This document shows, in pieces, positions 1 to 64,000 of a stretch of 64,000 nt of DNA. This DNA comes from Heteronotia binoei (lineage: Eukaryota), in assembly GCF_032191835.1 (NCBI RefSeq), contig NC_083240.1, forward strand, positions 48,484,001 to 48,548,000. Direction: 5' to 3'. How positions within the stretch are numbered: position 1 is the first letter of the stretch; each line of letters starts with the position of its first letter. Position numbers and translations under genes: made by a program. Under the pieces are notes generated by a model. That model made no database searches. It was given only the letters and a program-made list of their open reading frames with translations, and was not told the DNA's origin.

Positions 1-300
1 TTTTACAACTTTAATTCAGGCCTGGAACATACAAAGCCTGACCCAATGTTTGCAAGAAACAAGAAATATATATATGTGTTTTACACTCCCTGGGGAGGGA
101 GTTCCAGAACTTTGGTACCATGGCAAGGAAGGTCACCATCTTTTTAGCCTCAGTTTGTGGGGGTGAACCCAGCATGGCCGTTAAGGATGACCAGAGTGAG
201 CACTTAGGGTCGTACAGGAGAAGGCAGTCCTTAAGGTATGTTGGTCCCAGTCCAAATAGGGCTTCAAAGGTCAACACCAACGCCTTGAGTTGAGGCTGAA
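1..300 (-). mobile_element. L2-type LINE 3' fragment (degraded)
   Basis: Degraded L2 ORF2 C-terminal/3' sequence resembling the other L2 fragments in the window; boundaries approximate. Confidence 0.5.
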
Positions 301-329
301 GTCATCCTCCTTTTTATGTTTCTAATATA

Positions 330-1100
330 AGATGATTGACCACATCCTCTTGGTTTCATATACAAGGAAAACTCTTCAGACTGTGTTGCCCATTCTGGAC
401 GGTGCTGCAGACAGTCCTCTTGAAGGAAGAGGCCTGTCGTCTGGTGGGGCTCTTGGACTCAGGCCTGCCGCTGGACGAGCAGGTGGCAGCCATGGCCAGG
501 AGTGCCTCTTGCCAGCTTCGACTGGCCAGCCAGCTGCAGCCTTTCCCAGGCAGGAGAAGTCTGGCTGCTGTAGTCGTGCCATGGTTACATTTAGATTAGA
601 TTACTGTAGGTGGGTCTGCCCCTGGAGTGTTTGGAAACTTCAATGCTGCAGCCACAATGCTGACTGGAGTGGGTTGTCTTGCTGCCTCTGTGCAGACTTC
701 CAATTTGTTTTCAGGTACTAGTGCTGACAGCTAAAGCTCTTTGTGGTTTGGGACTAGCATACCTGAAGGACTGCCTATTCCTTTATGAACCTACCTGACC
801 ACTGTGGTCATCTTCAGAGCACCTGCTTTGGGTACCTCACCTTCTAAGATCAGATAGCTGATCACCTGGGAGAGGGTCTTCTCAGTAGTGGAACCAAAAC
901 TGGAACTCTCTCCTCGGGGAGATTCACCTGTCCTCTTCTTTTGCTGTCTTCTACCAGCAGGTGAAGACTTTTTTTATTTGCTTGGCACTGCCTCAGTGAT
1001 CCCTTCTTCCTTCCCAATTTTTTAACTGTTGTTTTTGATCTTTTGTACTTATTTTAAGCTCTGGTTTTAATTTGTTTTAATGCTGTTGATTGTAAGTGCT
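330..1100 (+). mobile_element. L2-type LINE 3' fragment (degraded)
   Basis: Frameshifted L2 ORF2 end similar to 54840-55740, followed by an AT-rich (ttttaa-type) 3' tail. Confidence 0.6.
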
Positions 1101-2602
1101 GTTAAGATGATGTTTCAATTTGTTAGCCACTTTTATGGCCCTATGGGAGCAGAATGGCATGGTGAAAAAATTGTGACTCAACAAGTAATGCCACCTGGCC
1201 AATCCCACAACATCCTGACCAGGGAGCAGCTGTGCTTTTGCAGGTTGGGAGAGGTGCAGATGTGTGCCCAGGCACGTCTGTGGCTGAATGGGGCCGGTTC
1301 AGGGAGGTGGCAGAAGCCTGTCTCTGTCAGACAGCATGGTGCAGCATTGGACTAGGATCTGGGAGAGCTGGGTTCAAATCCCCACTATTTAGTTGGACCA
1401 GTCAGACAAGCTCAGTCTAACCCTACTTCCCAGTGGGGTGGTTGTACAAATGAAATGGGGGAGAAAGAAAAGGAATTACGTTGTAAGCCCCTCTGGGTCC
1501 CCTCCCCTGTGGGGAGAAAAGTGGAGTGTCAACATCTAGAGATGTTCCACATCAGGTAGGTGGATCTCTTTTGTCAAAGCTGTTTGCCTGGCACCTAGCC
1601 TTTATAGTTTGTGGCAGATTATGAAAATTTGCCCTTTTTGCACTCATTTGAGCTCCTTGGGAAGGGAGGGGGGGGGGTAATGCCTGGTCTGCCTACAGTG
1701 TGTGGGGGGGGTGGCTTCTAGAGGAGCATGCACGACTACTTCAGTTCAGTTTTCATGCATAGACACAGTGGCCATTACAAGAGGTTAACACTAAAAAAAA
1801 TTGCATATAATAAAATGCAGTACAATGGGACTGAGTTAAAATACTATTAAAATTACATTTTGAAACTTGTTCCATAAGAAAAAGGAACAACTGCTATAAG
1901 CAACCCACCTATACTGATGCTAGCTTGGCCTGAATTTTCTTTGCCATTAAAGTAAAAAAGGGTACCTTATATGAGACCTCTTGAAGTGGCTCAGCTGAAA
2001 GGACAACAGAAGGAAGAGAAAGAGGAGTCTCAGCAACTGGAAGAGAACCCAACATAGGAGGAAGATTTGTGGAAAAATGTAACCCGATGGAGCAGGGAAA
2101 TCGGGAGATGTTCTGAGCCTCTGCTGCTCAGCAATCCGTTCCAGGATCTTCCCACAGATACTGACTCTGAACGGCTGCTTCCCCAGCCTCCACGAAGCTT
2201 GAAGAAAGTTTCTCAGGATCCTGTGGATAAGAAGCATGGAGCTTCTGCTCCCCAATATAGGAAGAGGAGGGTGGTAGCAATTGGAGACTCCTTGCTCAGA
2301 GGGATAGAACCCAAAGTGTGCCGACCAGACTTGTCATCCCAAGAGGTCTGCTGTCTACCAAGTGCATGCATCCAGGATGTGACAGAAAGGATAGGAAGAT
2401 TTATAAAGACCACAGGTTATTATCCTTTCTTGCTGATCCACATGGGAACAAATTATACTGCCCATCACAGCCCTGAATGTATTAAAAAAGACTATGGGGC
2501 TCTGGGTCAGAAGGTGAAGGAGCTGGAAGCACAGGTTGTGTTTTCGTCAGTTCTCCCTGTCGAAGGCCATGGCTTAGGATGAGAAAGAAGAATACTTCAA
2601 AT

Positions 2603-3044
2603 TAACCCAAGTAGTCAGCCATGTTGGTCTGAAGTAGTAGAACAAAATAGGAGTCAAGTTGCACCCTTAAGACCAACTTAGTTTTATTCAGAATGTAAGC
2701 TTTCATGTGCTCTCTAAGCACACATGTTTTATTGCTTTTGCATGCTCATGCTACTCAGATCAAAGGTTTGCTCAATTTGTTAATTTTACTATTCTGTCAT
2801 TGAATCTTAATTTTTTTACCATTTTGCATTCTAAACCACTCCCTACCAGATAATTTTACTATACTGTTGGTTCTTAAATTTGTACCAGTTTGCATTCTGG
2901 GCCACGGACTACCAGCTACATGTGGCTTTGCTCACTGTACCAGATTCCTCATCTAATGAAGTGTGCTCAGAGAGCACACGAAAGCTTATGTTCTGAATAA
3001 AACTAAGTTTGTCTTAAAGGTGCAACTTGACTCCTGCTTTGTTC
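2603..3044. mobile_element. Penelope-like element remnant with inverted arms, inserted in CR1 ORF1
   Basis: ~85-bp inverted arms (gagtcaagttgcacccttaagacc... / ...gtcttaaaggtgcaacttgactc); flanking duplication tacttcaaat at 2593-2602 and 3045-3054; reptile Penelope-type terminal motif. Confidence 0.7.
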
Positions 3045-4734
3045 TACTTCAAATAAACGACTGTGTCAGTGGTGTTGTCAGGAAAGATTTGGATTTCTGG
3101 ACCATTGCTTACGCTTTGAGGATGGTGGTCTTCTATCGGGAGATGGTATGCACCTTACGACGGTAGGAAAAAGGGGTTTTGGTAACAGCCTTGATAACCT
3201 AATAAGGAGGACATTAAACTAAATTGCATGGGGGAGCAATTCAAAGCCTTGTAGGATGTCAATATCTGGAGATAAGAACATTAAAACTTTGCAGAGAGTG
3301 GTGCATACACTAGGTAACATTACCTTGCAGGTATGTACAGAAACAAAACCCTCAGGATGCATAAAACATGGATTCCAATGTCTCTACACTAATGCACAGA
3401 GTATGGGAAACAAACAGGAGGAACTGGAAGTCCTAATACAGGAAGGAGATTATGACATAATAGGCTTTAGTGAAACATGGTGGAATGACACTCACAATTT
3501 GAATATTAGGATCCAGGGTACAACTTATTTAAAAGGGATAGGCAAATAAGAAAGGGTGGAGGTATAGCATTATATGTGAGAAGATATATACTTGTGAGGA
3601 AATACGTGAATCTGAGCATGGCAGCTCAGTTGAGAGTCTCTGGGTAAAAATAAAAAGTAAGAAATAACAGTGATATTATTGTGGGGAACCACCAAGTCAG
3701 GCAGAGGACTTGCATGAGATACAACGGACTGCAAAGTTCTCCAAAAGAAGGGACACAGTGATCATGGTAGATTTCAATTACCCGGACATCTGTCGGAAGT
3801 CCAACTCTGCTAAAAATGAAAAGTCAAATAGATTCCTGACTTGTCTTGCTGACAACTTCCTTCTTCAGAAAGTGAAGAAAGAAATAAGGGGATCTGCTAT
3901 TTTGGATTTGATTCTCACCAACAAGGAAGAATTGGTTGAAGAAGTGAAAATAGTGGGCACTCTGGGCAGTAGTGACCATGTGATTTTGGAATTACAGTCT
4001 TTGGAAAGGGGAAAACTGTATGTAGTCAAACATACAGGTTGGACGTCAGAAATGCAAACTTCAACAAACTTAGAACTATGCTGGGTAAAATTCCATGGTC
4101 ATAAATAATTAAGGAGAAGGGGGTTCAAGAGAGGTGGGAGTTTCTTAAAAGCAAAATGTTCAAAGCACAATCACAGACAATTCCTATGAGAAGAAAAAAT
4201 GGAAGAAGCCTAAAGAAACAAAGGTGGCTCCGTAAGCAGCTCTCTAAAGACTTGAGAAATAAAAAGGCTCATTTAGGAAACGGGAGGAAGGCCTTTTAAC
4301 CAAGGATGAATATAAACAAATAACCAGTTCTTGTAAAGAAAGAGTTAGGAGAGCTAAAGCTCAGTATGAGCTTAGCCTAGCCAAAGATGCTAAAAACAAA
4401 AAAAGGGTTCTTTTCTTATATTCAGAGTAAGAAAAAGCGCAAGGACATCGTAAGCCCACTGAGAGGGCAGGAAAGTGAAATTGTAAGAGGTGATGAAGAG
4501 AAGGCAGAATTGCTCAATTCCTACTTTTCCTCAGTCTTCTCTTCTGAGGGAAACAGTGCTCAACATGGCAAAAACAGAACATATAATGAGGGTATAGAGT
4601 TCCAACCTAGGATCAACATAGGGGTAGTACATAAACACCTAGTTTCTTTAAATGAAACCAAATCCTCAGGGCCAGATGAACTGTATCCATGAGTACTAAA
4701 AGAGCTTGTGGATGTAATTTCTGAGCCTCTGGCC

Positions 4735-5318
4735 CAGGGCTGTCAAGCATGTAGTTCGGGGGCCGAATCAGGCCCTGGAGGGCTCCTATCAGGCCCCTGA
4801 GCAGCTGGTTGTTGTCTGCTTCCTTCTCCCTCTCTCTTGCTTCCTTCCGCATCACAGCTTGCATTGCAAGACTTGCCCAATTGCACAGGAGCTACAGAGC
4901 AAAGCTTCTGTTTTCTCCAATGGTTGAGGCTCCTCCCTTGGGGAGGAAGGGAGAGCTTGCTTTGTCAGGCTCTCTGAATTGCACAGTGGAGCTACTGAAC
5001 CAAGCATCTCTTCCTTCTATTGACTGAGGCTCCTCCCCCCCCATCTTCCTTTGTCCAGTTCCTTGGATCTCAAAGAAATACAAAGAAAGCACCTTTAAGA
5101 CCAATGAGTGCTAACATTTTAAGCATGTTTTAAGTTTTTAAAAAATATATATTTGTGTTTGTGTTCTTTATAAAATTTGTATCTCTGCTACCTAATCTTA
5201 AATAGGTACGCACATGGCCTGGCCCGACTTGACTCAGCCCAACCTGACATGGCCTGGTCCAGCAAGGTCTCATTTATATCAGATCCGGCCTTCATAACAA
5301 ATGAGTTCGATAGCCCTG
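4735..5318. mobile_element. hAT-type MITE inserted in CR1 ORF2
   Basis: TIRs cagggctgtc.../...gatagccctg; 8-bp TSD ctctggcc (4727-4734) / cactggcc (5319-5326); CR1 frame resumes on both sides. Confidence 0.88.
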
Positions 5319-6874
5319 CACTGGCCATAATTTTTGAGAATTCTTGGAGAACAGGAGAGGTGCCAGAAGATTGGAGGCAGGTGAATGTTGTCCCCATCTT
5401 CAAGAAGAGGAAAAAAGAGGATCCGGGTAACTACCGACCTGTCAACTTGACGTCTATACCTGGAAAAGTTCAAGAACAAATCATCAAATAGTTGGTCCTG
5501 GAACATTGAGAAAGGATGGCTGTGATTGCTAAGAGCCAGCATGGGTTTCTCAAGAACAAGTCATGTCAGACTAGCCTGATCTCTTTTTTTTTTTAGAAAA
5601 TGACTACGTTGCTGGATTAGGGGGATGCTGTAGACATAGTTTATCTTGATTTCAGTAAGGCTTTTGATAAGGTTCCACATACTATCCTTGTTGACAAGTT
5701 GGTAAAATGTGTTTCAGATCCTGTTACCGTTAAGTGGATCTGTAACTGGTTGACAGATCGCACCCAAGGAGTGCTTGTGAATGTTTCCTCATCCTTTTGG
5801 AGAGGAGTGACAAGTGGCGTACCTCAAGGATCTGTCCTGGGACCTGTTTTGTTCAACATCTTTATAAATTATTTGGATGAAGGAATAGAGGGAATGCTTA
5901 TTAAATTTGCCAATTATACTGATTTGGGAAGGGTTGCAAACACAATAGAAGAAAGAAATAGGATCAAGGATGATCTTGACAGGCTGGAAAACTGGGCTAA
6001 AACCAATAAAATGAATTTTAACAGGAATAAATGTAAAGTTCTGCATTTAGGTAAAAAAAATGCCATGCATGGTTATAGGATAGGGGAGACTTGTCTGGGC
6101 AGTAGTATGTGTGAAAAGGATCTAGGAATCTTAATGGAGCATACAATGAACACGAGTCAACAGTGTGATGCGGTGGCTAAAAAGGCAAATGTAATATTGG
6201 GCTGTATTAACAGAAGTATAGTGCCCAGATCACATGAAGTGATGGTATCGCTTTACTCTGCTCTGGTAAGACCTCACCTGGAGTATTGTGTTCAGTTTTG
6301 GGCATCACATTTTAAGAAGAATATGGACAAGCTGGAATGGGTGAGGGGTCTGGAGACCAAGAAAGATTGAAGGAGTTGGCCTATGAAGAAAGATTGAAGG
6401 AGCTGGGCATGTTTAGCCTGGAGAGGAGGCAGCTGAGAGGTGATATGTTCACCATCTTCAAGTATTTGAAGGGCTGTCATATAGAGGATGGTGTGGAATT
6501 GTTTTCTGTGGCCCCAGAAGGTAGGACCAGAACCAATGGGTTGAAATAAAATCAAAAGAGTTTCCGGCTCAATATTAGAAAGAACTTCCTGACCATTAGA
6601 GCGGTTCCTCAGTGGAACAGGCTTTCTCAGGAGGTGGTGGGCTCTCCGTCCTTGGAGGTTGTTAAACAGAGGCTAGATGGCCATCTGACAGCAACGAATT
6701 TAGGGGGAGGTATTTGTGAACATTGTGCAGGAGATTGGACTGGATGATCTTGGAGGTGCCTTTCAACTCTATGATTCTACATCCGCAAGTAAAAATATGA
6801 GTTGTTCCATCACAGTGCTAAGGCCTAAATTGGCCAAGAATTTCTTGCTTGGAGCTAAAAAAAGTGGACAGGTC

Positions 6875-7005
6875 AGCAGATGACAGAGGTCTTCAGCAAT
6901 TAAGATCCTGTGAATTTAGGGGGAGGGGTTTGTGAGTTTCCTGCATTGTGCAGGGGGTTGGACTAGATGACCCTGGAGGTCCCTTCCAACTCTATGATTC
7001 TATTC
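6875..7005 (+). mobile_element. CR1 3' end stub
   Basis: ggactagatgaccctggaggtcccttccaactctatgattctatt CR1 3' terminus. Confidence 0.75.
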
Positions 7006-7089
7006 TTAACTATAGGTACCAGTACCGGCCCATTGACTCCTGATTGGCCACCTGCCAGAGTCCCGGTGGCTCCTGTTCTGGAGCCCTAA

Positions 7090-8830
7090 GCTCAGCAAAG
7101 TCTCTGGTCGCACATCCAATACATAACATGTCTATATGTGGGTTGCTTGGGGTGGGGGGCGGGGGGGACACTAGCAGATCTATGACCTGGGTTCCAAATC
7201 TGTGAGTAATCTGTTGAAATTCCTTTTGATTCAAGATCCATTCCCCCAAGTCCAGGTTTTTCTTGCTCTACCAATCTGCCTCCAGGTTGGCTAAGCCCTT
7301 GAGGTGTTCTGCGTTTAAGCTGGCAAGATTCTTCTCTGCTTAATTTAGAAGGAGCTTGGATTTCTTGAACAGTGACCTTCATCTGGTGCCACCCTGATGG
7401 CTGACATGTGTCTCTGTCAATATATTGCCTCTGTGGATGAGCACATGGTGGGCTTTTTTACATGCTGCTAGATGGCTAAGAGCGCCTGTCTTACTGCTTG
7501 AAGCTCGAGCCTCCTCTTCCAAACAATTCCATTCTCCTTCCCTCACCAGGCTCTGGCTGAGTGCTCCACAGCCCCTCTTGTGGGCATCTGTGGTAAGGAC
7601 AAGTGGATGTGGCTAAAGGAGACTGATTCCCTTGGAGAGATTTTCACCATCCTAGAGCCTTCTTCAGGTTTCCCGATACCCAGACCTGTTTGCGTCTGCA
7701 CCTCATTATTTTCTTCTGAAGAGGGAGAAGTGTCTGCTGCAGAGCTCTGGAATGAAGACGGGCCCTAGAGATCATGGACCGTAGAACTGCCAGCAGTTAC
7801 AAGATGTCTGTGGAGGGGCTTCTCCAGATCTCCTTCACAACAATTGGGATCCCCTATTGTTTGTCCAACAGAAGAACTTTGGCCAAATGTGTATGAGAAT
7901 CCTGGCTACCAAAAGTATGAATTCTCTTGTGACTTTTTTCATCAAGAATCTGTGTGTCTGAAGAAAGCTCACGGTCTGCTTGGCAGTTGTCACCCTTGGA
8001 GAAAAAGAGAGGCCAAAGAATAAAGCCTTCTCCTGGGAGTGCCAGTCCTGATAAGAAGAATGGGGATGCCAGAGAGACTGGAATAGGCAGATGAGCCTCC
8101 CTGAGATCGAAGGATGTGAGAAAACCCTTCTCTTGTGTAAAAGGGATTTTATCTTGAATTTGTATTTCTTGACTCAGTTGTTCAGACCTTTCAAATTTAG
8201 AATTGCCCTCCAATCCCTGGTCTTCTTGGGAACCACAAACAGAACGGAATAAGCACCCCTGAAACGCTGTTTTCTGGGAACTTCCTCTGTTGCCACAGTC
8301 TGTACAAGGTGGTGTATCACCTGGTACAGCAGATGATGTCCTTGTCTTGTCCTGGGAATGGGGGACGGCATAAACTGGTGTGGAGGGAGAGGCAGAAACT
8401 CTATTTTGTAATTTCTTTTTATAGAGAGGATCCATTTGCTGAGCTCTGCCAGATCTCTGCAAAGAACTGGAGGCAGCTCCCTATCAAGTAAGCAATGTTC
8501 TTTTGGGCTGGTGGATTTTTTGTCCTGGGGAGGCTTTCTGGTGGGATCTGGATCTGTAACCAAAGGACCAGAAGCCTTTTAAGTCCTTGGAGTCTCTTCT
8601 TCGTAGAGATGCCCTGTAACCGTGAAAGGAATGATGAGGTTTTGTTTTGATATCTTTATCCCTTGAACTCTACATTGATAGCATGGTCTTCTTTGTTCTC
8701 TTTAGTCTCTCCAAAGAGAAGCCTACAGGGAAACTTTTCTGATGAGAGCCTACTTTTTGACAAGGGATCCACTTTCTAGTGTTTCAGCTAGCTATTCCTT
8801 CTAATAATGATGTTGGCCATTTGCAGTCTT
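7090..8830 (-). mobile_element. DIRS-type retrotransposon remnant (gag end, RT, RNase H/MT regions), degraded
   Basis: Minus-strand frames YSVLFVVPKKTRDWRAILNLKGLN (RT start, 8174-8563) and EWILNQKEFQQITHRFGTQVIDLL (7010-7249), typical of vertebrate DIRS pol. Confidence 0.78.
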
Positions 8831-9006
8831 GACATCTTGCACAGAACTGGATTGTATCCTCTGAAGCATCAGAAGCAAACTTGGCCACCCTTTTAGTTTT
8901 TAGCAAGAACCTCTTAAGGCAGGGGTGTCAAACGTGTGGCCCCTGGAGAGCTCCTATCAGGCCCTCGAGCAACTCACTGTTGTCTGCTTCCTTCTCCAGT
9001 GACCTG

Positions 9007-9453
9007 TGTCAAGTCTGCTCCTGCTTTGGTCAAGCCTACACCCAATCATTGGTTCAGGAGAAAAGCATCCTGGGTAAAGCCATACTGTATTCCATTGCTG
9101 CTAGCTGAACTCTCCTCACCCCCCCTCCTTTTCTTTGTTATGTAGCATTGCTTTGAAATGGGAATATGTGAACAGTTTTATCTGTGCCTTCTCAGGCTTG
9201 GCACCAGGGGAGGTTGGAGCCAAGAGACGCTCAAGGCCAAACCAGGCCTGAGAAAGAAATTGTAACATCAATGTGTGAATGTGCCCTGCATAGTACCCCT
9301 CCCTCAAGAATCCCTTTGAAGTGTACCTTATATGATTGCATTCTACTGTATGATCTTTAGTCTTTCAATCTTACTGTAGTCAAGAGCCATGATATCAATA
9401 AACTAGATACTTTGTTTCACCGAAGACTCGTTATTGAATCTGCCGACTTGACA
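9007..9453 (+). mobile_element. Solo LTR (447 bp)
   Basis: Termini TGTCAAGTC...GACTTGACA (perfect 9-bp inverted repeat); perfect 5-bp TSD acctg at 9002-9006 and 9454-9458; internal AATAAA. Confidence 0.88.
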
Positions 9454-9559
9454 ACCTGGTCAGTGGGTCAGTCTGACTACTGGGTATAGGCTCCTCCTCC
9501 TCATCACAGGGTCGGGTCTTCCAATTGATCCGGAGGGGGGGGAGTGGCCTATACCTCCC

Positions 9560-10165
9560 AGAAATCTCCAGTTTTTTCCCGGCCCTGCATGAAGCAGGAT
9601 GGTTTTCTTCCGAACGCTCTTGGAAAGAGTGCGGGAGATCCGGTTGAAGATGTTTCTAGTGGGAATCACCACAGCACGTAGGGTGTCCAAGTTACGGGCC
9701 CTTTCTGTTGATAGGGAACTCTGTGTCTTTCATAATGATAAAGTGGTGCTTAGACCAGACCCATCCTTCATTCCTAAAGTTAATTCCATTTTTCATAGGT
9801 CTCAGGAGTTAGTGCTTCCGAATTTTTGCCCCAACCCTAAGTCTCCTAAGGAAAGGGAGTTGCACTGTCTAGATGTTAAGAGGGAACTTAGTTTTTATAT
9901 TGACCGTTCAAAAGACTGGAGGAAGTCTGACACTTTGTTTGTGTTTTTCAGTAAAGGGTCACGGGGGTGACAGGTTTCCACTTCCTCTCTTAGTAAATGT
10001 CTGCGGGAATGTATTCTACTAGCCTACAAGGCCCAAGGTCAGATCCCTCCGGATGGGATCACGGCTCACTCTTTGAGGGGTGCTGCTACATCGGCAGTGT
10101 AGAGGTCTTTTCCTTCCTTGGAAGCTGTGGGTGAGGCAGCAACTTGGAGGACGGTGCATACCAAG
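9560..10165 (+). mobile_element. DIRS tyrosine recombinase (YR) fragment
   Basis: FLVGITTARRVSKLRALS...DKVVLRPDPSFIPKV...LHCLDVKR, then AHSLRGAATSA after a stop; catalytic R and H-x-x-R motifs of DIRS YR. Confidence 0.85.
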
Positions 10166-10175
10166 CACTATAAAG

Positions 10176-11030
10176 TTCAGTTCAGTTCAGTCTGCTTTAT
10201 TATGGTCCATGACCAAATACACAGCACAATGCAGGCCAACAACAACCACGTAAAAACTGTAAAAATCAAGATGGACCTAAATAGGTGAAACAAAAGATAT
10301 TTTAAAAATAAATGTGAAAATAATATATAGGACATTAGTATGAATAATGAGATATGACAAATAATACAGTAGTGGTCAAACATCTTCTAGTTTAATAAAT
10401 ATAGTACATATAATAAAAAATTTAAAAATTATACAGCTCCAGAAAAAATATTAACTAGAATACACTGGTTAAAATTACAATCTGTTACCTCAACATTAAC
10501 TTGTAAGAACCATAAAATGCAATTTGATTGCATGGGAACAAAATTTGGCAACTTTATGCATGGTCTCTGTATTTATATCAGTTTCAGTAGCATTTGTGAT
10601 GGTATACAGAGTACTCAAGCATTTAAGAAGAGATAAAATACAAGCTTGGAAATATTCAAAAAACAGTCAGTTCAAGACCCCTTCTTTACATAATCCTCAC
10701 GAATTCTCCTAGCTGCCGCCATAAATTTGGCACAATTAATTGTGAATTGGGGGTTAAAATCTGATAACAGCGTATTTCTGATTTTGAAATCAGAAAACCC
10801 AAGACATCCCTCCAACAAAGAATAAATGTACCTGGCTCGTATGCCAGGGTATAGGCCACACCCAAACAAAACATGGTCAATCGTTTCAACTTTATCTGCA
10901 CCACAAGGACAAACCCGCTCAGCCATAGGCACCTTTCTAAAGTGGCCCTCAACGACTGCTGAAGGAAAGATATTGCAACGGGCCATAGAAAAGGCCCTTC
11001 TGTGGGATGGTATTGTTAGAGATAGGGGGC
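10176..11030 (-). mobile_element. Non-LTR LINE 3' fragment with C-terminal CCHC-type motif and (ctgaa)n tail
   Basis: ERVCPCGADKVETIDHVLFGCGLY (10672-10986); AATAAA followed by (ctgaa)3 on the minus strand; clade not resolved. Confidence 0.7.
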
Positions 11031-11348
11031 TGGAGCTAACACATATCTCCTTTGAGGGGCAGCTAGATAATCCGGGACCTTGGCAATATCATTCTTTCTC
11101 TCAATATCTTGTAGTCTCTGTTTGACTATGGCACTATAAAGTAGATAAGTGGGCCTCGGCAGAAGCGGCCTTTGGAAATGTGTGCTGCAGCATGCACTCC
11201 AAACAGGGAAGCCAGTCCCGCCCAGGGATGTATAGCTTTGATACATCCCAGTAGTCGACCGACCCACTGACCAGGCCACTGGAGAACGGAAGATTTGTAT
11301 CACTTACCGTGAAGCTTCCTTCTCGGTGGGCTGGCAGTGGGTTGGTCC

Positions 11349-11763
11349 TGTCAGTGGTTCATGTGCAGAGTGCAAAACAGAGAACTGCCACAAGGTAGAC
11401 GCTAGGAAGAAATTGAGCCTCACACCAGCACCTAGTATAAAAGTAGTGTATTTACAGACTTTATACAAAACAACTGGTGCGGTGAATATCATACATTAAA
11501 CTGAGTGACAAAGTGCTACGCCAGGAACCTACTCTCAACAGAGAGAAATACTGTCTGGCACTGTAGTCCATATACACAGCTTAGCCAATCAAGGCAATCC
11601 ACACAATTGCTGACTCCAGCAGGTGCTTTCCCCTGGATACAGTCCAGCCTGAACCGGCTCTTCTCCAAGGTTGATCTGACCTGACCTGTCAGATGCTGTC
11701 ATTGTAGATCCACCTGCTGCTCCATGCTGCAATCATGCTGTGGACGGAGGACTCACACTGACA
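11349..11763 (-). mobile_element. 3' LTR of the Ty1/copia element
   Basis: Inverted termini TGTCAGTG...CACTGACA; preceded on the minus strand by purine-rich ggactaggaggtg (PPT-like, 11764-11776). Confidence 0.78.
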
Positions 11764-11828
11764 CACCTCCTAGTCCAACAAACATAGCATGCCCAGTACA
11801 TTTACAAGTTTACAGTGCTCATCAGCAT

Positions 11829-14315
11829 TCAAACACTTTGTGAAAATGTCAGCAGCATTTTCTTCAGACCTGCACTTTGTCCCCTTCCCCCAAACCCAGG
11901 AATCTGTTCCACATACCAGTCCTGGTCTAGTGGGGAATTCAGACAGTCAGTCTCAGAGCCAATGTGATGTGCTCTCTGCCCCGAGCACCCAGCCTTACAC
12001 AGTGCGGCTCTTAAAGTCTTTGCTTTCAGGGTTGGAGCATATACCTGCTCGTAATCAGAACCCTTCCTTTGGGAAAACCCCCTGGCAACCAGCCTAGCCT
12101 TCCACTGCACTGCTCCGTCAGCAGCTTTCTTGACCTTGTAGGTCCACCGGCAAGTTATTACATTTTTATCAGCTGGCCTTGGCACCTTTGAGAACACCTT
12201 GTTCTTCAGCAGAGAGTCGTACTCTCGCTCCATGGCTGAGAACCAAGCCTGCCTTTCTTCGCTTTCCAGTGTTAACACCTCTTGATAGGAGTCAGGCTCA
12301 GGCACACACACATGGTTAACCTCAGGAAACCCATACCTCTCAGGAGGAACACCCTTGGTCACTCTGGAGGACACGCATGGCCCCTGGCTAGTACCGGGCT
12401 CACTCTCTCCCAGAGACACCTCCTGAGTTGGTGATTCATTTTCCTGTTTTACCTCCTGTTGCTCTGTCTCAGAGCTGTTCTCTGAGCACGGCAGTAAAAC
12501 TGCACTTTCACTTTCAGAGCCATGTAGTTTTTTCCAGTTGCTGTGCTCGTTAAAGCTAGCAGACCGGCTGTACGTTATCTTAGCTTCCCTATTACAGAAG
12601 CGATAAGATTTCGTACTTGGCTGATATCCCAGAAAAGTTAAACACTTAGCTTGGTCACCTCCTTTCCTACGGTGCTTCAAAGGTATATTCACCCAGGCTT
12701 AAGTACCAAACACCTTGAGAAACTCCAAATTGGGCAGCTTCCCAAACAACATTCTGTAGGGGATATCATTTGTGGCTTTTGTCCACACTCTGTTACAAAT
12801 ATAAGCAGCAGACTGCATAACCTCCGCCCAATAGGAAAACGGGAGACCTGCATCCTCCACCATGGCGTACATGATTCCCTGGAGGATGGCCCCTTTACGT
12901 TCTGCCAGGCCGTTTTCAGAGGGAGTAGCTGGGTTTGCCAGCCTGTGCACAATCCCCCGGTCCTTCACCCAGTTTTCAAAACTCTTGGAGGTAAACTCCC
13001 CTCCTCTATCTGACTGTAGAGCCTTTATTTGCAAGCCTAGCTGCCGCTCTATAGTCTTTGCCCACCGTGAGAAACACTGGAATGCCTCAGCTTTGTGTTT
13101 CATGGTGAACACCCAGCAAAACCGGGAATAGTCGTCGGTCATGGCCAGGCAGAACCTATTCCCCTAATGGCTCCTGGAGAAAGGCCCCTTTACGTCCAAA
13201 TGCAGCAATTCCAGAGCTTGCTTAGACACTCTGGAGCTCTGCTTTGCCACAGTGCATGCTTTACTTTTAACTTTCTTGCACACCTGGCAGTCAAGAAAAC
13301 ATTTACAGGGCTTAACCTTCAAGTCAGGCAACAGAGACAGGGTCTTGTTTAGTGCATGGAATCCGCAGTGCCCTAGTCTGCAGTGGAGCAAGTGCACACA
13401 CTTATCATGTGCAGGCACATTAGATACCTGATCAACTCTGACAGACTCATTCCCCAGCACGTAAACTTTATCCACCCTTTGGCCAGTAGCCAGCACCTTC
13501 CCCCCTCTCAGTACTTTACAGCATTTACGAGTGAACAGAACATCAAACCCTTGATCAACAAGAGCACTGACACTCAGCAAATTAGACTTTAGGGAGGGAA
13601 CACACAGTACATTCTTTAGCTGGCAGCTCACAGACGGAAAATTAATGGCACCTTCACACTCCACAATAGCTGTTGAGCCATTAGCCAGCCGCACATGGGA
13701 GAGTTTGGAGGCTTGAGAGTCTCGCAACAAACCTCTTGAATTACAAAGGTGGCTCGTAGCTCCCGAGTCGAGTATCCACGGCGACCCAGCACACGCTGCA
13801 GACGTCACCAGCCGAACTTGCTCCTCACAGCTGCTTGTGGAATGCTGACTCCTCTTCCCCTGCCGTCTCTGTCGTCCAGCTTCTGGACAGGCACGCAGGA
13901 GGTGAGATGCAGACCCACACCGGTAACACCGCCTCACAGCCAATGCTCTCGGCTCTGCCTCTGCCTTCGGCTGCTTGCCAGCATCTACACGGACAGGCAC
14001 TCCTCCAGATGCTCCTCCAGATGGACGCTCCCCAGCCAACATTCCTGGACAGACAACAGCAGCCACTCTCTCCTGGAAATCATATAGATGAGCGCAGACG
14101 TATTCCATCATCAAAGCAGCGACATTCATGGTCTCCAGTGAAGTAATGAGCGGGGAAAACTCCGGAGGGAGGGAAGATAACAGGATGAAGACTCTGTCTT
14201 CCTCCGCAATCACCTTGCCCCGGGTTTCCAACTCGACAAAGCAGTCGGTCAGCTCCTTGATATGCTGTCTCACACACCCACCGGCTGGCATCAAAGTGTG
14301 AAACTTAAAATACAA
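11829..14315 (-). mobile_element. Ty1/copia internal region (gag-protease-integrase-partial RT), frameshifted
   Basis: gag ILLSSLPPEF; CCHC CYRCGSASHLLRAC; protease WILDSGATSH; pre-integrase HCRLGH; integrase DDYSR...SDRGGEF...ENGLAER; RT start WTYKVK...KARLVARGFSQ. Integrase precedes RT, the copia order. Most of RT, RNase H and the 5' LTR are absent. Confidence 0.93.
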
Positions 14316-14801
14316 ACATGCTTAAAACTCCTGCAATGTTTTGTTTAAAATGGAAAGGTGGGGGAATAGTGGAATTTGGCAAAGTGTTATGCAAAAGGTT
14401 TTTGGATTGGATTCGGATTTGGCAATACAATTTTACAAATAAAGCATCAAGAAAAAGCACAGGCCCTGCAGAATCACAGTGGAAACTAAAAACACAAACC
14501 AAAAATATAAAATGTTCTGGGTTTAGGAAAACATAAAATGGCTGGGCATTGTAAACTCTTCCCCTGCCCCCAGGTCTACTCAGATTGGCAATGCCTCTCC
14601 AGCGTCATATCTCCCTTTGGCTGTGGGTTCCCAGGTCAGAGTACTCACTCAGCACCCAGGTCCATTCAGCAGAAACAAGCTGGCTTGAAGCATCAAGCCT
14701 TCATTTGTAAGGTCACACAACTCCAGCAAGGAACAGCTTCTTACTGACCATATAAATGCTGAAAAGTGAAACTGAACTCCACTGCATTAAAATACAGACA
14801 A

Positions 14802-15144
14802 AGGGGTGTCAAACATCTGGCCCACGGGCTTTAATGTGTTTGCACAGACAAAGCTGCAAGGAAAACACACAAATTTTGGATTTTCCATAAAGGTCTCTGT
14901 GCTCAGATTGATTACTCCCAAAGCAGTCTATCTGGGCATAGAAACCTTAATGGAAAGTTCATTCCGCATTTTCTTTGCAGCTTTGCAAACCCAGAATTGC
15001 TTCCTGCTGCAACCTGCAAAGGCAAGAAAGAAGGAGCTGGGAACTGGCAGCCTCAGGGCTTTAGAGAGAAAGGACAGGAGGGGGGGGAGAAAAGAGCCCC
15101 CCAGGACTGTTTAAAGCCCATGGGCCAGACATTTGATACCCCTG
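14802..15144. mobile_element. hAT-type MITE
   Basis: TIRs aggggtgtcaaacatctggccc / gggccagacatttgatacccctg; no matching TSD found. Confidence 0.7.
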
Positions 15145-16878
15145 CTCTGAGGTGTGGGTGACGGCGTGTTTGGTCCCCTGACGAGAATCTTGCCCATTTG
15201 CTAGGTGTCTGGAGAATTTCTCCAAAAGATGTTGTGGGTGAAAAGGGGGGGCCTCTCCCTTGACAAAACCTCCTTTTCGTCTCCCTCTGAATCCTTCACC
15301 CTCTGCTCTTGCTCTGGAGAATGGGGCCATGGGGAGCCCAGGATGTCTAGTCTGTGTCTGGGTTGAAAAGGGCCTGGCTGCCATATTTGGAGCTGCTGCA
15401 TTCCTGACTGCCAAGTGGGAGGGTTAATGATTGTGGCCCAAGAGGGATTTATTCCACTGCTCCCCATAATGCCCCAGAGCAGTGGTCCCCAACCCTTGTG
15501 GCACCAGGGACCGGTTTTGTGGAAGACAGTTTATCCACGGACTGGAGTGGGGGGGGGGGCACAATGGTTTTGGGATGATACAATAGTGCACTTTATTAGT
15601 TTGGTGTAGTGGTTAAGTGGGTGGACTCTTATCTGGGAGAATAAGGTTTGATTCCCCACTCCTCCACGTGCAGCTGCTGGAATGGCCTTGGGTCAGCCAC
15701 AGCTCTCTCACAGAGCTGTCCTGTCAGAGCTCTCTCAGCCCCACCTATCTTACAGGGTGTCTGTTGTAGGGGAGGAAGATAAAGGAGATTGTAAGCCACT
15801 GTGAGATTCGGAGCGGAGGGCAGTATATAAATCTAATATCATCATCTTCTTACATTGTAATATATAATGAAGTAATTATACAACTTAGGGCCCAGTTGCT
15901 AACAGGCCATGGACTGGTTCCGGACCATGGCCCGGGGGTTGGGGGCCCCTGCCCCAAAGCATGATCAGGTTCTAGCCAATTGATGTGGTTCTAGTCCTTG
16001 CCTGGAGGTGGGGGGGGGGAGGAGGCCTCTCTTTGTTTCTTGCCGATCTCATGTTTTGGAAAATGTTGTATTGGAAGCTGCTGCCTGCTGGGCCAGCCAT
16101 CGGCACCTTCTGGACTGTGCTTCTTCCCTCGGTGTGCGTGGGCAGGGGAGTACAACCCAAAGTTTTGTTTCCCTTCCCCCCGATGTTTAATTTTGTGGCC
16201 TTTCGGAAGTTCTCTAAAGCCCTGTCCCTGCTACCCAAGGCTTTGGGCAGGGGAGCTTCTCCCTTGCCTGCTTTCTTCTTGGAAGACAAGGCTATCACCC
16301 TTTCAATGCTGGAGGACAGTGAGGACCTCCACTGCTCCTATCCGCCAGTTTGGCACGGAGCGGAGCGCAAGTGTCGTGCTGGAGAATAAAGTAAAGTAAG
16401 AGCTATCCAAACTGGAGGGTCAACCTCACTCTCTCCAACAGGGATCCTCACACAGCCCTGCCTGGAGTGAGAGGAGGCATGACTATCCATTTGGAGGACT
16501 TCCCCGCTGAAGAACCTTGTTTTGTGATTCAAACCTTTCAGCCTGCCACTCTGCAGAGCTTGCAAGCACTGCCCTCTAGTGGCAAGGGGTTTCTTCAGAA
16601 GTTTCATGAGGAAGGGCTTACCTGGAAACGGGACACAACAGGGCTGGTTACCTTGAGACCCTGGAAGCCCCCTGAGCAGCAGACAGCTGGAATCAGGGCT
16701 TAGGTCCTCTGAGCTCCTTTCAGAGGAGCAATTCATGATGGACTTAAAAATTATTGTCCTAATATTTGCCTTTGGGGGTATTTTGGTGAACTTCTGTGTT
16801 GAGTTCACAAAGCTGTATGTAATTTGATGGTCTTCTACTGCATGTTGTTCTGGAGATGGGAATTTCGAATCATGCAAG
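15145..16878 (-). pseudogene. Candidate decayed large coding exon of an unidentified gene, split by a MITE
   Basis: ORFs 16338-16877, 15972-16298 and 15201-15467 lie in one frame once MITE 15480-15951 and one TSD copy are removed (~400 codons, three TAG stops); preceded by acceptor-like gacttttcag; protein not recognised. Confidence 0.4.
15480..15951. mobile_element. hAT-Charlie-like MITE carrying a nested SINE (~15595-15845)
   Basis: Ends cagtggtccccaacc / ggttgggggcccctg; 8-bp TSD ccccagag / ccccaaag. Confidence 0.8.
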
Positions 16879-17918
16879 CTGAAAAGTCTTTAAAAGGGCC
16901 AAAGAAAAGTGCTGGGAGGCAGAAGACCTGCTCTCCGACAGACAAACAAGAAGCAAGACCTATGACCCAAGCATTGGTAACCTATTTTACGACATCCTGA
17001 GTGCAACCAGGCAACTGCCAAGTAAGTGAATACAAGACAGATTTCAGTAGTATTTAATAATATTAAAAGGCCTTACAAATGTGTATCAGAGGGTAAGCAT
17101 ATGTAGACCATTGTTAAATGTCCCTCCTCCACAAACCACCCATCAGCCAGTCCTGTGAGGACAGGAAAAGGTTAGCTCCATGCATGTGGCAGAGGGGCTC
17201 TGGAGACAGGTCCTGCTTGCAGGGAGCAGAAATGAAGCCCAACAAGGAGATTTCCTCTCTTCGCAAGTTTGATTCAGGTGAGAATTTTAAAAAAAAAATT
17301 ATATACAAGGCAGAATTGTAGCACTTCATTGTGTTGAACACGCAGATTAGACCTAAAATAGCTCTCTATATTAGACATTGATCTTATTGAAGGAGAAGGG
17401 TGTTCATTTTCTGCATTATCAATGTTTTTTGGGGGGGGGGAGAAGCAACTTACCAGATGAACACATCTGGAAGACCCAGAGCTTATAAGATCTGAATACT
17501 CCCATCACTGACTGTTTAGTACTTTGACACAGCAAGTGAAATTATTAGATTTTTTTTCTTTTAAAGTAACTTTCTGAACAGGTTCTTCAAGTCTCATTTT
17601 AAGACCACTATACCGTGTCTTTTGCATTAGATAAGTAGGTCTCCAGCCATATCAACCAGAGTTTTATATTTATACTCAGAATAAGGCCCATTGTGGAGAA
17701 AAATACCATGGACTCTAGAAGGAGGCTCTGGATGAGTGCCCCCCATTCTTGCTGTCTTCGCACCCACCCAAGTGAAGGCTTCCACTTCCCCCCACCACCA
17801 CCTCAAGGACTTTTATTATTTTATGGAATAGATTCTGTAAAATTGGGGGCGGCTAGTCAACGTTGCCAATTTTTGAGATCAACAGCTCTTCCTTTCTGAC
17901 TAAAGGTCCCAGCAGCAT

Positions 17919-18169
17919 TTAAGTTGTCTTCTGTTTTTCTCCTGAGCTGTATGAGGGATGGAACAACATGGTCCCCAGGAGGAGGAGGGGGATCAGCAAA
18001 TATGGGCTATAAATGGCACAAAGCCTGAGGCGCTCTAGCCACGTCTGTGGTCCTGCGGGCTTGGAGTCTGAGAAATCGTGGAACAAAAAGTGTGCCAGCA
18101 GGGGCACCAGTGTTGTGGCCACATGTGTTGCATAGATGATGGCAGGGGTTCGAATCCACTTGCAGTTAC
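17919..18169 (-). CDS. TMEM97: TMEM97 (sigma-2 receptor) coding exon 3
   Basis: (G)NCKWIRTPAIIYATHVATTLVPLLAHFLF...YSPYLLIPLLLL...EKQKTT*; AG acceptor at 18170-18171; C-terminal KxKxx ER-retrieval motif. Confidence 0.96.
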
Positions 18170-18779
18170 CTGGATTTAAAAGGAAAAGGAAAGATTTTTA
18201 GTCCCTTCTTTCCCATCTTGAGTTCCAAACTGTTATATAATGTATGTGCCGACAGCAGTGATGAAGAAGAAGAAATCTTGCCATGGCTGGCAGGTGCCTT
18301 CCCAGGGTGGTCTTATAAATGCTATTCTCTACCCCGGGGGTCCACCGCCTTTGTGAGCCTCTGGCCCCCCTTGCAATGCTGACCGCCTGTGGTGGGTGTA
18401 GGCAGCTGCTGCAGAAGGCAGAACCAGTCACAACATGGCTGCTGCAGCTTCCCTTCAATCACACAGGGAAGGAAGAGCCTTGGGCTGCTGCCAAAGACTC
18501 TTTTTAAAAAGACCTGCACGGCCAGTGAAGTCCCCAATGGCCAATCAAAAACCTACCTGGCCTCCCCCACCTGGTGGGTGTCATGGTGCGTGGGGGATTC
18601 CGGCTCAATCGGTTCTTCAGAGGGGGATCAAGCTGGCCTCTAAAGGGACTCCTCTGTGCTTGCACCTGGAGTGTTTCCCCCATTGCAATCCCTTTTCTCT
18701 TTCCACGTGAGGCCAGTCTGCATTCAGGCCCCAACTGTGGGCAGGCAGCCCCTTTCCCCCCTCTCCCAAATAAGTCATT

Positions 18780-19380
18780 TTCTACCAATACCAAACCTTT
18801 AATAGCATAACAATTGCAAATGAGATACACAGAATGTAAAAAGTTTAAACATTGGAGATAAAATCAAAAAGAAACCCAGATTACAAATGCATTCTTACAT
18901 GGTCAGATTTAAATTTAAGAATGTCAGCCAAAAATTATGCCACAGCCTCGCTAACCTCCCACTCAGTATCATTCAGTAAATAAAGACAGGGTGGCAATAT
19001 AGACAGATCTGGGGAGAAGAAAAGCTTGCAAAATGGATCTTTACAGAGAATATTTGGAACAATCAAGCAATATATGCTGAATTGAGTTGGGAATATTCGC
19101 TCCACAGGAACAGAGTCTATCACATAAAGGGACTCGATGATATCTCCCCTGTAAAACTTTGGGAGGGAAACGCAGTTCATCTAGCCAACATAAATGCCCT
19201 GCGATGACTTGGAATGGTTAAGTCTGATAAATAATGGGGCATTTTACCACCAAAAACTCTGAGACCTAGGGATGTTGGGGAGCAGATAGAAGGGTCTGTT
19301 GGGCATGGTTTCATTTCTTCCAACGATCTCAGTTTAATACATCTGAAGATATATGACTCATCAGATGTCATTTTCTAAAA
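18780..19380 (-). mobile_element. LINE 3' fragment related to 10176-11030, in TMEM97 intron 2
   Basis: PHYLSDLTIPSHRRAFMLAR-like frame, degraded; boundaries approximate. Confidence 0.5.
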
Positions 19381-20637
19381 GCAGAGGGGGGGATCTTTTC
19401 CTGCCCTGTCACTGCTGGGGCAATATTTTGTCCTATTTTATTTTCCCCTCATCCAGGCTGTCATGTGAACTTTTTTGTTTTTAAGCACTGAGCAACACAA
19501 GCTGTGCTGTTGTTGGTAGTGCACAAATACAACACTGTGTGCATGTGTCTTTCAGTGATCCTCACACACATTTCACTCTGGGGGGGGAGGGAAATCACAA
19601 AAGGGAGGGGGGATCCAGGCTTCCCAGCTTGTTGCCATTAGCATAACCAAGGGAAATCTGCTGGACCCCCCATTGGGCTTGAGATAACAATCCAACTTGG
19701 AATGCAAAGCGATTCTGCCTACACAAGGCAGAGGGAGGAATCTGCTTCTCCTGAGAGGGGAGGGAATTGGCACCAACCTCAGGGGGAACCAGGGAGGGGG
19801 GGAGGATCTTCCTCACTGGCTTCCCCAGAGCACAAATGTTGCCCAAAAGTAGGGAGCGATTAATTCATTAAAGGGAGTCAAATGAGAAGAGAGTAGAAGG
19901 ATTCTAGTACTGAGGCTGCTCAAACATGGAGGTTTAGAAGAGGAGGAGGAGGAAGAAGAAGAATTATTTCAGCTGAGTGATTCCCAAGCAGTGGTATGCA
20001 TATATTCCAAATTAAAAAGAAAGGTTGGGCAGACAATCACAATGATGGCCTGACAAGGAGGAGGTGGTAGCCCAAAATGCATCCAGTGTAAAAGGGAAAA
20101 TGGATTCTCTGTTGCATCTGGAATCTCTGTGGAAAGTGTGAACTGACAAACAACACTTCAGAGCATGTTCCACAGGGACACCACCCCCCTTCCTGCAGCA
20201 CAGAAGCAGCCGAGGCGATTAGAAATCCAAGTCACGATCTCCCCACCTTCCCTAGTATCTGAAGTTTCAGCAGCTTCCTTCTGTGCTCCCGCCGAATGGA
20301 GCTTTATCCAGATGGACTAGAAACAAGCATTTAAAAATTCAGTTGTCCTGGGTGCTGGACTGAGCCCAGCACCAGACCAGTGCGATTGTGGTGCAGTGGC
20401 CAAATTCAGGGCCCCCACTCTTGACACAGCCTGTCCTTCCAAAAGGAAGCAGGAAGTGACACTTTCTAGGGCTGCTGTGATGGATGAGAGAAGCCCCAAT
20501 GCCTGGGTTGAACATAGCAAAAGTGGGGCTGCCTGGGGTTTTCAATGGGCCTCCTGTTTGCAGTAATGGGGAGAGGCCCGGCTCCCTCCTAGGGCCAGAA
20601 GCCCAGCCATCCCCTCCCCCCAACCTCGCCCACTGAC

Positions 20638-20782
20638 CTTTCCAGAATGCATAAGCTGCCACAGGGAAGAAAGGCAGCTGCAAGAAGACTTCACAGAACA
20701 GGAAGGATTTGAACCAGGCAGGGCACTGGGCCACCAAGGGGTCCTTAAATGAAGTTGTGTACCAGTTGAGCATCTCTGTCAG
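20638..20782 (-). CDS. TMEM97: TMEM97 coding exon 2 (145 bp)
   Basis: [48 protein letters not shown]; canonical AG/GT; phases consistent. Confidence 0.97.
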
Positions 20783-22159
20783 CTGAGGAGACACAAAAAG
20801 TCAGAAAACTTACTTTCCCCACCGATACCTCAACCTTCCAATCATCAGCTAGCTGCAGAAGCAGCCCAGCAACTCCATTTACTTGGGCAGGAAAGAAAAA
20901 CCTCTGGGAAGTAGAACTGTCAAACAATTATTCAAACTGATGGTTCTACTCCCCAGTGGTTTTCCTTTCCTGACTGGTATTCACATTTGGGGGTTCCCTT
21001 TATTTGGTTGCTCACCCTATTTACTCTCCCAGCCAGTTCCTGCTTCCCTTCACCCTCCCCCACAGTGCTCTGCGCCTTGGTCACCAGCTGCTTCTGTCAT
21101 GGTGGTGGAAAGAAAGGGCTGCCCAGTCCAGTCACAGCCAGGGCATGCTGCCCAGGGGAGGGGATCCCTGCTGGTGCCGAGAGTGAGAAAGGTCAGCCAC
21201 AAAGCCTGGACTGTTTCCACCAAGCGCTCACCCAGAGGTGCTCAGGGCCCTTTCTGTGTTCAATCTAAGTCCGGGGGCAGGGAGCTGTCGGACAGCGTCC
21301 TACTTCATGAGTCGGGGGGTGACCTGCGGGGAGCATCTGTAGGGTGCTGGAGACCATGACTGGGTGCTAAGGGGCCCTTCGTTGGGATCCTGAGCTGCTT
21401 GGGCTCCGTCCTGTGGGTGTGGTGGAAGGGGCTGCTGTGATTGTTGACTTAACGGGGCCATTAATGGGCTCTGCTGGCATTGCTTGCCGATGCAACTTTG
21501 CCCCTGTCCAGGGGGAGCCATCATGCCCCCAGCGGGCCCACATCCCTGCCAGCAGCGCCAGCAGTCCTGAGCAGTGGGGCCGCCTGAGGCCTCTGGTGCA
21601 ACTGGGGGGGGACTCAACCTGACATGTACTGGAATGCTAGAAGGGTCAAGCTACAGCCACTGAAATTAGGATCAAAATAAATACTATATGGTGTACACAA
21701 TAGTAAAATTAAAAACACAAGGCCTGAATGAGTATCAGGCTGCATTAAGATTCAAAGCAGGCGTTACATAAACTGCAATAACTTCCCCAATAAAGCTGAT
21801 GAGCATGTCCAATGTGCAACACAAGACAATACACGTTGCAGCCTCCTGGGCCTTCCTCAGCAGTCAATAACAACCCTTTTAAGACTCCACGTCGATCCTG
21901 ACCAGATGTCATCTCGTGCATTGTGTCAATTAACAAAGCAGTCTATGGCAACTGCTTTGTTGATGTTATAATCTAGTGTCAAATTCTGGGTGTGCGTGGC
22001 ACCCCCTGGAATGGAATCTGAGGGGAATGTGTATTGTCACGCAATAATTCAGCAAGAAGCGCACAAACACGCACTAGAGGGAAGCGGAACCTGTGACTGG
22101 CCAAAGAGCCGGAGTTCCGGGGCCACCGCGGAGGAGGCCCCTCTCCCTCTCTCTCTCAC

Positions 22160-22276
22160 CGGCGCGGGGTGCCAGGCGGCCGAGAGGGCCTGGGCGTCCA
22201 GCAGCAGCGTCAGCGGGATGTGGCTGGCGAAGTAGAGCGCGAAGAGGCCCTCCAGCGCCCGCGCGGCCGCCGCCAT
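22160..22276 (-). CDS. TMEM97: TMEM97 coding exon 1 (117 bp)
   Basis: MAAAARALEGLFALYFASHIPLTLLLDAQALSAAWHPAP followed by GTGAGA donor; joined CDS 513 bp = 170 aa. Confidence 0.95.
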
Positions 22277-22426
22277 CGCCGCTCCCTCCCCTCCCCGGGC
22301 AGGCCGCGGGGGACGCTGGGGCCGCCAGACCGGGCCTCTGCGCAGGTGCGGGGGCGGGGCGCGCTTCCCGGCATGCCCTGCTGGAGGGAGGGAGGGAGAC
22401 GGGCGCGTGGCGGGCGGAGGAGGAGG

Positions 22427-22519
22427 ATGGCGTCGGGGGCGCCGCTGGGCTGCTCGCTGCGGCGGCTCAAGAGCGACTCGCACTGCCAGATCAGCTGCTA
22501 CTTCGACCAGCACTACATG
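22427..22519 (+). CDS. NCBP2/CBP20-like cap-binding subunit paralog, exon 1
   Basis: MASGAPLGCSLRRLKSDSHCQISCYFDQHYM aligns to the CBP20 N-terminus (SDS...Y.DQH); GTAGGC donor. Confidence 0.85.
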
Positions 22520-22615
22520 GTAGGCGGGGGCGGGGGGGGCTGAGCCGCGGAGGGAGGCCCGGGCGGGGGGGGCTGTGCTGCCGGGCCTGTCGCTCAGCGG
22601 TGCCTTCCTTGCCAG

Positions 22616-22797
22616 GGGATCCCCGAGCAGCAGCTGAAGGCGCTGCAGACCTCCACCACGCTGTACGTGGGCAACCTCTCCTTCTACACCACCGAGGAGC
22701 AGATCCACGAGCTCTTCTCCAAGTGCGGAGACGTCAAGCGCATCGTCATGGGGCTGGACAGAGTGAAGAAAACCCCTTGCGGCTTCTGCTTTGTGGA
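22616..22797 (+). CDS. NCBP2-like exon 2 (182 bp, RRM)
   Basis: [61 protein letters not shown]; followed by U12-type donor GTATCCTT. Confidence 0.95.
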
Positions 22798-23793
22798 GTA
22801 TCCTTGCCTTTGAGCGCTAGTTATTATTTAAAACTTCTCAGTGCTGCAGTTCCACCCAGTTGGAGTCCTTAAGGCAATCAACATTAAAAAAAATCAAGCT
22901 GTTAAGATACAGTCGAGAATATAACATTCAATTAAGAACGCTGGAAGGAGGACCAAAAACCATTCTTGGGGGTTTCCAGATCAAGCAGAAGTCTTCACCT
23001 GCTGGCAAAAGACAATAGAGAGGGGCAGGTTAATCTCCTAACACAGGGAATTCCAGAGTTTTGGTGCCATAATGGAGAAGGCCCTTTCTTTGGGTGCCAC
23101 TCATCTGGTTTCAAATGGCAGGGGCAACCAAAACAGGGCCTCCAAGGATAACCAGAGTGAGTATGCTGGTCCCAGGCTGTGCTGGGCTACAAAGGTAAAA
23201 ACTTGCACCTTGAATTGAGCTGGAAGCCAGTGTAGGTGGAACAAGACTGGAGCAACATGGTCACTGTTGACACACTCCAGTTTGTTGTTCTGCTACCCTT
23301 TAAAGCCCTAAATGGCCTGGGGCCCTCATACCTTTAGGATTCCCTCTCCTGGCACGATCCTCCCAGTCTTCATCTAGTGTGTTTAAGATTTATTGGGCTT
23401 GAATCTAGTGACTTATTCTGATTGCATCCCTCCTGTAAAACTGGTTATTTGAGTGGGGCTCTGAAGTAGTTTCCTACTAACCAGGCTGAGAGACTTGCTT
23501 CGCTTTAGAAACAGCATTGTATTGCACTTAGTGTTCAAAAGAAGAAACCCAACCACAGAAACAGTGTGGGTACTCAGAAGGCTGAAACAACAAACTGAAA
23601 AATAACAAAGTATTTATTACACAGTGTAACAATTGACAGTTAAAAACAAGATAGATGCATAGAAATACTAAAATCCAACCTATAGAAATGTCATTGTTGA
23701 TTGGGGGAGGGGGCTTTGGGGACCTCCTGTCTTCTCTTGAGCTCGGGGCCAGCCAGTGTCAAGTCTTCAGATGTCCTTACAGCAGTGTTCCAG
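22798..23793 (+). other. U12-type (minor spliceosome) GT-AG intron
   Basis: 5' site GTATCCTT; branch-like TCCTTAC at 23774-23780, 13 nt before the intron end (acceptor ...ttccag); no long polypyrimidine tract. Confidence 0.88.
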
Positions 23794-23932
23794 ATACTAC
23801 ACAAGAGCAGAAGCTGAGCACTCTATGCGGTTCATCAATGGAACCCGGCTGGATGACCGCATCATCCGAACAGACTGGGATACCGGGTTCAAGGAAGGGC
23901 GGCAGTATGGCCGTGGGAAGGCAGGTGGCCAG
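23794..23932 (+). CDS. NCBP2-like exon 3 (139 bp)
   Basis: [46 protein letters not shown]; GTAAGG donor. Confidence 0.96.
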
Positions 23933-24681
23933 GTAAGGAACACAATGTTTGCAGATTTTAGACAAGCCTGAGAAATCTAGCAGATATTGGGCTGGTTCTG
24001 ATTTGGGTCTGAATATGGGTGTTGTGCCCCACATGCTCAGGATGGGGCTGGTTACTAAGGTGTGCCAGTAAATGTCCAGCTAGTGCAACACATCCAGTAA
24101 GTCAGCTTGCTGTCAAAAGTGAACACCTGGGTTGGAAGCTGCACCAGAGACCAGAGGGTGAAATAACATGGCTCTGGGCCCTGCTTCTTCCAGGCCAAAG
24201 AGTGAACCTGCCCTCTGCAGAATTATCTCTGCAGAAACGCGAATTCGAAATAGGGCGTGTCAACAGCCTGGAGAAAAACATTTTTTTAATAGAATATTAA
24301 TGGGATTTTATTTACTAGATGTTACCTGCATGCCATGAAAAGATTCAGCAGCTTTTTCCATGAATTCCCACTAAATAAATAAATGTCCAGACATTCAAAG
24401 GAACGGGACGCTTTGCTCCAGGTTGAAAATGAGTCAGGGATGCTCTAGGCTGATCCTGCCTCGATGGTCTGTGGGGCCCCTTCCAACTCTGGGGTTCTAA
24501 AGTGGTGCCAACTTGAGCTCTGACAAATTCATTCTTAAAAATTCCAGGTTATCATCCTTATAAGTACCTGTGGCTTTGGTGAGCTAAAAAACAACTAATG
24601 ACACCAATTTAGAGCGATAGTTCTGGGCAAGTTCTCCTGTATCTTTGTTGCTCTCTGTTTTGTTCTCATGTTTCCCTCTAG

Positions 24682-24780
24682 GTTAGAGACGAATACCGGA
24701 CAGACTACGATGTTGGGAGAGGTGGCTTTGGCAAGATCATTCAGATGCAGAAATCAAATCAGCAGACAGTGATTTACTAG
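24682..24780 (+). CDS. NCBP2-like exon 4 (terminal)
   Basis: [32 protein letters not shown]; joined CDS 513 bp = 170 aa. Confidence 0.95.
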
Positions 24781-25173
24781 CAGCTTCTTGGATTGAAGGC
24801 AAAAGGAAGAGGAAGACCGGATTCTTCTCGGACTGTGGGGGGGGGGGGCGATGTTGTTCACAATGGCAGAACTGTCCCTGGACTCTGAGGGTACAAAGCG
24901 GTGGTTTTGCCCCCTGGAGCTCTAGTGGCCCTTCTTGCTCTGGCTAATGCAGGGGATGTCTTCCAGGGTTATGTGCTTGTTTGGCAATGCCCAAAGCGCA
25001 GAGCTAAGGAATCCCAACCCTGTCACAATCTCTGGCCCAGCTGGATTAGGACAGGAGGCAGACAGTGGTCTGTGGAATTTGACTGGCTCTTTGCTCTCCT
25101 GGCTTTTCCAGTGCAGTACCTTTGGTGTCCTGGTTTGCCTGTTTTGAATCCTTTATTCTTTTAAAGATTCCTA

Positions 25174-25179
25174 AATAAA
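25174..25179 (+). terminator. Candidate poly(A) signal of the NCBP2-like gene
   Basis: AATAAA ~390 nt after the stop, followed by a T/GT-rich tract. Confidence 0.5.
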
Positions 25180-25889
25180 TTGCACATCCTGTAACTTCTG
25201 CTGTAGTCTGTAATCATATGGTGGGTGAAGAGAATAGAGAATGGGAGTTCTCTCATCCAGGGGAGTGATGATCTGTGCAGGGACTTTTCTTATCTTCCGC
25301 CTTCAGACATGTATTTATTTCCTGGGCCAAGAGGGAGTGGCAGACAGGAGGGGGAAGGGCTGACTTTTTTTTTGCCCTTCAAGGAGTCTCCACCAAGAAC
25401 CTGCATCCTTCTCATACGTTCTTGGAACAAAGTTCTACCCTGCAGACACCATGCAGGAGTCGGCAGCAAGCTCACCACCGTTGAGGGCCAAATTACATGT
25501 CCTCATAGCTGTCGTGAGGCTCTCACTATCCTTGAGGGCATTTTCCTGACCTTCCAATCCTAAAGGAGGATATTTTAGGTTTTCTTCAAAAGAGCCCAAA
25601 TGAGGACAGACATCATTCAAGGGAGTAGTCTGAAACAGCAGAACAAAATTTGTGTTTAGAGGCACCTTGAAGACTAAAAAAGTTTTATTCTGGATATAGA
25701 AGCTTTCTTTTGCAGGCAGGGTACATTGATACAGTGGTTGGTGATGTCTGTTTCAGTGCACCTGAAGAAGTGCACATGAGCACTGCTGCCAGCCTAGAAG
25801 CTCCAGCAAAAGAACTTCTCAGGGAAACTTCTGCCTAAAACGGCTGACATTGTCAAGCCATTTGATACCACCTGCGGAGAACTGAACAA

Positions 25890-26125
25890 GAACATAAGAC
25901 CACAAGAGAAGGCATGTTCGATCAGGCCAATGGCCCATCCAGTCCAACACTCTGTGTCACACAGTGACCAATGTGTGTGTGTATACATATCTCTCTATAC
26001 ATATATACACACACATACATATACACACGCATATATATATATACTGTGGCTAACAACCACTGATGGACCTCTGCTCCATATTTTTATCCAATCCCCTCTT
26101 AAAGCTGGCTAAGCTTGTAGCCACC
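25890..26125 (-). mobile_element. CR1 3' fragment with internal (TG/TA/CA) microsatellite
   Basis: Closely similar to the 3' end of the CR1 at 33106-33310. Confidence 0.8.
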
Positions 26126-26959
26126 AACAAACACTTGAGTGTCTTCCCTCATTAGGACCTGAGCAAAACTCTCCAGCTTTAACGGGACTGGGGGAATCCC
26201 ATTCCCACCCATTCTCCCCTGCTGCTGCCTTCTTCCCTCCATCCATCCTGGGAGACTCCAGTCCTCCATGTTCAGTCAGAAAAGGTCCCAATCCCTTGGC
26301 AGACAGATGGACATTTCTAGTATCTTAGTGAACACGGGATGAAAGTGGAGAGGTGGTGCTCTTTGGAGTCCCCCAAATTGCCCCTGGAGGTCCTGGGTGG
26401 GACGTGGCAGGCTGCACCCTGCATGGGGGCCTCCTGCATGTCCAGGGATTCAATTCACTGGCAAACCAGGGCAAAGATTTGGGGGTGACATTTTCGGCTC
26501 TACCTTCCACAGGGAAGATGTGTTGACCCAGTGAAGGGTGGAGGAGAGAAATGGAGACTCCTGGGGAGCAAGCTGAATCCCAGTGACGCTGTTTCAGGCT
26601 GAGTGGGAAAGCCCTCTTGCAGATGCTGGGCTGGTTAAGACATAGAGACTGCTTTGGATTCTGGAATCATTTTCATGATTCTGTCCTTTTCCTCACCTTT
26701 CCTCATGTTTGTGGCTTAGTCAGCACTGCTGGACCCTTGGCTGCTAGGCTGAAGAGCTATCCCCATTGCTGAGCCAACTGGTTCAGTCTGCAGCTTTTCT
26801 GCATTCAAACTGCATGTGGTGTGCCCATGACCCAAAAGCTGGACTGCAGCCAGAAAACTGAGGAGCCTCTGCAAAAGCTCCCCAAGCAGGAATTACTAGT
26901 GACCCTGGCACCTTCCAAGTCCCATTTGAAAAGAAACGAGGCATTTCTAAAAACAATAA

Positions 26960-26965
26960 TTTATT
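26960..26965 (-). terminator. Candidate IFT20 poly(A) signal
   Basis: AATAAA on the minus strand ~255 nt past the IFT20 stop. Confidence 0.45.
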
Positions 26966-27219
26966 TCCCTGGATCATGTTGCACTTAAAAAGACTCCCCA
27001 AATGGCAGGGAGCAGAATTAACAGCAACAAGGACAGACCTTCTCCAAACATGGTCTGGGTATTTCAAACTGTCAAAAATTTCTTTTAAAAAATTGTCAGC
27101 CTTCCTTGGTGTGACCCTGGAATCAATTCATGACTATTGCAAATTGCTCACTGTGGAATCCTCAGGGTGCTGGAATGGTTCAAGTTGTCCCAATCTATTG
27201 CTGCTGATTGTGGGGTTTT

Positions 27220-27301
27220 TTATTTCTGGAATATGAACTGGTCGATGAACTCATTCTGGTCCACTTCTGTCTTGCAAAGTGTTTCGTATTCCACACGATA
27301 C
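27220..27301 (-). CDS. IFT20: IFT20 last coding exon (82 bp)
   Basis: [26 protein letters not shown]; canonical acceptor. Confidence 0.96.
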
Positions 27302-27776
27302 CTGTGGGGTGGGGGTTACTGGTTAGCAGGTTGCATTGAATGACAGCAACTCAGAGCAAGGGAGATGCTTGAATAACCAGAGGGAACCTGCTATTTATTT
27401 CAGGTGTACTGATGCATGTTACAAGGGATTAGGCAACATTCTTGGAGGAGAAATCCATCAGTCGCTATCAGCTGTGGTGCCAAAGATGCACTGCCCTGTT
27501 TGGAGACAGCTGAGCCTTCGGGCCTCGGTGCCTCTGCTTGGCCACTCTCTATGGTGGTGGTGAAGATGGACCTTTGAGGCTGCTTTGGATTCTCAAATCA
27601 CTGTTGTGGTTCTCTGTCTGCTTCCTCAGAGTCTGACAGGGCACAGAAGGCTGGCTGCAATGTGAGAGCCACTCCTTGGCCAGGCAAAGAATGGGGCTGT
27701 CGGCTCTCCCTGTACACTAAAATTGGAGCGGTGAGACTGTGGGGACTGTTATCAAAAATAAGCTTGAGGACCTCAC

Positions 27777-27880
27777 CTTTCCAGCTGGGTTGTCTTCTCC
27801 GCTATTAGTGCCTGAAGCTGTTGCTGCTGAGCCTCTCTCTGCTTTGTGATCGATTTCAGCAAATTCCGGGCCCCTATTGC
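27777..27880 (-). CDS. IFT20: IFT20 coding exon 3 (104 bp)
   Basis: [35 protein letters not shown]; AG/GT sites. Confidence 0.96.
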
Positions 27881-28146
27881 CTGAGGAAGAGAGGAGTGCA
27901 GAATGTTTGTTTTGTTTCAGTTGTCCCAAGGCAGCAATGATATCATTAGGAGTATTACTAAATTAACAAGACAATCCTGTGAGCTTTAAATCTGCATACA
28001 TTTTCATAGTTGTGGAAAAAAAGCCATTTTAAAGATACTGCACGCATCAGAGAAACCAACATTTCAGAAGAGGCATTCTCTGCTGTGTCTGAGAGAGGAA
28101 CCTGCCTGGTAAGAAAGCGAAGCCATTCAATTCTGCATGTACATAT

Positions 28147-28394
28147 GAACATATGAAGCTGCCTTATACTGAATCAGATCTTTGGTCCATCAAAGTCAGT
28201 ATTGTCTTCTCAGACTGGCAGCGGCTCTCCAGGGTCTCAAGCTGAGGTTTTTCACACCTATTTGCCTGGACCCTTTTTTGGAGATACCAGGGATTGAACC
28301 TGGGACCTTCTGCTTCCCAAGCAGATGCTCTACCACTGAGCCACCGTCCCTCCCCACTGAGCCACCGTCCCTCTACCACTGAGCCACCGTCCCT
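28147..28394 (-). mobile_element. tRNA-related SINE with triplicated 5' head segment
   Basis: Pol III B-box-like ggttcaatccc on the minus strand; ccactgagccaccgtccct repeated at 28333, 28354 and 28376. Confidence 0.72.
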
Positions 28395-28729
28395 GTAGGA
28401 GAAAGAGGAATGCCCATTATCAGCTTTAGATTTATTTATTAATAGATTCTCTATGTCTTTGTTAACTTACGAATCCATCCATAAAATAGGCCAAAAGAAG
28501 CCACCAACTGAAACTGAAAAGATTTGCAAGTACATACATGAAAAATTGCAGGGTAGGGGTAAGTGTGTGGGACAAGGACCTGGATTCAAGTCTCCATATT
28601 GTCAGGCATCTTGCTGGCTTATCTTGCACCAGTCATACACATTCAATCTAAACTACCTTGCAGGGTTGTTGTGAGGATAAAAGAAGGAAGAATGAATCGC
28701 TCTGAATTCCTTTGGGATAAAAATTTACT

Positions 28730-29220
28730 CAGGGGTGTCAAATATGCGACCCGGGGGCTGAATCGGGTCTCAGGGCTCCTATCAGCCCCCAGAGCAACTT
28801 CTCCTGTACCACAGCTTGCTTTGCAAGGCTTACTCAATTGCACAGGAGCTACAGAGCAAAACCTATTTTCTCCATTGGCTGAGGCTCCTCCCTTGGGGAG
28901 GAAGGGGGGTAGGGAAAGCTTGGTTTGCCAGGCTCTCAATCACACAGCAGAGCTATGAGCCAAGCCTCTCTTCATTCTATTGACTGAGGTTCCTCCCCTC
29001 CTTCCTGGTCTCCTGTGGAAGGAAGGAAAGAGTCAGAGCTTCCTTTGCCCAGTTCCATGGATCCCATGAGAGATACACAAAGAAAGCAGCTTTTAAGACC
29101 AACCAGTGCTAATTTTAAAGCATGTTGTATTTTAAGGGGTTTTTTTTTAATCTTTCAATTGTATTTTTCTGTGTCCTTTACAAAGTTTACATCTCTGCTC
29201 TGTGGGGGACCTTTTAAATT
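28730..29220. mobile_element. hAT-type MITE (same family as 4735-5318), 3' truncated
   Basis: Starts caggggtgtcaaa; internal sequence shared with the other copies. Confidence 0.8.
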
Positions 29221-29445
29221 TTTAATAGATGCTTAACGGAGGCACTGACTTGGCATTGTAGCCTTCCAGATCTCACCTCTGCCTCTTGGTCAGAGTAGTC
29301 CACATGGCTCAGGAGGATTCAGGGCTCATGATCAGCTTGGCTTTGGCAGCGCAGTAGGCCTGCTCCTGGGGTCTGGGAGGGCAAACCCCTGTGGCAGTTC
29401 TTCTGGGGAAAGCCAGGCAGGGTGTTGACACTCAGGACTTCTTAC

Positions 29446-29531
29446 CTTAATCTTCTCGTTTTCAGCTGCTTTTGCTTGCTGATCGACCAGCTCAATGAAG
29501 TTGCCCACGGTTTTTTTAAATTCTGCGATTT
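29446..29531 (-). CDS. IFT20: IFT20 coding exon 2 (86 bp)
   Basis: (K)IAEFKKTVGNFIELVDQQAKAAENEKIK; AG/GT sites. Confidence 0.96.
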
Positions 29532-30755
29532 CTGTAAAAGAGGCAGAAAACAATGCTTCCATCCTGTGCAGCTGAGCTTATTCAGATAGGGCCTCAGGCA
29601 GAGAAGGGCCTTTCCCTGTCCCCACAGCCTGAGATCCATCCACTGGAGATGCCAGGACCACACTGGGAACCTTCTGCTCTCACTGCCTTCTGCACTGGGC
29701 CAAGTGGGAGCTCTGCCACTGAGCCACAGCTTCTTTCCAGCCATGACTGATGGATCCTTCCTGAAGAAAACACCACAAGTCCCTGCAGCCCAGTATCTCA
29801 CGACAGCCAGACCAGGTGCCCCAGAGAATCCCTCAAGCCAGTCCCGGAGCCAGCCCTCCCACCCAGCAACTCCTGTTCAGAGGTCTGCTGACCTTGACCT
29901 TGGAGATCCCCATTAGGTATTGTGAGCAAAATTCCTTCCAGACAGGGACAAGTCCCCTTTACACCAGAGGCATTCACTAGAGCAGCAAATGAGAGGGTAT
30001 CGCTTTGCGCCCACCTCCTGCTTCCTCATTCAACACTGCTTCTGCTGGGGCTTTTATCAATAAAATTGGTAGCATATTGTAATTGCATAATCCTGCTCTA
30101 CCAAGGGTGGCCAAACTGTGGCTCAGGACCCACACGTGACTCTTTCACACACTATGCAGCTCTTGAAGCCCCTGCCACGCTGTTGGCCAGCTTGGTGAAG
30201 GCATCTGTCTCTTTAAATCCCTTCACCCAGCCAGATGGTGTTAGGGAGCTTCGAGAACACATTTAAAGTTAAAGTTGCTTTCTTTCCACATCTCCCTCCC
30301 TTCTCCCTCTTCTTTCTTTTCTTTTCCTCTCTTTCCTTGCTGGCTTACAGGTTGCATTGAGTGAAAGCGACTCTAAGCCGACTTGCTAATCTACTGTGTT
30401 ATGTCTGTAACTCCGCACAAGTAACTTCTGACCCTGGGAAAGAGTGGCACGCTGAAGGTCAAATGCATCTCAGACTTTTGAGAATAACCTGCTTCAACTG
30501 GAACTGATAATAAGGGTGGGATGCTCTTATTGGTAGGAAAAAAGGCGCTTTGAGTTTAACTTTGTAACAGCTTGCAGCCAAGGCTATGACTGTGTGCCTG
30601 ACCCTGGGCGGCTCAGTTTCACCAAGAAGCAGTCTTGGCACTGTAACATCTCCATCTAGTGAAAGCAGCTTTTCTGATGATGTCACAGAGGTGCTCAGTG
30701 ACGGGGATTGTGCAGCACAAAGAACTCCCCCCTCTCCCCAAACGCCAGCACTTAC

Positions 30756-30882
30756 TGTCCACAAAGGCTCTGCATTCGTCTTTCAGCTCCAGTGTTTGCT
30801 GGGACACCTCTGGGTCCAAAACCCGCAGCTTATTCAGCTCATCAAAGTGGAGACCAGCTTCTCCTAGGATGCCCTTGGCCAT
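30756..30882 (-). CDS. IFT20: IFT20 coding exon 1 (127 bp)
   Basis: [42 protein letters not shown]; joined CDS 399 bp = 132 aa. Confidence 0.97.
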
Positions 30883-31420
30883 CGTGGGCAGCTTCTGCCC
30901 GCACAGAAGAACGAGGCGCCCCCCGCCCCCCCTCGCTGCCACGGCGACAGCCCCCGCCTCGCGGTGCACTCTGGGCGCCGTAGTCCTCGCAGCACTTTGC
31001 ACACAGCCCCCCGCGGACCGAGGCCGGCGCGTCTGACGCCACGAGGCGCTTCTCCTCTCCTCTGCGGGGAGCCCTCTTGAGCTGCACCCCGAAGCCCACA
31101 AGCAGAACAGAACAGAACTCTGCGGCCTACGACCACCGCCGCGGGCTATTTGCTGCGGTTGCTTGGAAACCCTTAAAATGGCGGCCAGATATCGCGCCAT
31201 GCTGCGCTATCGCGGGTTCCGTTGCTATAGCAGCGCCAGCTCTCTTCCGGCTTCCGCGTTCCTGGCGGAGGCGTCGCCTGTCCCTTCTCGGGCTCCGTTG
31301 CCCGCCCGCAGCTTCGGCACGGCCTCGGGTTTCTTCCCCTGCCCGCCAGGTCGGCACGCTGACCCGTTCCCAGGGATCCGCCGCGCGGGCGGCAGAGCTC
31401 GGGACTGTCAAGCGTGGGAG
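30880..31420. promoter_or_regulatory. CpG island, probable IFT20 promoter / non-coding first exon
   Basis: CpG-dense; ETS-like cttccggcttccg at ~31243; acceptor-like site 12 nt upstream of the IFT20 ATG implies an upstream non-coding exon. Confidence 0.75.
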
Positions 31421-31979
31421 TGGAGCTTGATACAAAACTACGTTCATTGATAGACGGATACTTTCAGTGTAACAGATTCTCCAGAGTGATGCTAAAGATG
31501 CAACACTTTTAAGGCATACTTCAAAAGAATTCCAAAAGGTGGGGCGAGGGATGCACATAAACTATCATAAATGTCTACATTCTCATGGTTATCAGGACTC
31601 TGTTCTTGCTTGCCCCAGATGTGTTGCACTCCCTTACAGGAATGTATGGGGAGGTGCTGATTACTTCTTCTCAAGTTAGTTTGGTTTCTCTCTACTTCTA
31701 CTTTGCAAGCAATAAGGCAAGAAGGGGGAGGGGAAAGAATAACAGAGCTAACGGACCTTGGTCCTCCATGATATTTCACAGACCAGTGTTATGGAAGACC
31801 CTAAAACAATCAGTTATCAATGGAATTTTACCATGCTTGACATACTGCCACCCCTATCAGCGTCGGGGTTTCTGAGGGAATGCTTTATAAAACTTGTTTA
31901 TCAAATCAGGGGCTAAAACATCTTGTTCTGCTACCCATTCATTTTCACTGGCCGGGAAATGTTTCCACTTAATCAGATA

Positions 31980-32354
31980 CTACAACACTCCACACTTTAC
32001 TTTAGCATCTAAAATTTCTTGTACTTCATGATGACTCTGATTCGCAATCTGGATAGGTTGTGGGTCTCTTCGCAAAAGACTGCAATGAAAGGCAGGGTGT
32101 ATTTTACTAAACATCTTGAGCAACTCCAGTTCTACCGTCACTTTCTTGATTACCCTTTTGATCTTAAAAGGGCCCAGAAATCTATAAACCAGCGTCTTTG
32201 AAGGCTGATTCAGTGGAAGGTTTTTTGTTGACACAACCACAGAATCCCCCACTTGGAAATCCCAAACGGGCACATGGGATTTATCATATTGATTTTTATA
32301 AGCTTCCTTAGCCAATTCTAGGTTCTCTTGGATCCCCTTCCAGCTGCCCTCCAA
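31980..32354 (-). mobile_element. Ty3/gypsy integrase C-terminal / chromodomain fragment
   Basis: FQVGDSVVVSTKNLPL...FLGPFKIKRVI...HEVQEILDAK. Confidence 0.85.
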
Positions 32355-32364
32355 CTTGCCCCAC

Positions 32365-33025
32365 CATTGCTGGTCTGACCCAGCAGGGCTCTTCTGATGT
32401 TCTTCTCAGGGGAAGGCCTCAGCTTCTCTGCCCTGTTGCTGGCCCTCCAGATGAACTGATTGGCCACTGTGTGAGGCAGGAAGCTGGACTAGATGGACCC
32501 TCTCTGGTCTGATGCAGCAGGACTCTTCTGATATTCTTCTAACGGAAAGGCCTCAGCCTCTCTGCCCTGTTGTTCGCCCCCCAGAGGAACTGGTTGGCCA
32601 CTGTGTGAGACAAGAGCTGGATTAGATGGACTCTCCGTGGTCTGACCCAGCAGGGCTCTTCTGAGGTTCTCCTCAGGGGAAGGCCTCGGCCTCTCTGCCC
32701 TGGTGTTGTCCCTCCAGAGGAACTGGCTGGCCCCTGTGTGAGACAGGAGGCTGGACTAGATGGACCTTCCCTGGTCTGATCCAGCAGGGCTCTTTTGATG
32801 TTCTCCTCAAGGGAAGGCCTCAACCTCTCTGCCCTGTTGTTGTCCCTCCAGAGGAACTGGTTGGCCCCTGTGTGAGACAGGAGGCTGGACTAAATGGACC
32901 CTCCCTGATCTGATTCAGCAGGGCTCTTCTGATGTTCTTCTCAGGGGCAGGCCTCTGCCTCTCTGCCCTGCTGTTGTCCCTCCAGAGGAACTAGGTGGCC
33001 ACTGTGTGAGACAGGAGGGTGGACT
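32365..33025 (+). repeat. Tandem array of ~134-bp CR1 3'-UTR-like units (~5 copies)
   Basis: cagcag(g)gctcttctga anchors at 32381, 32515, 32648, 32782 and 32916 (spacing 133-134). Confidence 0.88.
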
Positions 33026-33105
33026 TGGGGACTTTTGGGGTTGGAAAATGCCGAGCTAAATTGCTTCTCAGAAGGGGAGCAGGCTGGGGCTTCTGTTCGG
33101 CGTAT

Positions 33106-33189
33106 AAGAACATAAGAACATAAGAGAAGCCATGTTAGATCAGGCCAATGGCCCATCCAGTCCAACATTCTGTGTCACACAGCGGCCAA

Positions 33190-33233
<44 letters not shown>

Positions 33234-34849
33234 TGTGGCTAATAGCCACTGATGGACCTCTGCTCCATATTTTTATCTAACCCCTTCTTGAAGGTGGCTA
33301 TGCTTGTGGACGCCACCACCTCCTGTGGCAGTGAATTCCACATGTTAATCACCCTTTGGGTGAAGAAGTACTTCCTTTTATCCGTTTTAACCTGTCTGCT
33401 CAGCAATTTCATCGAATGCCCACGAGTTCTTGTATTGTGAGAAAGGGAGAAAAGTACTTCTTTCTCTACTTTCTCCATCCCATGCATTATCTTGTAAACT
33501 TCTATCATGTCACTTCTCAGTCGACGTTTCTCCAAGCTAAAGAGCCCTAAGCGTTTCAACCTTTCTTCATAGGGAAGGTGTTCCAGCCCTTTAATCATTT
33601 TAGTTGCCCTTTTCTGAACTTTCTCCAATGCTATAATATCCTTTTTGAGGTGCGGCGACCAGAACTGCACACAGTACTCCAAATGAGACCGCACCATCGA
33701 TTTATACAGAGGCATTATGATACTGGCTGATTTGTTTTCAATTCCCTTCCTAATAATTCCCAGCATGGCGTTGGCCTTTTTTATTGCAAACGCACACTGT
33801 CTTGACATTTTCAGTGAATTATCTACCATGACCCCAAGATCTCTCTCTTGGTCTGTCTCTGCCAGTTCACACCCCATCAACTTGTATTTGTAGCTGGGAT
33901 TCTTGGCCCCAATGTGCATTACTTTGCACTTGGCCACATTGAACCGCATCTGCCACGTTGACGCCCACTCACCCAGCCTCAACAGATCCCTTTGGAGTTC
34001 CTCACAATCCTCTCTGGTTCTCACCACCCTGAACAATTTAGTGTCATCCGCAAATTTGGCCACTTCACTGCTCACTCCCAACTCTAAATCATTTATGAAC
34101 AAGTTAAAGAGGATGGGACCCAGTACCGAGCCCTGCGGCACCCCACTGCTTACCGTCCTCCACTGCGAAGACTGCCCATTTATACTCACTCTCTGCTTCC
34201 TATTACTCAGCCAGTTTTTGATCCACAAGAGGACCTGTCCTTTTACTCCATGACTCTCAAGCTTTCTAAGGAGCCTTTGATGAGGAACTTTATCAAAAGC
34301 TTTCTGGAAGTCAAGGTAAACAACATCTATAGGGTCTCCTTTGTCCACATGTTTGTTCACCCCCTCAAAGAAATGTAACAGGTTAGTGAGGCAAGATCTT
34401 CCCTTGCAGAACCCATGCTGAGTCTTCCTCAATAACCCGTGTTCATCAATGTGCCTACTCATTCTGTCCTTGATAATGGTTTCTACCAACTTTCCCGGTA
34501 TTGAAGTCAGACTGACTGGCCTGTAATTTCCCGGATCTCCTCTGGAACCCTTTTTAAAGATGGGGGTGACATTTGCTACCTTCCAGTCCTCAGGAACGGA
34601 GGCAGATTTCAATGAAAGATTACAGATTTTTGTTAGAAGATCCACAAGTTCAACTTTGAGTTCTTTCAGAACTCTCGGATGTATGCCATCCGGACCCGGT
34701 GACTTATTAGTTTTTAATTTGTCTATCAGTTGTAGGACCTCCTCTTTTGTCACCTCAATCTGACTCAGGTCTTTCAACACCCCTTCCAATATTAGTGGTT
34801 CTGGGGCGGGCAAACACTTCTCATCTTCCACGGGCAATTGGAGGGCAAT
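33106..34849 (-). mobile_element. Young 5'-truncated CR1 with uninterrupted RT frame (33239-34837, 532 aa)
   Basis: YLDFQKAFD, SGVPQGSVLGP, FADD motifs; (cttatgtt)n tail; 15-bp TSD ttctgttcggcgtat at 33091-33105 and 34850-34864. Confidence 0.95.
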
Positions 34850-35134
34850 TTCTGTTCGGCGTATTGGAGGGCCTACTGCCTACTTTTCTCAGTCAGAGAT
34901 CAGTCCAAAATATGCACAGGAAACTCTGAGGAGATTTGCCTTGGCTAAAAGGGAGCGGGGGGGCTTCTTTGAGGGGTCTCTGGAGACGACTTGCATATTC
35001 ATCATCTGCAGAAGTTTCCAGAGTCATTTATTTGACATAAGCTCGACAGGATCCTAACCTTCTTTGAGACTGTTAAACATCTAAAGCTATAAAAGACCGG
35101 TGTTGGATTTGGATAACTGCAGAAAAAGGTACAG

Positions 35135-35915
35135 GGCCACCCAGTTCTTCTGGAGGGCCAGCAACAGGGCAGAGAGGCCGAGGCCTCCCCCTGAGAAGAA
35201 CGTCAGAAGAGCTCTTCTGGATTAGACCAGGGAGGGTCCATCTAGTCCAGCTTCCTGTCTCACACAGAGGCCAACAGGGCAGAGAGGCCTTCATAAGAAC
35301 CTCAGAAGAGCCCTGCTGAATCAGACTAGTGAGGATCCATCTAGTCCAGCCTCCTGTCTCTCACAGTGGCCAACCAGTTCCTCTGGAGGGCCAACAGCAG
35401 GGCAGAGAGGCTGAGGCTTCCCCCTGAGAAGAACACAAGAAGAGCTCTTCTGGATCAGACCAGTGAGGGCTCATCTAGTCCAGCCTCCTGTCTCACACAG
35501 TGGTTGAAAAATTCCTCTGGAGAGCCAGCAACAGGACAGAGTGGCCAAGGCCTTATCCCAATGTTGTTTTCTGGTGCCAGTATTCAGAGATTTACAACTT
35601 CTGGATGTGGAGGTTCCCCTCAGTCACCTTGGCTGATAGCCATTGACAGACTTGGCCTCCATGAATCTATCTAACCCCTTTTTAAAGCTGTTTATTCCTC
35701 TGGCCATCACTACGTCCTCTGGAGGTGAATTCGACATTTGAATCACTCCCTGTGTTGAACAGTATTTCCTTTTGTACATTCTGAACCTGCTGCCCATCAG
35801 CTTCATTGAATGCACTCAGGTTCTAGCAATTGGGGAGAGGGGGAAACTTCTTTTTGTCAGCTGTCCACCCCGTGCATAATTTTATAAACCTCTAAGATGT
35901 CCCCCCCTACTCATC
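35135..35915 (-). mobile_element. CR1 3' fragment ending in ~3 tandem copies of the 134-bp unit
   Basis: CR1 ORF2 end (35560-35915) followed on the minus strand by units inverse-complementary to 32365-33025. Confidence 0.8.
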
Positions 35916-35923
35916 TCTGTCAA

Positions 35924-36054
35924 GTGCTGCACAATCCCCATCAATGATCACCTCTATAACATAATCAGAAAAGTTTTTTTTTTCATTAAATGAGGATGTT
36001 ACAGTTCCAAGACTGCTTCTTGGTGAAACTGAGCCCCCTAGGGTCAGGCACACA
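35924..36054 (+). repeat. Inverted copy of IFT20 intronic sequence 30591-30718
   Basis: Reverse complement aligns end to end with 30591-30718 (about 85% identity by eye). Confidence 0.85.
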
Positions 36055-37900
36055 TTGTATTAGGGGTAGGATGGTTCGTGAAACATGAGCCCGATATTAA
36101 ATGGGGAGAACAGACTATAGACTTTATCGATAAGAAGTGTGATCACCATCACTTGGACAAAACTTGGGGCACTGATCCAGCACCTAGAAACGAAAAACTG
36201 TGCTTAACAACAGAAGAAGTTCGATCGATTCCTAAGGAATACAGAGACTTGAGAAGAGTGTTTAGTGAAGAAGAAGCAAACGAACTTCCTCCCCACCGGG
36301 ACACTGATTGCGCTATAGAACTGATCCCCAGACAAGAGCTCCCCAGAACCAAACTCTACTCGATGGGGTGGGCAAAGAAAGCCGAGTTACAGAAACTTTT
36401 AGACAAAAATTTAAAACGAGGTTTTATCCGGCCGGCTACAGCTCCCCATGTAGCTCCTGTACTTTTCAGAAAGAAGAAGGATGGGGGGGGGGGGCTCCAG
36501 CTTTGCACTGATTTTTGAGGAATTAATGGGATTTCTACCTCGAATGCCTACCCCATACCCCTAATCAAAGATCTGTTACGCACGGTGTCAGAGAGAAAAG
36601 TTTTTACCAAGCTAGATTTGCGGGACGCGTACTTCAGAGTGCGCATAGGGGAGGGGGATGAATGGAAAACCGCCTTCAATACCCCCATGGGTCAATTCAA
36701 ATATCTGGTCATGCCATTTGGATTACAAGGGGCTCCTGGAGTTTTTATGAACTTCATAAATGAAGTATTAAGCAAATATTTGTTTTTAGGGGGTCATGGT
36801 GTACCTGGGCGATATAATTATTTATTCTAAAGACACAATCACATGTGAAACTGCTAAGGGAAGTATTAAGCACACTATACGAAAACAAACTGTATGCCAA
36901 ACGGTTATGCTATAGGTAGTTGAGTGCATGGAATGAAATGCGCCTGTTTCAAAAAGGTGTCCACTACTACCAAGATTATCGTTTTCCCTTGGGACACCAG
37001 GAGTTACACTCATTCCCAGACAAGGTCATTAGTGACAGAGGGCCTCAGTTCGTTGCCAACTTTTGGCGGGAGTTTTGTAAATTAACAGGAATGGAGCAAG
37101 GTCTGAGCTCGGCATATCACCCTCAGACCGACGGGCAAACAGAAAGAGTGAATGCACTTCTAGAACACTATTTATGGTGTTTTGTGAATTATCAACAATC
37201 AAATTGGGTAGAGCTCCTGCCTTTCGCGGAGTATGGCTATAATAATAGTGTGCATAGCTCTACCAAAACCTCCCCTTTCCTGGTGGTGAATGGGTATGAG
37301 GGAAAGCCTTTCCCGTTGCCACCAGGTAGAACTACCCCGGACCTACCATCCTCTTTTGAACATTGGTGGGGAAACCTAGGGAAGGTGTGGAAAGCAATAC
37401 AGGAAAACTGTATTGCTTTCCACACAGCAGCTAAAGACACTTACAAAAAGCATTATGACAAGAGTCATACTCCAGTGTGGGACTTTAAAGTAGGAGAAAC
37501 GGTTTTGCTTTCCACTAAGAAATCAAGGAAATTTAGGATGCAAAATTAAAACGAGGGGTGTTGTATTTTTTTTAATTAGGTGGAAGCATTTCTCACCAAG
37601 TCACGACGAGTGGGTAGAGAGCTCAAATTTGAGGGCAAAATAATTAATAAAAAAGTTTTGCAAACTGCATCCATCTAAGCCCTGGAAGAAATCTTAGGGG
37701 GGGGGGGCAGTATGTCAAGCATGATATTTCTGGTTATTGACTCAATATGTATTATTGAACTCTCTTTCTTTTTCCTCTACTCCTTTTTTGCATAAGACTG
37801 CTCTTCAAAGCTTTCCCCCCTACCTAGTAATTCTAAAGGATTCAGAATATGCAAGTAACCTTGTCTTTGTAAGTAAATTGCCTCTCCCACCAGCTCCCAT
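36055..37900 (+). mobile_element. Degraded, internally deleted Ty3/gypsy element (protease-RT start, integrase, PPT, start of 3' LTR)
   Basis: LPPHRDTDCAIEL, FTKLDLRDAYF, ISDRGPQFVANFW; PPT gggggggggcagta followed by TGTCAAG at 37713; right boundary uncertain. Confidence 0.85.
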
Positions 37901-37948
37901 CCATACGTCTTATCAGTAAGCCAAGAATGTGTGGGGACTAGGAGATGT

Positions 37949-40900
37949 TGTAATGACCAAATGAATAGTTGATAGTACCCCTTGAATCTCTCTGCAATTC
38001 ACATCTGTATGTTAACTTTTGGTCAAGAAACTAAAACCAGTTTAAAGCAGTTACAATGTCTGACATACTGCCCCCCCTAAGCTCGTGCTCGGGGTTTGTC
38101 TGGGTGCAGTAGGTAAAATTTCTTCAAGAGCTGGGGGGCCCGCAGGTCGGTTGATTTGACCCATTCATCACAGCTACTAAGAAAGTATTTCCAGCGGACC
38201 AGGTAGTACAATACCCCCCTTTGGACCCTAGAGTCCAAGATCTCTTGCACCTCATGGTGGCTCTGGCCCTTCACTTGAATAGGAGGTGGCTCTGGAGGGC
38301 GGGGGTGCCAACACGTGGGTCCAGGATCTTTGCGAAGAAGGCTGCAATGAAAAACAGGGTGGATCTTACTAAACAGCTTGGGTAACTCTAGTTCTACTGT
38401 CACCTTGTTGATTACCCTTTTGATTTTAAAAGGCTCCAGGAACTTGTAAGCTAGTTTCCTACAAGTTTGAGGTAGGGGGAGATTCTTTGTTGATAGGAAT
38501 ACACTCTCTCCCTCTTTGAACTCCCATTGCGAGGAGTGTTTTTTTGTCAAACTGGGCCTTGTAGTCTCTCTTTGCAGCTTCGAGGTTTTCTTGGATCACC
38601 TCCCACCCTTTCTTGACTCCTTCCCACCACTGCCTACAAGAGCTAGGTGGCGCTGTTCCATCTCCTGCAGGCAGTGTTGGGAAAGGCCGTCCTTCATAGC
38701 CGTTTACGATTTGAAATGGTGAGGCTTTGGTTGAGCTGTGCAGGCTGTTGTTATAGCCATACTCAGCGAACGGGAGCAACTCGACCCAGTTGGATTGTTG
38801 GTAATTGATGTAGCACCGTAGATACTGCTCCAGAAGCCCATTCACCCTCTCCGTCTGTCCGTCTGTCTGTGGGTGATAGGCTGAGCTCAACCCTTGTTCG
38901 ATTCAAGCCATTTTACAAAACTCCTGCCAGAAGTTGGCAACAAACTGCAGGCCGTGGTCGCTAATGACCTTCTCTGGGAATGAGTGGAGCCTAACCACGT
39001 GGTGAAAGAACAGATAGGCTAGCTTTTTGGCCATGGGGAGCTGTTTGCACAGTATGAAGTGCGCCTGTTTAGAAAAAGTGTCCACGACCACCAAAATTAC
39101 TGTTTTCCCTTGGGAGGGGGGTAATTCCACTATAAAGTCCATTGAAACAACCGCCCAGGGTCTGGAGGCGGTGGGTAATGGTTGCAGTAGCCCCAGCGGC
39201 TTCCTTCCCCTCTTTTTTGCCATGATGCAGGTGGGGCATGACCCTACAAATTCCGATATGTCTTTTTTCATTTGGGGCCACCAGAATTGTCAGTTCACCA
39301 GGTGGAGGGTTTTCACGTACCCAAAATGCCCGGCTATTTTGCTGCAATGACAGTGCTGCAATATTTCCTGCCAGAGGCTTTTGGGGACGTAAAATTTCCC
39401 ATCGTAGTACCAGAAGCCTCCCTCCCCCTTTTCCACACTCTCTGGCCTCCCTTCTCCCTCCTTTTCCGCCTCCTCTTTGAGTCGATTGCCCCCCCACGGC
39501 TCTGGCGGGTCCGTTTTCTTCCCCGACCTGGTAGTCACTCCACCCGCTACTGCTGAGGGGGGAATGAGGGAATCAACAACCTCCTCTTTTTGGCTCTTGT
39601 GCTGTGGGAGGCAGGATAGGGTGTCTGCTAGAAAATTTCTTGAGCTGGGTATGTGCTTCAGCACAAAGTCAAATTTGGCAAAGAACCCTGCCCAGTGGAT
39701 TTGCTTGGCTGTTAGTTTCTGCCGCCCGGTCAGGGCTTTTAGGTTTTTATGGTCTGTCCAGATCTCAAATGGGACCCGGGCTCCTTCTAACCATGACCTC
39801 CACGTTTTTAAGGCATAGGTTACTGCAAAAGCCTCCTTGTCCCATACTGACCAATTCCGTTGCTCGTTTGAGAATTTGCAAGACACGTAGGCGCAGGGTC
39901 TGAGTCTCCCCTCCGGGTCTTTTTGCATTAATATTGCTCCGATGGCTACATTGGAAGCATCGCATTGCACCACGAAGGGCTTTAGCTCATTGGGGTGGGC
40001 CAGCATGGGTTCGCTGGATAGTTTGGCATAGAGTTTGTTCTGGTATAGGGTGGTTAGCACCTTCCATACTAGCGGCACGTGGGACTCTAGATCCTTTGAG
40101 TAAATAATTATGTCATCCAGGTACACCACTACCCCCTTGTACAGGTACTCCCGTAACACTTCGTTTATAAAGTTCATGAACACCCCTGGCGCCCCTTGTA
40201 ACCCAAACGGCATTACTCAGTACTCAAATTGGCCCATCGGGGGTTAAACGCCGTTTTCCACTCATCCCCTTCCTTGATCCTAACTCGAAAGTACGCATCC
40301 CTAAGATCGAGCTTCGTAAATACCCTCCCCTCTGACACCGTGCTCAATAGATCTTTGATCAGTGGAATGGGGTAGGCATTAGACATTGAAATCGCATTAA
40401 TCCCGCGAAGGTCTGTGCAAAGTCTCAAACTCCCATCCTTCTTCTTCCTGAAGAGGACTGGGGCGGTGTGTGGTGCCGTGGCAGGTCTTATGAAGCCCCA
40501 TTTTAGGTTTTCTCTATGAACTTCCTTAGCTCTTCCTTCTCCGCCCAACCCATGGAGTACAGCTTGGCGCGAGGAAGCTCCTGCCCGGGGATTAGTTCAA
40601 TGGCACAGTCAGTGTCCCGGTGGGGCGGCAATTCGTCAGCTTCCTCCTCGCTGAATACACGCCTAAGGTCTTGGTACTCCTTGGGGATGGACCTGATTTC
40701 CTCTACGGTCACACACAGTTTCTCGTTCTGTGGTGGAGGGTTGGGGCCCCACTCCTTCCGCCAATGGTGGTGGTTGCACTGCCAGTCAGTGAAGTCTATT
40801 GTCTGGGCCTCCCACTGGATGTCCGGTTGGTGCTTGGCTAGCCAACCAACCCCCACCACTACGTCGAAGGAGGATGAGGGGGCTATCACAAACACCTCCA

Positions 40901-40998
40901 CCCCCCAGTGGCCCAGGGTCCCGACCCGCACTTCCTGCGTCTCTTCCATGCACGGTTCCCCCCTCATCGCTGTCCCGTCCATTTGTTTGAATTGGATG
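37949..40998 (-). mobile_element. Chromodomain Ty3/gypsy element A, 3' part (protease end, RT with deletion, RNase H, integrase, chromodomain, partial 3' LTR)
   Basis: ORFs 40503-40982, 40213-40548, 39290-40213, 38903-39271, 38459-38890, 38077-38550; PPT gggggggcagta then TGTCAGACA at 38065. Confidence 0.9.
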
Positions 40999-41430
40999 TG
41001 TCAGAACTGGGAAGAACTTCAGAAGATTCCAAGTCTTGTTACAAAGTTAGGATCTTTATTGAAGAACTACAGTACTAGAGCAACGAGATAACAGTAATGC
41101 CAATTCTTGGCAGTTGGTTACATTTTATGCCCTCAGCAAAGCACAATAAAACTATCATTCACACGGTTACAGACAAGTGTCTCTTTTCCCAGCATTCGTT
41201 ATCAGAAGGGAGGATGTTCCCCTGTGGTGAAGGCCAAACGGCCTGTCTTCAAAGGGCACCTGTGGATGTTAAGCAGAGACTATCTATCGCCTTCTCTACT
41301 GCCCTAAATATTTGGCATACCTAAGAGGGCAGGGTTAATTACTGAGACTAGGCACTCTATGTTAGTGTTAGGTTACAGCATGGAGTCGGTTTGGTCAAGG
41401 CAGATAGAGCAAAAGTTACAAGTTCTGACA
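40999..41430 (-). mobile_element. Complete 3' LTR (432 bp) of gypsy element B
   Basis: TGTCAGAAC...GTTCTGACA inverted termini; AATAAA; preceded by PPT gggggggcagta. Confidence 0.92.
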
Positions 41431-44400
41431 TACTGCCCCCCCTTAGCTCTTCGCCTTGGGCTTGTGTGGGTACAGTAGGTGGAATCTCTTGAGCAGTTGA
41501 GGAGCAGAGACATCACTAGCCTTTACCCATTCATCACAACTCGGGGGGAAATACTTCCACCTAATAAGGTAGTACAACACACCCCGTTGGATTTTGGAAT
41601 CTAAAATCTCCTGCACCTCATGGTGACTCTGACCCTTCACTAAGGTCGGAGGCCGCTCCGGAGGGCGAGGATGGAAGAACGTAGCTCCAGGATCTTTGCG
41701 AAGAAGGCTGCAATGAAAAACAGGGTGGATCTTACTCAAGGATTTGGGCAGTTCTAACTCTACAGTCACCTTGTTGATAACCTTTTTTATCTTAAAGGGT
41801 CCCAGGTATTTTAGAGCGAGTTTACGGCACCCCTGCGGGAGGGGCAAGTTCTTTGTGGATAAAAAGACAGTCTCCCCCTCTTTTAATTCCCATTGGGGGG
41901 CGTGCTTTTTGTCAAAATGCCGATTGTACTCCTTTTTCGCCTCCTCCAGGTTTTCTTGAATCACCCTCCACCCCTCCCGTACACTTTCCCACTATTGTTG
42001 ACATGAAGTGGGCTCTGGGGATCCGGATGGCAAGGGGAGGTTGGGGAAGGGTTTCCCTTCGTAACCGTTGACTATTTGGAAGGGGGAGGTTTTGGTGGAG
42101 GCATGAAGGCTGTTGTTGTACCCATATTCTGCGAAGGGGAGTAGCTCCACCCAATTTGTTTGTTGGTAATTAATATAACATCTCGAGTACTGTTCGAGAA
42201 GCCCGTTCACTCTCTCCGTCTGTCTGTCCGTTTGCGGATGGTACGCGGAACTCAGCCCCTGCTCAATCCCGGCTAGTTTACAAAACTCCCGCCAGAAGTT
42301 GGCAACGAACTGTGGGCCGCGGTCACTAATGACCTTGTCCGGGAACGAATGTAGGCGGACCACGTGATTAAAGAATAGCTGGGCCAATTTCTTGGCCGTG
42401 GGGAGTTTTTTGCAGGGGATGAAATGAGCTTGTTTGGAAAAACGTGTCTACCACCACTAATATCACCGTTTTCCCTTGAGAGGGGGGAAGTTCCACGATA
42501 AAATCCATCGAAACTACTGCCCAGGGGCGGCTTGCCGTTGGGAGGGGAACCAAGTGACCAGGTGGCTTCCCCCCCCTTCGCTTGGACATGATGCAGGTGG
42601 GGCAGGTGAGCACAAACTCAGAAACATCTCTCTTTAATGTTGGCCACCAGAATTGTTGAGTAATCAGATTGAGGGTTTTTACGTACCCAAAGTGGCCGGC
42701 TAGCCGGCTGGAGTGGCCCTGCTCGAGGACCTCTTTTCTTAGAGATTTCGGCACGTAAATTTTCCCTTTGTGAAACCAGAGCCCCCCTTCTCCTTTCTCT
42801 AGCCCATCGGGTCGTTCTGGCCCCTCTAACTCGGTTTCTGTAGCAAAGCGTTCCTTCTGTTGTGGGTCGGGGACCCCGGTTTGCTTTGCGGAGCGGGTAG
42901 TGACCCCCCCTGCGACGGCGGAGGGGGGAATGAGAGAGTCAATTACTTCCTCCCTCTGGCTCTCGTGCTGGGGCATGCGCGATAGCGCGTCAGCCAAAAA
43001 GTTTTTGGTGCCGGGAATGTGTTTCAGCACGAAGTCGAATTTGGCAAAAACCCCCGCCCACCGGATCTGTTTTGCAGTTAGTTTGCGACGGCCGGTGAGG
43101 GCCTCTAGGTTTTTGTGATCAGTCCAAATTTTGAAGGGGACTCAAGCTCCCTCTAGCCAGGATCTCCACGTTTTGAGAGCAAACATTACTGCAAAAGCCT
43201 CTTTGTCCCACACTGACCAATTCCTCTGTTCATTTGAGAATTTGTGTGAGATGTAGGCACAGGGACGGAGTTCCCCCTCCTCATTTCTTTGCATTAATAT
43301 GGCTCCTACGGCGACGTCGGAGGCGTCGCATTGCACCACAAAGGGCTTCAGTTCATTGGGGTGAGCCAGTATTGGTTCAGAGGTGAACAGTTGTTTGAGC
43401 TCTTTAAAAGCCTGGTGGCACTCCAGCGTCCACGTTAGGCGTGCGCCGGGTTTTTTCGCCTCGTCCCCTTTTCCCTTCGTCTTGAGGAGTTTGGTGAGGG
43501 GGAGCATTACTCGGGCGAACCCCTTAATGAATCCGCGGTAAAAATTCGCGAACCCAAGAAATGATTGTAGCTGTCGTCGGGTTCGAGGGGGTTCCCAATC
43601 TAGAACCGCCTGAATTTTTGCGGGATCCATCGCTAGTCCCTCCCCGGACACCCGAAACCCCAGATAGTCTAGTTCCGTTTTGTGGAACTCACATTTTGAC
43701 AGTTTAGCATACAATTTGTTCTTGCACAGGGTGGTTAACACTTTTCTCACCAATGGTACATGTGATTCAAGGTCCTTAGAATAAAGAATGATGTCATCCA
43801 GGTACACCACCACCCCCTTGTACAAAAACTCCCTCAACACCTCATTGATGAAGTTCATGAACACCCCTGGCGCCCCTTGAAGTCCAAAGGGCATTACTAA
43901 GTATTCGAATTGTCCCATGGGTGTGTTGAAGGCAGTTTTCCACTCGTCTCCCTCTTTAATCCGCACGTGGAAGTACGCGTCGCGGAGGTCGAGCTTGGTG
44001 AAAATTTTACCCTCGGCCACAGTGTTCAATAGGTCCTTTATCAGTGGGATCGGGTAGGCATTCGACATGGAAAACCCGTTTATCCCACGAAAATCTGTGC
44101 AAAGCCTCAGCCCCCCATCCTTTTTCTTGCGGAATAGGACCGGGGCTGCGTGGGGGGCTGTGGCCGGCCGGATGAACCCCCGTTTCAAATTTTTGTCAAT
44201 GAATTTTCTCAGTTCGGCTTTCTCCGCCCACCCCATCGAGTACAGTTTCGCCTTGGGCAGCGTCTGCCCTGGGATCCGTTCGATGGCGCAGTCTGTAGGG
44301 CGGTGCAGAGGAAGCTCGTCCGCCTCCCGCTCACTAAAAGCTTTCCTCAGGTCCCTGTATTCCTTGGGGATCGACCCTATCTCCTCAAGAGTGAGGCAGA

Positions 44401-45958
44401 GTCTTTCGTTTTGTGGAGGTGCTTTCGGGCCCCACTCAGTCCTCCAATGGTGGTGCTCACACCGCCAGTCCGGGAATCGCACAATTTGCTCAGCCCATCG
44501 AATGTCCGGTTGGTGCTTGGCGAGCCACCCTGCCCCCACTACTACGTCAAAGGAGCAAGACGGGGCTATAACAAAAGTTTCTATCCCCCAATGCTCCTCC
44601 GTCCCTACTGGGGTCGCCTGGGTTTCCAGGGTACATGGCTCCCCTCTCATGGTTGACCCGTCCATCTGTTCAAATTGGATGGGGTGGGGAAGGGGGGATG
44701 TGGCCAGTCCCAGTGCCTCCACCAGGCGCGGAGTGATAATGTCTCGGGTGCACCCGGAGTCAATCAGGGCGCGGGCGTGCATAAAGCGCTTAAGGTTGGG
44801 GTTCAGGAGGGTGAGCGCCATAAACAATAACCCCCCGGTAACTCTCACCGTCAGTAGTGCCGGCGTTTCCTGGACCTGCTTTGCGGCACCGATTAAAGCA
44901 GGTCGCTGTCGTTTCCCGCCGACTCCTGGTCCCAGGATTCCTCGCTGGACTCCTCTATGGTGGTAACATCCTCGTCAATCGCCAGGGAGGTGGCAACGGC
45001 GCCCCGACTGGGCTCCTTGGAACGGCTGCCTTTCTTCTTCTGCACGATGCGCGTCGGTTTGGGTTGAACGGGTGTCGGCGTCAGCTTCACCGGGCAGTTG
45101 GTGGCTAGGTGACTCGGGTCCCCGCACCTGAAGCACTTCCGAGCCGCGGTTGTAGGGGTCATGGTTGCGGGGGCCCGCTTCCCTTCGGGTTTGCTGGATG
45201 CGGGACTCGGCTTCCCCCCCTTCTTGCCTTGCTGCTGGCGCCGCATCCCAACATGTTGGAGGTCGGTCTCTACCTCCCCCGCCAGCTGAATCCACCGATC
45301 AAGGATGTTCGCGTTCAGTCCGTTTTTGAACGCGGTGTACTTCATTACTTCGTTCCAGCCCCTGGCCCCTGGCCGCCGCGCAGTGGCCCATGAATTCGGT
45401 GGCGTACTCTCGCGTCGTGCGGTTCCCTTGTTCGATCCTTTGTAGCGCCTCGATGGCTTTTTCCTCCCTCAGGGGGTCTCCGTATTGGCGGAGCATCGCC
45501 TGCAGGAAGTCGGCCACCGTGGCCAGCTCGGGCTTCCTTCCCGTGTAGAGCCCCACGTACCATTTCCGAGCTGGTCCTCATAATTTGGAGGCGATATGGT
45601 CGACCCGGCTCGCCTCTGTGGGGTAACCTGCTCCCCAGTGCGTAAAGAACATGTTGCACTGGATGGTGAAGTACTCGACTTCGTCCCCGTCCCCATCGAA
45701 CGTAATCTTCAGTTCTCTGGCCCCTCCGCCCTCTCCCCCGGCCGGGGCGGCTGGGGCCGCTGGAGCCGGTGCTGCCGGGGCGGCGGGAGCCGGGGCGGCC
45801 GGCACGGCCGGGGCGGCGGGTGCGGGGGGCGCCGGTGCTGGTGGCGCAACCGGAGCCGCTGGAACCCCGGGGGGTGCGGGTGGTGCGGGCCCGGCCGGTG
45901 GCGGAGCCGGAGGGGTGGTTGGCGGTGGCCCCACGGGACCACCTCCCCCCGTAGCCGG
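41431..45958 (-). mobile_element. Chromodomain Ty3/gypsy (sushi-like) element B internal region, nested in the protease of element A
   Basis: gag (LKITFDGDGDEVEYF; CFRCGDPSHLATNC); pol 43142-44848 (ALIDSG protease, YLDD RT, CDAS RNase H); integrase (SDRGPQF); chromodomain (HEVQEILDSK...YLIRWK); few lesions, including two TGA stops consistent with CGA decay (45578, 43142). Confidence 0.95.
44857..44917 (-). promoter_or_regulatory. -1 programmed ribosomal frameshift signal (slippery G GGA AAC + H-type pseudoknot)
   Basis: Heptamer at 44911-44917; 6-nt spacer; perfect 10-bp stem GACCUGCUUU/AAAGCAGGUC; loop GUGCCG pairs with downstream CGGCAC; the -1 frame is the pol ORF. Confidence 0.85.
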
Positions 45959-46371
45959 GGTGGGGGAGCGGGACCTTAGCGAACCCCAGGGCTTCCACCA
46001 GGTGGGGGGTGATAATTTCCCGGGTGCAGCCCGAGTCGATTAAGGCTCGGGTGTGCATGAACCTCTTCAATTTGGGGTTCAGCAACATCACGTGCATGAA
46101 TAGCAGTTCCCCTGTTATTCATGTTGTCTGTTCCCATACTCCCTTATCTCATTCCCAGGAAGGCTCCCTGCTGGTTACCTTGAAGCATACCATCTTCAAA
46201 GGTTTGGGGGCGCCTGGGATGCCAAGTGAGAAATTCTTCCCATGGGATTTACAACCTTCTCTCTGTGTTTGAAATGCACAGCTTTATGATCAGGGTTAGT
46301 AACAGCAAACCAGATGGCGTTAGTCAGGTCAAGAAACTAAAACCAGTTTAAAGCAGTTACAATGTCTGACA
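45959..46371 (-). mobile_element. Gypsy element A 5' part (partial 5' LTR joined to protease N-half; gag deleted)
   Basis: TGTCAGACATTGTAACTGC... at 46371 matches the first ~45 bp of the LTR at 38065; RALIDSGCTREIITPHLVEALG...PLPHP joins IQFKQMDG at 40998. Confidence 0.85.
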
Positions 46372-46374
46372 GTT

Positions 46375-47345
46375 ACCGATCTTGATCAACTGAGCTTGGT
46401 TCTTCGGACTTCCTTCTTGAAAATGGGGGCTGAGGCCATGGGTACATGCCCCACATTTTCCACAGTGAACATAGAAGCAAAAAAGTCATTCAGCTTCCCT
46501 GAAATCTCCCCGTCTTCCTTTAGCAATCCCTTTATTCCTTTGTCATCCAAAGGCCCCATCGTATTTTTGGCTGATTTCCTGCTCCTTCTATATTTTTAAA
46601 AAATGTTGTTTGTCTTGATGCTTTTAGCAACCTGCTTGTCAAAATCTCTTTTTGCCTGCCTAATTATTGATTTGCATTTCCTTTCCCAGAGCTTGTGGTC
46701 TTTTCTATTCAATTAACTGGGGCAGACCTTCCACTTTTTAAAAGAAGCCTCTTTACTTTTTATAGCTTCCTTGACTTATGTTGTTAACTACACATACCTT
46801 TTAGACTCAACAGTGCCTTTCCTCACTTGTGGAATGCATTTTATTTGGGCATGCTTTGTTGTTGTTGTTCAGTCACAGTCAAGTCCGACTCTTTGCGACC
46901 CCGTGGACAAAGTCACACCAGGCCCTCCTGTCTTCTGATGTCTGGGATTCCTTTAGTGTCGTGTTAAATAGCTTTCAAGGATTTGACTCTTATGGATCTA
47001 GGGATCTGACTCTTGTGATTTTCTCTTCAGCTTCCTTCCTTATTACTATTCCCCTTGTTTTTGCAAAGTTCTTTCTTTTACAATCAAATGTTACTATTTT
47101 GGACTTTGGGAGTAACTTTCCATTGATCTCAATGCTGAACTTAACAGTATTGTGGTCACTGTTCCCAGTTGGTGTAATAACCTCTACATCTTTCAGCAGG
47201 TCTTGAGACCTGTGCAGAACCAAGATCAGTATCCCTCTGGTTGGCTCCTTGGCTGTTCCAGTGCACAGTCGTTCATGATGACTAGGAATCTAATTTCTGC
47301 ACCATGACTCAAGGACATGTTTACCCAGTCAGTGTGAGGGTAGCT
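46375..47345 (-). mobile_element. Degraded CR1 ORF2 fragment with an internal RTE-BovB-like piece (~46860-46935)
   Basis: SDHNTVKF...KIVTFDCKRKNF frame; cagtcacagtcaagtccgactctttgcgaccc BovB/Sauria-type motif. Confidence 0.7.
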
Positions 47346-48359
47346 GAAGTCCCCCTCTTTTCTGGAGGAACAACTGAAACAGAAGATGTGAAGATGTTGG
47401 TGTGCCGGTAAAGCAGGTAGTTGGGGAGCATACTTAATTAGACATGCTTGGAGCGAACCAAGTCCCAGTGGTCCCTGTGTGCATCTCAGAGGTTTGCTTT
47501 AGATTTGGCCAGTTGATGCCCAGGTCCTGGAGGCATTGGTGGTCTGTAGCTGCTGGTCCCTGCAGTACTGCTAGCGCATCGATTGCTTGGGTGCCAAGCA
47601 AAATGATCTGGCTTGCTGCTCTCAGCACATCTGCTGGAGGTAGCACAAATAAACTGGTGATGTTAACAATGGCATTGGCCTGTTAGGCAAAACGAGAGGA
47701 ACTGCACCAGCATCAGTGACTGCTCTTGTGAATGTACCTCATTACATCTAATTTTTACTCACTTGCACGTCACCTTGTCCTTGCATTTCAGTACTCGGAG
47801 ATCTTGCTGCTTATACTTTTTTCTTCATAGCCTCATCTATAAATATTTGTGGTAGGGTTGCCAACCATCAGGTCTCCCAGAATCACCACTCATTGGCAGA
47901 CTACAGACCTCAGCACCCTGGAGAAAATGAGAAGCTTCTGAGGGTGGACGGTTAACCCCCTGCTCTCTGGTGCGGCCCTGCTCCTTGCCTCTGGTGACAC
48001 CAGCTGTCTCGCTTTCCGGGCCACAGTTCATGGCAGAATAAAATCCGTGGGGCCTTCCAAGCCCCAAAGCCCCTATATTGAGAAGATGGAGTCATCCTCT
48101 AAGACGCCGGCTTCCTTTCAGCCACTTCAGTGGATTTAGAAGGGTAACTTTGGTACGATTGCATTGCATTCTTAAATGTAATAAGCAGATGAATAAACGT
48201 TAAAAGAAACATTTCAGAATAATTTTAAATATTTGTGCTCTAAATATTGAATCTGTTTATAATTTTTATCGTTTAATTTTTGTTACTACCCTGATTGTAA
48301 TTTTCAGCTGTTTTGAGGATGGGATTTAAACAATAAAAATAAAATCTTGTGCTCTTATT

Positions 48360-48860
48360 TTCGCCAGCGGGGAAGCGCGGCATGCTGGGAAATGCAGTCT
48401 GCGCGAGGGAGCGGAAGCCGAGGCCGCGGCATGCTGGGACTTGTAGGCACAGGCGCTCCGCCCTTCGGCCGCGCTCGGTGAGGTTGGGCGGGCCGAGGCG
48501 TCGGAGCCGGTTCTGTTCGGTGGGCCTCGGCGGGCGGAGGGGGCAGCCGGTGTCGCCCCGTAAGTCAACGGGGGGGGGGGAGGGTGGCTCCGGGGAAAGC
48601 GGCACCTGTTGAACTGCTGCCTGCCGTTCAACCCTCCGCGAGCAGGCGGGGCAGCCGGCCGTGCTCTGTGGCGGGAGGAAAGGCAGGGCCGCGGGTCGAG
48701 CGAGCTGCAGAATGCTGCACCTGTGGAGTTCCTGCTGGGGGGGGGGGAGGAAGCTCCCTTCTGCTTGGGCGAGGAGGGCGGGCGGGCGGGCGGGCGGCAA
48801 ATGAAACGCCTTAGGCGGGGATTGGGGCCGGCTGCGGCTGATCTCCGCCTGGGGAGAGAC
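48360..48860 (+). promoter_or_regulatory. CpG island, probable TNFAIP1 promoter and non-coding exon 1
   Basis: CpG-dense; two ZNF143/THAP11-type motifs at 48380-48398 and 48429-48447; donor ccc|GTAAGT at 48560. Confidence 0.75.
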
Positions 48861-49639
48861 GGCAGTGCTGTCAGTGGGGAGCCCTCAAGGGAGAGGAGAG
48901 GAGGTCAGCGGGATTCGACTGTGGAATTCCCCGCCACAGGATGTTTGCACAGCCACTACTTTGCCTGGCTTCAAAAGGGGACTGACAGCTCCCTCGGGGG
49001 ATAGCTAAGGCAGCCTCCCTCCGAGTATTCTGGGGGGGCTTCGGGCCGGCTTCTGGGGATGTGAGCGGCTGCTGTCGACCCTGAGGGGAACTGGGGGAGT
49101 AGCAGGATTGCTTCATCGATTGCAGCAAATGCATGTTGCTGGATGCACTGTGTAGAGCTGCAGCCACTTGCTGCATTCTGGTGCACTTTTATTGTGCTCT
49201 TGTATAACTTCATGGCTTGTAAAAAAAATGTCCCTGTGTATGTATAACAACGGTCAAGCATGCTGTCTGACTGTTTGGAGAGTCTGGCAGCTGCCCTCCT
49301 AGTGGGGGGATGGAACAGCTGGGTCAGTCAGTGGTACGTGTGATGCTGATGGGCAGCAATTAGGCTGTGTTGTTTAAGTTGTGTTAGGGCTGCACCCAGG
49401 ATGGAAACTGAGGAGGGAATCCAGTATGTTGGAAAGTGGGATGGAAGGAGGAGAATTCAGGTCTTGTGATGTCTTGTACAAGTTGACCTTGTCGGAGTAC
49501 TGGGGCAGCCTTCTTGGGTGCCTCCCCCTTCTGAACGAGCCCTGTGTTGTCTACAAGGTGGATGCTGAGAGGGCTCTGGGAAGGTGGACTCTGTTAGTCT
49601 TTATTTTACATTATAGATATCTATTCTTTTTGCTCTTAC

Positions 49640-49990
49640 AAGGGCCACCAAGTTGGCAGTGCTTTTAAACATATCATTAAAACAACTTTTAAAAGAGTTA
49701 AAGCAGAGTTAAAATGCATACAGAACATTGGCTAGGAAGGAGGATCACTGAGGGAATGCCAAATGCCAAACAAAAAAGTCTTCACCTACTGATGGAACAT
49801 GGCAACAGAAGTGGACTGGCAAATCTTCCTGGGGAGAGAGTGCCAGAGCTGTGGTGCCATGACTGAGAAGGTCCTTTCCCAGGTTGCCATCCACCTAATC
49901 TCAGAAGGCCCAAGGGGCACCTGAAGCAGGGTCTTCACAGATGGCCATAATGGTCAGGCAGGTCTGAATGCCTTTATAGTGCTCTGTTAG
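49640..49990 (-). mobile_element. L2-type LINE 3' fragment
   Basis: Degraded L2 3' sequence; boundaries approximate. Confidence 0.5.
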
Positions 49991-50183
49991 GTGGTTCCAG
50001 TGGTGGGCTGCAGAATAGAGGAGGGGCGGAGCATAAACAACAGATGGGGATAGCCTATGAAATTGACTTCCCAGTGGCAACAGGGTTGGGATTGTAAACT
50101 AGGCCTCCCGGAGGACTGGGTGCATGCATAGTGATGGTGGGAATGAGATTCGTATCTGCTGAATTGTGCCAAAGGGCATAGGT

Positions 50184-50795
50184 CAGGGCTGTTAAACATG
50201 TGGCCCAGGGGCCAAATCAGGCCCCCGAGCAACTGGCTGTTTGCTTCTTTCTCCCTCTCTCTTGCTTCCTTCTGCATTACAGCTTATTTTTCCAGGCTTG
50301 CTCAATCACACAGGAGTTACAGAACATTTTATTTATTTTATTTTTATTTGATTTTATTTATATCCCTCCCTCCCTGCCGGAGCAGGCTCAGGGTGGCTCT
50401 ATTTGCTGAGGCTCCTTCCCTGGGGAGGAAGGGAGGAGGCAGAGCTTGCTTTGGCAGGCTCTCTCAATTGCACAACAGAACTACTGAGTCAAGCCTCTCT
50501 TCCTTCTGTTGGCTGAGGCTCCTCCCTGTCTTGGTCCCCTGGAGAAGGAAGGAAAGAGCCAGAGCTTCCTTTGTCCAGTTCCTTGGACCCCATGGGAGAA
50601 ATACAAAGAAATAAGACCAATGAGTGCTAATGTTTTAAGGATGTTTATTTTTTAAAAAAATCTTTAATTGTGTTTGTCTGTGTCCTTTATAAAGTTTCTC
50701 TCTGCTACCTAATCTTAAATAGGTACATACAGGGCCCAGCCTGACAAGGTCTCTATTTACTTTAGATTCAGCCCTCATGGGTTCAACACCCCTTG
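50184..50795. mobile_element. hAT-type MITE
   Basis: TIRs cagggctgttaaac / gttcaacaccccttg; perfect 8-bp TSD gcataggt. Confidence 0.9.
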
Positions 50796-51119
50796 GCATA
50801 GGTGGTCTTACAGCAGCCACTGGAGAAGTAGATCCAGAGTTAATTATCATTTTTCCTTGCAAGACTGGAAGAGCATTGTAGGAGGATTTATTAAATAAAA
50901 GTTTCGGAATTTTGGGTTTTCCCTGCTGTTCCTTTTCCCCCCTCTCAATAGTTGAAGTAAGCATTTACAGACAAGATATGCTTTTGCACCTTTTTGTTGT
51001 TGTTGCTCCCACAGAACATTCAGAGATTAAAGCAGCACCTCTCCTCCCACTTTTTGCCAGTGAAAAAGCTGGTAGCCTTCAGCCCCTCCTCTGTAATAGC
51101 ATAAAAAGGTAGATTCATG

Positions 51120-51415
51120 TGGGTAGCCGTGTTGGTCTGGAGCAATAGAACAAAGGTTTAGTCCGGTGGCACCTTGAAGACCAACAAAGTTTATAAAATC
51201 CCAGCTATACTTACCACCCAGTTACTTGTGCATCTTGATTCTTAACTAGCCCTTCCTGGCAACTAACCTCTCCCCAACATTCTCTCTACCTCTGTGTAAG
51301 GTTTGAGGAACTCTCTCAGTGTATCTGCAGAAGGGTGCCTGCACATGAAAGCTTATGCCCAGAAGTAAACTTTGTTGTTCTTAAAGGTGTCTGACTGCAC
51401 TCACCCTTTGTCCTA
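51120..51415. mobile_element. Penelope-like remnant with inverted arms
   Basis: ggcaccttgaagaccaacaaagttt ... aaactttgttgttcttaaaggtgtc; similar architecture to 2603-3044. Confidence 0.6.
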
Positions 51416-52374
51416 CCATAAAAGGTTTTTGGGGGATGCAGATATTAGCCTGGTCTCATGCGAGGGATGCTGGGAGGATGCTCAGCTGCTGCCTTCTCTC
51501 TCTAACTTCAGCATTTAATGTCGGAATGGTGTTAGCAGGCACATGAAGCTGGTGACTTTTCTTGACTGACCTGCTAGGCTGCAGCTGATGAACACTCTTG
51601 GCAGAGAAGGGATGTAGATGTTGGAGGCAGAAAAACTAGTAGAGTGCCTTGCTCAGGAGGTGTCACTGCAGACTCTGTGTTCCCTTCCCCTGTCTGCAAA
51701 TCAGTGGGAGAGGGGGGAGCTGGGGTTGGGGCTTGAAATGCATAAACACTTGCATGGATTTTTATCACTCTCATCCAAAGAGTGATATCGCAGCTCAGGT
51801 CAAGAAATCTTCCTCCATTTAATCAGATGAGTTTTAATTATTAAATTGACTTAATCTGTATATATTAGCATATTAAAACAATAGTTTTGAAGATCTTTAT
51901 GTGCTTTTGATGGTACAGGCATGTCATTGCAGGAAAAAGCACTCTCTCCTGTGTAAGAGTGAAGGGAATGCCCCTTTTAGGTTGGTGTAGATTATCCACA
52001 GTTGTTATAAGTATTTATTAAATATAATTAACGCTTCCTTGAACATATATTGTCCTACTAATCAGGAGGACCTTTTAGTCTATCAGAAGGTTTTTAATTT
52101 CTTACTCTAACTAATGGGCAAGAGGTTGCAGCCCTAAACCTACCTGGTTGATGAAGCCACTTGCCATGCTGAGACCTCCACTGTTCCACTGCCCCCTCCC
52201 TTGCCCAGCTAAAACCTCTTCAGTTGCAACTGGAATCTGCCTTTTCTGCTTCTTTTTGTTGGCAATTTCATAACTGATAAGGAGAACAATGGATCTCACC
52301 GAATGTTGCAGGGAAGCTGAGCCTGCTGTTGAGAGCCGTAGTCATTGTTCTCATTCAGCCCCAAGGAAGGAAGG

Positions 52375-53354
52375 CAGGATGGATAAAAATCAGTGATTTT
52401 TTAAAAATAAAATGCTTTTTGAGGAAAATATATTATCATCCAAAGGTTGTTCCATCATGAAGTAAGGATTAATTTTTAATTCTGAAGCATAAGGCTGTAT
52501 ATTCATGCAATGTTTAAATTTTTTGGTAATAAATTCTATTAATCCATTCACAATGTCATGCTCTTCCAGAGGTTTCTGTAAGATTACTGGGCAGTTTCTC
52601 TGTCTACAAGACATTATCACAGAACACAGATGCTTGGTTTTGCAGTTCTCAAAACTGTAATTTGTCTGCAGAGATCACATGCCTCTTACGCATAGCAAAA
52701 ATGTTATAAAATGAACCGAGTTGAGAAAAAGACCTTAATCTCATTGTTCTACAAACCTATGTACACAGAATCAACCCTTAAGTGCTACGTTTCAAAAAGT
52801 TCAATGAATAGAAAAAGATTGCTTGGAGTGGAATAGATCTGCACAGGAAGAAAGGGAGGGGCAAGCAATAAGGAGGGAGGAGCAAGCAGTAAATATTAAA
52901 GTGAAACTTTTTGAGCAGAATCCTCCACAAGACTTTGGATCTTTTGTGTGTATAATCCAAGGTTTATCACATTATTCTTTCCCTGGAGGAGAAAACCTAG
53001 AATGGCAGCAGGGCGTAAAAGAGACCCAGTTTGGGAATATTTTAATGAAGTTCCTCTACCTATTGGTAAGGCAGGCATGTATATAGTAGTTTTTATTATT
53101 TATTTATAGTTATTAAACTGGAGATAATTCACCTCACAATAATTTCATAATTATCTATCTATAATGTGTTTCTAACAGTATTAAAAATAAATATTTTTAT
53201 ATAACTGTAAAACTAATATGAACAGTTGTTATTCTAAAAATGGAATAATCTAATTGTGAATATTAAGGTTATACCGGAAAAATGAGTCTTTATGTAGAAA
53301 ACTATGATTTAAATCAAGTCTTATTGACTAGTGATTTAAATCAAATCCACCCTG
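52375..53354 (+). mobile_element. Internally deleted hAT transposon retaining a transposase N-terminus
   Basis: Ends caggatggata / tccaccctg; TSD aaggaagg / aaggaagc; gatttaaatc subterminal repeats; MAAGRKRDPVWEYFNEVPLPIGKAGM from 53002 (BED-finger-like start). Confidence 0.78.
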
Positions 53355-54529
53355 AAGGAAGCGGGTCCACTCTGTGATGGTTTTCATTGCCCTTTTCTGC
53401 AATATGTTTTTTTGAGACGTAACCAGAATTCTGCACTAAATGTGATTCCACCGTTGGTTTTAGGATGAGACAGTTCAGTCATAACCTTCCTGGGAATTTG
53501 CCTGTCATGGCTGCTACTGCTTTACACTGAATTCATGTTTTCCAGTTGATTGGGCGTGTGCATGTAAAGTGCTGTGAAGTTGTGGTGACCCCAGCATCAG
53601 GTCAGAACCTTTTGTCTTTGCATAAGCCTTTCATGAACTGTGGTTTTACAATTCCCCGTTATTGTGCTGCTTAATTTGATTGGCTGCTGCAGCTGAGGTT
53701 CTTTTCTGGGCTGCTGTTTTGTTTTGCTGCTGATGTTTTTCTCAACTTTCACTGACTTGTGATGGTTTTCAGACCGGTTTTCGTTTGAAAGTTACTTTAA
53801 GCCACTTCAAACACTCTGGAGAATGAAGCAAATAAGTAGACGAAATAAATGAAGCAATGTTAGGCTGTCTTATTGAGCACATTTTTTTATCCTGCCTTCC
53901 TGCTGAGGACCTTGGGGGGGCAGCAGGTGTGGTTCTCTCCCCCCTCATTTTATACGCACAACAGCTCTGTGGAGTAGGTTAGGCCTAGAGTATGGAACTG
54001 GCCCATGGTTCCATGACAGAATGGGGATTCAAACCTGGGTCTCTCCGATCATAGTCCCCTACACTACACTGGCTAATTGATTCAGAAGGCTTATAGCAGT
54101 CAGCTGAAAAGTCAGCCTTCCATTAGCCAAAAGCTTTATAGTCAGTAGATATTCTTATCCACCCTTGTCCTGATGATCCCCTGAGAAGGCATTGATGCTT
54201 TCTTCTTTACAGCAGCAGATTGGGGCGGGGGAGAGTTATTAATCTTTAGTTCCAACAAACGTGTTGCTTCCCTCCTTTTGCACAGCTCTCTGATTTCCTG
54301 GGCTTCCTGGAAGCAGAGATGTGGGGTTTTGTTTCATAAAATGAATGACAGTGGACATTATTGTCGATGCAATATTGATCAGACTTGGCAGTTTCAAAGC
54401 TGAAATTAATATTTTTCAGGTGATTACCCCTAGGAATTGTGGGAGAGAGTGAATATGGGGGGAGGAGATGGAAATAGGAGGTCAGAGGAGGCCGATGCAG
54501 GGATTCAGGGGTTGGCCCTGCAATGGCTC

Positions 54530-55740
54530 TCCTCTTTTCTCCTCGGCCGGGGACAAAGGGGTGGTGATCGGGGGACAGTCATCCCAGAGACATCCGCTTA
54601 ATTGTGGGGTGCCTCAGGGGGCGGTGCTCTCCCTGATGTTGTGCAATATCTATATGCACCCCCTTGCCCAGATTGTCCGGAGATTTGGGCTGGGTTGCCA
54701 TCAGTACGCTGATGACACCCAGCTCCGTCTGCTGATGGATGGCCAGCCTCTGCCCCAGAAAATTTAGTCCTGGCGCTGCAAGCTGTGGCAGGGTGGCTCA
54801 GGCTGAATCGTCTGAATCTGAATCCAATGAAGACAGAGGTCCTTTGCCTGAGTCGCAGTGGTCTGGGAAGGGAAATCCCTCTACCAGTTTTTGATGGGGC
54901 ACCACTGATATCAGCGCCCAAAGTCAGAACCTTGGGGATGCTACTGGAGCCCACATTGGCAATGGAAGCCCAGATAACAGCTACTGCAAAATCTGCCTTT
55001 TTTTCACCTTAGGCAGGTACGTCAGTTGGTCCCCTTCCTAGAGCACAGCAACCTAGCAACTGTGATCCATGCAACGGTCACCTTGAGACTAGACTACAGT
55101 AATGTCCACATGGGGCTGCCCTTGTCTCGGATCCAGAAACTGCAGATGGTGCGGAACGCAGCAGCCAGGCTGTTATTGGGTCTCTCTATACAGGAGCACA
55201 TACAGCCAAGGCTGTGGGAACTGCACTGGCTGCCAATAGTATTCCGGATTCACTACAAGGTGCTGGTTATTAAGCCCTATATGGCCGAAGACCTGTCTAC
55301 CTTAGGGACCGTCTCTCCCCAAATGTTCCCCAGAGGGTATTCAGATCTGGATCGCAGAATTTACTGTCAATCCCCGGGCTAAGGGAGGTGAGACTGAAGG
55401 CTACCAGAGAAAGAGCCTTCTCAATTGTGGCCCCCCACTGGTGGAACAAACTCCCAGAAGATGTTAGGGCCTTGGGGTTCCTTGCCCAGTTCTGCAAGGC
55501 CTGTAAACCAGTTCTATTTTGACTTGCCTTTAGTTAAATTACAGTATAAGTAAATGCCCAACATCGCTGAATTTAATAGTACCAACACTAGCACCAAAAT
55601 TGTTTTAGATCATTTTAAATTGTTTTAAATTGTTTGATCGGTAATGATTATTGTTAATTTTAATTGTTTGCTATTGTTTTATTGTCTGAGTTTGACTCTT
55701 GTTAGCCGCCCTGAACCTGCTTTGGTGGGGAGGGCGGGAT
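54530..55740 (+). mobile_element. L2-type LINE RT/3' fragment
   Basis: CGVPQGAVLSL...HQYADDTQL...LHWLPI motifs, frameshifted. Confidence 0.88.
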
Positions 55741-56019
55741 ATAAATGTGAGAAATAAATAAATTAAATAAAACCACATTACATAGAACAATCTAAATAAA
55801 AACTCACCTGGTTAGCTGGGCCTATCCAATCACAACCAAGCTGAAATTCTATTTTGATCTCTGACTACAAGTGAAAGCAAAGCCAGAACTGGGATTAATT
55901 TAGCAGAGCAACTTCTTACCAGAAATGAAATGTTTGTGTATGACCATTGGGAACAGAACTGGGAAGCTTAAACAAGACAAAAAAGAGGAATAGACTAGCA
56001 AATGATTATGCTGCTAAAC

Positions 56020-56057
56020 TTGTTTCTGTTTGTTTGTTTGTTTGTTTGTTTGTTTGT

Positions 56058-56100
<43 letters not shown>

Positions 56101-56102
56101 TT
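56020..56102. repeat. (TTTG)n(ATTT)n microsatellite
   Basis: Direct observation. Confidence 0.95.
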
Positions 56103-56104
56103 TC

Positions 56105-56560
56105 ATTTATATCCCGCCCTCCCCCACCTTGGCAGGCTCAGGGCGGCTAACAACAATCCATAAAAACACACCATAATAAATAAAACATTAGAATTACAAT
56201 ATAGAACAATGAAACATTAAAATAAAAACCAGTCTAGTAAATACAATTATACTGCGGTATAGATCTTTAGGCCGCATTGGCAGATCTTTAATTACCATTT
56301 TTCTTAGCAGTCCGAATATGCTGATTTAAAAAGGATGGTCTTGCAGGCCCTGCGGAACTGTTCAAGGCTCCGCAGGGCCCGCACCTCCTCGGGGAGTCGG
56401 TTCCATAGGGTAGGGGCCGCGATCGAAAAGGCCCGTATTCTGGTGCTCTGATATTTAACTTCCTTTGGCCCAGGGATAGTCATTAGGTTTTTCCCCGTTG
56501 ACCTCAGTGCTCTCTGGGGTTCATATGGGGAAAGACGGTCCCTCAGTCACAGGCGTAAGT
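56105..56560 (-). mobile_element. L2-type LINE 3' fragment
   Basis: Inverse-complementary to the 3' part of 54530-55740; its tail is the adjacent microsatellite. Confidence 0.75.
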
Positions 56561-56984
56561 CAGTCACAGGCGTAATTAGTGATGAGTTTTTCATAGTTGA
56601 GTCAGTCCAGAATCCCAAAATGAGAACAGACTCATGTCATACTTTTCATTAGGACCAGTCCAAATGACACAAAACAGTGCGCAGGTTGAAAGCTTGTTAC
56701 AACTGCTTGTCATTTTGGTGGCCCTGATAAAAGGCATTAAGCGCAATTAGTGAAGACTTGAGATGAGTTCTTGAGTCATCAGTAAAGCCACCCTGTAGCA
56801 AAAGGAAGTGCATCTCAGGTTCTTCTGAATCAGATTTGCCTCAGCCTGATAGGAAGCATGTGATACTAAGAGCGTGGTAGTAAAAGTAAAAAGTAAAAGC
56901 CTTAGCTTCTTCCCTGGAAGGGAGTTAAATTCTGATGAAATAGGTGACTGAGCATCCATCTCCACATTGAGAATCAACAAAGGC

Positions 56985-57215
56985 TGTCATATTGAGGGTG
57001 GTGCAGAGTTGTTTTCTGTTGCCCCAGAAGGTCAGACAGAACCAGTGGGCTGAAATTAAATCAGAAGTTTCTGACTAAATATTAGGAAGAACTTCCTGAC
57101 AGAGCGATTCCTAAGTGGAACAGCCTTCCTCAGGAGGTGGTGGGCTCTCCTTCCTTGGAGGTTTTTAAGCATAGGCTAGATGGCCATCTGACAGCGATGC
57201 AGATCTTGTGAACTT
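56985..57215 (+). mobile_element. CR1 3' fragment
   Basis: Matches 6470-6700 (ttgttttctgttgccccagaagg...aggctagatggccatctgacagc). Confidence 0.8.
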
Positions 57216-57935
57216 AGGCTTTATTTCTGGAGTGAAGCTGGAAGTAGTGTCATCATGTCAGGGAGCTGGCATAGGATTCCACTGAAAACTCTATCGTAAA
57301 TCTGTAGGGTTGCAGTGGCTGTGTGCAGGAAGTGACATCATGCCATCAGAGTGACAGCAATTTGCATATCTGCACTGCCTCCCACCAGTTCCTGGCAACC
57401 TTAGCTGTGACTCACACAAGCTTATGCTGCAGTAAGTGTTATTGCCATGGACTAACACAGCCAACCACTTTAGTTTTTTTTTATATTTACATAATGTAAG
57501 GGAAATACATGCTATATTGTCTGTTTGACAGGTAACATTCCAATAAATTTCTGCCTAAATGGGTGGAGATAACATTTAACGGATACTTTACATATGTGAT
57601 TAATTTTGTTTTTGCTTGGGACATATTTGGGGTGTTGTCGCTTTTTGTTTAGTAAATATAAGCATGCTAGATCAGGGGAACTTCTGTTTCAGGTGCTGGA
57701 AAACATTCCAGCTTAAAAGCCACATCCCTGCCTGATATCACCTGCCTGGCCCGGAGGGGCTAGGGGTTGATCTGGGGGGTCTGCTCTTCTGTTTCCGAAT
57801 GGTGTGTGTTGTTTTTAACCCCCAGGGACCAGCAGCTGCCCTTGCCCAACCGGTGACCCCTGTGCCTCGCTTCCAACCACGGCGGAGTCAGTCAAGCCCA
57901 CCCTCTGCAGAGTTGTCATCTACCTGCAGAAGGAC

Positions 57936-58149
57936 ATGTCTGGGGACACCTGCCTGGCCAGCGTCTGTCCCCTGCCAGGAGCCAAGCCCAGGAGCTGCAG
58001 CTTCAAAGCCGGCAGCCCGGGCAATAAGTATGTGCGCCTCAATGTTGGCGGCTCCCTGTACTACACCACAATGCAGGTGCTGACATGGCATGACACCATG
58101 CTGAAGGCCATGTTCAGCGGCAGGATGGAGGTCCTCTCCGACAAGGAAG
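57936..58149 (+). CDS. TNFAIP1: TNFAIP1 (BACURD2) first coding exon
   Basis: MSGDTCL...[16 protein letters not shown]...[19 protein letters not shown] (BTB domain); GTAGGC donor; candidate acceptor at 57825. Confidence 0.96.
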
Positions 58150-58860
58150 GTAGGCACTGGGTTGGGGAGCAGATTTTTGTTTGCTGCCATGTGCGCGTGG
58201 TTAAAAGCAGAATTGGGGGCGGGGGGGGGGACAGATGCTGCCAAAGGCAGCAAACAACATCTGTCAAAGCTGTCTTATGCTGCATTCGGCCTCTGCTCTC
58301 TGGGACCGGAAGTGTCTGCTCTGACTGGCAGCAGCTCTTCTGTGACTGGGGCAGGATGCAGTTTCCCCAGCCCTGGAGATGCAGGCAAAGCAGATACTCT
58401 ACCCCTGAGCCATGGCCCCCTCCCTCATTTGTCACATGGGAGTTTATCCTGAGTCATCGGTCCATTTCGCCTGGCTGGCAGCGGCTGCCCAGGGTCTCTG
58501 GCTGGGAAGGCTCTTCCCTGAGTCCTTCTGCTGAGGATCTTTAGTTGCTGGGGATGGGATGGGATGGGGTGGGGGGTTCTGCTGAGCCACAGCCTGTTTC
58601 CCATTCAAAACGAGATTGTCCCTGGGGCTCTTGCTGCCTCACTGGGCCCAGCTTCCCTCTCAGGGTGCTGCTTGGTAGAAAAGCTGATATAAGCAGTGAT
58701 TCCAGAACCATGACTTTTTCCTGCCTTGGGTCATCCATGGAGATGCCAAAGCCTCGCGTGGTGTTTGCTTTCTGCCCTCTGCTATGCACTGCTTGTGACT
58801 GGGAAGGAATGCCTGACCTTTGACTCGCGTCAAAGTTTTCTGTCTTCTGTCCATCCCTAG

Positions 58861-59030
58861 GCTGGATTCTCATTGATCGTTGTGGGAAGCACTTTGGGAC
58901 TATTCTCAACTACCTCCGTGACAACACAGTTGTGCTGCCCAAAAACCGGCAGGAGATCAAAGAACTGATGGCAGAAGCCAAATACTACCTCATCCAGGGG
59001 CTGGTTGACCTCTGTCAGGCTGCCCTGCAG
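58861..59030 (+). CDS. TNFAIP1: TNFAIP1 coding exon 2 (170 bp)
   Basis: [57 protein letters not shown]. Confidence 0.97.
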
Positions 59031-59384
59031 GTAAGAGCAGGCAGGCTGGAGGGAGGGAGCGAGGGTGATGATCTTCTGCAGAAAGCCCCCTCCTTCCCTC
59101 CGTCTCCCCAGTACAGTCAGAAGGCCCTGTGTGGGGATGCAGCCACCGTGCCCTGTGTAGTATTGGTTCTTGTGGGGGAGGGATGAGACTGGCCACAGTG
59201 GGACACAGGCTGCTGGGGTAGGTGGGCCCTTGATTGGATCCTTGCAAGTGAAGATTTCTGAGTCTGGCTCTCCTGTGCCCAAACCTGGCGGGGGTTCCAC
59301 AGGAGACCTTAACTAGTGCATTTAGAGTGGAGTTGATGAGCATAAGTTTAAAAAGCAGTCAGTTCTTCCTCACATATCTTATGG

Positions 59385-60240
59385 CAGGGGTGTTAAACAT
59401 GCAGCCCAGGGGCTGAGTCAGACCCCCAGAGGGCTCCTATCAGGCCCTCGAGCAACTGGCTGTCATCTGCTTCCTTCTTCCTCTCTCTTGCTTCCTTCTG
59501 CATAACTGCTTGTTTTACCAGGCTTGCTCAATCGCACAGGAGCTACAGAGCAAAGCTTCTATATACTCCATTGGCTGAGGCTCCCCTCTTGGGGGGGAGG
59601 CAGAGCTTGCTTTGTCAGGCTCTCTTAGTTGCACAGCAGAGCTACTGAGTCAAGCCTCTCTTCTTTCTATTGGCTAAGGCTCCTCCCCCTCCTGGTCCCG
59701 AGGAGGGAAGAAGATGATGATATTGGATTTATATCCGACCCTCCATTCCGAATCTCAGAGTCTTAGAGCAGCTTACAATCGCCTTTATCTTCCTTCCTGT
59801 GAGGTGGGTGGGGCTGAGAGGACTTTCACAGCAGCTGCCCTTTCAAGGACAACCTCTGCCAGAGCTATGGCTAACCCAAGGCTATTCTAGCAGCTGCAAG
59901 TGGAGGAGTGGGGAATCAAACCCAGTTCTCCCAGATAAGAGTCTGCACACTTAACCAAACTGGAAGGAAGGAGAGAGCCTGTGCTTTCTTTGCTCAGTTC
60001 TCTGGATCCCATGGGAGAAATACAAAGAAAACACCTTTAAGACCAACGAGTGCTAATGTTTTAAGCATGTTTTATTTTAAGTTTTTTAAAAAATATTTAA
60101 TTGTGTTTGTCTTTGTCCTTTATAAAGTTTATATCTCTGCTACCTAATCTTAAACAGAGGTACTCATGTGGTCCGGCCCAACAAGGTCTCATTTATGTCA
60201 GATCCGGCCCTCGTAGCAAATGAGTTTGACCCCCCTTCAG
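59385..60240. mobile_element. hAT-type MITE with nested SINE (~59700-59960)
   Basis: Start caggggtgttaaac; TSD tcttatgg / gcttatgg. Confidence 0.85.
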
Positions 60241-60760
60241 GCTTATGGAGGGTTCTGCCCCAGGCTCCTTTCCCCCCTGTCCATTCTGAGCTGATTTCTG
60301 GCAGCCCCTCCTGGGGCTTCCAAGGCAAGGTGGCTTTGCCATTGCCTGCCTCCGCAGGTCTCCCCTCCACAAACTGACCAGAGTTGACCCTGCCAGTTTG
60401 GTGTTGTGGTTTAGAGTGGCAGCCTCTAATCTGGAGAACTGGGTCTGATTCCCAACCTTGGGCCAGTCACAGCTCTCTCAGAACTCTCTCAGCCCACCTG
60501 GTGTCAGGCTAGCCGGGGCCATCCTGGTCAGGGCTTTCTTCATGGTTTTAGCTCATATAGACTTGTCCTTTGTTTGCTGTGATGGGTAAGCGGAATCTCC
60601 CGATTAAGAAACTGCTTCCATCTGTATATCAGGGTCAGTTCATGGGGCAGGGCTTGCTTTGGGGGGCTTCCGGGAAAGTGTGGGATGCAGGAGTCCGAGC
60701 TAGATGAGCCTGTGGTCTGATCCAGCGGGGACTCTCTCATGCCCCCTCCCCCTTTCCCAG

Positions 60761-60850
60761 GACAAGAAGGATTCCTACAAGCCAGTCTGCAACATCCCTG
60801 TCATCACGTCCCCCAAGGAAGAAGAAAGGCTCATCGAGTCCTCCATGAAG
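60761..60850 (+). CDS. TNFAIP1: TNFAIP1 coding exon 3 (90 bp)
   Basis: [30 protein letters not shown]; AG/GT sites. Confidence 0.96.
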
Positions 60851-62656
60851 GTGGGTGTCTGTCTGGGGCTTTGGGCTGCTTCATCAGAGGCTGGGGATGT
60901 GTAGCCTGGAGGGTGCAGCCAGAGGAGGTGCTGCCTGCCAAAAAGGAGAGAAGCGGGATGCCCTTCTGATGAGCCACTCTGCTTCCAGGTGGGGCTTTGA
61001 GAGGGCCAGTGCTGTGGAGCGGTTGGACTGCTGGACTGGGACTGACGGAAAGAGCCACTCAGCTGCGAATTGCACCTGTTGAACTTGCTCCTTTTGGTTA
61101 ACTTGTAGCCTGACCTACCTCATGGGGTTGTTATGAGGCTAAAATGGAGGAGCCCTTCTGAGCACCTTGCTGACAGGGTGGGGCTGATCTCACTCAGGGT
61201 GTCTTAGCCAGAGGGCACCAAAGGACGAGCTCTGATTGGCCAGGGCAGCCTTTCCCAGCACATGGGATTAACCTGGGGAATGAGCTCCTGCGTCTGCCCA
61301 AGGAGTGGGGGGGTCTTTGCCCAAAGGAGTTTCAGCAGGGAGAAGATGGCAGAGACCTCACTAAAGGCTTCTGGAGTTCCTTGGGATTTGGCAGAATAGT
61401 GGGAGGGTGGGATGGCCGGAGGAGGAGGAGCTGCTGTGGTGATTTGGCCACCCGGTCGCAGCTGGCTTCAGGCCAGGGATGAGTTTGCTGTTGCTGCCTC
61501 CGCGGTGAGGCCCCTGGACTGCCTCGGTGGTCTCCCCTCCAGGGCTGACCCTGCTTCACTTCCGAGATCTGACAAGCCTGGGCTATGCAGGTCAGATGCT
61601 GGCAAGTCACAGCTGACTTATGGTGGCCCCCATAGGCATTTCAGGGAATGCTGCCTGCCTCCGCCTCACGCCCCTGGCTGGCCTGAAAGCCAGACGAAAG
61701 AAGAAGGCTCCAGTCCGTGTGGAAGCCCAGGTCAGACTCAGATGATTGACTCTAAAGCTGTGCTGTTTTAGGCCTGTAAGATAACATGAGTTCTTTTTAG
61801 GAAAGAGAAGACTGCAGCCCAGGAGAAAGGAATGTTGGGAGTTGGGCATCTTGCCAGGAGAAAGCCAGAGAGCTGACTGAATTATCAGGGGAGGGCAGCA
61901 GGAAGCGAAGTTACTGATTGAATTGTGATTCAGGATGACAAGGCTGGTGGCATGAAGCTGAGTCGTGTTTGCCAGGAGCTTTGGGGACGGCGGTGGAGGA
62001 GGTTCTGTGCTGTCAGAGGGAACTCGGTGGCTGGATTGTGCTAATGGTCAGCGACTGCATAGGATGTAAAAGACAATACAGGGAGAGGATCTTTGTCTTC
62101 TAGCCTGGTGTAGCTTAATGGCTTTCATCCTGTTGGCACTCCCTGTTTTCTCCCCAAAAGGCTTCCTTGACAGTTGACATCCCTGCAAGGTCACTTGCTG
62201 TGTTCATTGCTGCAGGATTAATCATGAGATGCAAAGGGCGGCAGTTGCTCCCCACACTTTGTACTTGCCGCATGGCTGAAGGGGGGGGGGGGGGCGGTGT
62301 ACAGATGAAAGTGACGTAGGCAGCATCTGTCTGTGGCTTTTTCTCCCAGATGTGCAGAAGCCAGAATTTGACCCCATTGCATGTTAAGGCATGTGGCACT
62401 AGGACTCTGCTGAATGCCCAAGCTGGCCCAAAGAGCGCATAAAAATTGCTGTGCTGGATCAGACCGAGGTCCATGTCACCTTCTCCAGCAGCGGCAGCTG
62501 GATGCTGCTCTGGGGTGCTGGCAAGTGGGTCGTCATGGGAGTGCCCTCCCCGCCCCCCACTGCTGGGCTCTGTGCTGAGCAGCAGGTTGCCTCTGGGCTG
62601 GGGGTTTGCACGATGCTTTCTCCTGTTCTAAACTGATGCTTCCTTACCTTTTCTAG

Positions 62657-62709
62657 CCTGTAGTGAAGCTGCTTTACAACAGAAGTAATAACAAATACTC
62701 CTACACGAG
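62657..62709 (+). CDS. TNFAIP1: TNFAIP1 coding exon 4 (53 bp); gene continues beyond the window
   Basis: PVVKLLYNRSNNKYSYT; AG/GT sites. Confidence 0.96.
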
Positions 62710-63519
62710 GTAAGCCCTGTGCTTTCTGAGTCCGGATGGTCCTTTTCTGTGCTGCTGGCACAAAGGCCCTACAGGGCTGCCACAACCTGCCCCCTGGAGG
62801 TGGAGGGGCTTGGGAAGTCAGGCAGCCTCATGCGGGAGCTTCGCGAGGTTTGGGGGTGGGAGGTGGCTGACTGGCTGGGAGGCAGATCAGATCTGTTTAT
62901 TTGATTGGTTTATATCCTGCCTTTCCCGCCCCCCAGCGGGGGCCTGGAGTTGCTTATGTGGTTCTGCTGTTTCAGTTTTAACCTCACAACAACCCCTTGA
63001 GGTTGACGAGGTCAGGTAAGAATGACTGACCCAAGTCTCCCAGTGAGCTCCCATGGCAGCAGAGGGGGGATTCGAACCTGGGATTCCTAGTCCAACACTT
63101 GGACCACTGGCTGATAGGGTAGTGGAGTGGAGAAGAGCCAGGAGGGCGGGAGGGAGAGAGGGGGCCGCCCACAGATAAAGTGAAAACTTAATAGGAGGTG
63201 GTTATTATTATGGAACGAAACCCTCTGCCGGCAGGTGTTCAAAGAAGAGCCAATGCATTTTTAATCCACCCTTCTTTCCAGGGGCTCAGAGCTGCAACCA
63301 TAATTCCCAGCCCTGCGTTCTCGTCTCTTGCAGCCCTGGGATGCTCATCTCTCTGGCAGGGAATGTGTCTGTCCCCAGTTGTGCCAGATTTGGTAACCAT
63401 ATTGTGGGTAGTCTGGCTTAGCAAAATTATCACTTATTCATTTCTGGGATTAAAGCTGTAATGATAGCATTGTTCCATGGACTGGGTTTCTGTTGGTTTT
63501 ATGTAGTTATTTTATTTAA

Positions 63520-64000
63520 TCTCAGAGTTGGAAGGGACCACCAGGATCATCTAGTCCAACCCCCTGCTAACACAGGAACTACAGCTATAATATCCCAGAT
63601 AAGTAGGTATCCACATGATACTTAAAAACCTCCAGTGACAAACAAGGCAGACTGTTCCAGTGTCAAGCACCTCTTAGCATCAGGAAGTTCTTCCTCTAAT
63701 TTAGGTGAAACTGCCTTTGCTGTAGTTTATATCCATTAATCTGAGTCCTGTCATCCAACACAATGGAAAACCTGTGTGCCCTGTCCTCTGCGTGGCAATC
63801 CTTTAGGTATCTCTCAGGTGGCAATCTGATCAGGCGTCTCTTCTCCAGTGTAGAGATTCCCAGCTTCTTTACCCTCCCCTCATAGGACACAGTCTCCAAA
63901 CCTCTCCCTGGCTACTTGGGGCTCCTTTTAGCTTTTTGACATCCTTCCTAAATTGTAGTGCCCCAAACTGAAAACAGTGCACCAGGTGAGGTCTGGCCAG
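63520..64000 (-). mobile_element. CR1 3' fragment
   Basis: CR1 ORF2 end (RPHLVHCFQFG...KLGISTLEKRRL) and ccttccaactctgag 3' terminus on the minus strand. Confidence 0.78.

Follow-up and report, generated by a model that had tools for sequence, protein, structure and literature searches.

An additional, spliced CBP20 (NCBP2-like) gene between TMEM97 and IFT20 in gekkonid geckos

The gecko Heteronotia binoei carries an extra CBP20 (NCBP2) gene of four coding exons between TMEM97 and IFT20. We consider it very probable that this gene is a functional, expressed CBP20 paralogue that arose in the gekkonid stem, when a gene of the NCBP2 lineage termed clade B below was copied into the TMEM97 locus. 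The gene was read from the sequence of the window, i.e. the 64,000 nucleotides of contig NC_083240.1 that were analysed here (Table 1). All three of its introns are bounded by GT-AG and their phases agree, and the product of 170 amino acids matches XP_060114969.1 (P0160) from end to end with 100% identity. A preliminary description had proposed a cleanly spliced RRM gene of this structure, and its coordinates and model proved exact. The gene stands as a well-documented case of lineage-specific duplication, and RefSeq already annotates it as NCBP2-like ("nuclear cap-binding protein subunit 2-like").

Table 1. Features of the NCBP2-like gene and its surroundings (positions in the window)
Feature	Position	Strand	Description
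Exon 1	22427-22519	+	93 nt, 31 codons; start codon and diverged N-terminal tail; holds Y25 (human Y20)
Exon 2	22616-22797	+	182 nt; RNP2, first half of the RRM, RNP1; Y48, F88, F90 (human Y43, F83, F85); E 3e-25 to human CBP20; Pfam RRM_1 E 8e-12
Exon 3	23794-23932	+	139 nt; second half of the RRM and cap-binding loop; R117, D119, W120, D121, R128, R132, Q138; E 2e-22
Exon 4	24682-24780	+	99 nt including TAG; C-terminal extension (V139, R140, Y143) and tail of the clade-B type
3' UTR	24781-25200	+	AATAAA at 25174-25179; RNA depth drops after about 25285; exact poly(A) site putative
CpG island, probable bidirectional promoter	22000-22800		Two start codons inside; promoter function putative
TMEM97 (sigma-2 receptor), head-to-head neighbour	17919-22276	-	Called gene, 170 aa, Pfam EBP (EBP/EXPERA family); L001 5493-9850, offset +12426
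IFT20, convergent downstream neighbour	27220-31200	-	Called gene with Pfam IFT20
Segment DNA-alignable to the H. binoei paralogue at the TEX11 locus	22630-25446	+	Footprint of the segmental duplication, with introns and some 670 bp of the 3' flank; partner L002 12005-17287

The position between TMEM97 and IFT20, without MELTF-PIGZ-NCBP2 synteny, bears out the earlier claim of a non-NCBP2 locus. The identity of the upstream neighbour is supported by the translation of TMEM97 exon 1, which matches PDB 7M93 ('Sigma intracellular receptor 2'). The start codons of TMEM97 (22276, minus strand) and of the NCBP2-like gene (22427, plus strand) are 150 bp apart in one CpG island, which at positions 22100-22650 has a GC content of 0.76 and a CpG observed/expected ratio of 0.78. 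RNA depth is present over 21988-22375, within or adjoining this island.

The gene is genuine: it is an additional CBP20 copy that is expressed and spliced. In four RNA runs from two studies, the joint of exons 2 and 3 (22797>23794) was found in all four (13 and 46 raw reads) and the joint of exons 3 and 4 (23932>24682) in three. The exon 1-2 junction was observed in a single RNA contig (X2), where it lies at the loose end of a contig from a divergent lineage and reads ...YWDQHYK followed by GIPEQQ. Raw-read depth over exon 1 and the start codon was not found in these runs; exon 1 consists of 76-78% GC. Orthologous first exons of 87 nt with GT donors are present in Paroedura and Gekko kuhli. 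The spliced joints agree with the preliminary view of an intact, transcribed gene with introns.

The product has the features of a cap-binding protein. With phmmer, it aligns in full length (residues 4-161) to the CBP20 chains 5OO6_B, 6D0Y_A and 1H2T_Z in the PDB at an E-value of about 1e-76, a match that is decisive in itself. Its one RRM carries both RNP motifs (RNP2 and RNP1) and is flanked by N- and C-terminal extensions as in human CBP20 (PDB 1H2T, 5OO6). The AF2 model has a beta-alpha-beta-beta-alpha-beta core with a pLDDT of 70-83; overall it is of low confidence, with a mean pLDDT of 58 and disordered tails. Residue numbers in the window product are those of human CBP20 plus five. The m7G-cap contacts of the human protein, which we take to be Y20, Y43, F83, F85, R112, D114, W115, D116, R123, R127, Q133, V134, R135 and Y138, were reportedly established by Mazza and by Calero in 2002. 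In the alignment to human CBP20, all 14 are identical at the shifted positions, in columns that are invariant among the homologues. Thus, the cap contacts given as retained in the preliminary description are all present, as is R135.

In other respects the product differs from human CBP20. The N-terminal 45 residues are strongly diverged, with changes beside the cap-stacking tyrosine (human R21>F, F25>Y, R26>M). We counted about 22 differences among 116 core and tail residues, compared to the about 19 of 111 core residues given before. The diverged N-terminal segment and the longer C-terminal tail noted earlier both exist; however, the C-terminal tail and most core substitutions are not specific to this copy, as alignment columns show them to be common to the whole of clade B and in part to hagfish, fish and invertebrates. 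For instance, the tail of the clade-B lineage is 14 residues longer than that of human CBP20. Furthermore, this lineage has cysteine for human S63 and proline for human A80 in the loop between beta2 and beta3, which forms a lining of the ARS2/NELF-E groove (PMC5670239). Judging from the conservation of the core (dN/dS 0.03-0.08), the product would pair with NCBP1/CBP80 and bind m7GpppN, and Y25 and Y48 would clamp m7G as in human CBP20.

To place the gene among its relatives, we used protein trees, in which vertebrate NCBP2 forms two clades: the canonical clade A (MELTF-PIGZ locus) and clade B (TEX11-SLC7A3 locus). Support in two trees was 98/83 and 97/83 for clade A and 99/94 and 99/95 for clade B. 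Clade A groups the NCBP2 of mammals, frogs and fish with the A-type genes of birds; a penguin clade-A gene follows Transferrin and Glyco_transf_22 genes. Members of clade B occur in lungfish, a caecilian, a salamander, turtles and birds and in all squamates seen, and none was found among the sampled mammals. Clade A was not found in any sampled squamate sequence. The window gene falls in clade B and not with canonical NCBP2, and its exon structure and tail also place it there; the four-coding-exon layout is that of vertebrate NCBP2 genes. The AU test of a sarcopterygian-stem origin of clade B gave p 0.099, and thus both a 2R ohnolog and a later duplication are possible for the clade. We found no account of this NCBP2 paralogy in the literature searched. 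Mammalian NCBP2L or 'NCBP2-like' genes are likewise extra CBP20-type genes beside the main one; however, the proteins from elephant, tenrec, bat, wallaby and rat group with mammalian NCBP2 in clade A and thus originated independently of the gecko copy. The preliminary description gave human NCBP2L as a retrocopy; the gecko copy has kept all its introns.

The home of clade B is a position head-to-head with TEX11 and upstream of SLC7A3, which we observed in a bird (Strigops, with an SLC7A3-type permease downstream), a caecilian (Rhinatrema) and six squamates (Heteronotia, Paroedura, Eublepharis, Sphaerodactylus, Hemicordylus and Podarcis). The window gene does not have this position. As this genome has a different gene (P0143) at the TEX11 locus, the gene between TMEM97 and IFT20 is a daughter copy and not the positional orthologue. 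That it could be the sole NCBP2 of this genome, moved to a new place, might be read from the plain name 'NCBP2' that RefSeq gives to the Paroedura gene at the TMEM97 locus and from the lack of a clade-A gene in the squamates seen. We reject this reading and hold it to be the least probable of all, since intact four-exon genes exist at the TEX11 locus in both Heteronotia (P0143 in L002) and Paroedura (P0277 in L013). A genome with no other NCBP2, which had been named as evidence against a paralogue, was thus not what we found. The gene is indeed a further CBP20 gene, as had been proposed; its partner in the genome is however of the B type at the TEX11 locus and not canonical NCBP2.

We found the TMEM97-IFT20 copy in no group but Gekkonidae, where Heteronotia, Paroedura and Gekko kuhli have it, and the three copies group in the protein tree (100/89). 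Heteronotia and Paroedura have the full arrangement with both neighbours, and Gekko kuhli shows the copy next to IFT20 with TMEM97 not called. By protein clustering, the B-type proteins of Gekko fall with the TEX11 type. The TEX11-locus genes (e.g. Heteronotia XP_060106082.1, Hemicordylus XP_053130267.1 and Strigops P0126) share the clade (99/95), exon structure and tail motif of the window gene. Exon lengths of 87/182/139/99 nt and the intron positions are the same in nearly all copies, with slight variation in the lengths of exons 1 and 2 in a few.

The comparison with the TEX11-locus gene, the parental gene of the window copy, shows that the duplication took place at the DNA level. By blastn, the two copies of H. 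binoei align in seven collinear blocks of 69-83% identity that include introns and 3' flank as residual homology; the homology of exon 1 is detectable at the protein level only. A retrocopy, for which no introns, a poly(A) remnant and no parental flanks would be expected, was rejected, as the three introns lie at parental positions and intron and 3'-flank homology is kept. This agrees with the DNA-level paralogy proposed at first. Compared to its parent, the window copy lies on another chromosome, in the new context of a putative CpG-island promoter; its N-terminus is two codons longer and its tail evolves faster. We propose that a segment of roughly 3 kb with the whole four-exon gene was copied into the CpG island at the 5' end of TMEM97, a site upstream of IFT20, where a promoter shared with TMEM97 would drive its transcription.

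From the homology of introns and 3' flank and from the DNA tree, the duplication dates to the gekkonid stem. The date is resolved only by the gene-wide alignment; short non-coding blocks (700 bp of 3' UTR, exon-3 flanks and the end of intron 3) give star-like, unresolved gecko trees. In the gene-wide DNA tree (2931 columns), support was 100/100 for the Gekkonidae, 100/99 for the TMEM97 copies and 94/96 for the TEX11 copies, with Eublepharis outside. The AU test rejects a clade of gekkonid TEX11 copies and Eublepharis (p 0.0036; p 0.0014 in the other gene-wide DNA analysis). Ancient gene conversion between the TMEM97 and TEX11 loci could mimic such a date.

These data also bear on the idea that the TMEM97-IFT20 gene is itself an ohnolog of 2R age, at an ancestral locus and lost in mammals. 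Its membership in a deep clade apart from canonical NCBP2 and not seen in mammals would fit, as would the retained introns. Yet clade B adjoins TEX11 in the bird, the caecilian and the six squamates, this genome included, protein trees and non-coding DNA trees alike put the TMEM97 copy inside Gekkonidae, and the intron homology to the parent far exceeds what a split of that age would leave. We therefore regard this explanation as highly improbable. Of the earlier suggestion of an old paralogue, possibly an ohnolog lost in mammals, the age of the lineage and its absence from the sampled mammals stand, but the gene at TMEM97-IFT20 is no old ohnolog.

The RRM core of the TMEM97 copies is under strong purifying selection, with dN/dS of 0.076, 0.055 and 0.028 compared to 0.036-0.038 in single-locus lizard orthologues. 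In the N-terminal tail, evolution is close to neutral (dN/dS 0.73-1.42, not distinguishable from 1; p 0.63), and this part may be degenerating. The same pattern is seen between the Heteronotia lineages in the RNA runs: the core has eight synonymous and no non-synonymous differences, whereas the termini have seven non-synonymous and no synonymous ones (Fisher p 0.0002). The preliminary description had named a dN/dS near 1 and missing spliced transcripts as signs against the gene; the core is far from 1 and spliced transcripts exist.

The behaviour of the tail raises the question of whether the gene is an expressed but decaying duplicate, its core conserved only because of youth or recent conversion and its cap binding already compromised by the tail. 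Twelve derived N-terminal changes in the window copy, with five further non-synonymous differences between Heteronotia lineages, point in this direction, and a further extra copy in a squamate (Elgaria P0083) looks degenerate. Nevertheless, the constraint on the core extends across a dS of 0.4-0.55 in three genera, which indicates long-sustained purifying selection. Moreover, the gene is correctly spliced, Y25 and the other cap contacts are kept, and no frame disruptions occur in Heteronotia, Paroedura or Gekko kuhli. We thus consider decay improbable, and with a conserved core and an undisrupted frame a pseudogene is rejected.

If the copy is functional, as we favour, geckos would have two small CBC subunits that may be interchangeable or partly specialised. 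The TMEM97-locus copy might have become the main housekeeping CBP20 and freed the TEX11 copy for a specialised role, or the two might form distinct CBCs via their N-terminal tails. Core dN/dS is 0.17 in the gekkonid TEX11 copies compared to 0.03-0.08 in the TMEM97 copies, but this comparison is post hoc and based on small counts (Fisher p 0.011 to 0.19). The TEX11 copies also carry changes where the other sequences are invariant (G to K in 'NGT', and T>I beside the cap loop in Paroedura). In addition, the new copy gained a putative CpG-island promoter shared with a broadly expressed gene, TMEM97, and the depth ratio of the NCBP2-like gene to IFT20 differs roughly 15-fold between two RNA samples. 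Taken together, we see such a role swap or specialisation as possible but not as the expected outcome.

To our knowledge, CBP20 has been treated as a near-invariant single-copy gene, and structural and functional work has all been done on the mammalian, clade-A form. A second lineage, marked by a proline in the effector-binding beta2-beta3 loop, is present in many non-mammalian tetrapods. Squamates seem to depend on clade B alone, and geckos and several other lizards duplicated clade B again; a second lacertid copy is represented by P0292 and P0289. A wider scenario, which we put forward as speculation and think rather unlikely to hold in full, is that two ancient NCBP2 lineages were reciprocally lost (B in mammals, A in squamates), with both kept in birds, turtles, salamanders and probably caecilians. 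Squamates, having lost A, would then have re-duplicated B several times, and the transposed and parental copies in Gekkonidae, whose main difference would lie in the cap-closing N-terminal tail, would form two distinct nuclear cap-binding complexes that differ in their behaviour towards the cap or partners such as ARS2, NELF-E or PHAX. Should cap or effector binding differ between the copies, they would provide natural variants for dissecting how the tail and the groove of CBP20 tune RNA fate.

The window carries an intact four-exon NCBP2-like gene (Table), with GT-AG ends and good polypyrimidine tracts in all three introns; the window has no N runs. The spliced product of 170 amino acids (P0160) is 100% identical to XP_060114969.1, titled 'nuclear cap-binding protein subunit 2-like [Heteronotia binoei]' and placed on CM063342.1 (GCA_032191835.1), and the gene is already in the RefSeq annotation. 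The RRM gene proposed in the preliminary description is confirmed. In a full-length alignment with human CBP20 (E about 1e-76; human numbering is the window numbering minus 5), the product is identical at all cap-contact residues that the description had listed as retained and also at R135. The gene lies head-to-head with TMEM97 (ATG at 22276, minus strand; 150 bp between the ATGs), one CpG island contains both ATGs (GC 0.76, CpG o/e 0.78), and IFT20 is the downstream neighbour.

Table. Exons of the window gene and of its Gekko kuhli counterpart
Feature	Position	Strand	Remarks
NCBP2-like exon 1	22427-22519	+	part of 513-nt four-exon ORF
NCBP2-like exon 2	22616-22797	+	human CBP20 match in PDB, E 3e-25; Pfam RRM_1 match
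NCBP2-like exon 3	23794-23932	+	human CBP20 match in PDB, E 2e-22
NCBP2-like exon 4	24682-24780	+	completes 513-nt ORF
Gekko kuhli four-exon gene	L010:10115-10201, 10634-10815, 14148-14286, 15358-15456 (CM122953.1, span 10115-15456)		intact 168 codons

In two protein trees (68 and 72 rows, LG+C20, careful search), vertebrate NCBP2 splits into two clades. Clade A (support 98/83* and 97/83*) comprises lamprey, skate, ray-finned fish, frogs, mammals including their 'NCBP2-like' genes, turtles and birds. Clade B (99/94* and 99/95*) comprises lungfish, caecilian, salamander, turtles, birds, every squamate sampled and a poorly modelled coelacanth entry; no mammals were seen in it in either tree. Turtles and birds carry both clades, as does a salamander (an Ambystoma clade-A fragment was found in a clade-A cluster). 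A search with a clade-A protein of a turtle gave no squamate entry that ranked above the clade-B squamates, and clade A is apparently absent in squamates. An entry labelled Ailuropoda melanoleuca NCBP2 (P0159, UniRef A0A7N5J...) nests in the snake clade next to Python and is probably a contaminant or mislabelled.

The two clades occupy different loci. In a penguin, the clade-A gene has the canonical NCBP2 neighbourhood, with genes of the Transferrin (MELTF-type) and Glyco_transf_22 (PIGZ-type) families preceding it. TEX11 (SPO22 domain) is the head-to-head neighbour of the clade-B gene in Strigops, where an SLC7A3-type permease lies downstream, and also in Rhinatrema, Hemicordylus, Podarcis, Eublepharis, Sphaerodactylus, Paroedura (P0277) and Heteronotia (P0143, CM063335.1). 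Heteronotia thus has another NCBP2 gene, but it belongs to clade B and is not the canonical one. Human TEX11-SLC7A3 lies beside DLG3 at Xq13 and human NCBP2 near DLG1 at 3q29, neighbourhoods that would fit ohnology of A and B. The free tree favours a split at 2R, and the AU test does not reject a younger split on the sarcopterygian stem (p 0.099).

Two traits previously regarded as features of the window copy, its long tail (IIQMQK.NQQT.IY) and most of the core positions at which it departs from human CBP20, are common to all of clade B. Several of these core differences are ancestral, as Cys for S63 and Pro for A80 also occur in hagfish and invertebrates.

The TMEM97-IFT20 arrangement is also present in Paroedura picta (P0140, L003). 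In Gekko kuhli, an intact gene lies upstream of IFT20, with TMEM97 uncalled in that stretch; the 130-aa entry P0001, flagged UNVERIFIED_CONTAM, is a mis-prediction of this gene. Heteronotia and Paroedura each retain a TEX11-locus copy beside the TMEM97 copy, and P0280 and P0281, which are B-type proteins of Gekko, group by sequence with the TEX11 type. Nearly all copies have common intron positions and exon lengths of 87/182/139/99; the window gene differs in its 93-nt exon 1, and the TEX11-locus copies of Heteronotia (84/188) and Paroedura (87/194) have a small shift of the exon 1-2 boundary. Between window positions 22630 and 25446, collinear blocks retain 69-83% identity to the TEX11-locus gene of Heteronotia. 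Because intron 2, intron 3 and some 670 bp beyond the stop are covered by these blocks, retroposition is excluded, and the earlier proposal of a DNA-level paralogue holds.

A DNA tree of the whole gene (2931 columns, most of them non-coding) recovers Gekkonidae as a clade (100/100*) containing the TMEM97 copies (100/99*) and the TEX11 copies (94/96), with Eublepharis, Sphaerodactylus, Hemicordylus and Podarcis outside. A single clade of gekkonid and Eublepharis TEX11 copies was rejected by the AU test (p 0.0036; p 0.0014 with a smaller set). From the tree and this rejection, we date the duplication to the gekkonid stem, that is, after the split from Eublepharidae and shortly before the radiation of Gekko, Heteronotia and Paroedura. 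The only alternative to this date is ancient gene conversion between the loci. The TMEM97-IFT20 copy is a gekkonid novelty that arose by DNA-level duplication. The suggestion of an old paralogue lost in mammals thus applies to clade B, which is old and without mammals in our trees, but not to the window copy, which nests within Gekkonidae and is not itself an ohnologue.

Transcription was assessed with RNA data of two studies, four runs in all. Two assembled contigs and 13 and 46 raw reads cross the joint of exons 2 and 3 (22797>23794, GT..AG), and one contig and 7 and 38 reads cross that of exons 3 and 4 (23932>24682). Exon 1 is 76-78% GC and lacks raw-read depth; one contig of run X2 has 30 nt 5' of exon 2 that continue the frame (...IGCYWDQHYK before GIPEQQ), which is the exon 1-2 junction of a divergent Heteronotia lineage. 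Depth extends about 420-500 nt past the stop codon, reaching AATAAA at 25174. The exon-3 contig piece of run X1 has 0 differences to the window, whereas the TEX11-locus paralogue has 91% identity over this piece and 81% in exon 2; the signal therefore comes from the window locus. The gene is transcribed and spliced.

Constraint differs along the protein. In the RRM core plus tail (125 codons), the TMEM97 copies have dN/dS of 0.076, 0.055 and 0.028 (dS 0.41-0.55) and are as tightly constrained as TEX11-locus orthologues of non-gekkonid lizards (0.036-0.038), but the first about 44 codons are near 1 (1.42, 1.15 and 0.73; p 0.63 against 1). At outgroup-conserved positions, the window copy has 12 derived changes in the N-terminus and 3 in the core. 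The RNA-run lineages differ from the assembly at 8 sites of the RRM core, all synonymous, and at 7 sites of the tails, all non-synonymous (S23G, F26W, M31K, Q42K, T43N, K162Q, T167I; Fisher p 0.0002); at the N-terminal differences, the RNA runs carry the ancestral states. Gekkonid TEX11-locus copies have a core dN/dS of 0.17, compared to 0.03-0.08 in TMEM97 copies, and this pattern hints that the TMEM97-locus copy may be more conservative than its TEX11-locus counterpart. Gekkonid TEX11 copies (L002, L013) are changed at otherwise invariant CBP20 positions (G of 'NGT' to K), and the Paroedura copy (L013) has T>I beside the cap-binding loop and a 4-residue N-terminal insertion.

Conservation suggests that the window protein is most likely a working small CBC subunit, which would be expressed from the CpG island shared with TMEM97, form a dimer with NCBP1 and hold m7G stacked between Y25 and Y48. 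It may be redundant with the TEX11-locus copy, have taken over from it or be specialised relative to it. CBP20 is flexible at residues 1-32 and 125-150 as long as no cap is bound, and its beta2-beta3 loop (residues 70-81), the amide of A80 included, contributes to the ARS2/NELF-E groove (PMC5670239). In this loop, the window product differs from human by I70V, K75R, M76V and A80P.

Clade-B NCBP2 has been duplicated repeatedly in squamates. Sphaerodactylus townsendi has a tandem second copy adjoining the TEX11-locus gene (L009:21420-23807). Two clade-B genes lie on a single contig in Eublepharis (P0133, P0282) and likewise in Rhineura (P0132, P0134), Podarcis and Lacerta carry two on different chromosomes (P0287 at TEX11; other copies P0292 and P0289), and Elgaria has three, of which P0083 has cap-loop changes and looks degenerate. 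In the searched literature, we found no papers discussing the window gene, nor the A/B split, the apparent squamate absence of A or the repeated B duplications, all of which could be read from public annotation.

Downstream of the gene, an interspersed repeat with a (CA/TA)n microsatellite (25868-26255) has a word depth of about 190,000 in metatranscriptome contigs and 50-330 in raw reads, almost certainly a repeat-family signal and not local transcription. An X2 contig (24706-27149) runs through exon 4 and the 3' UTR and then skips 25868>27149 with CT..AC ends, which read as GT-AG on the minus strand. The skip hints that an antisense transcript, or an extended 3' transcript of IFT20, overlaps the NCBP2-like 3' UTR, but the contig could equally be an assembly chimera. 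Within the IFT20 gene span, an Rfam tRNA match (28279-28350, minus strand, 53.5 bits) probably marks a SINE of tRNA origin and not a tRNA gene, as the surrounding 150 bp also align to stretches L002 and L004 on the opposite strand.
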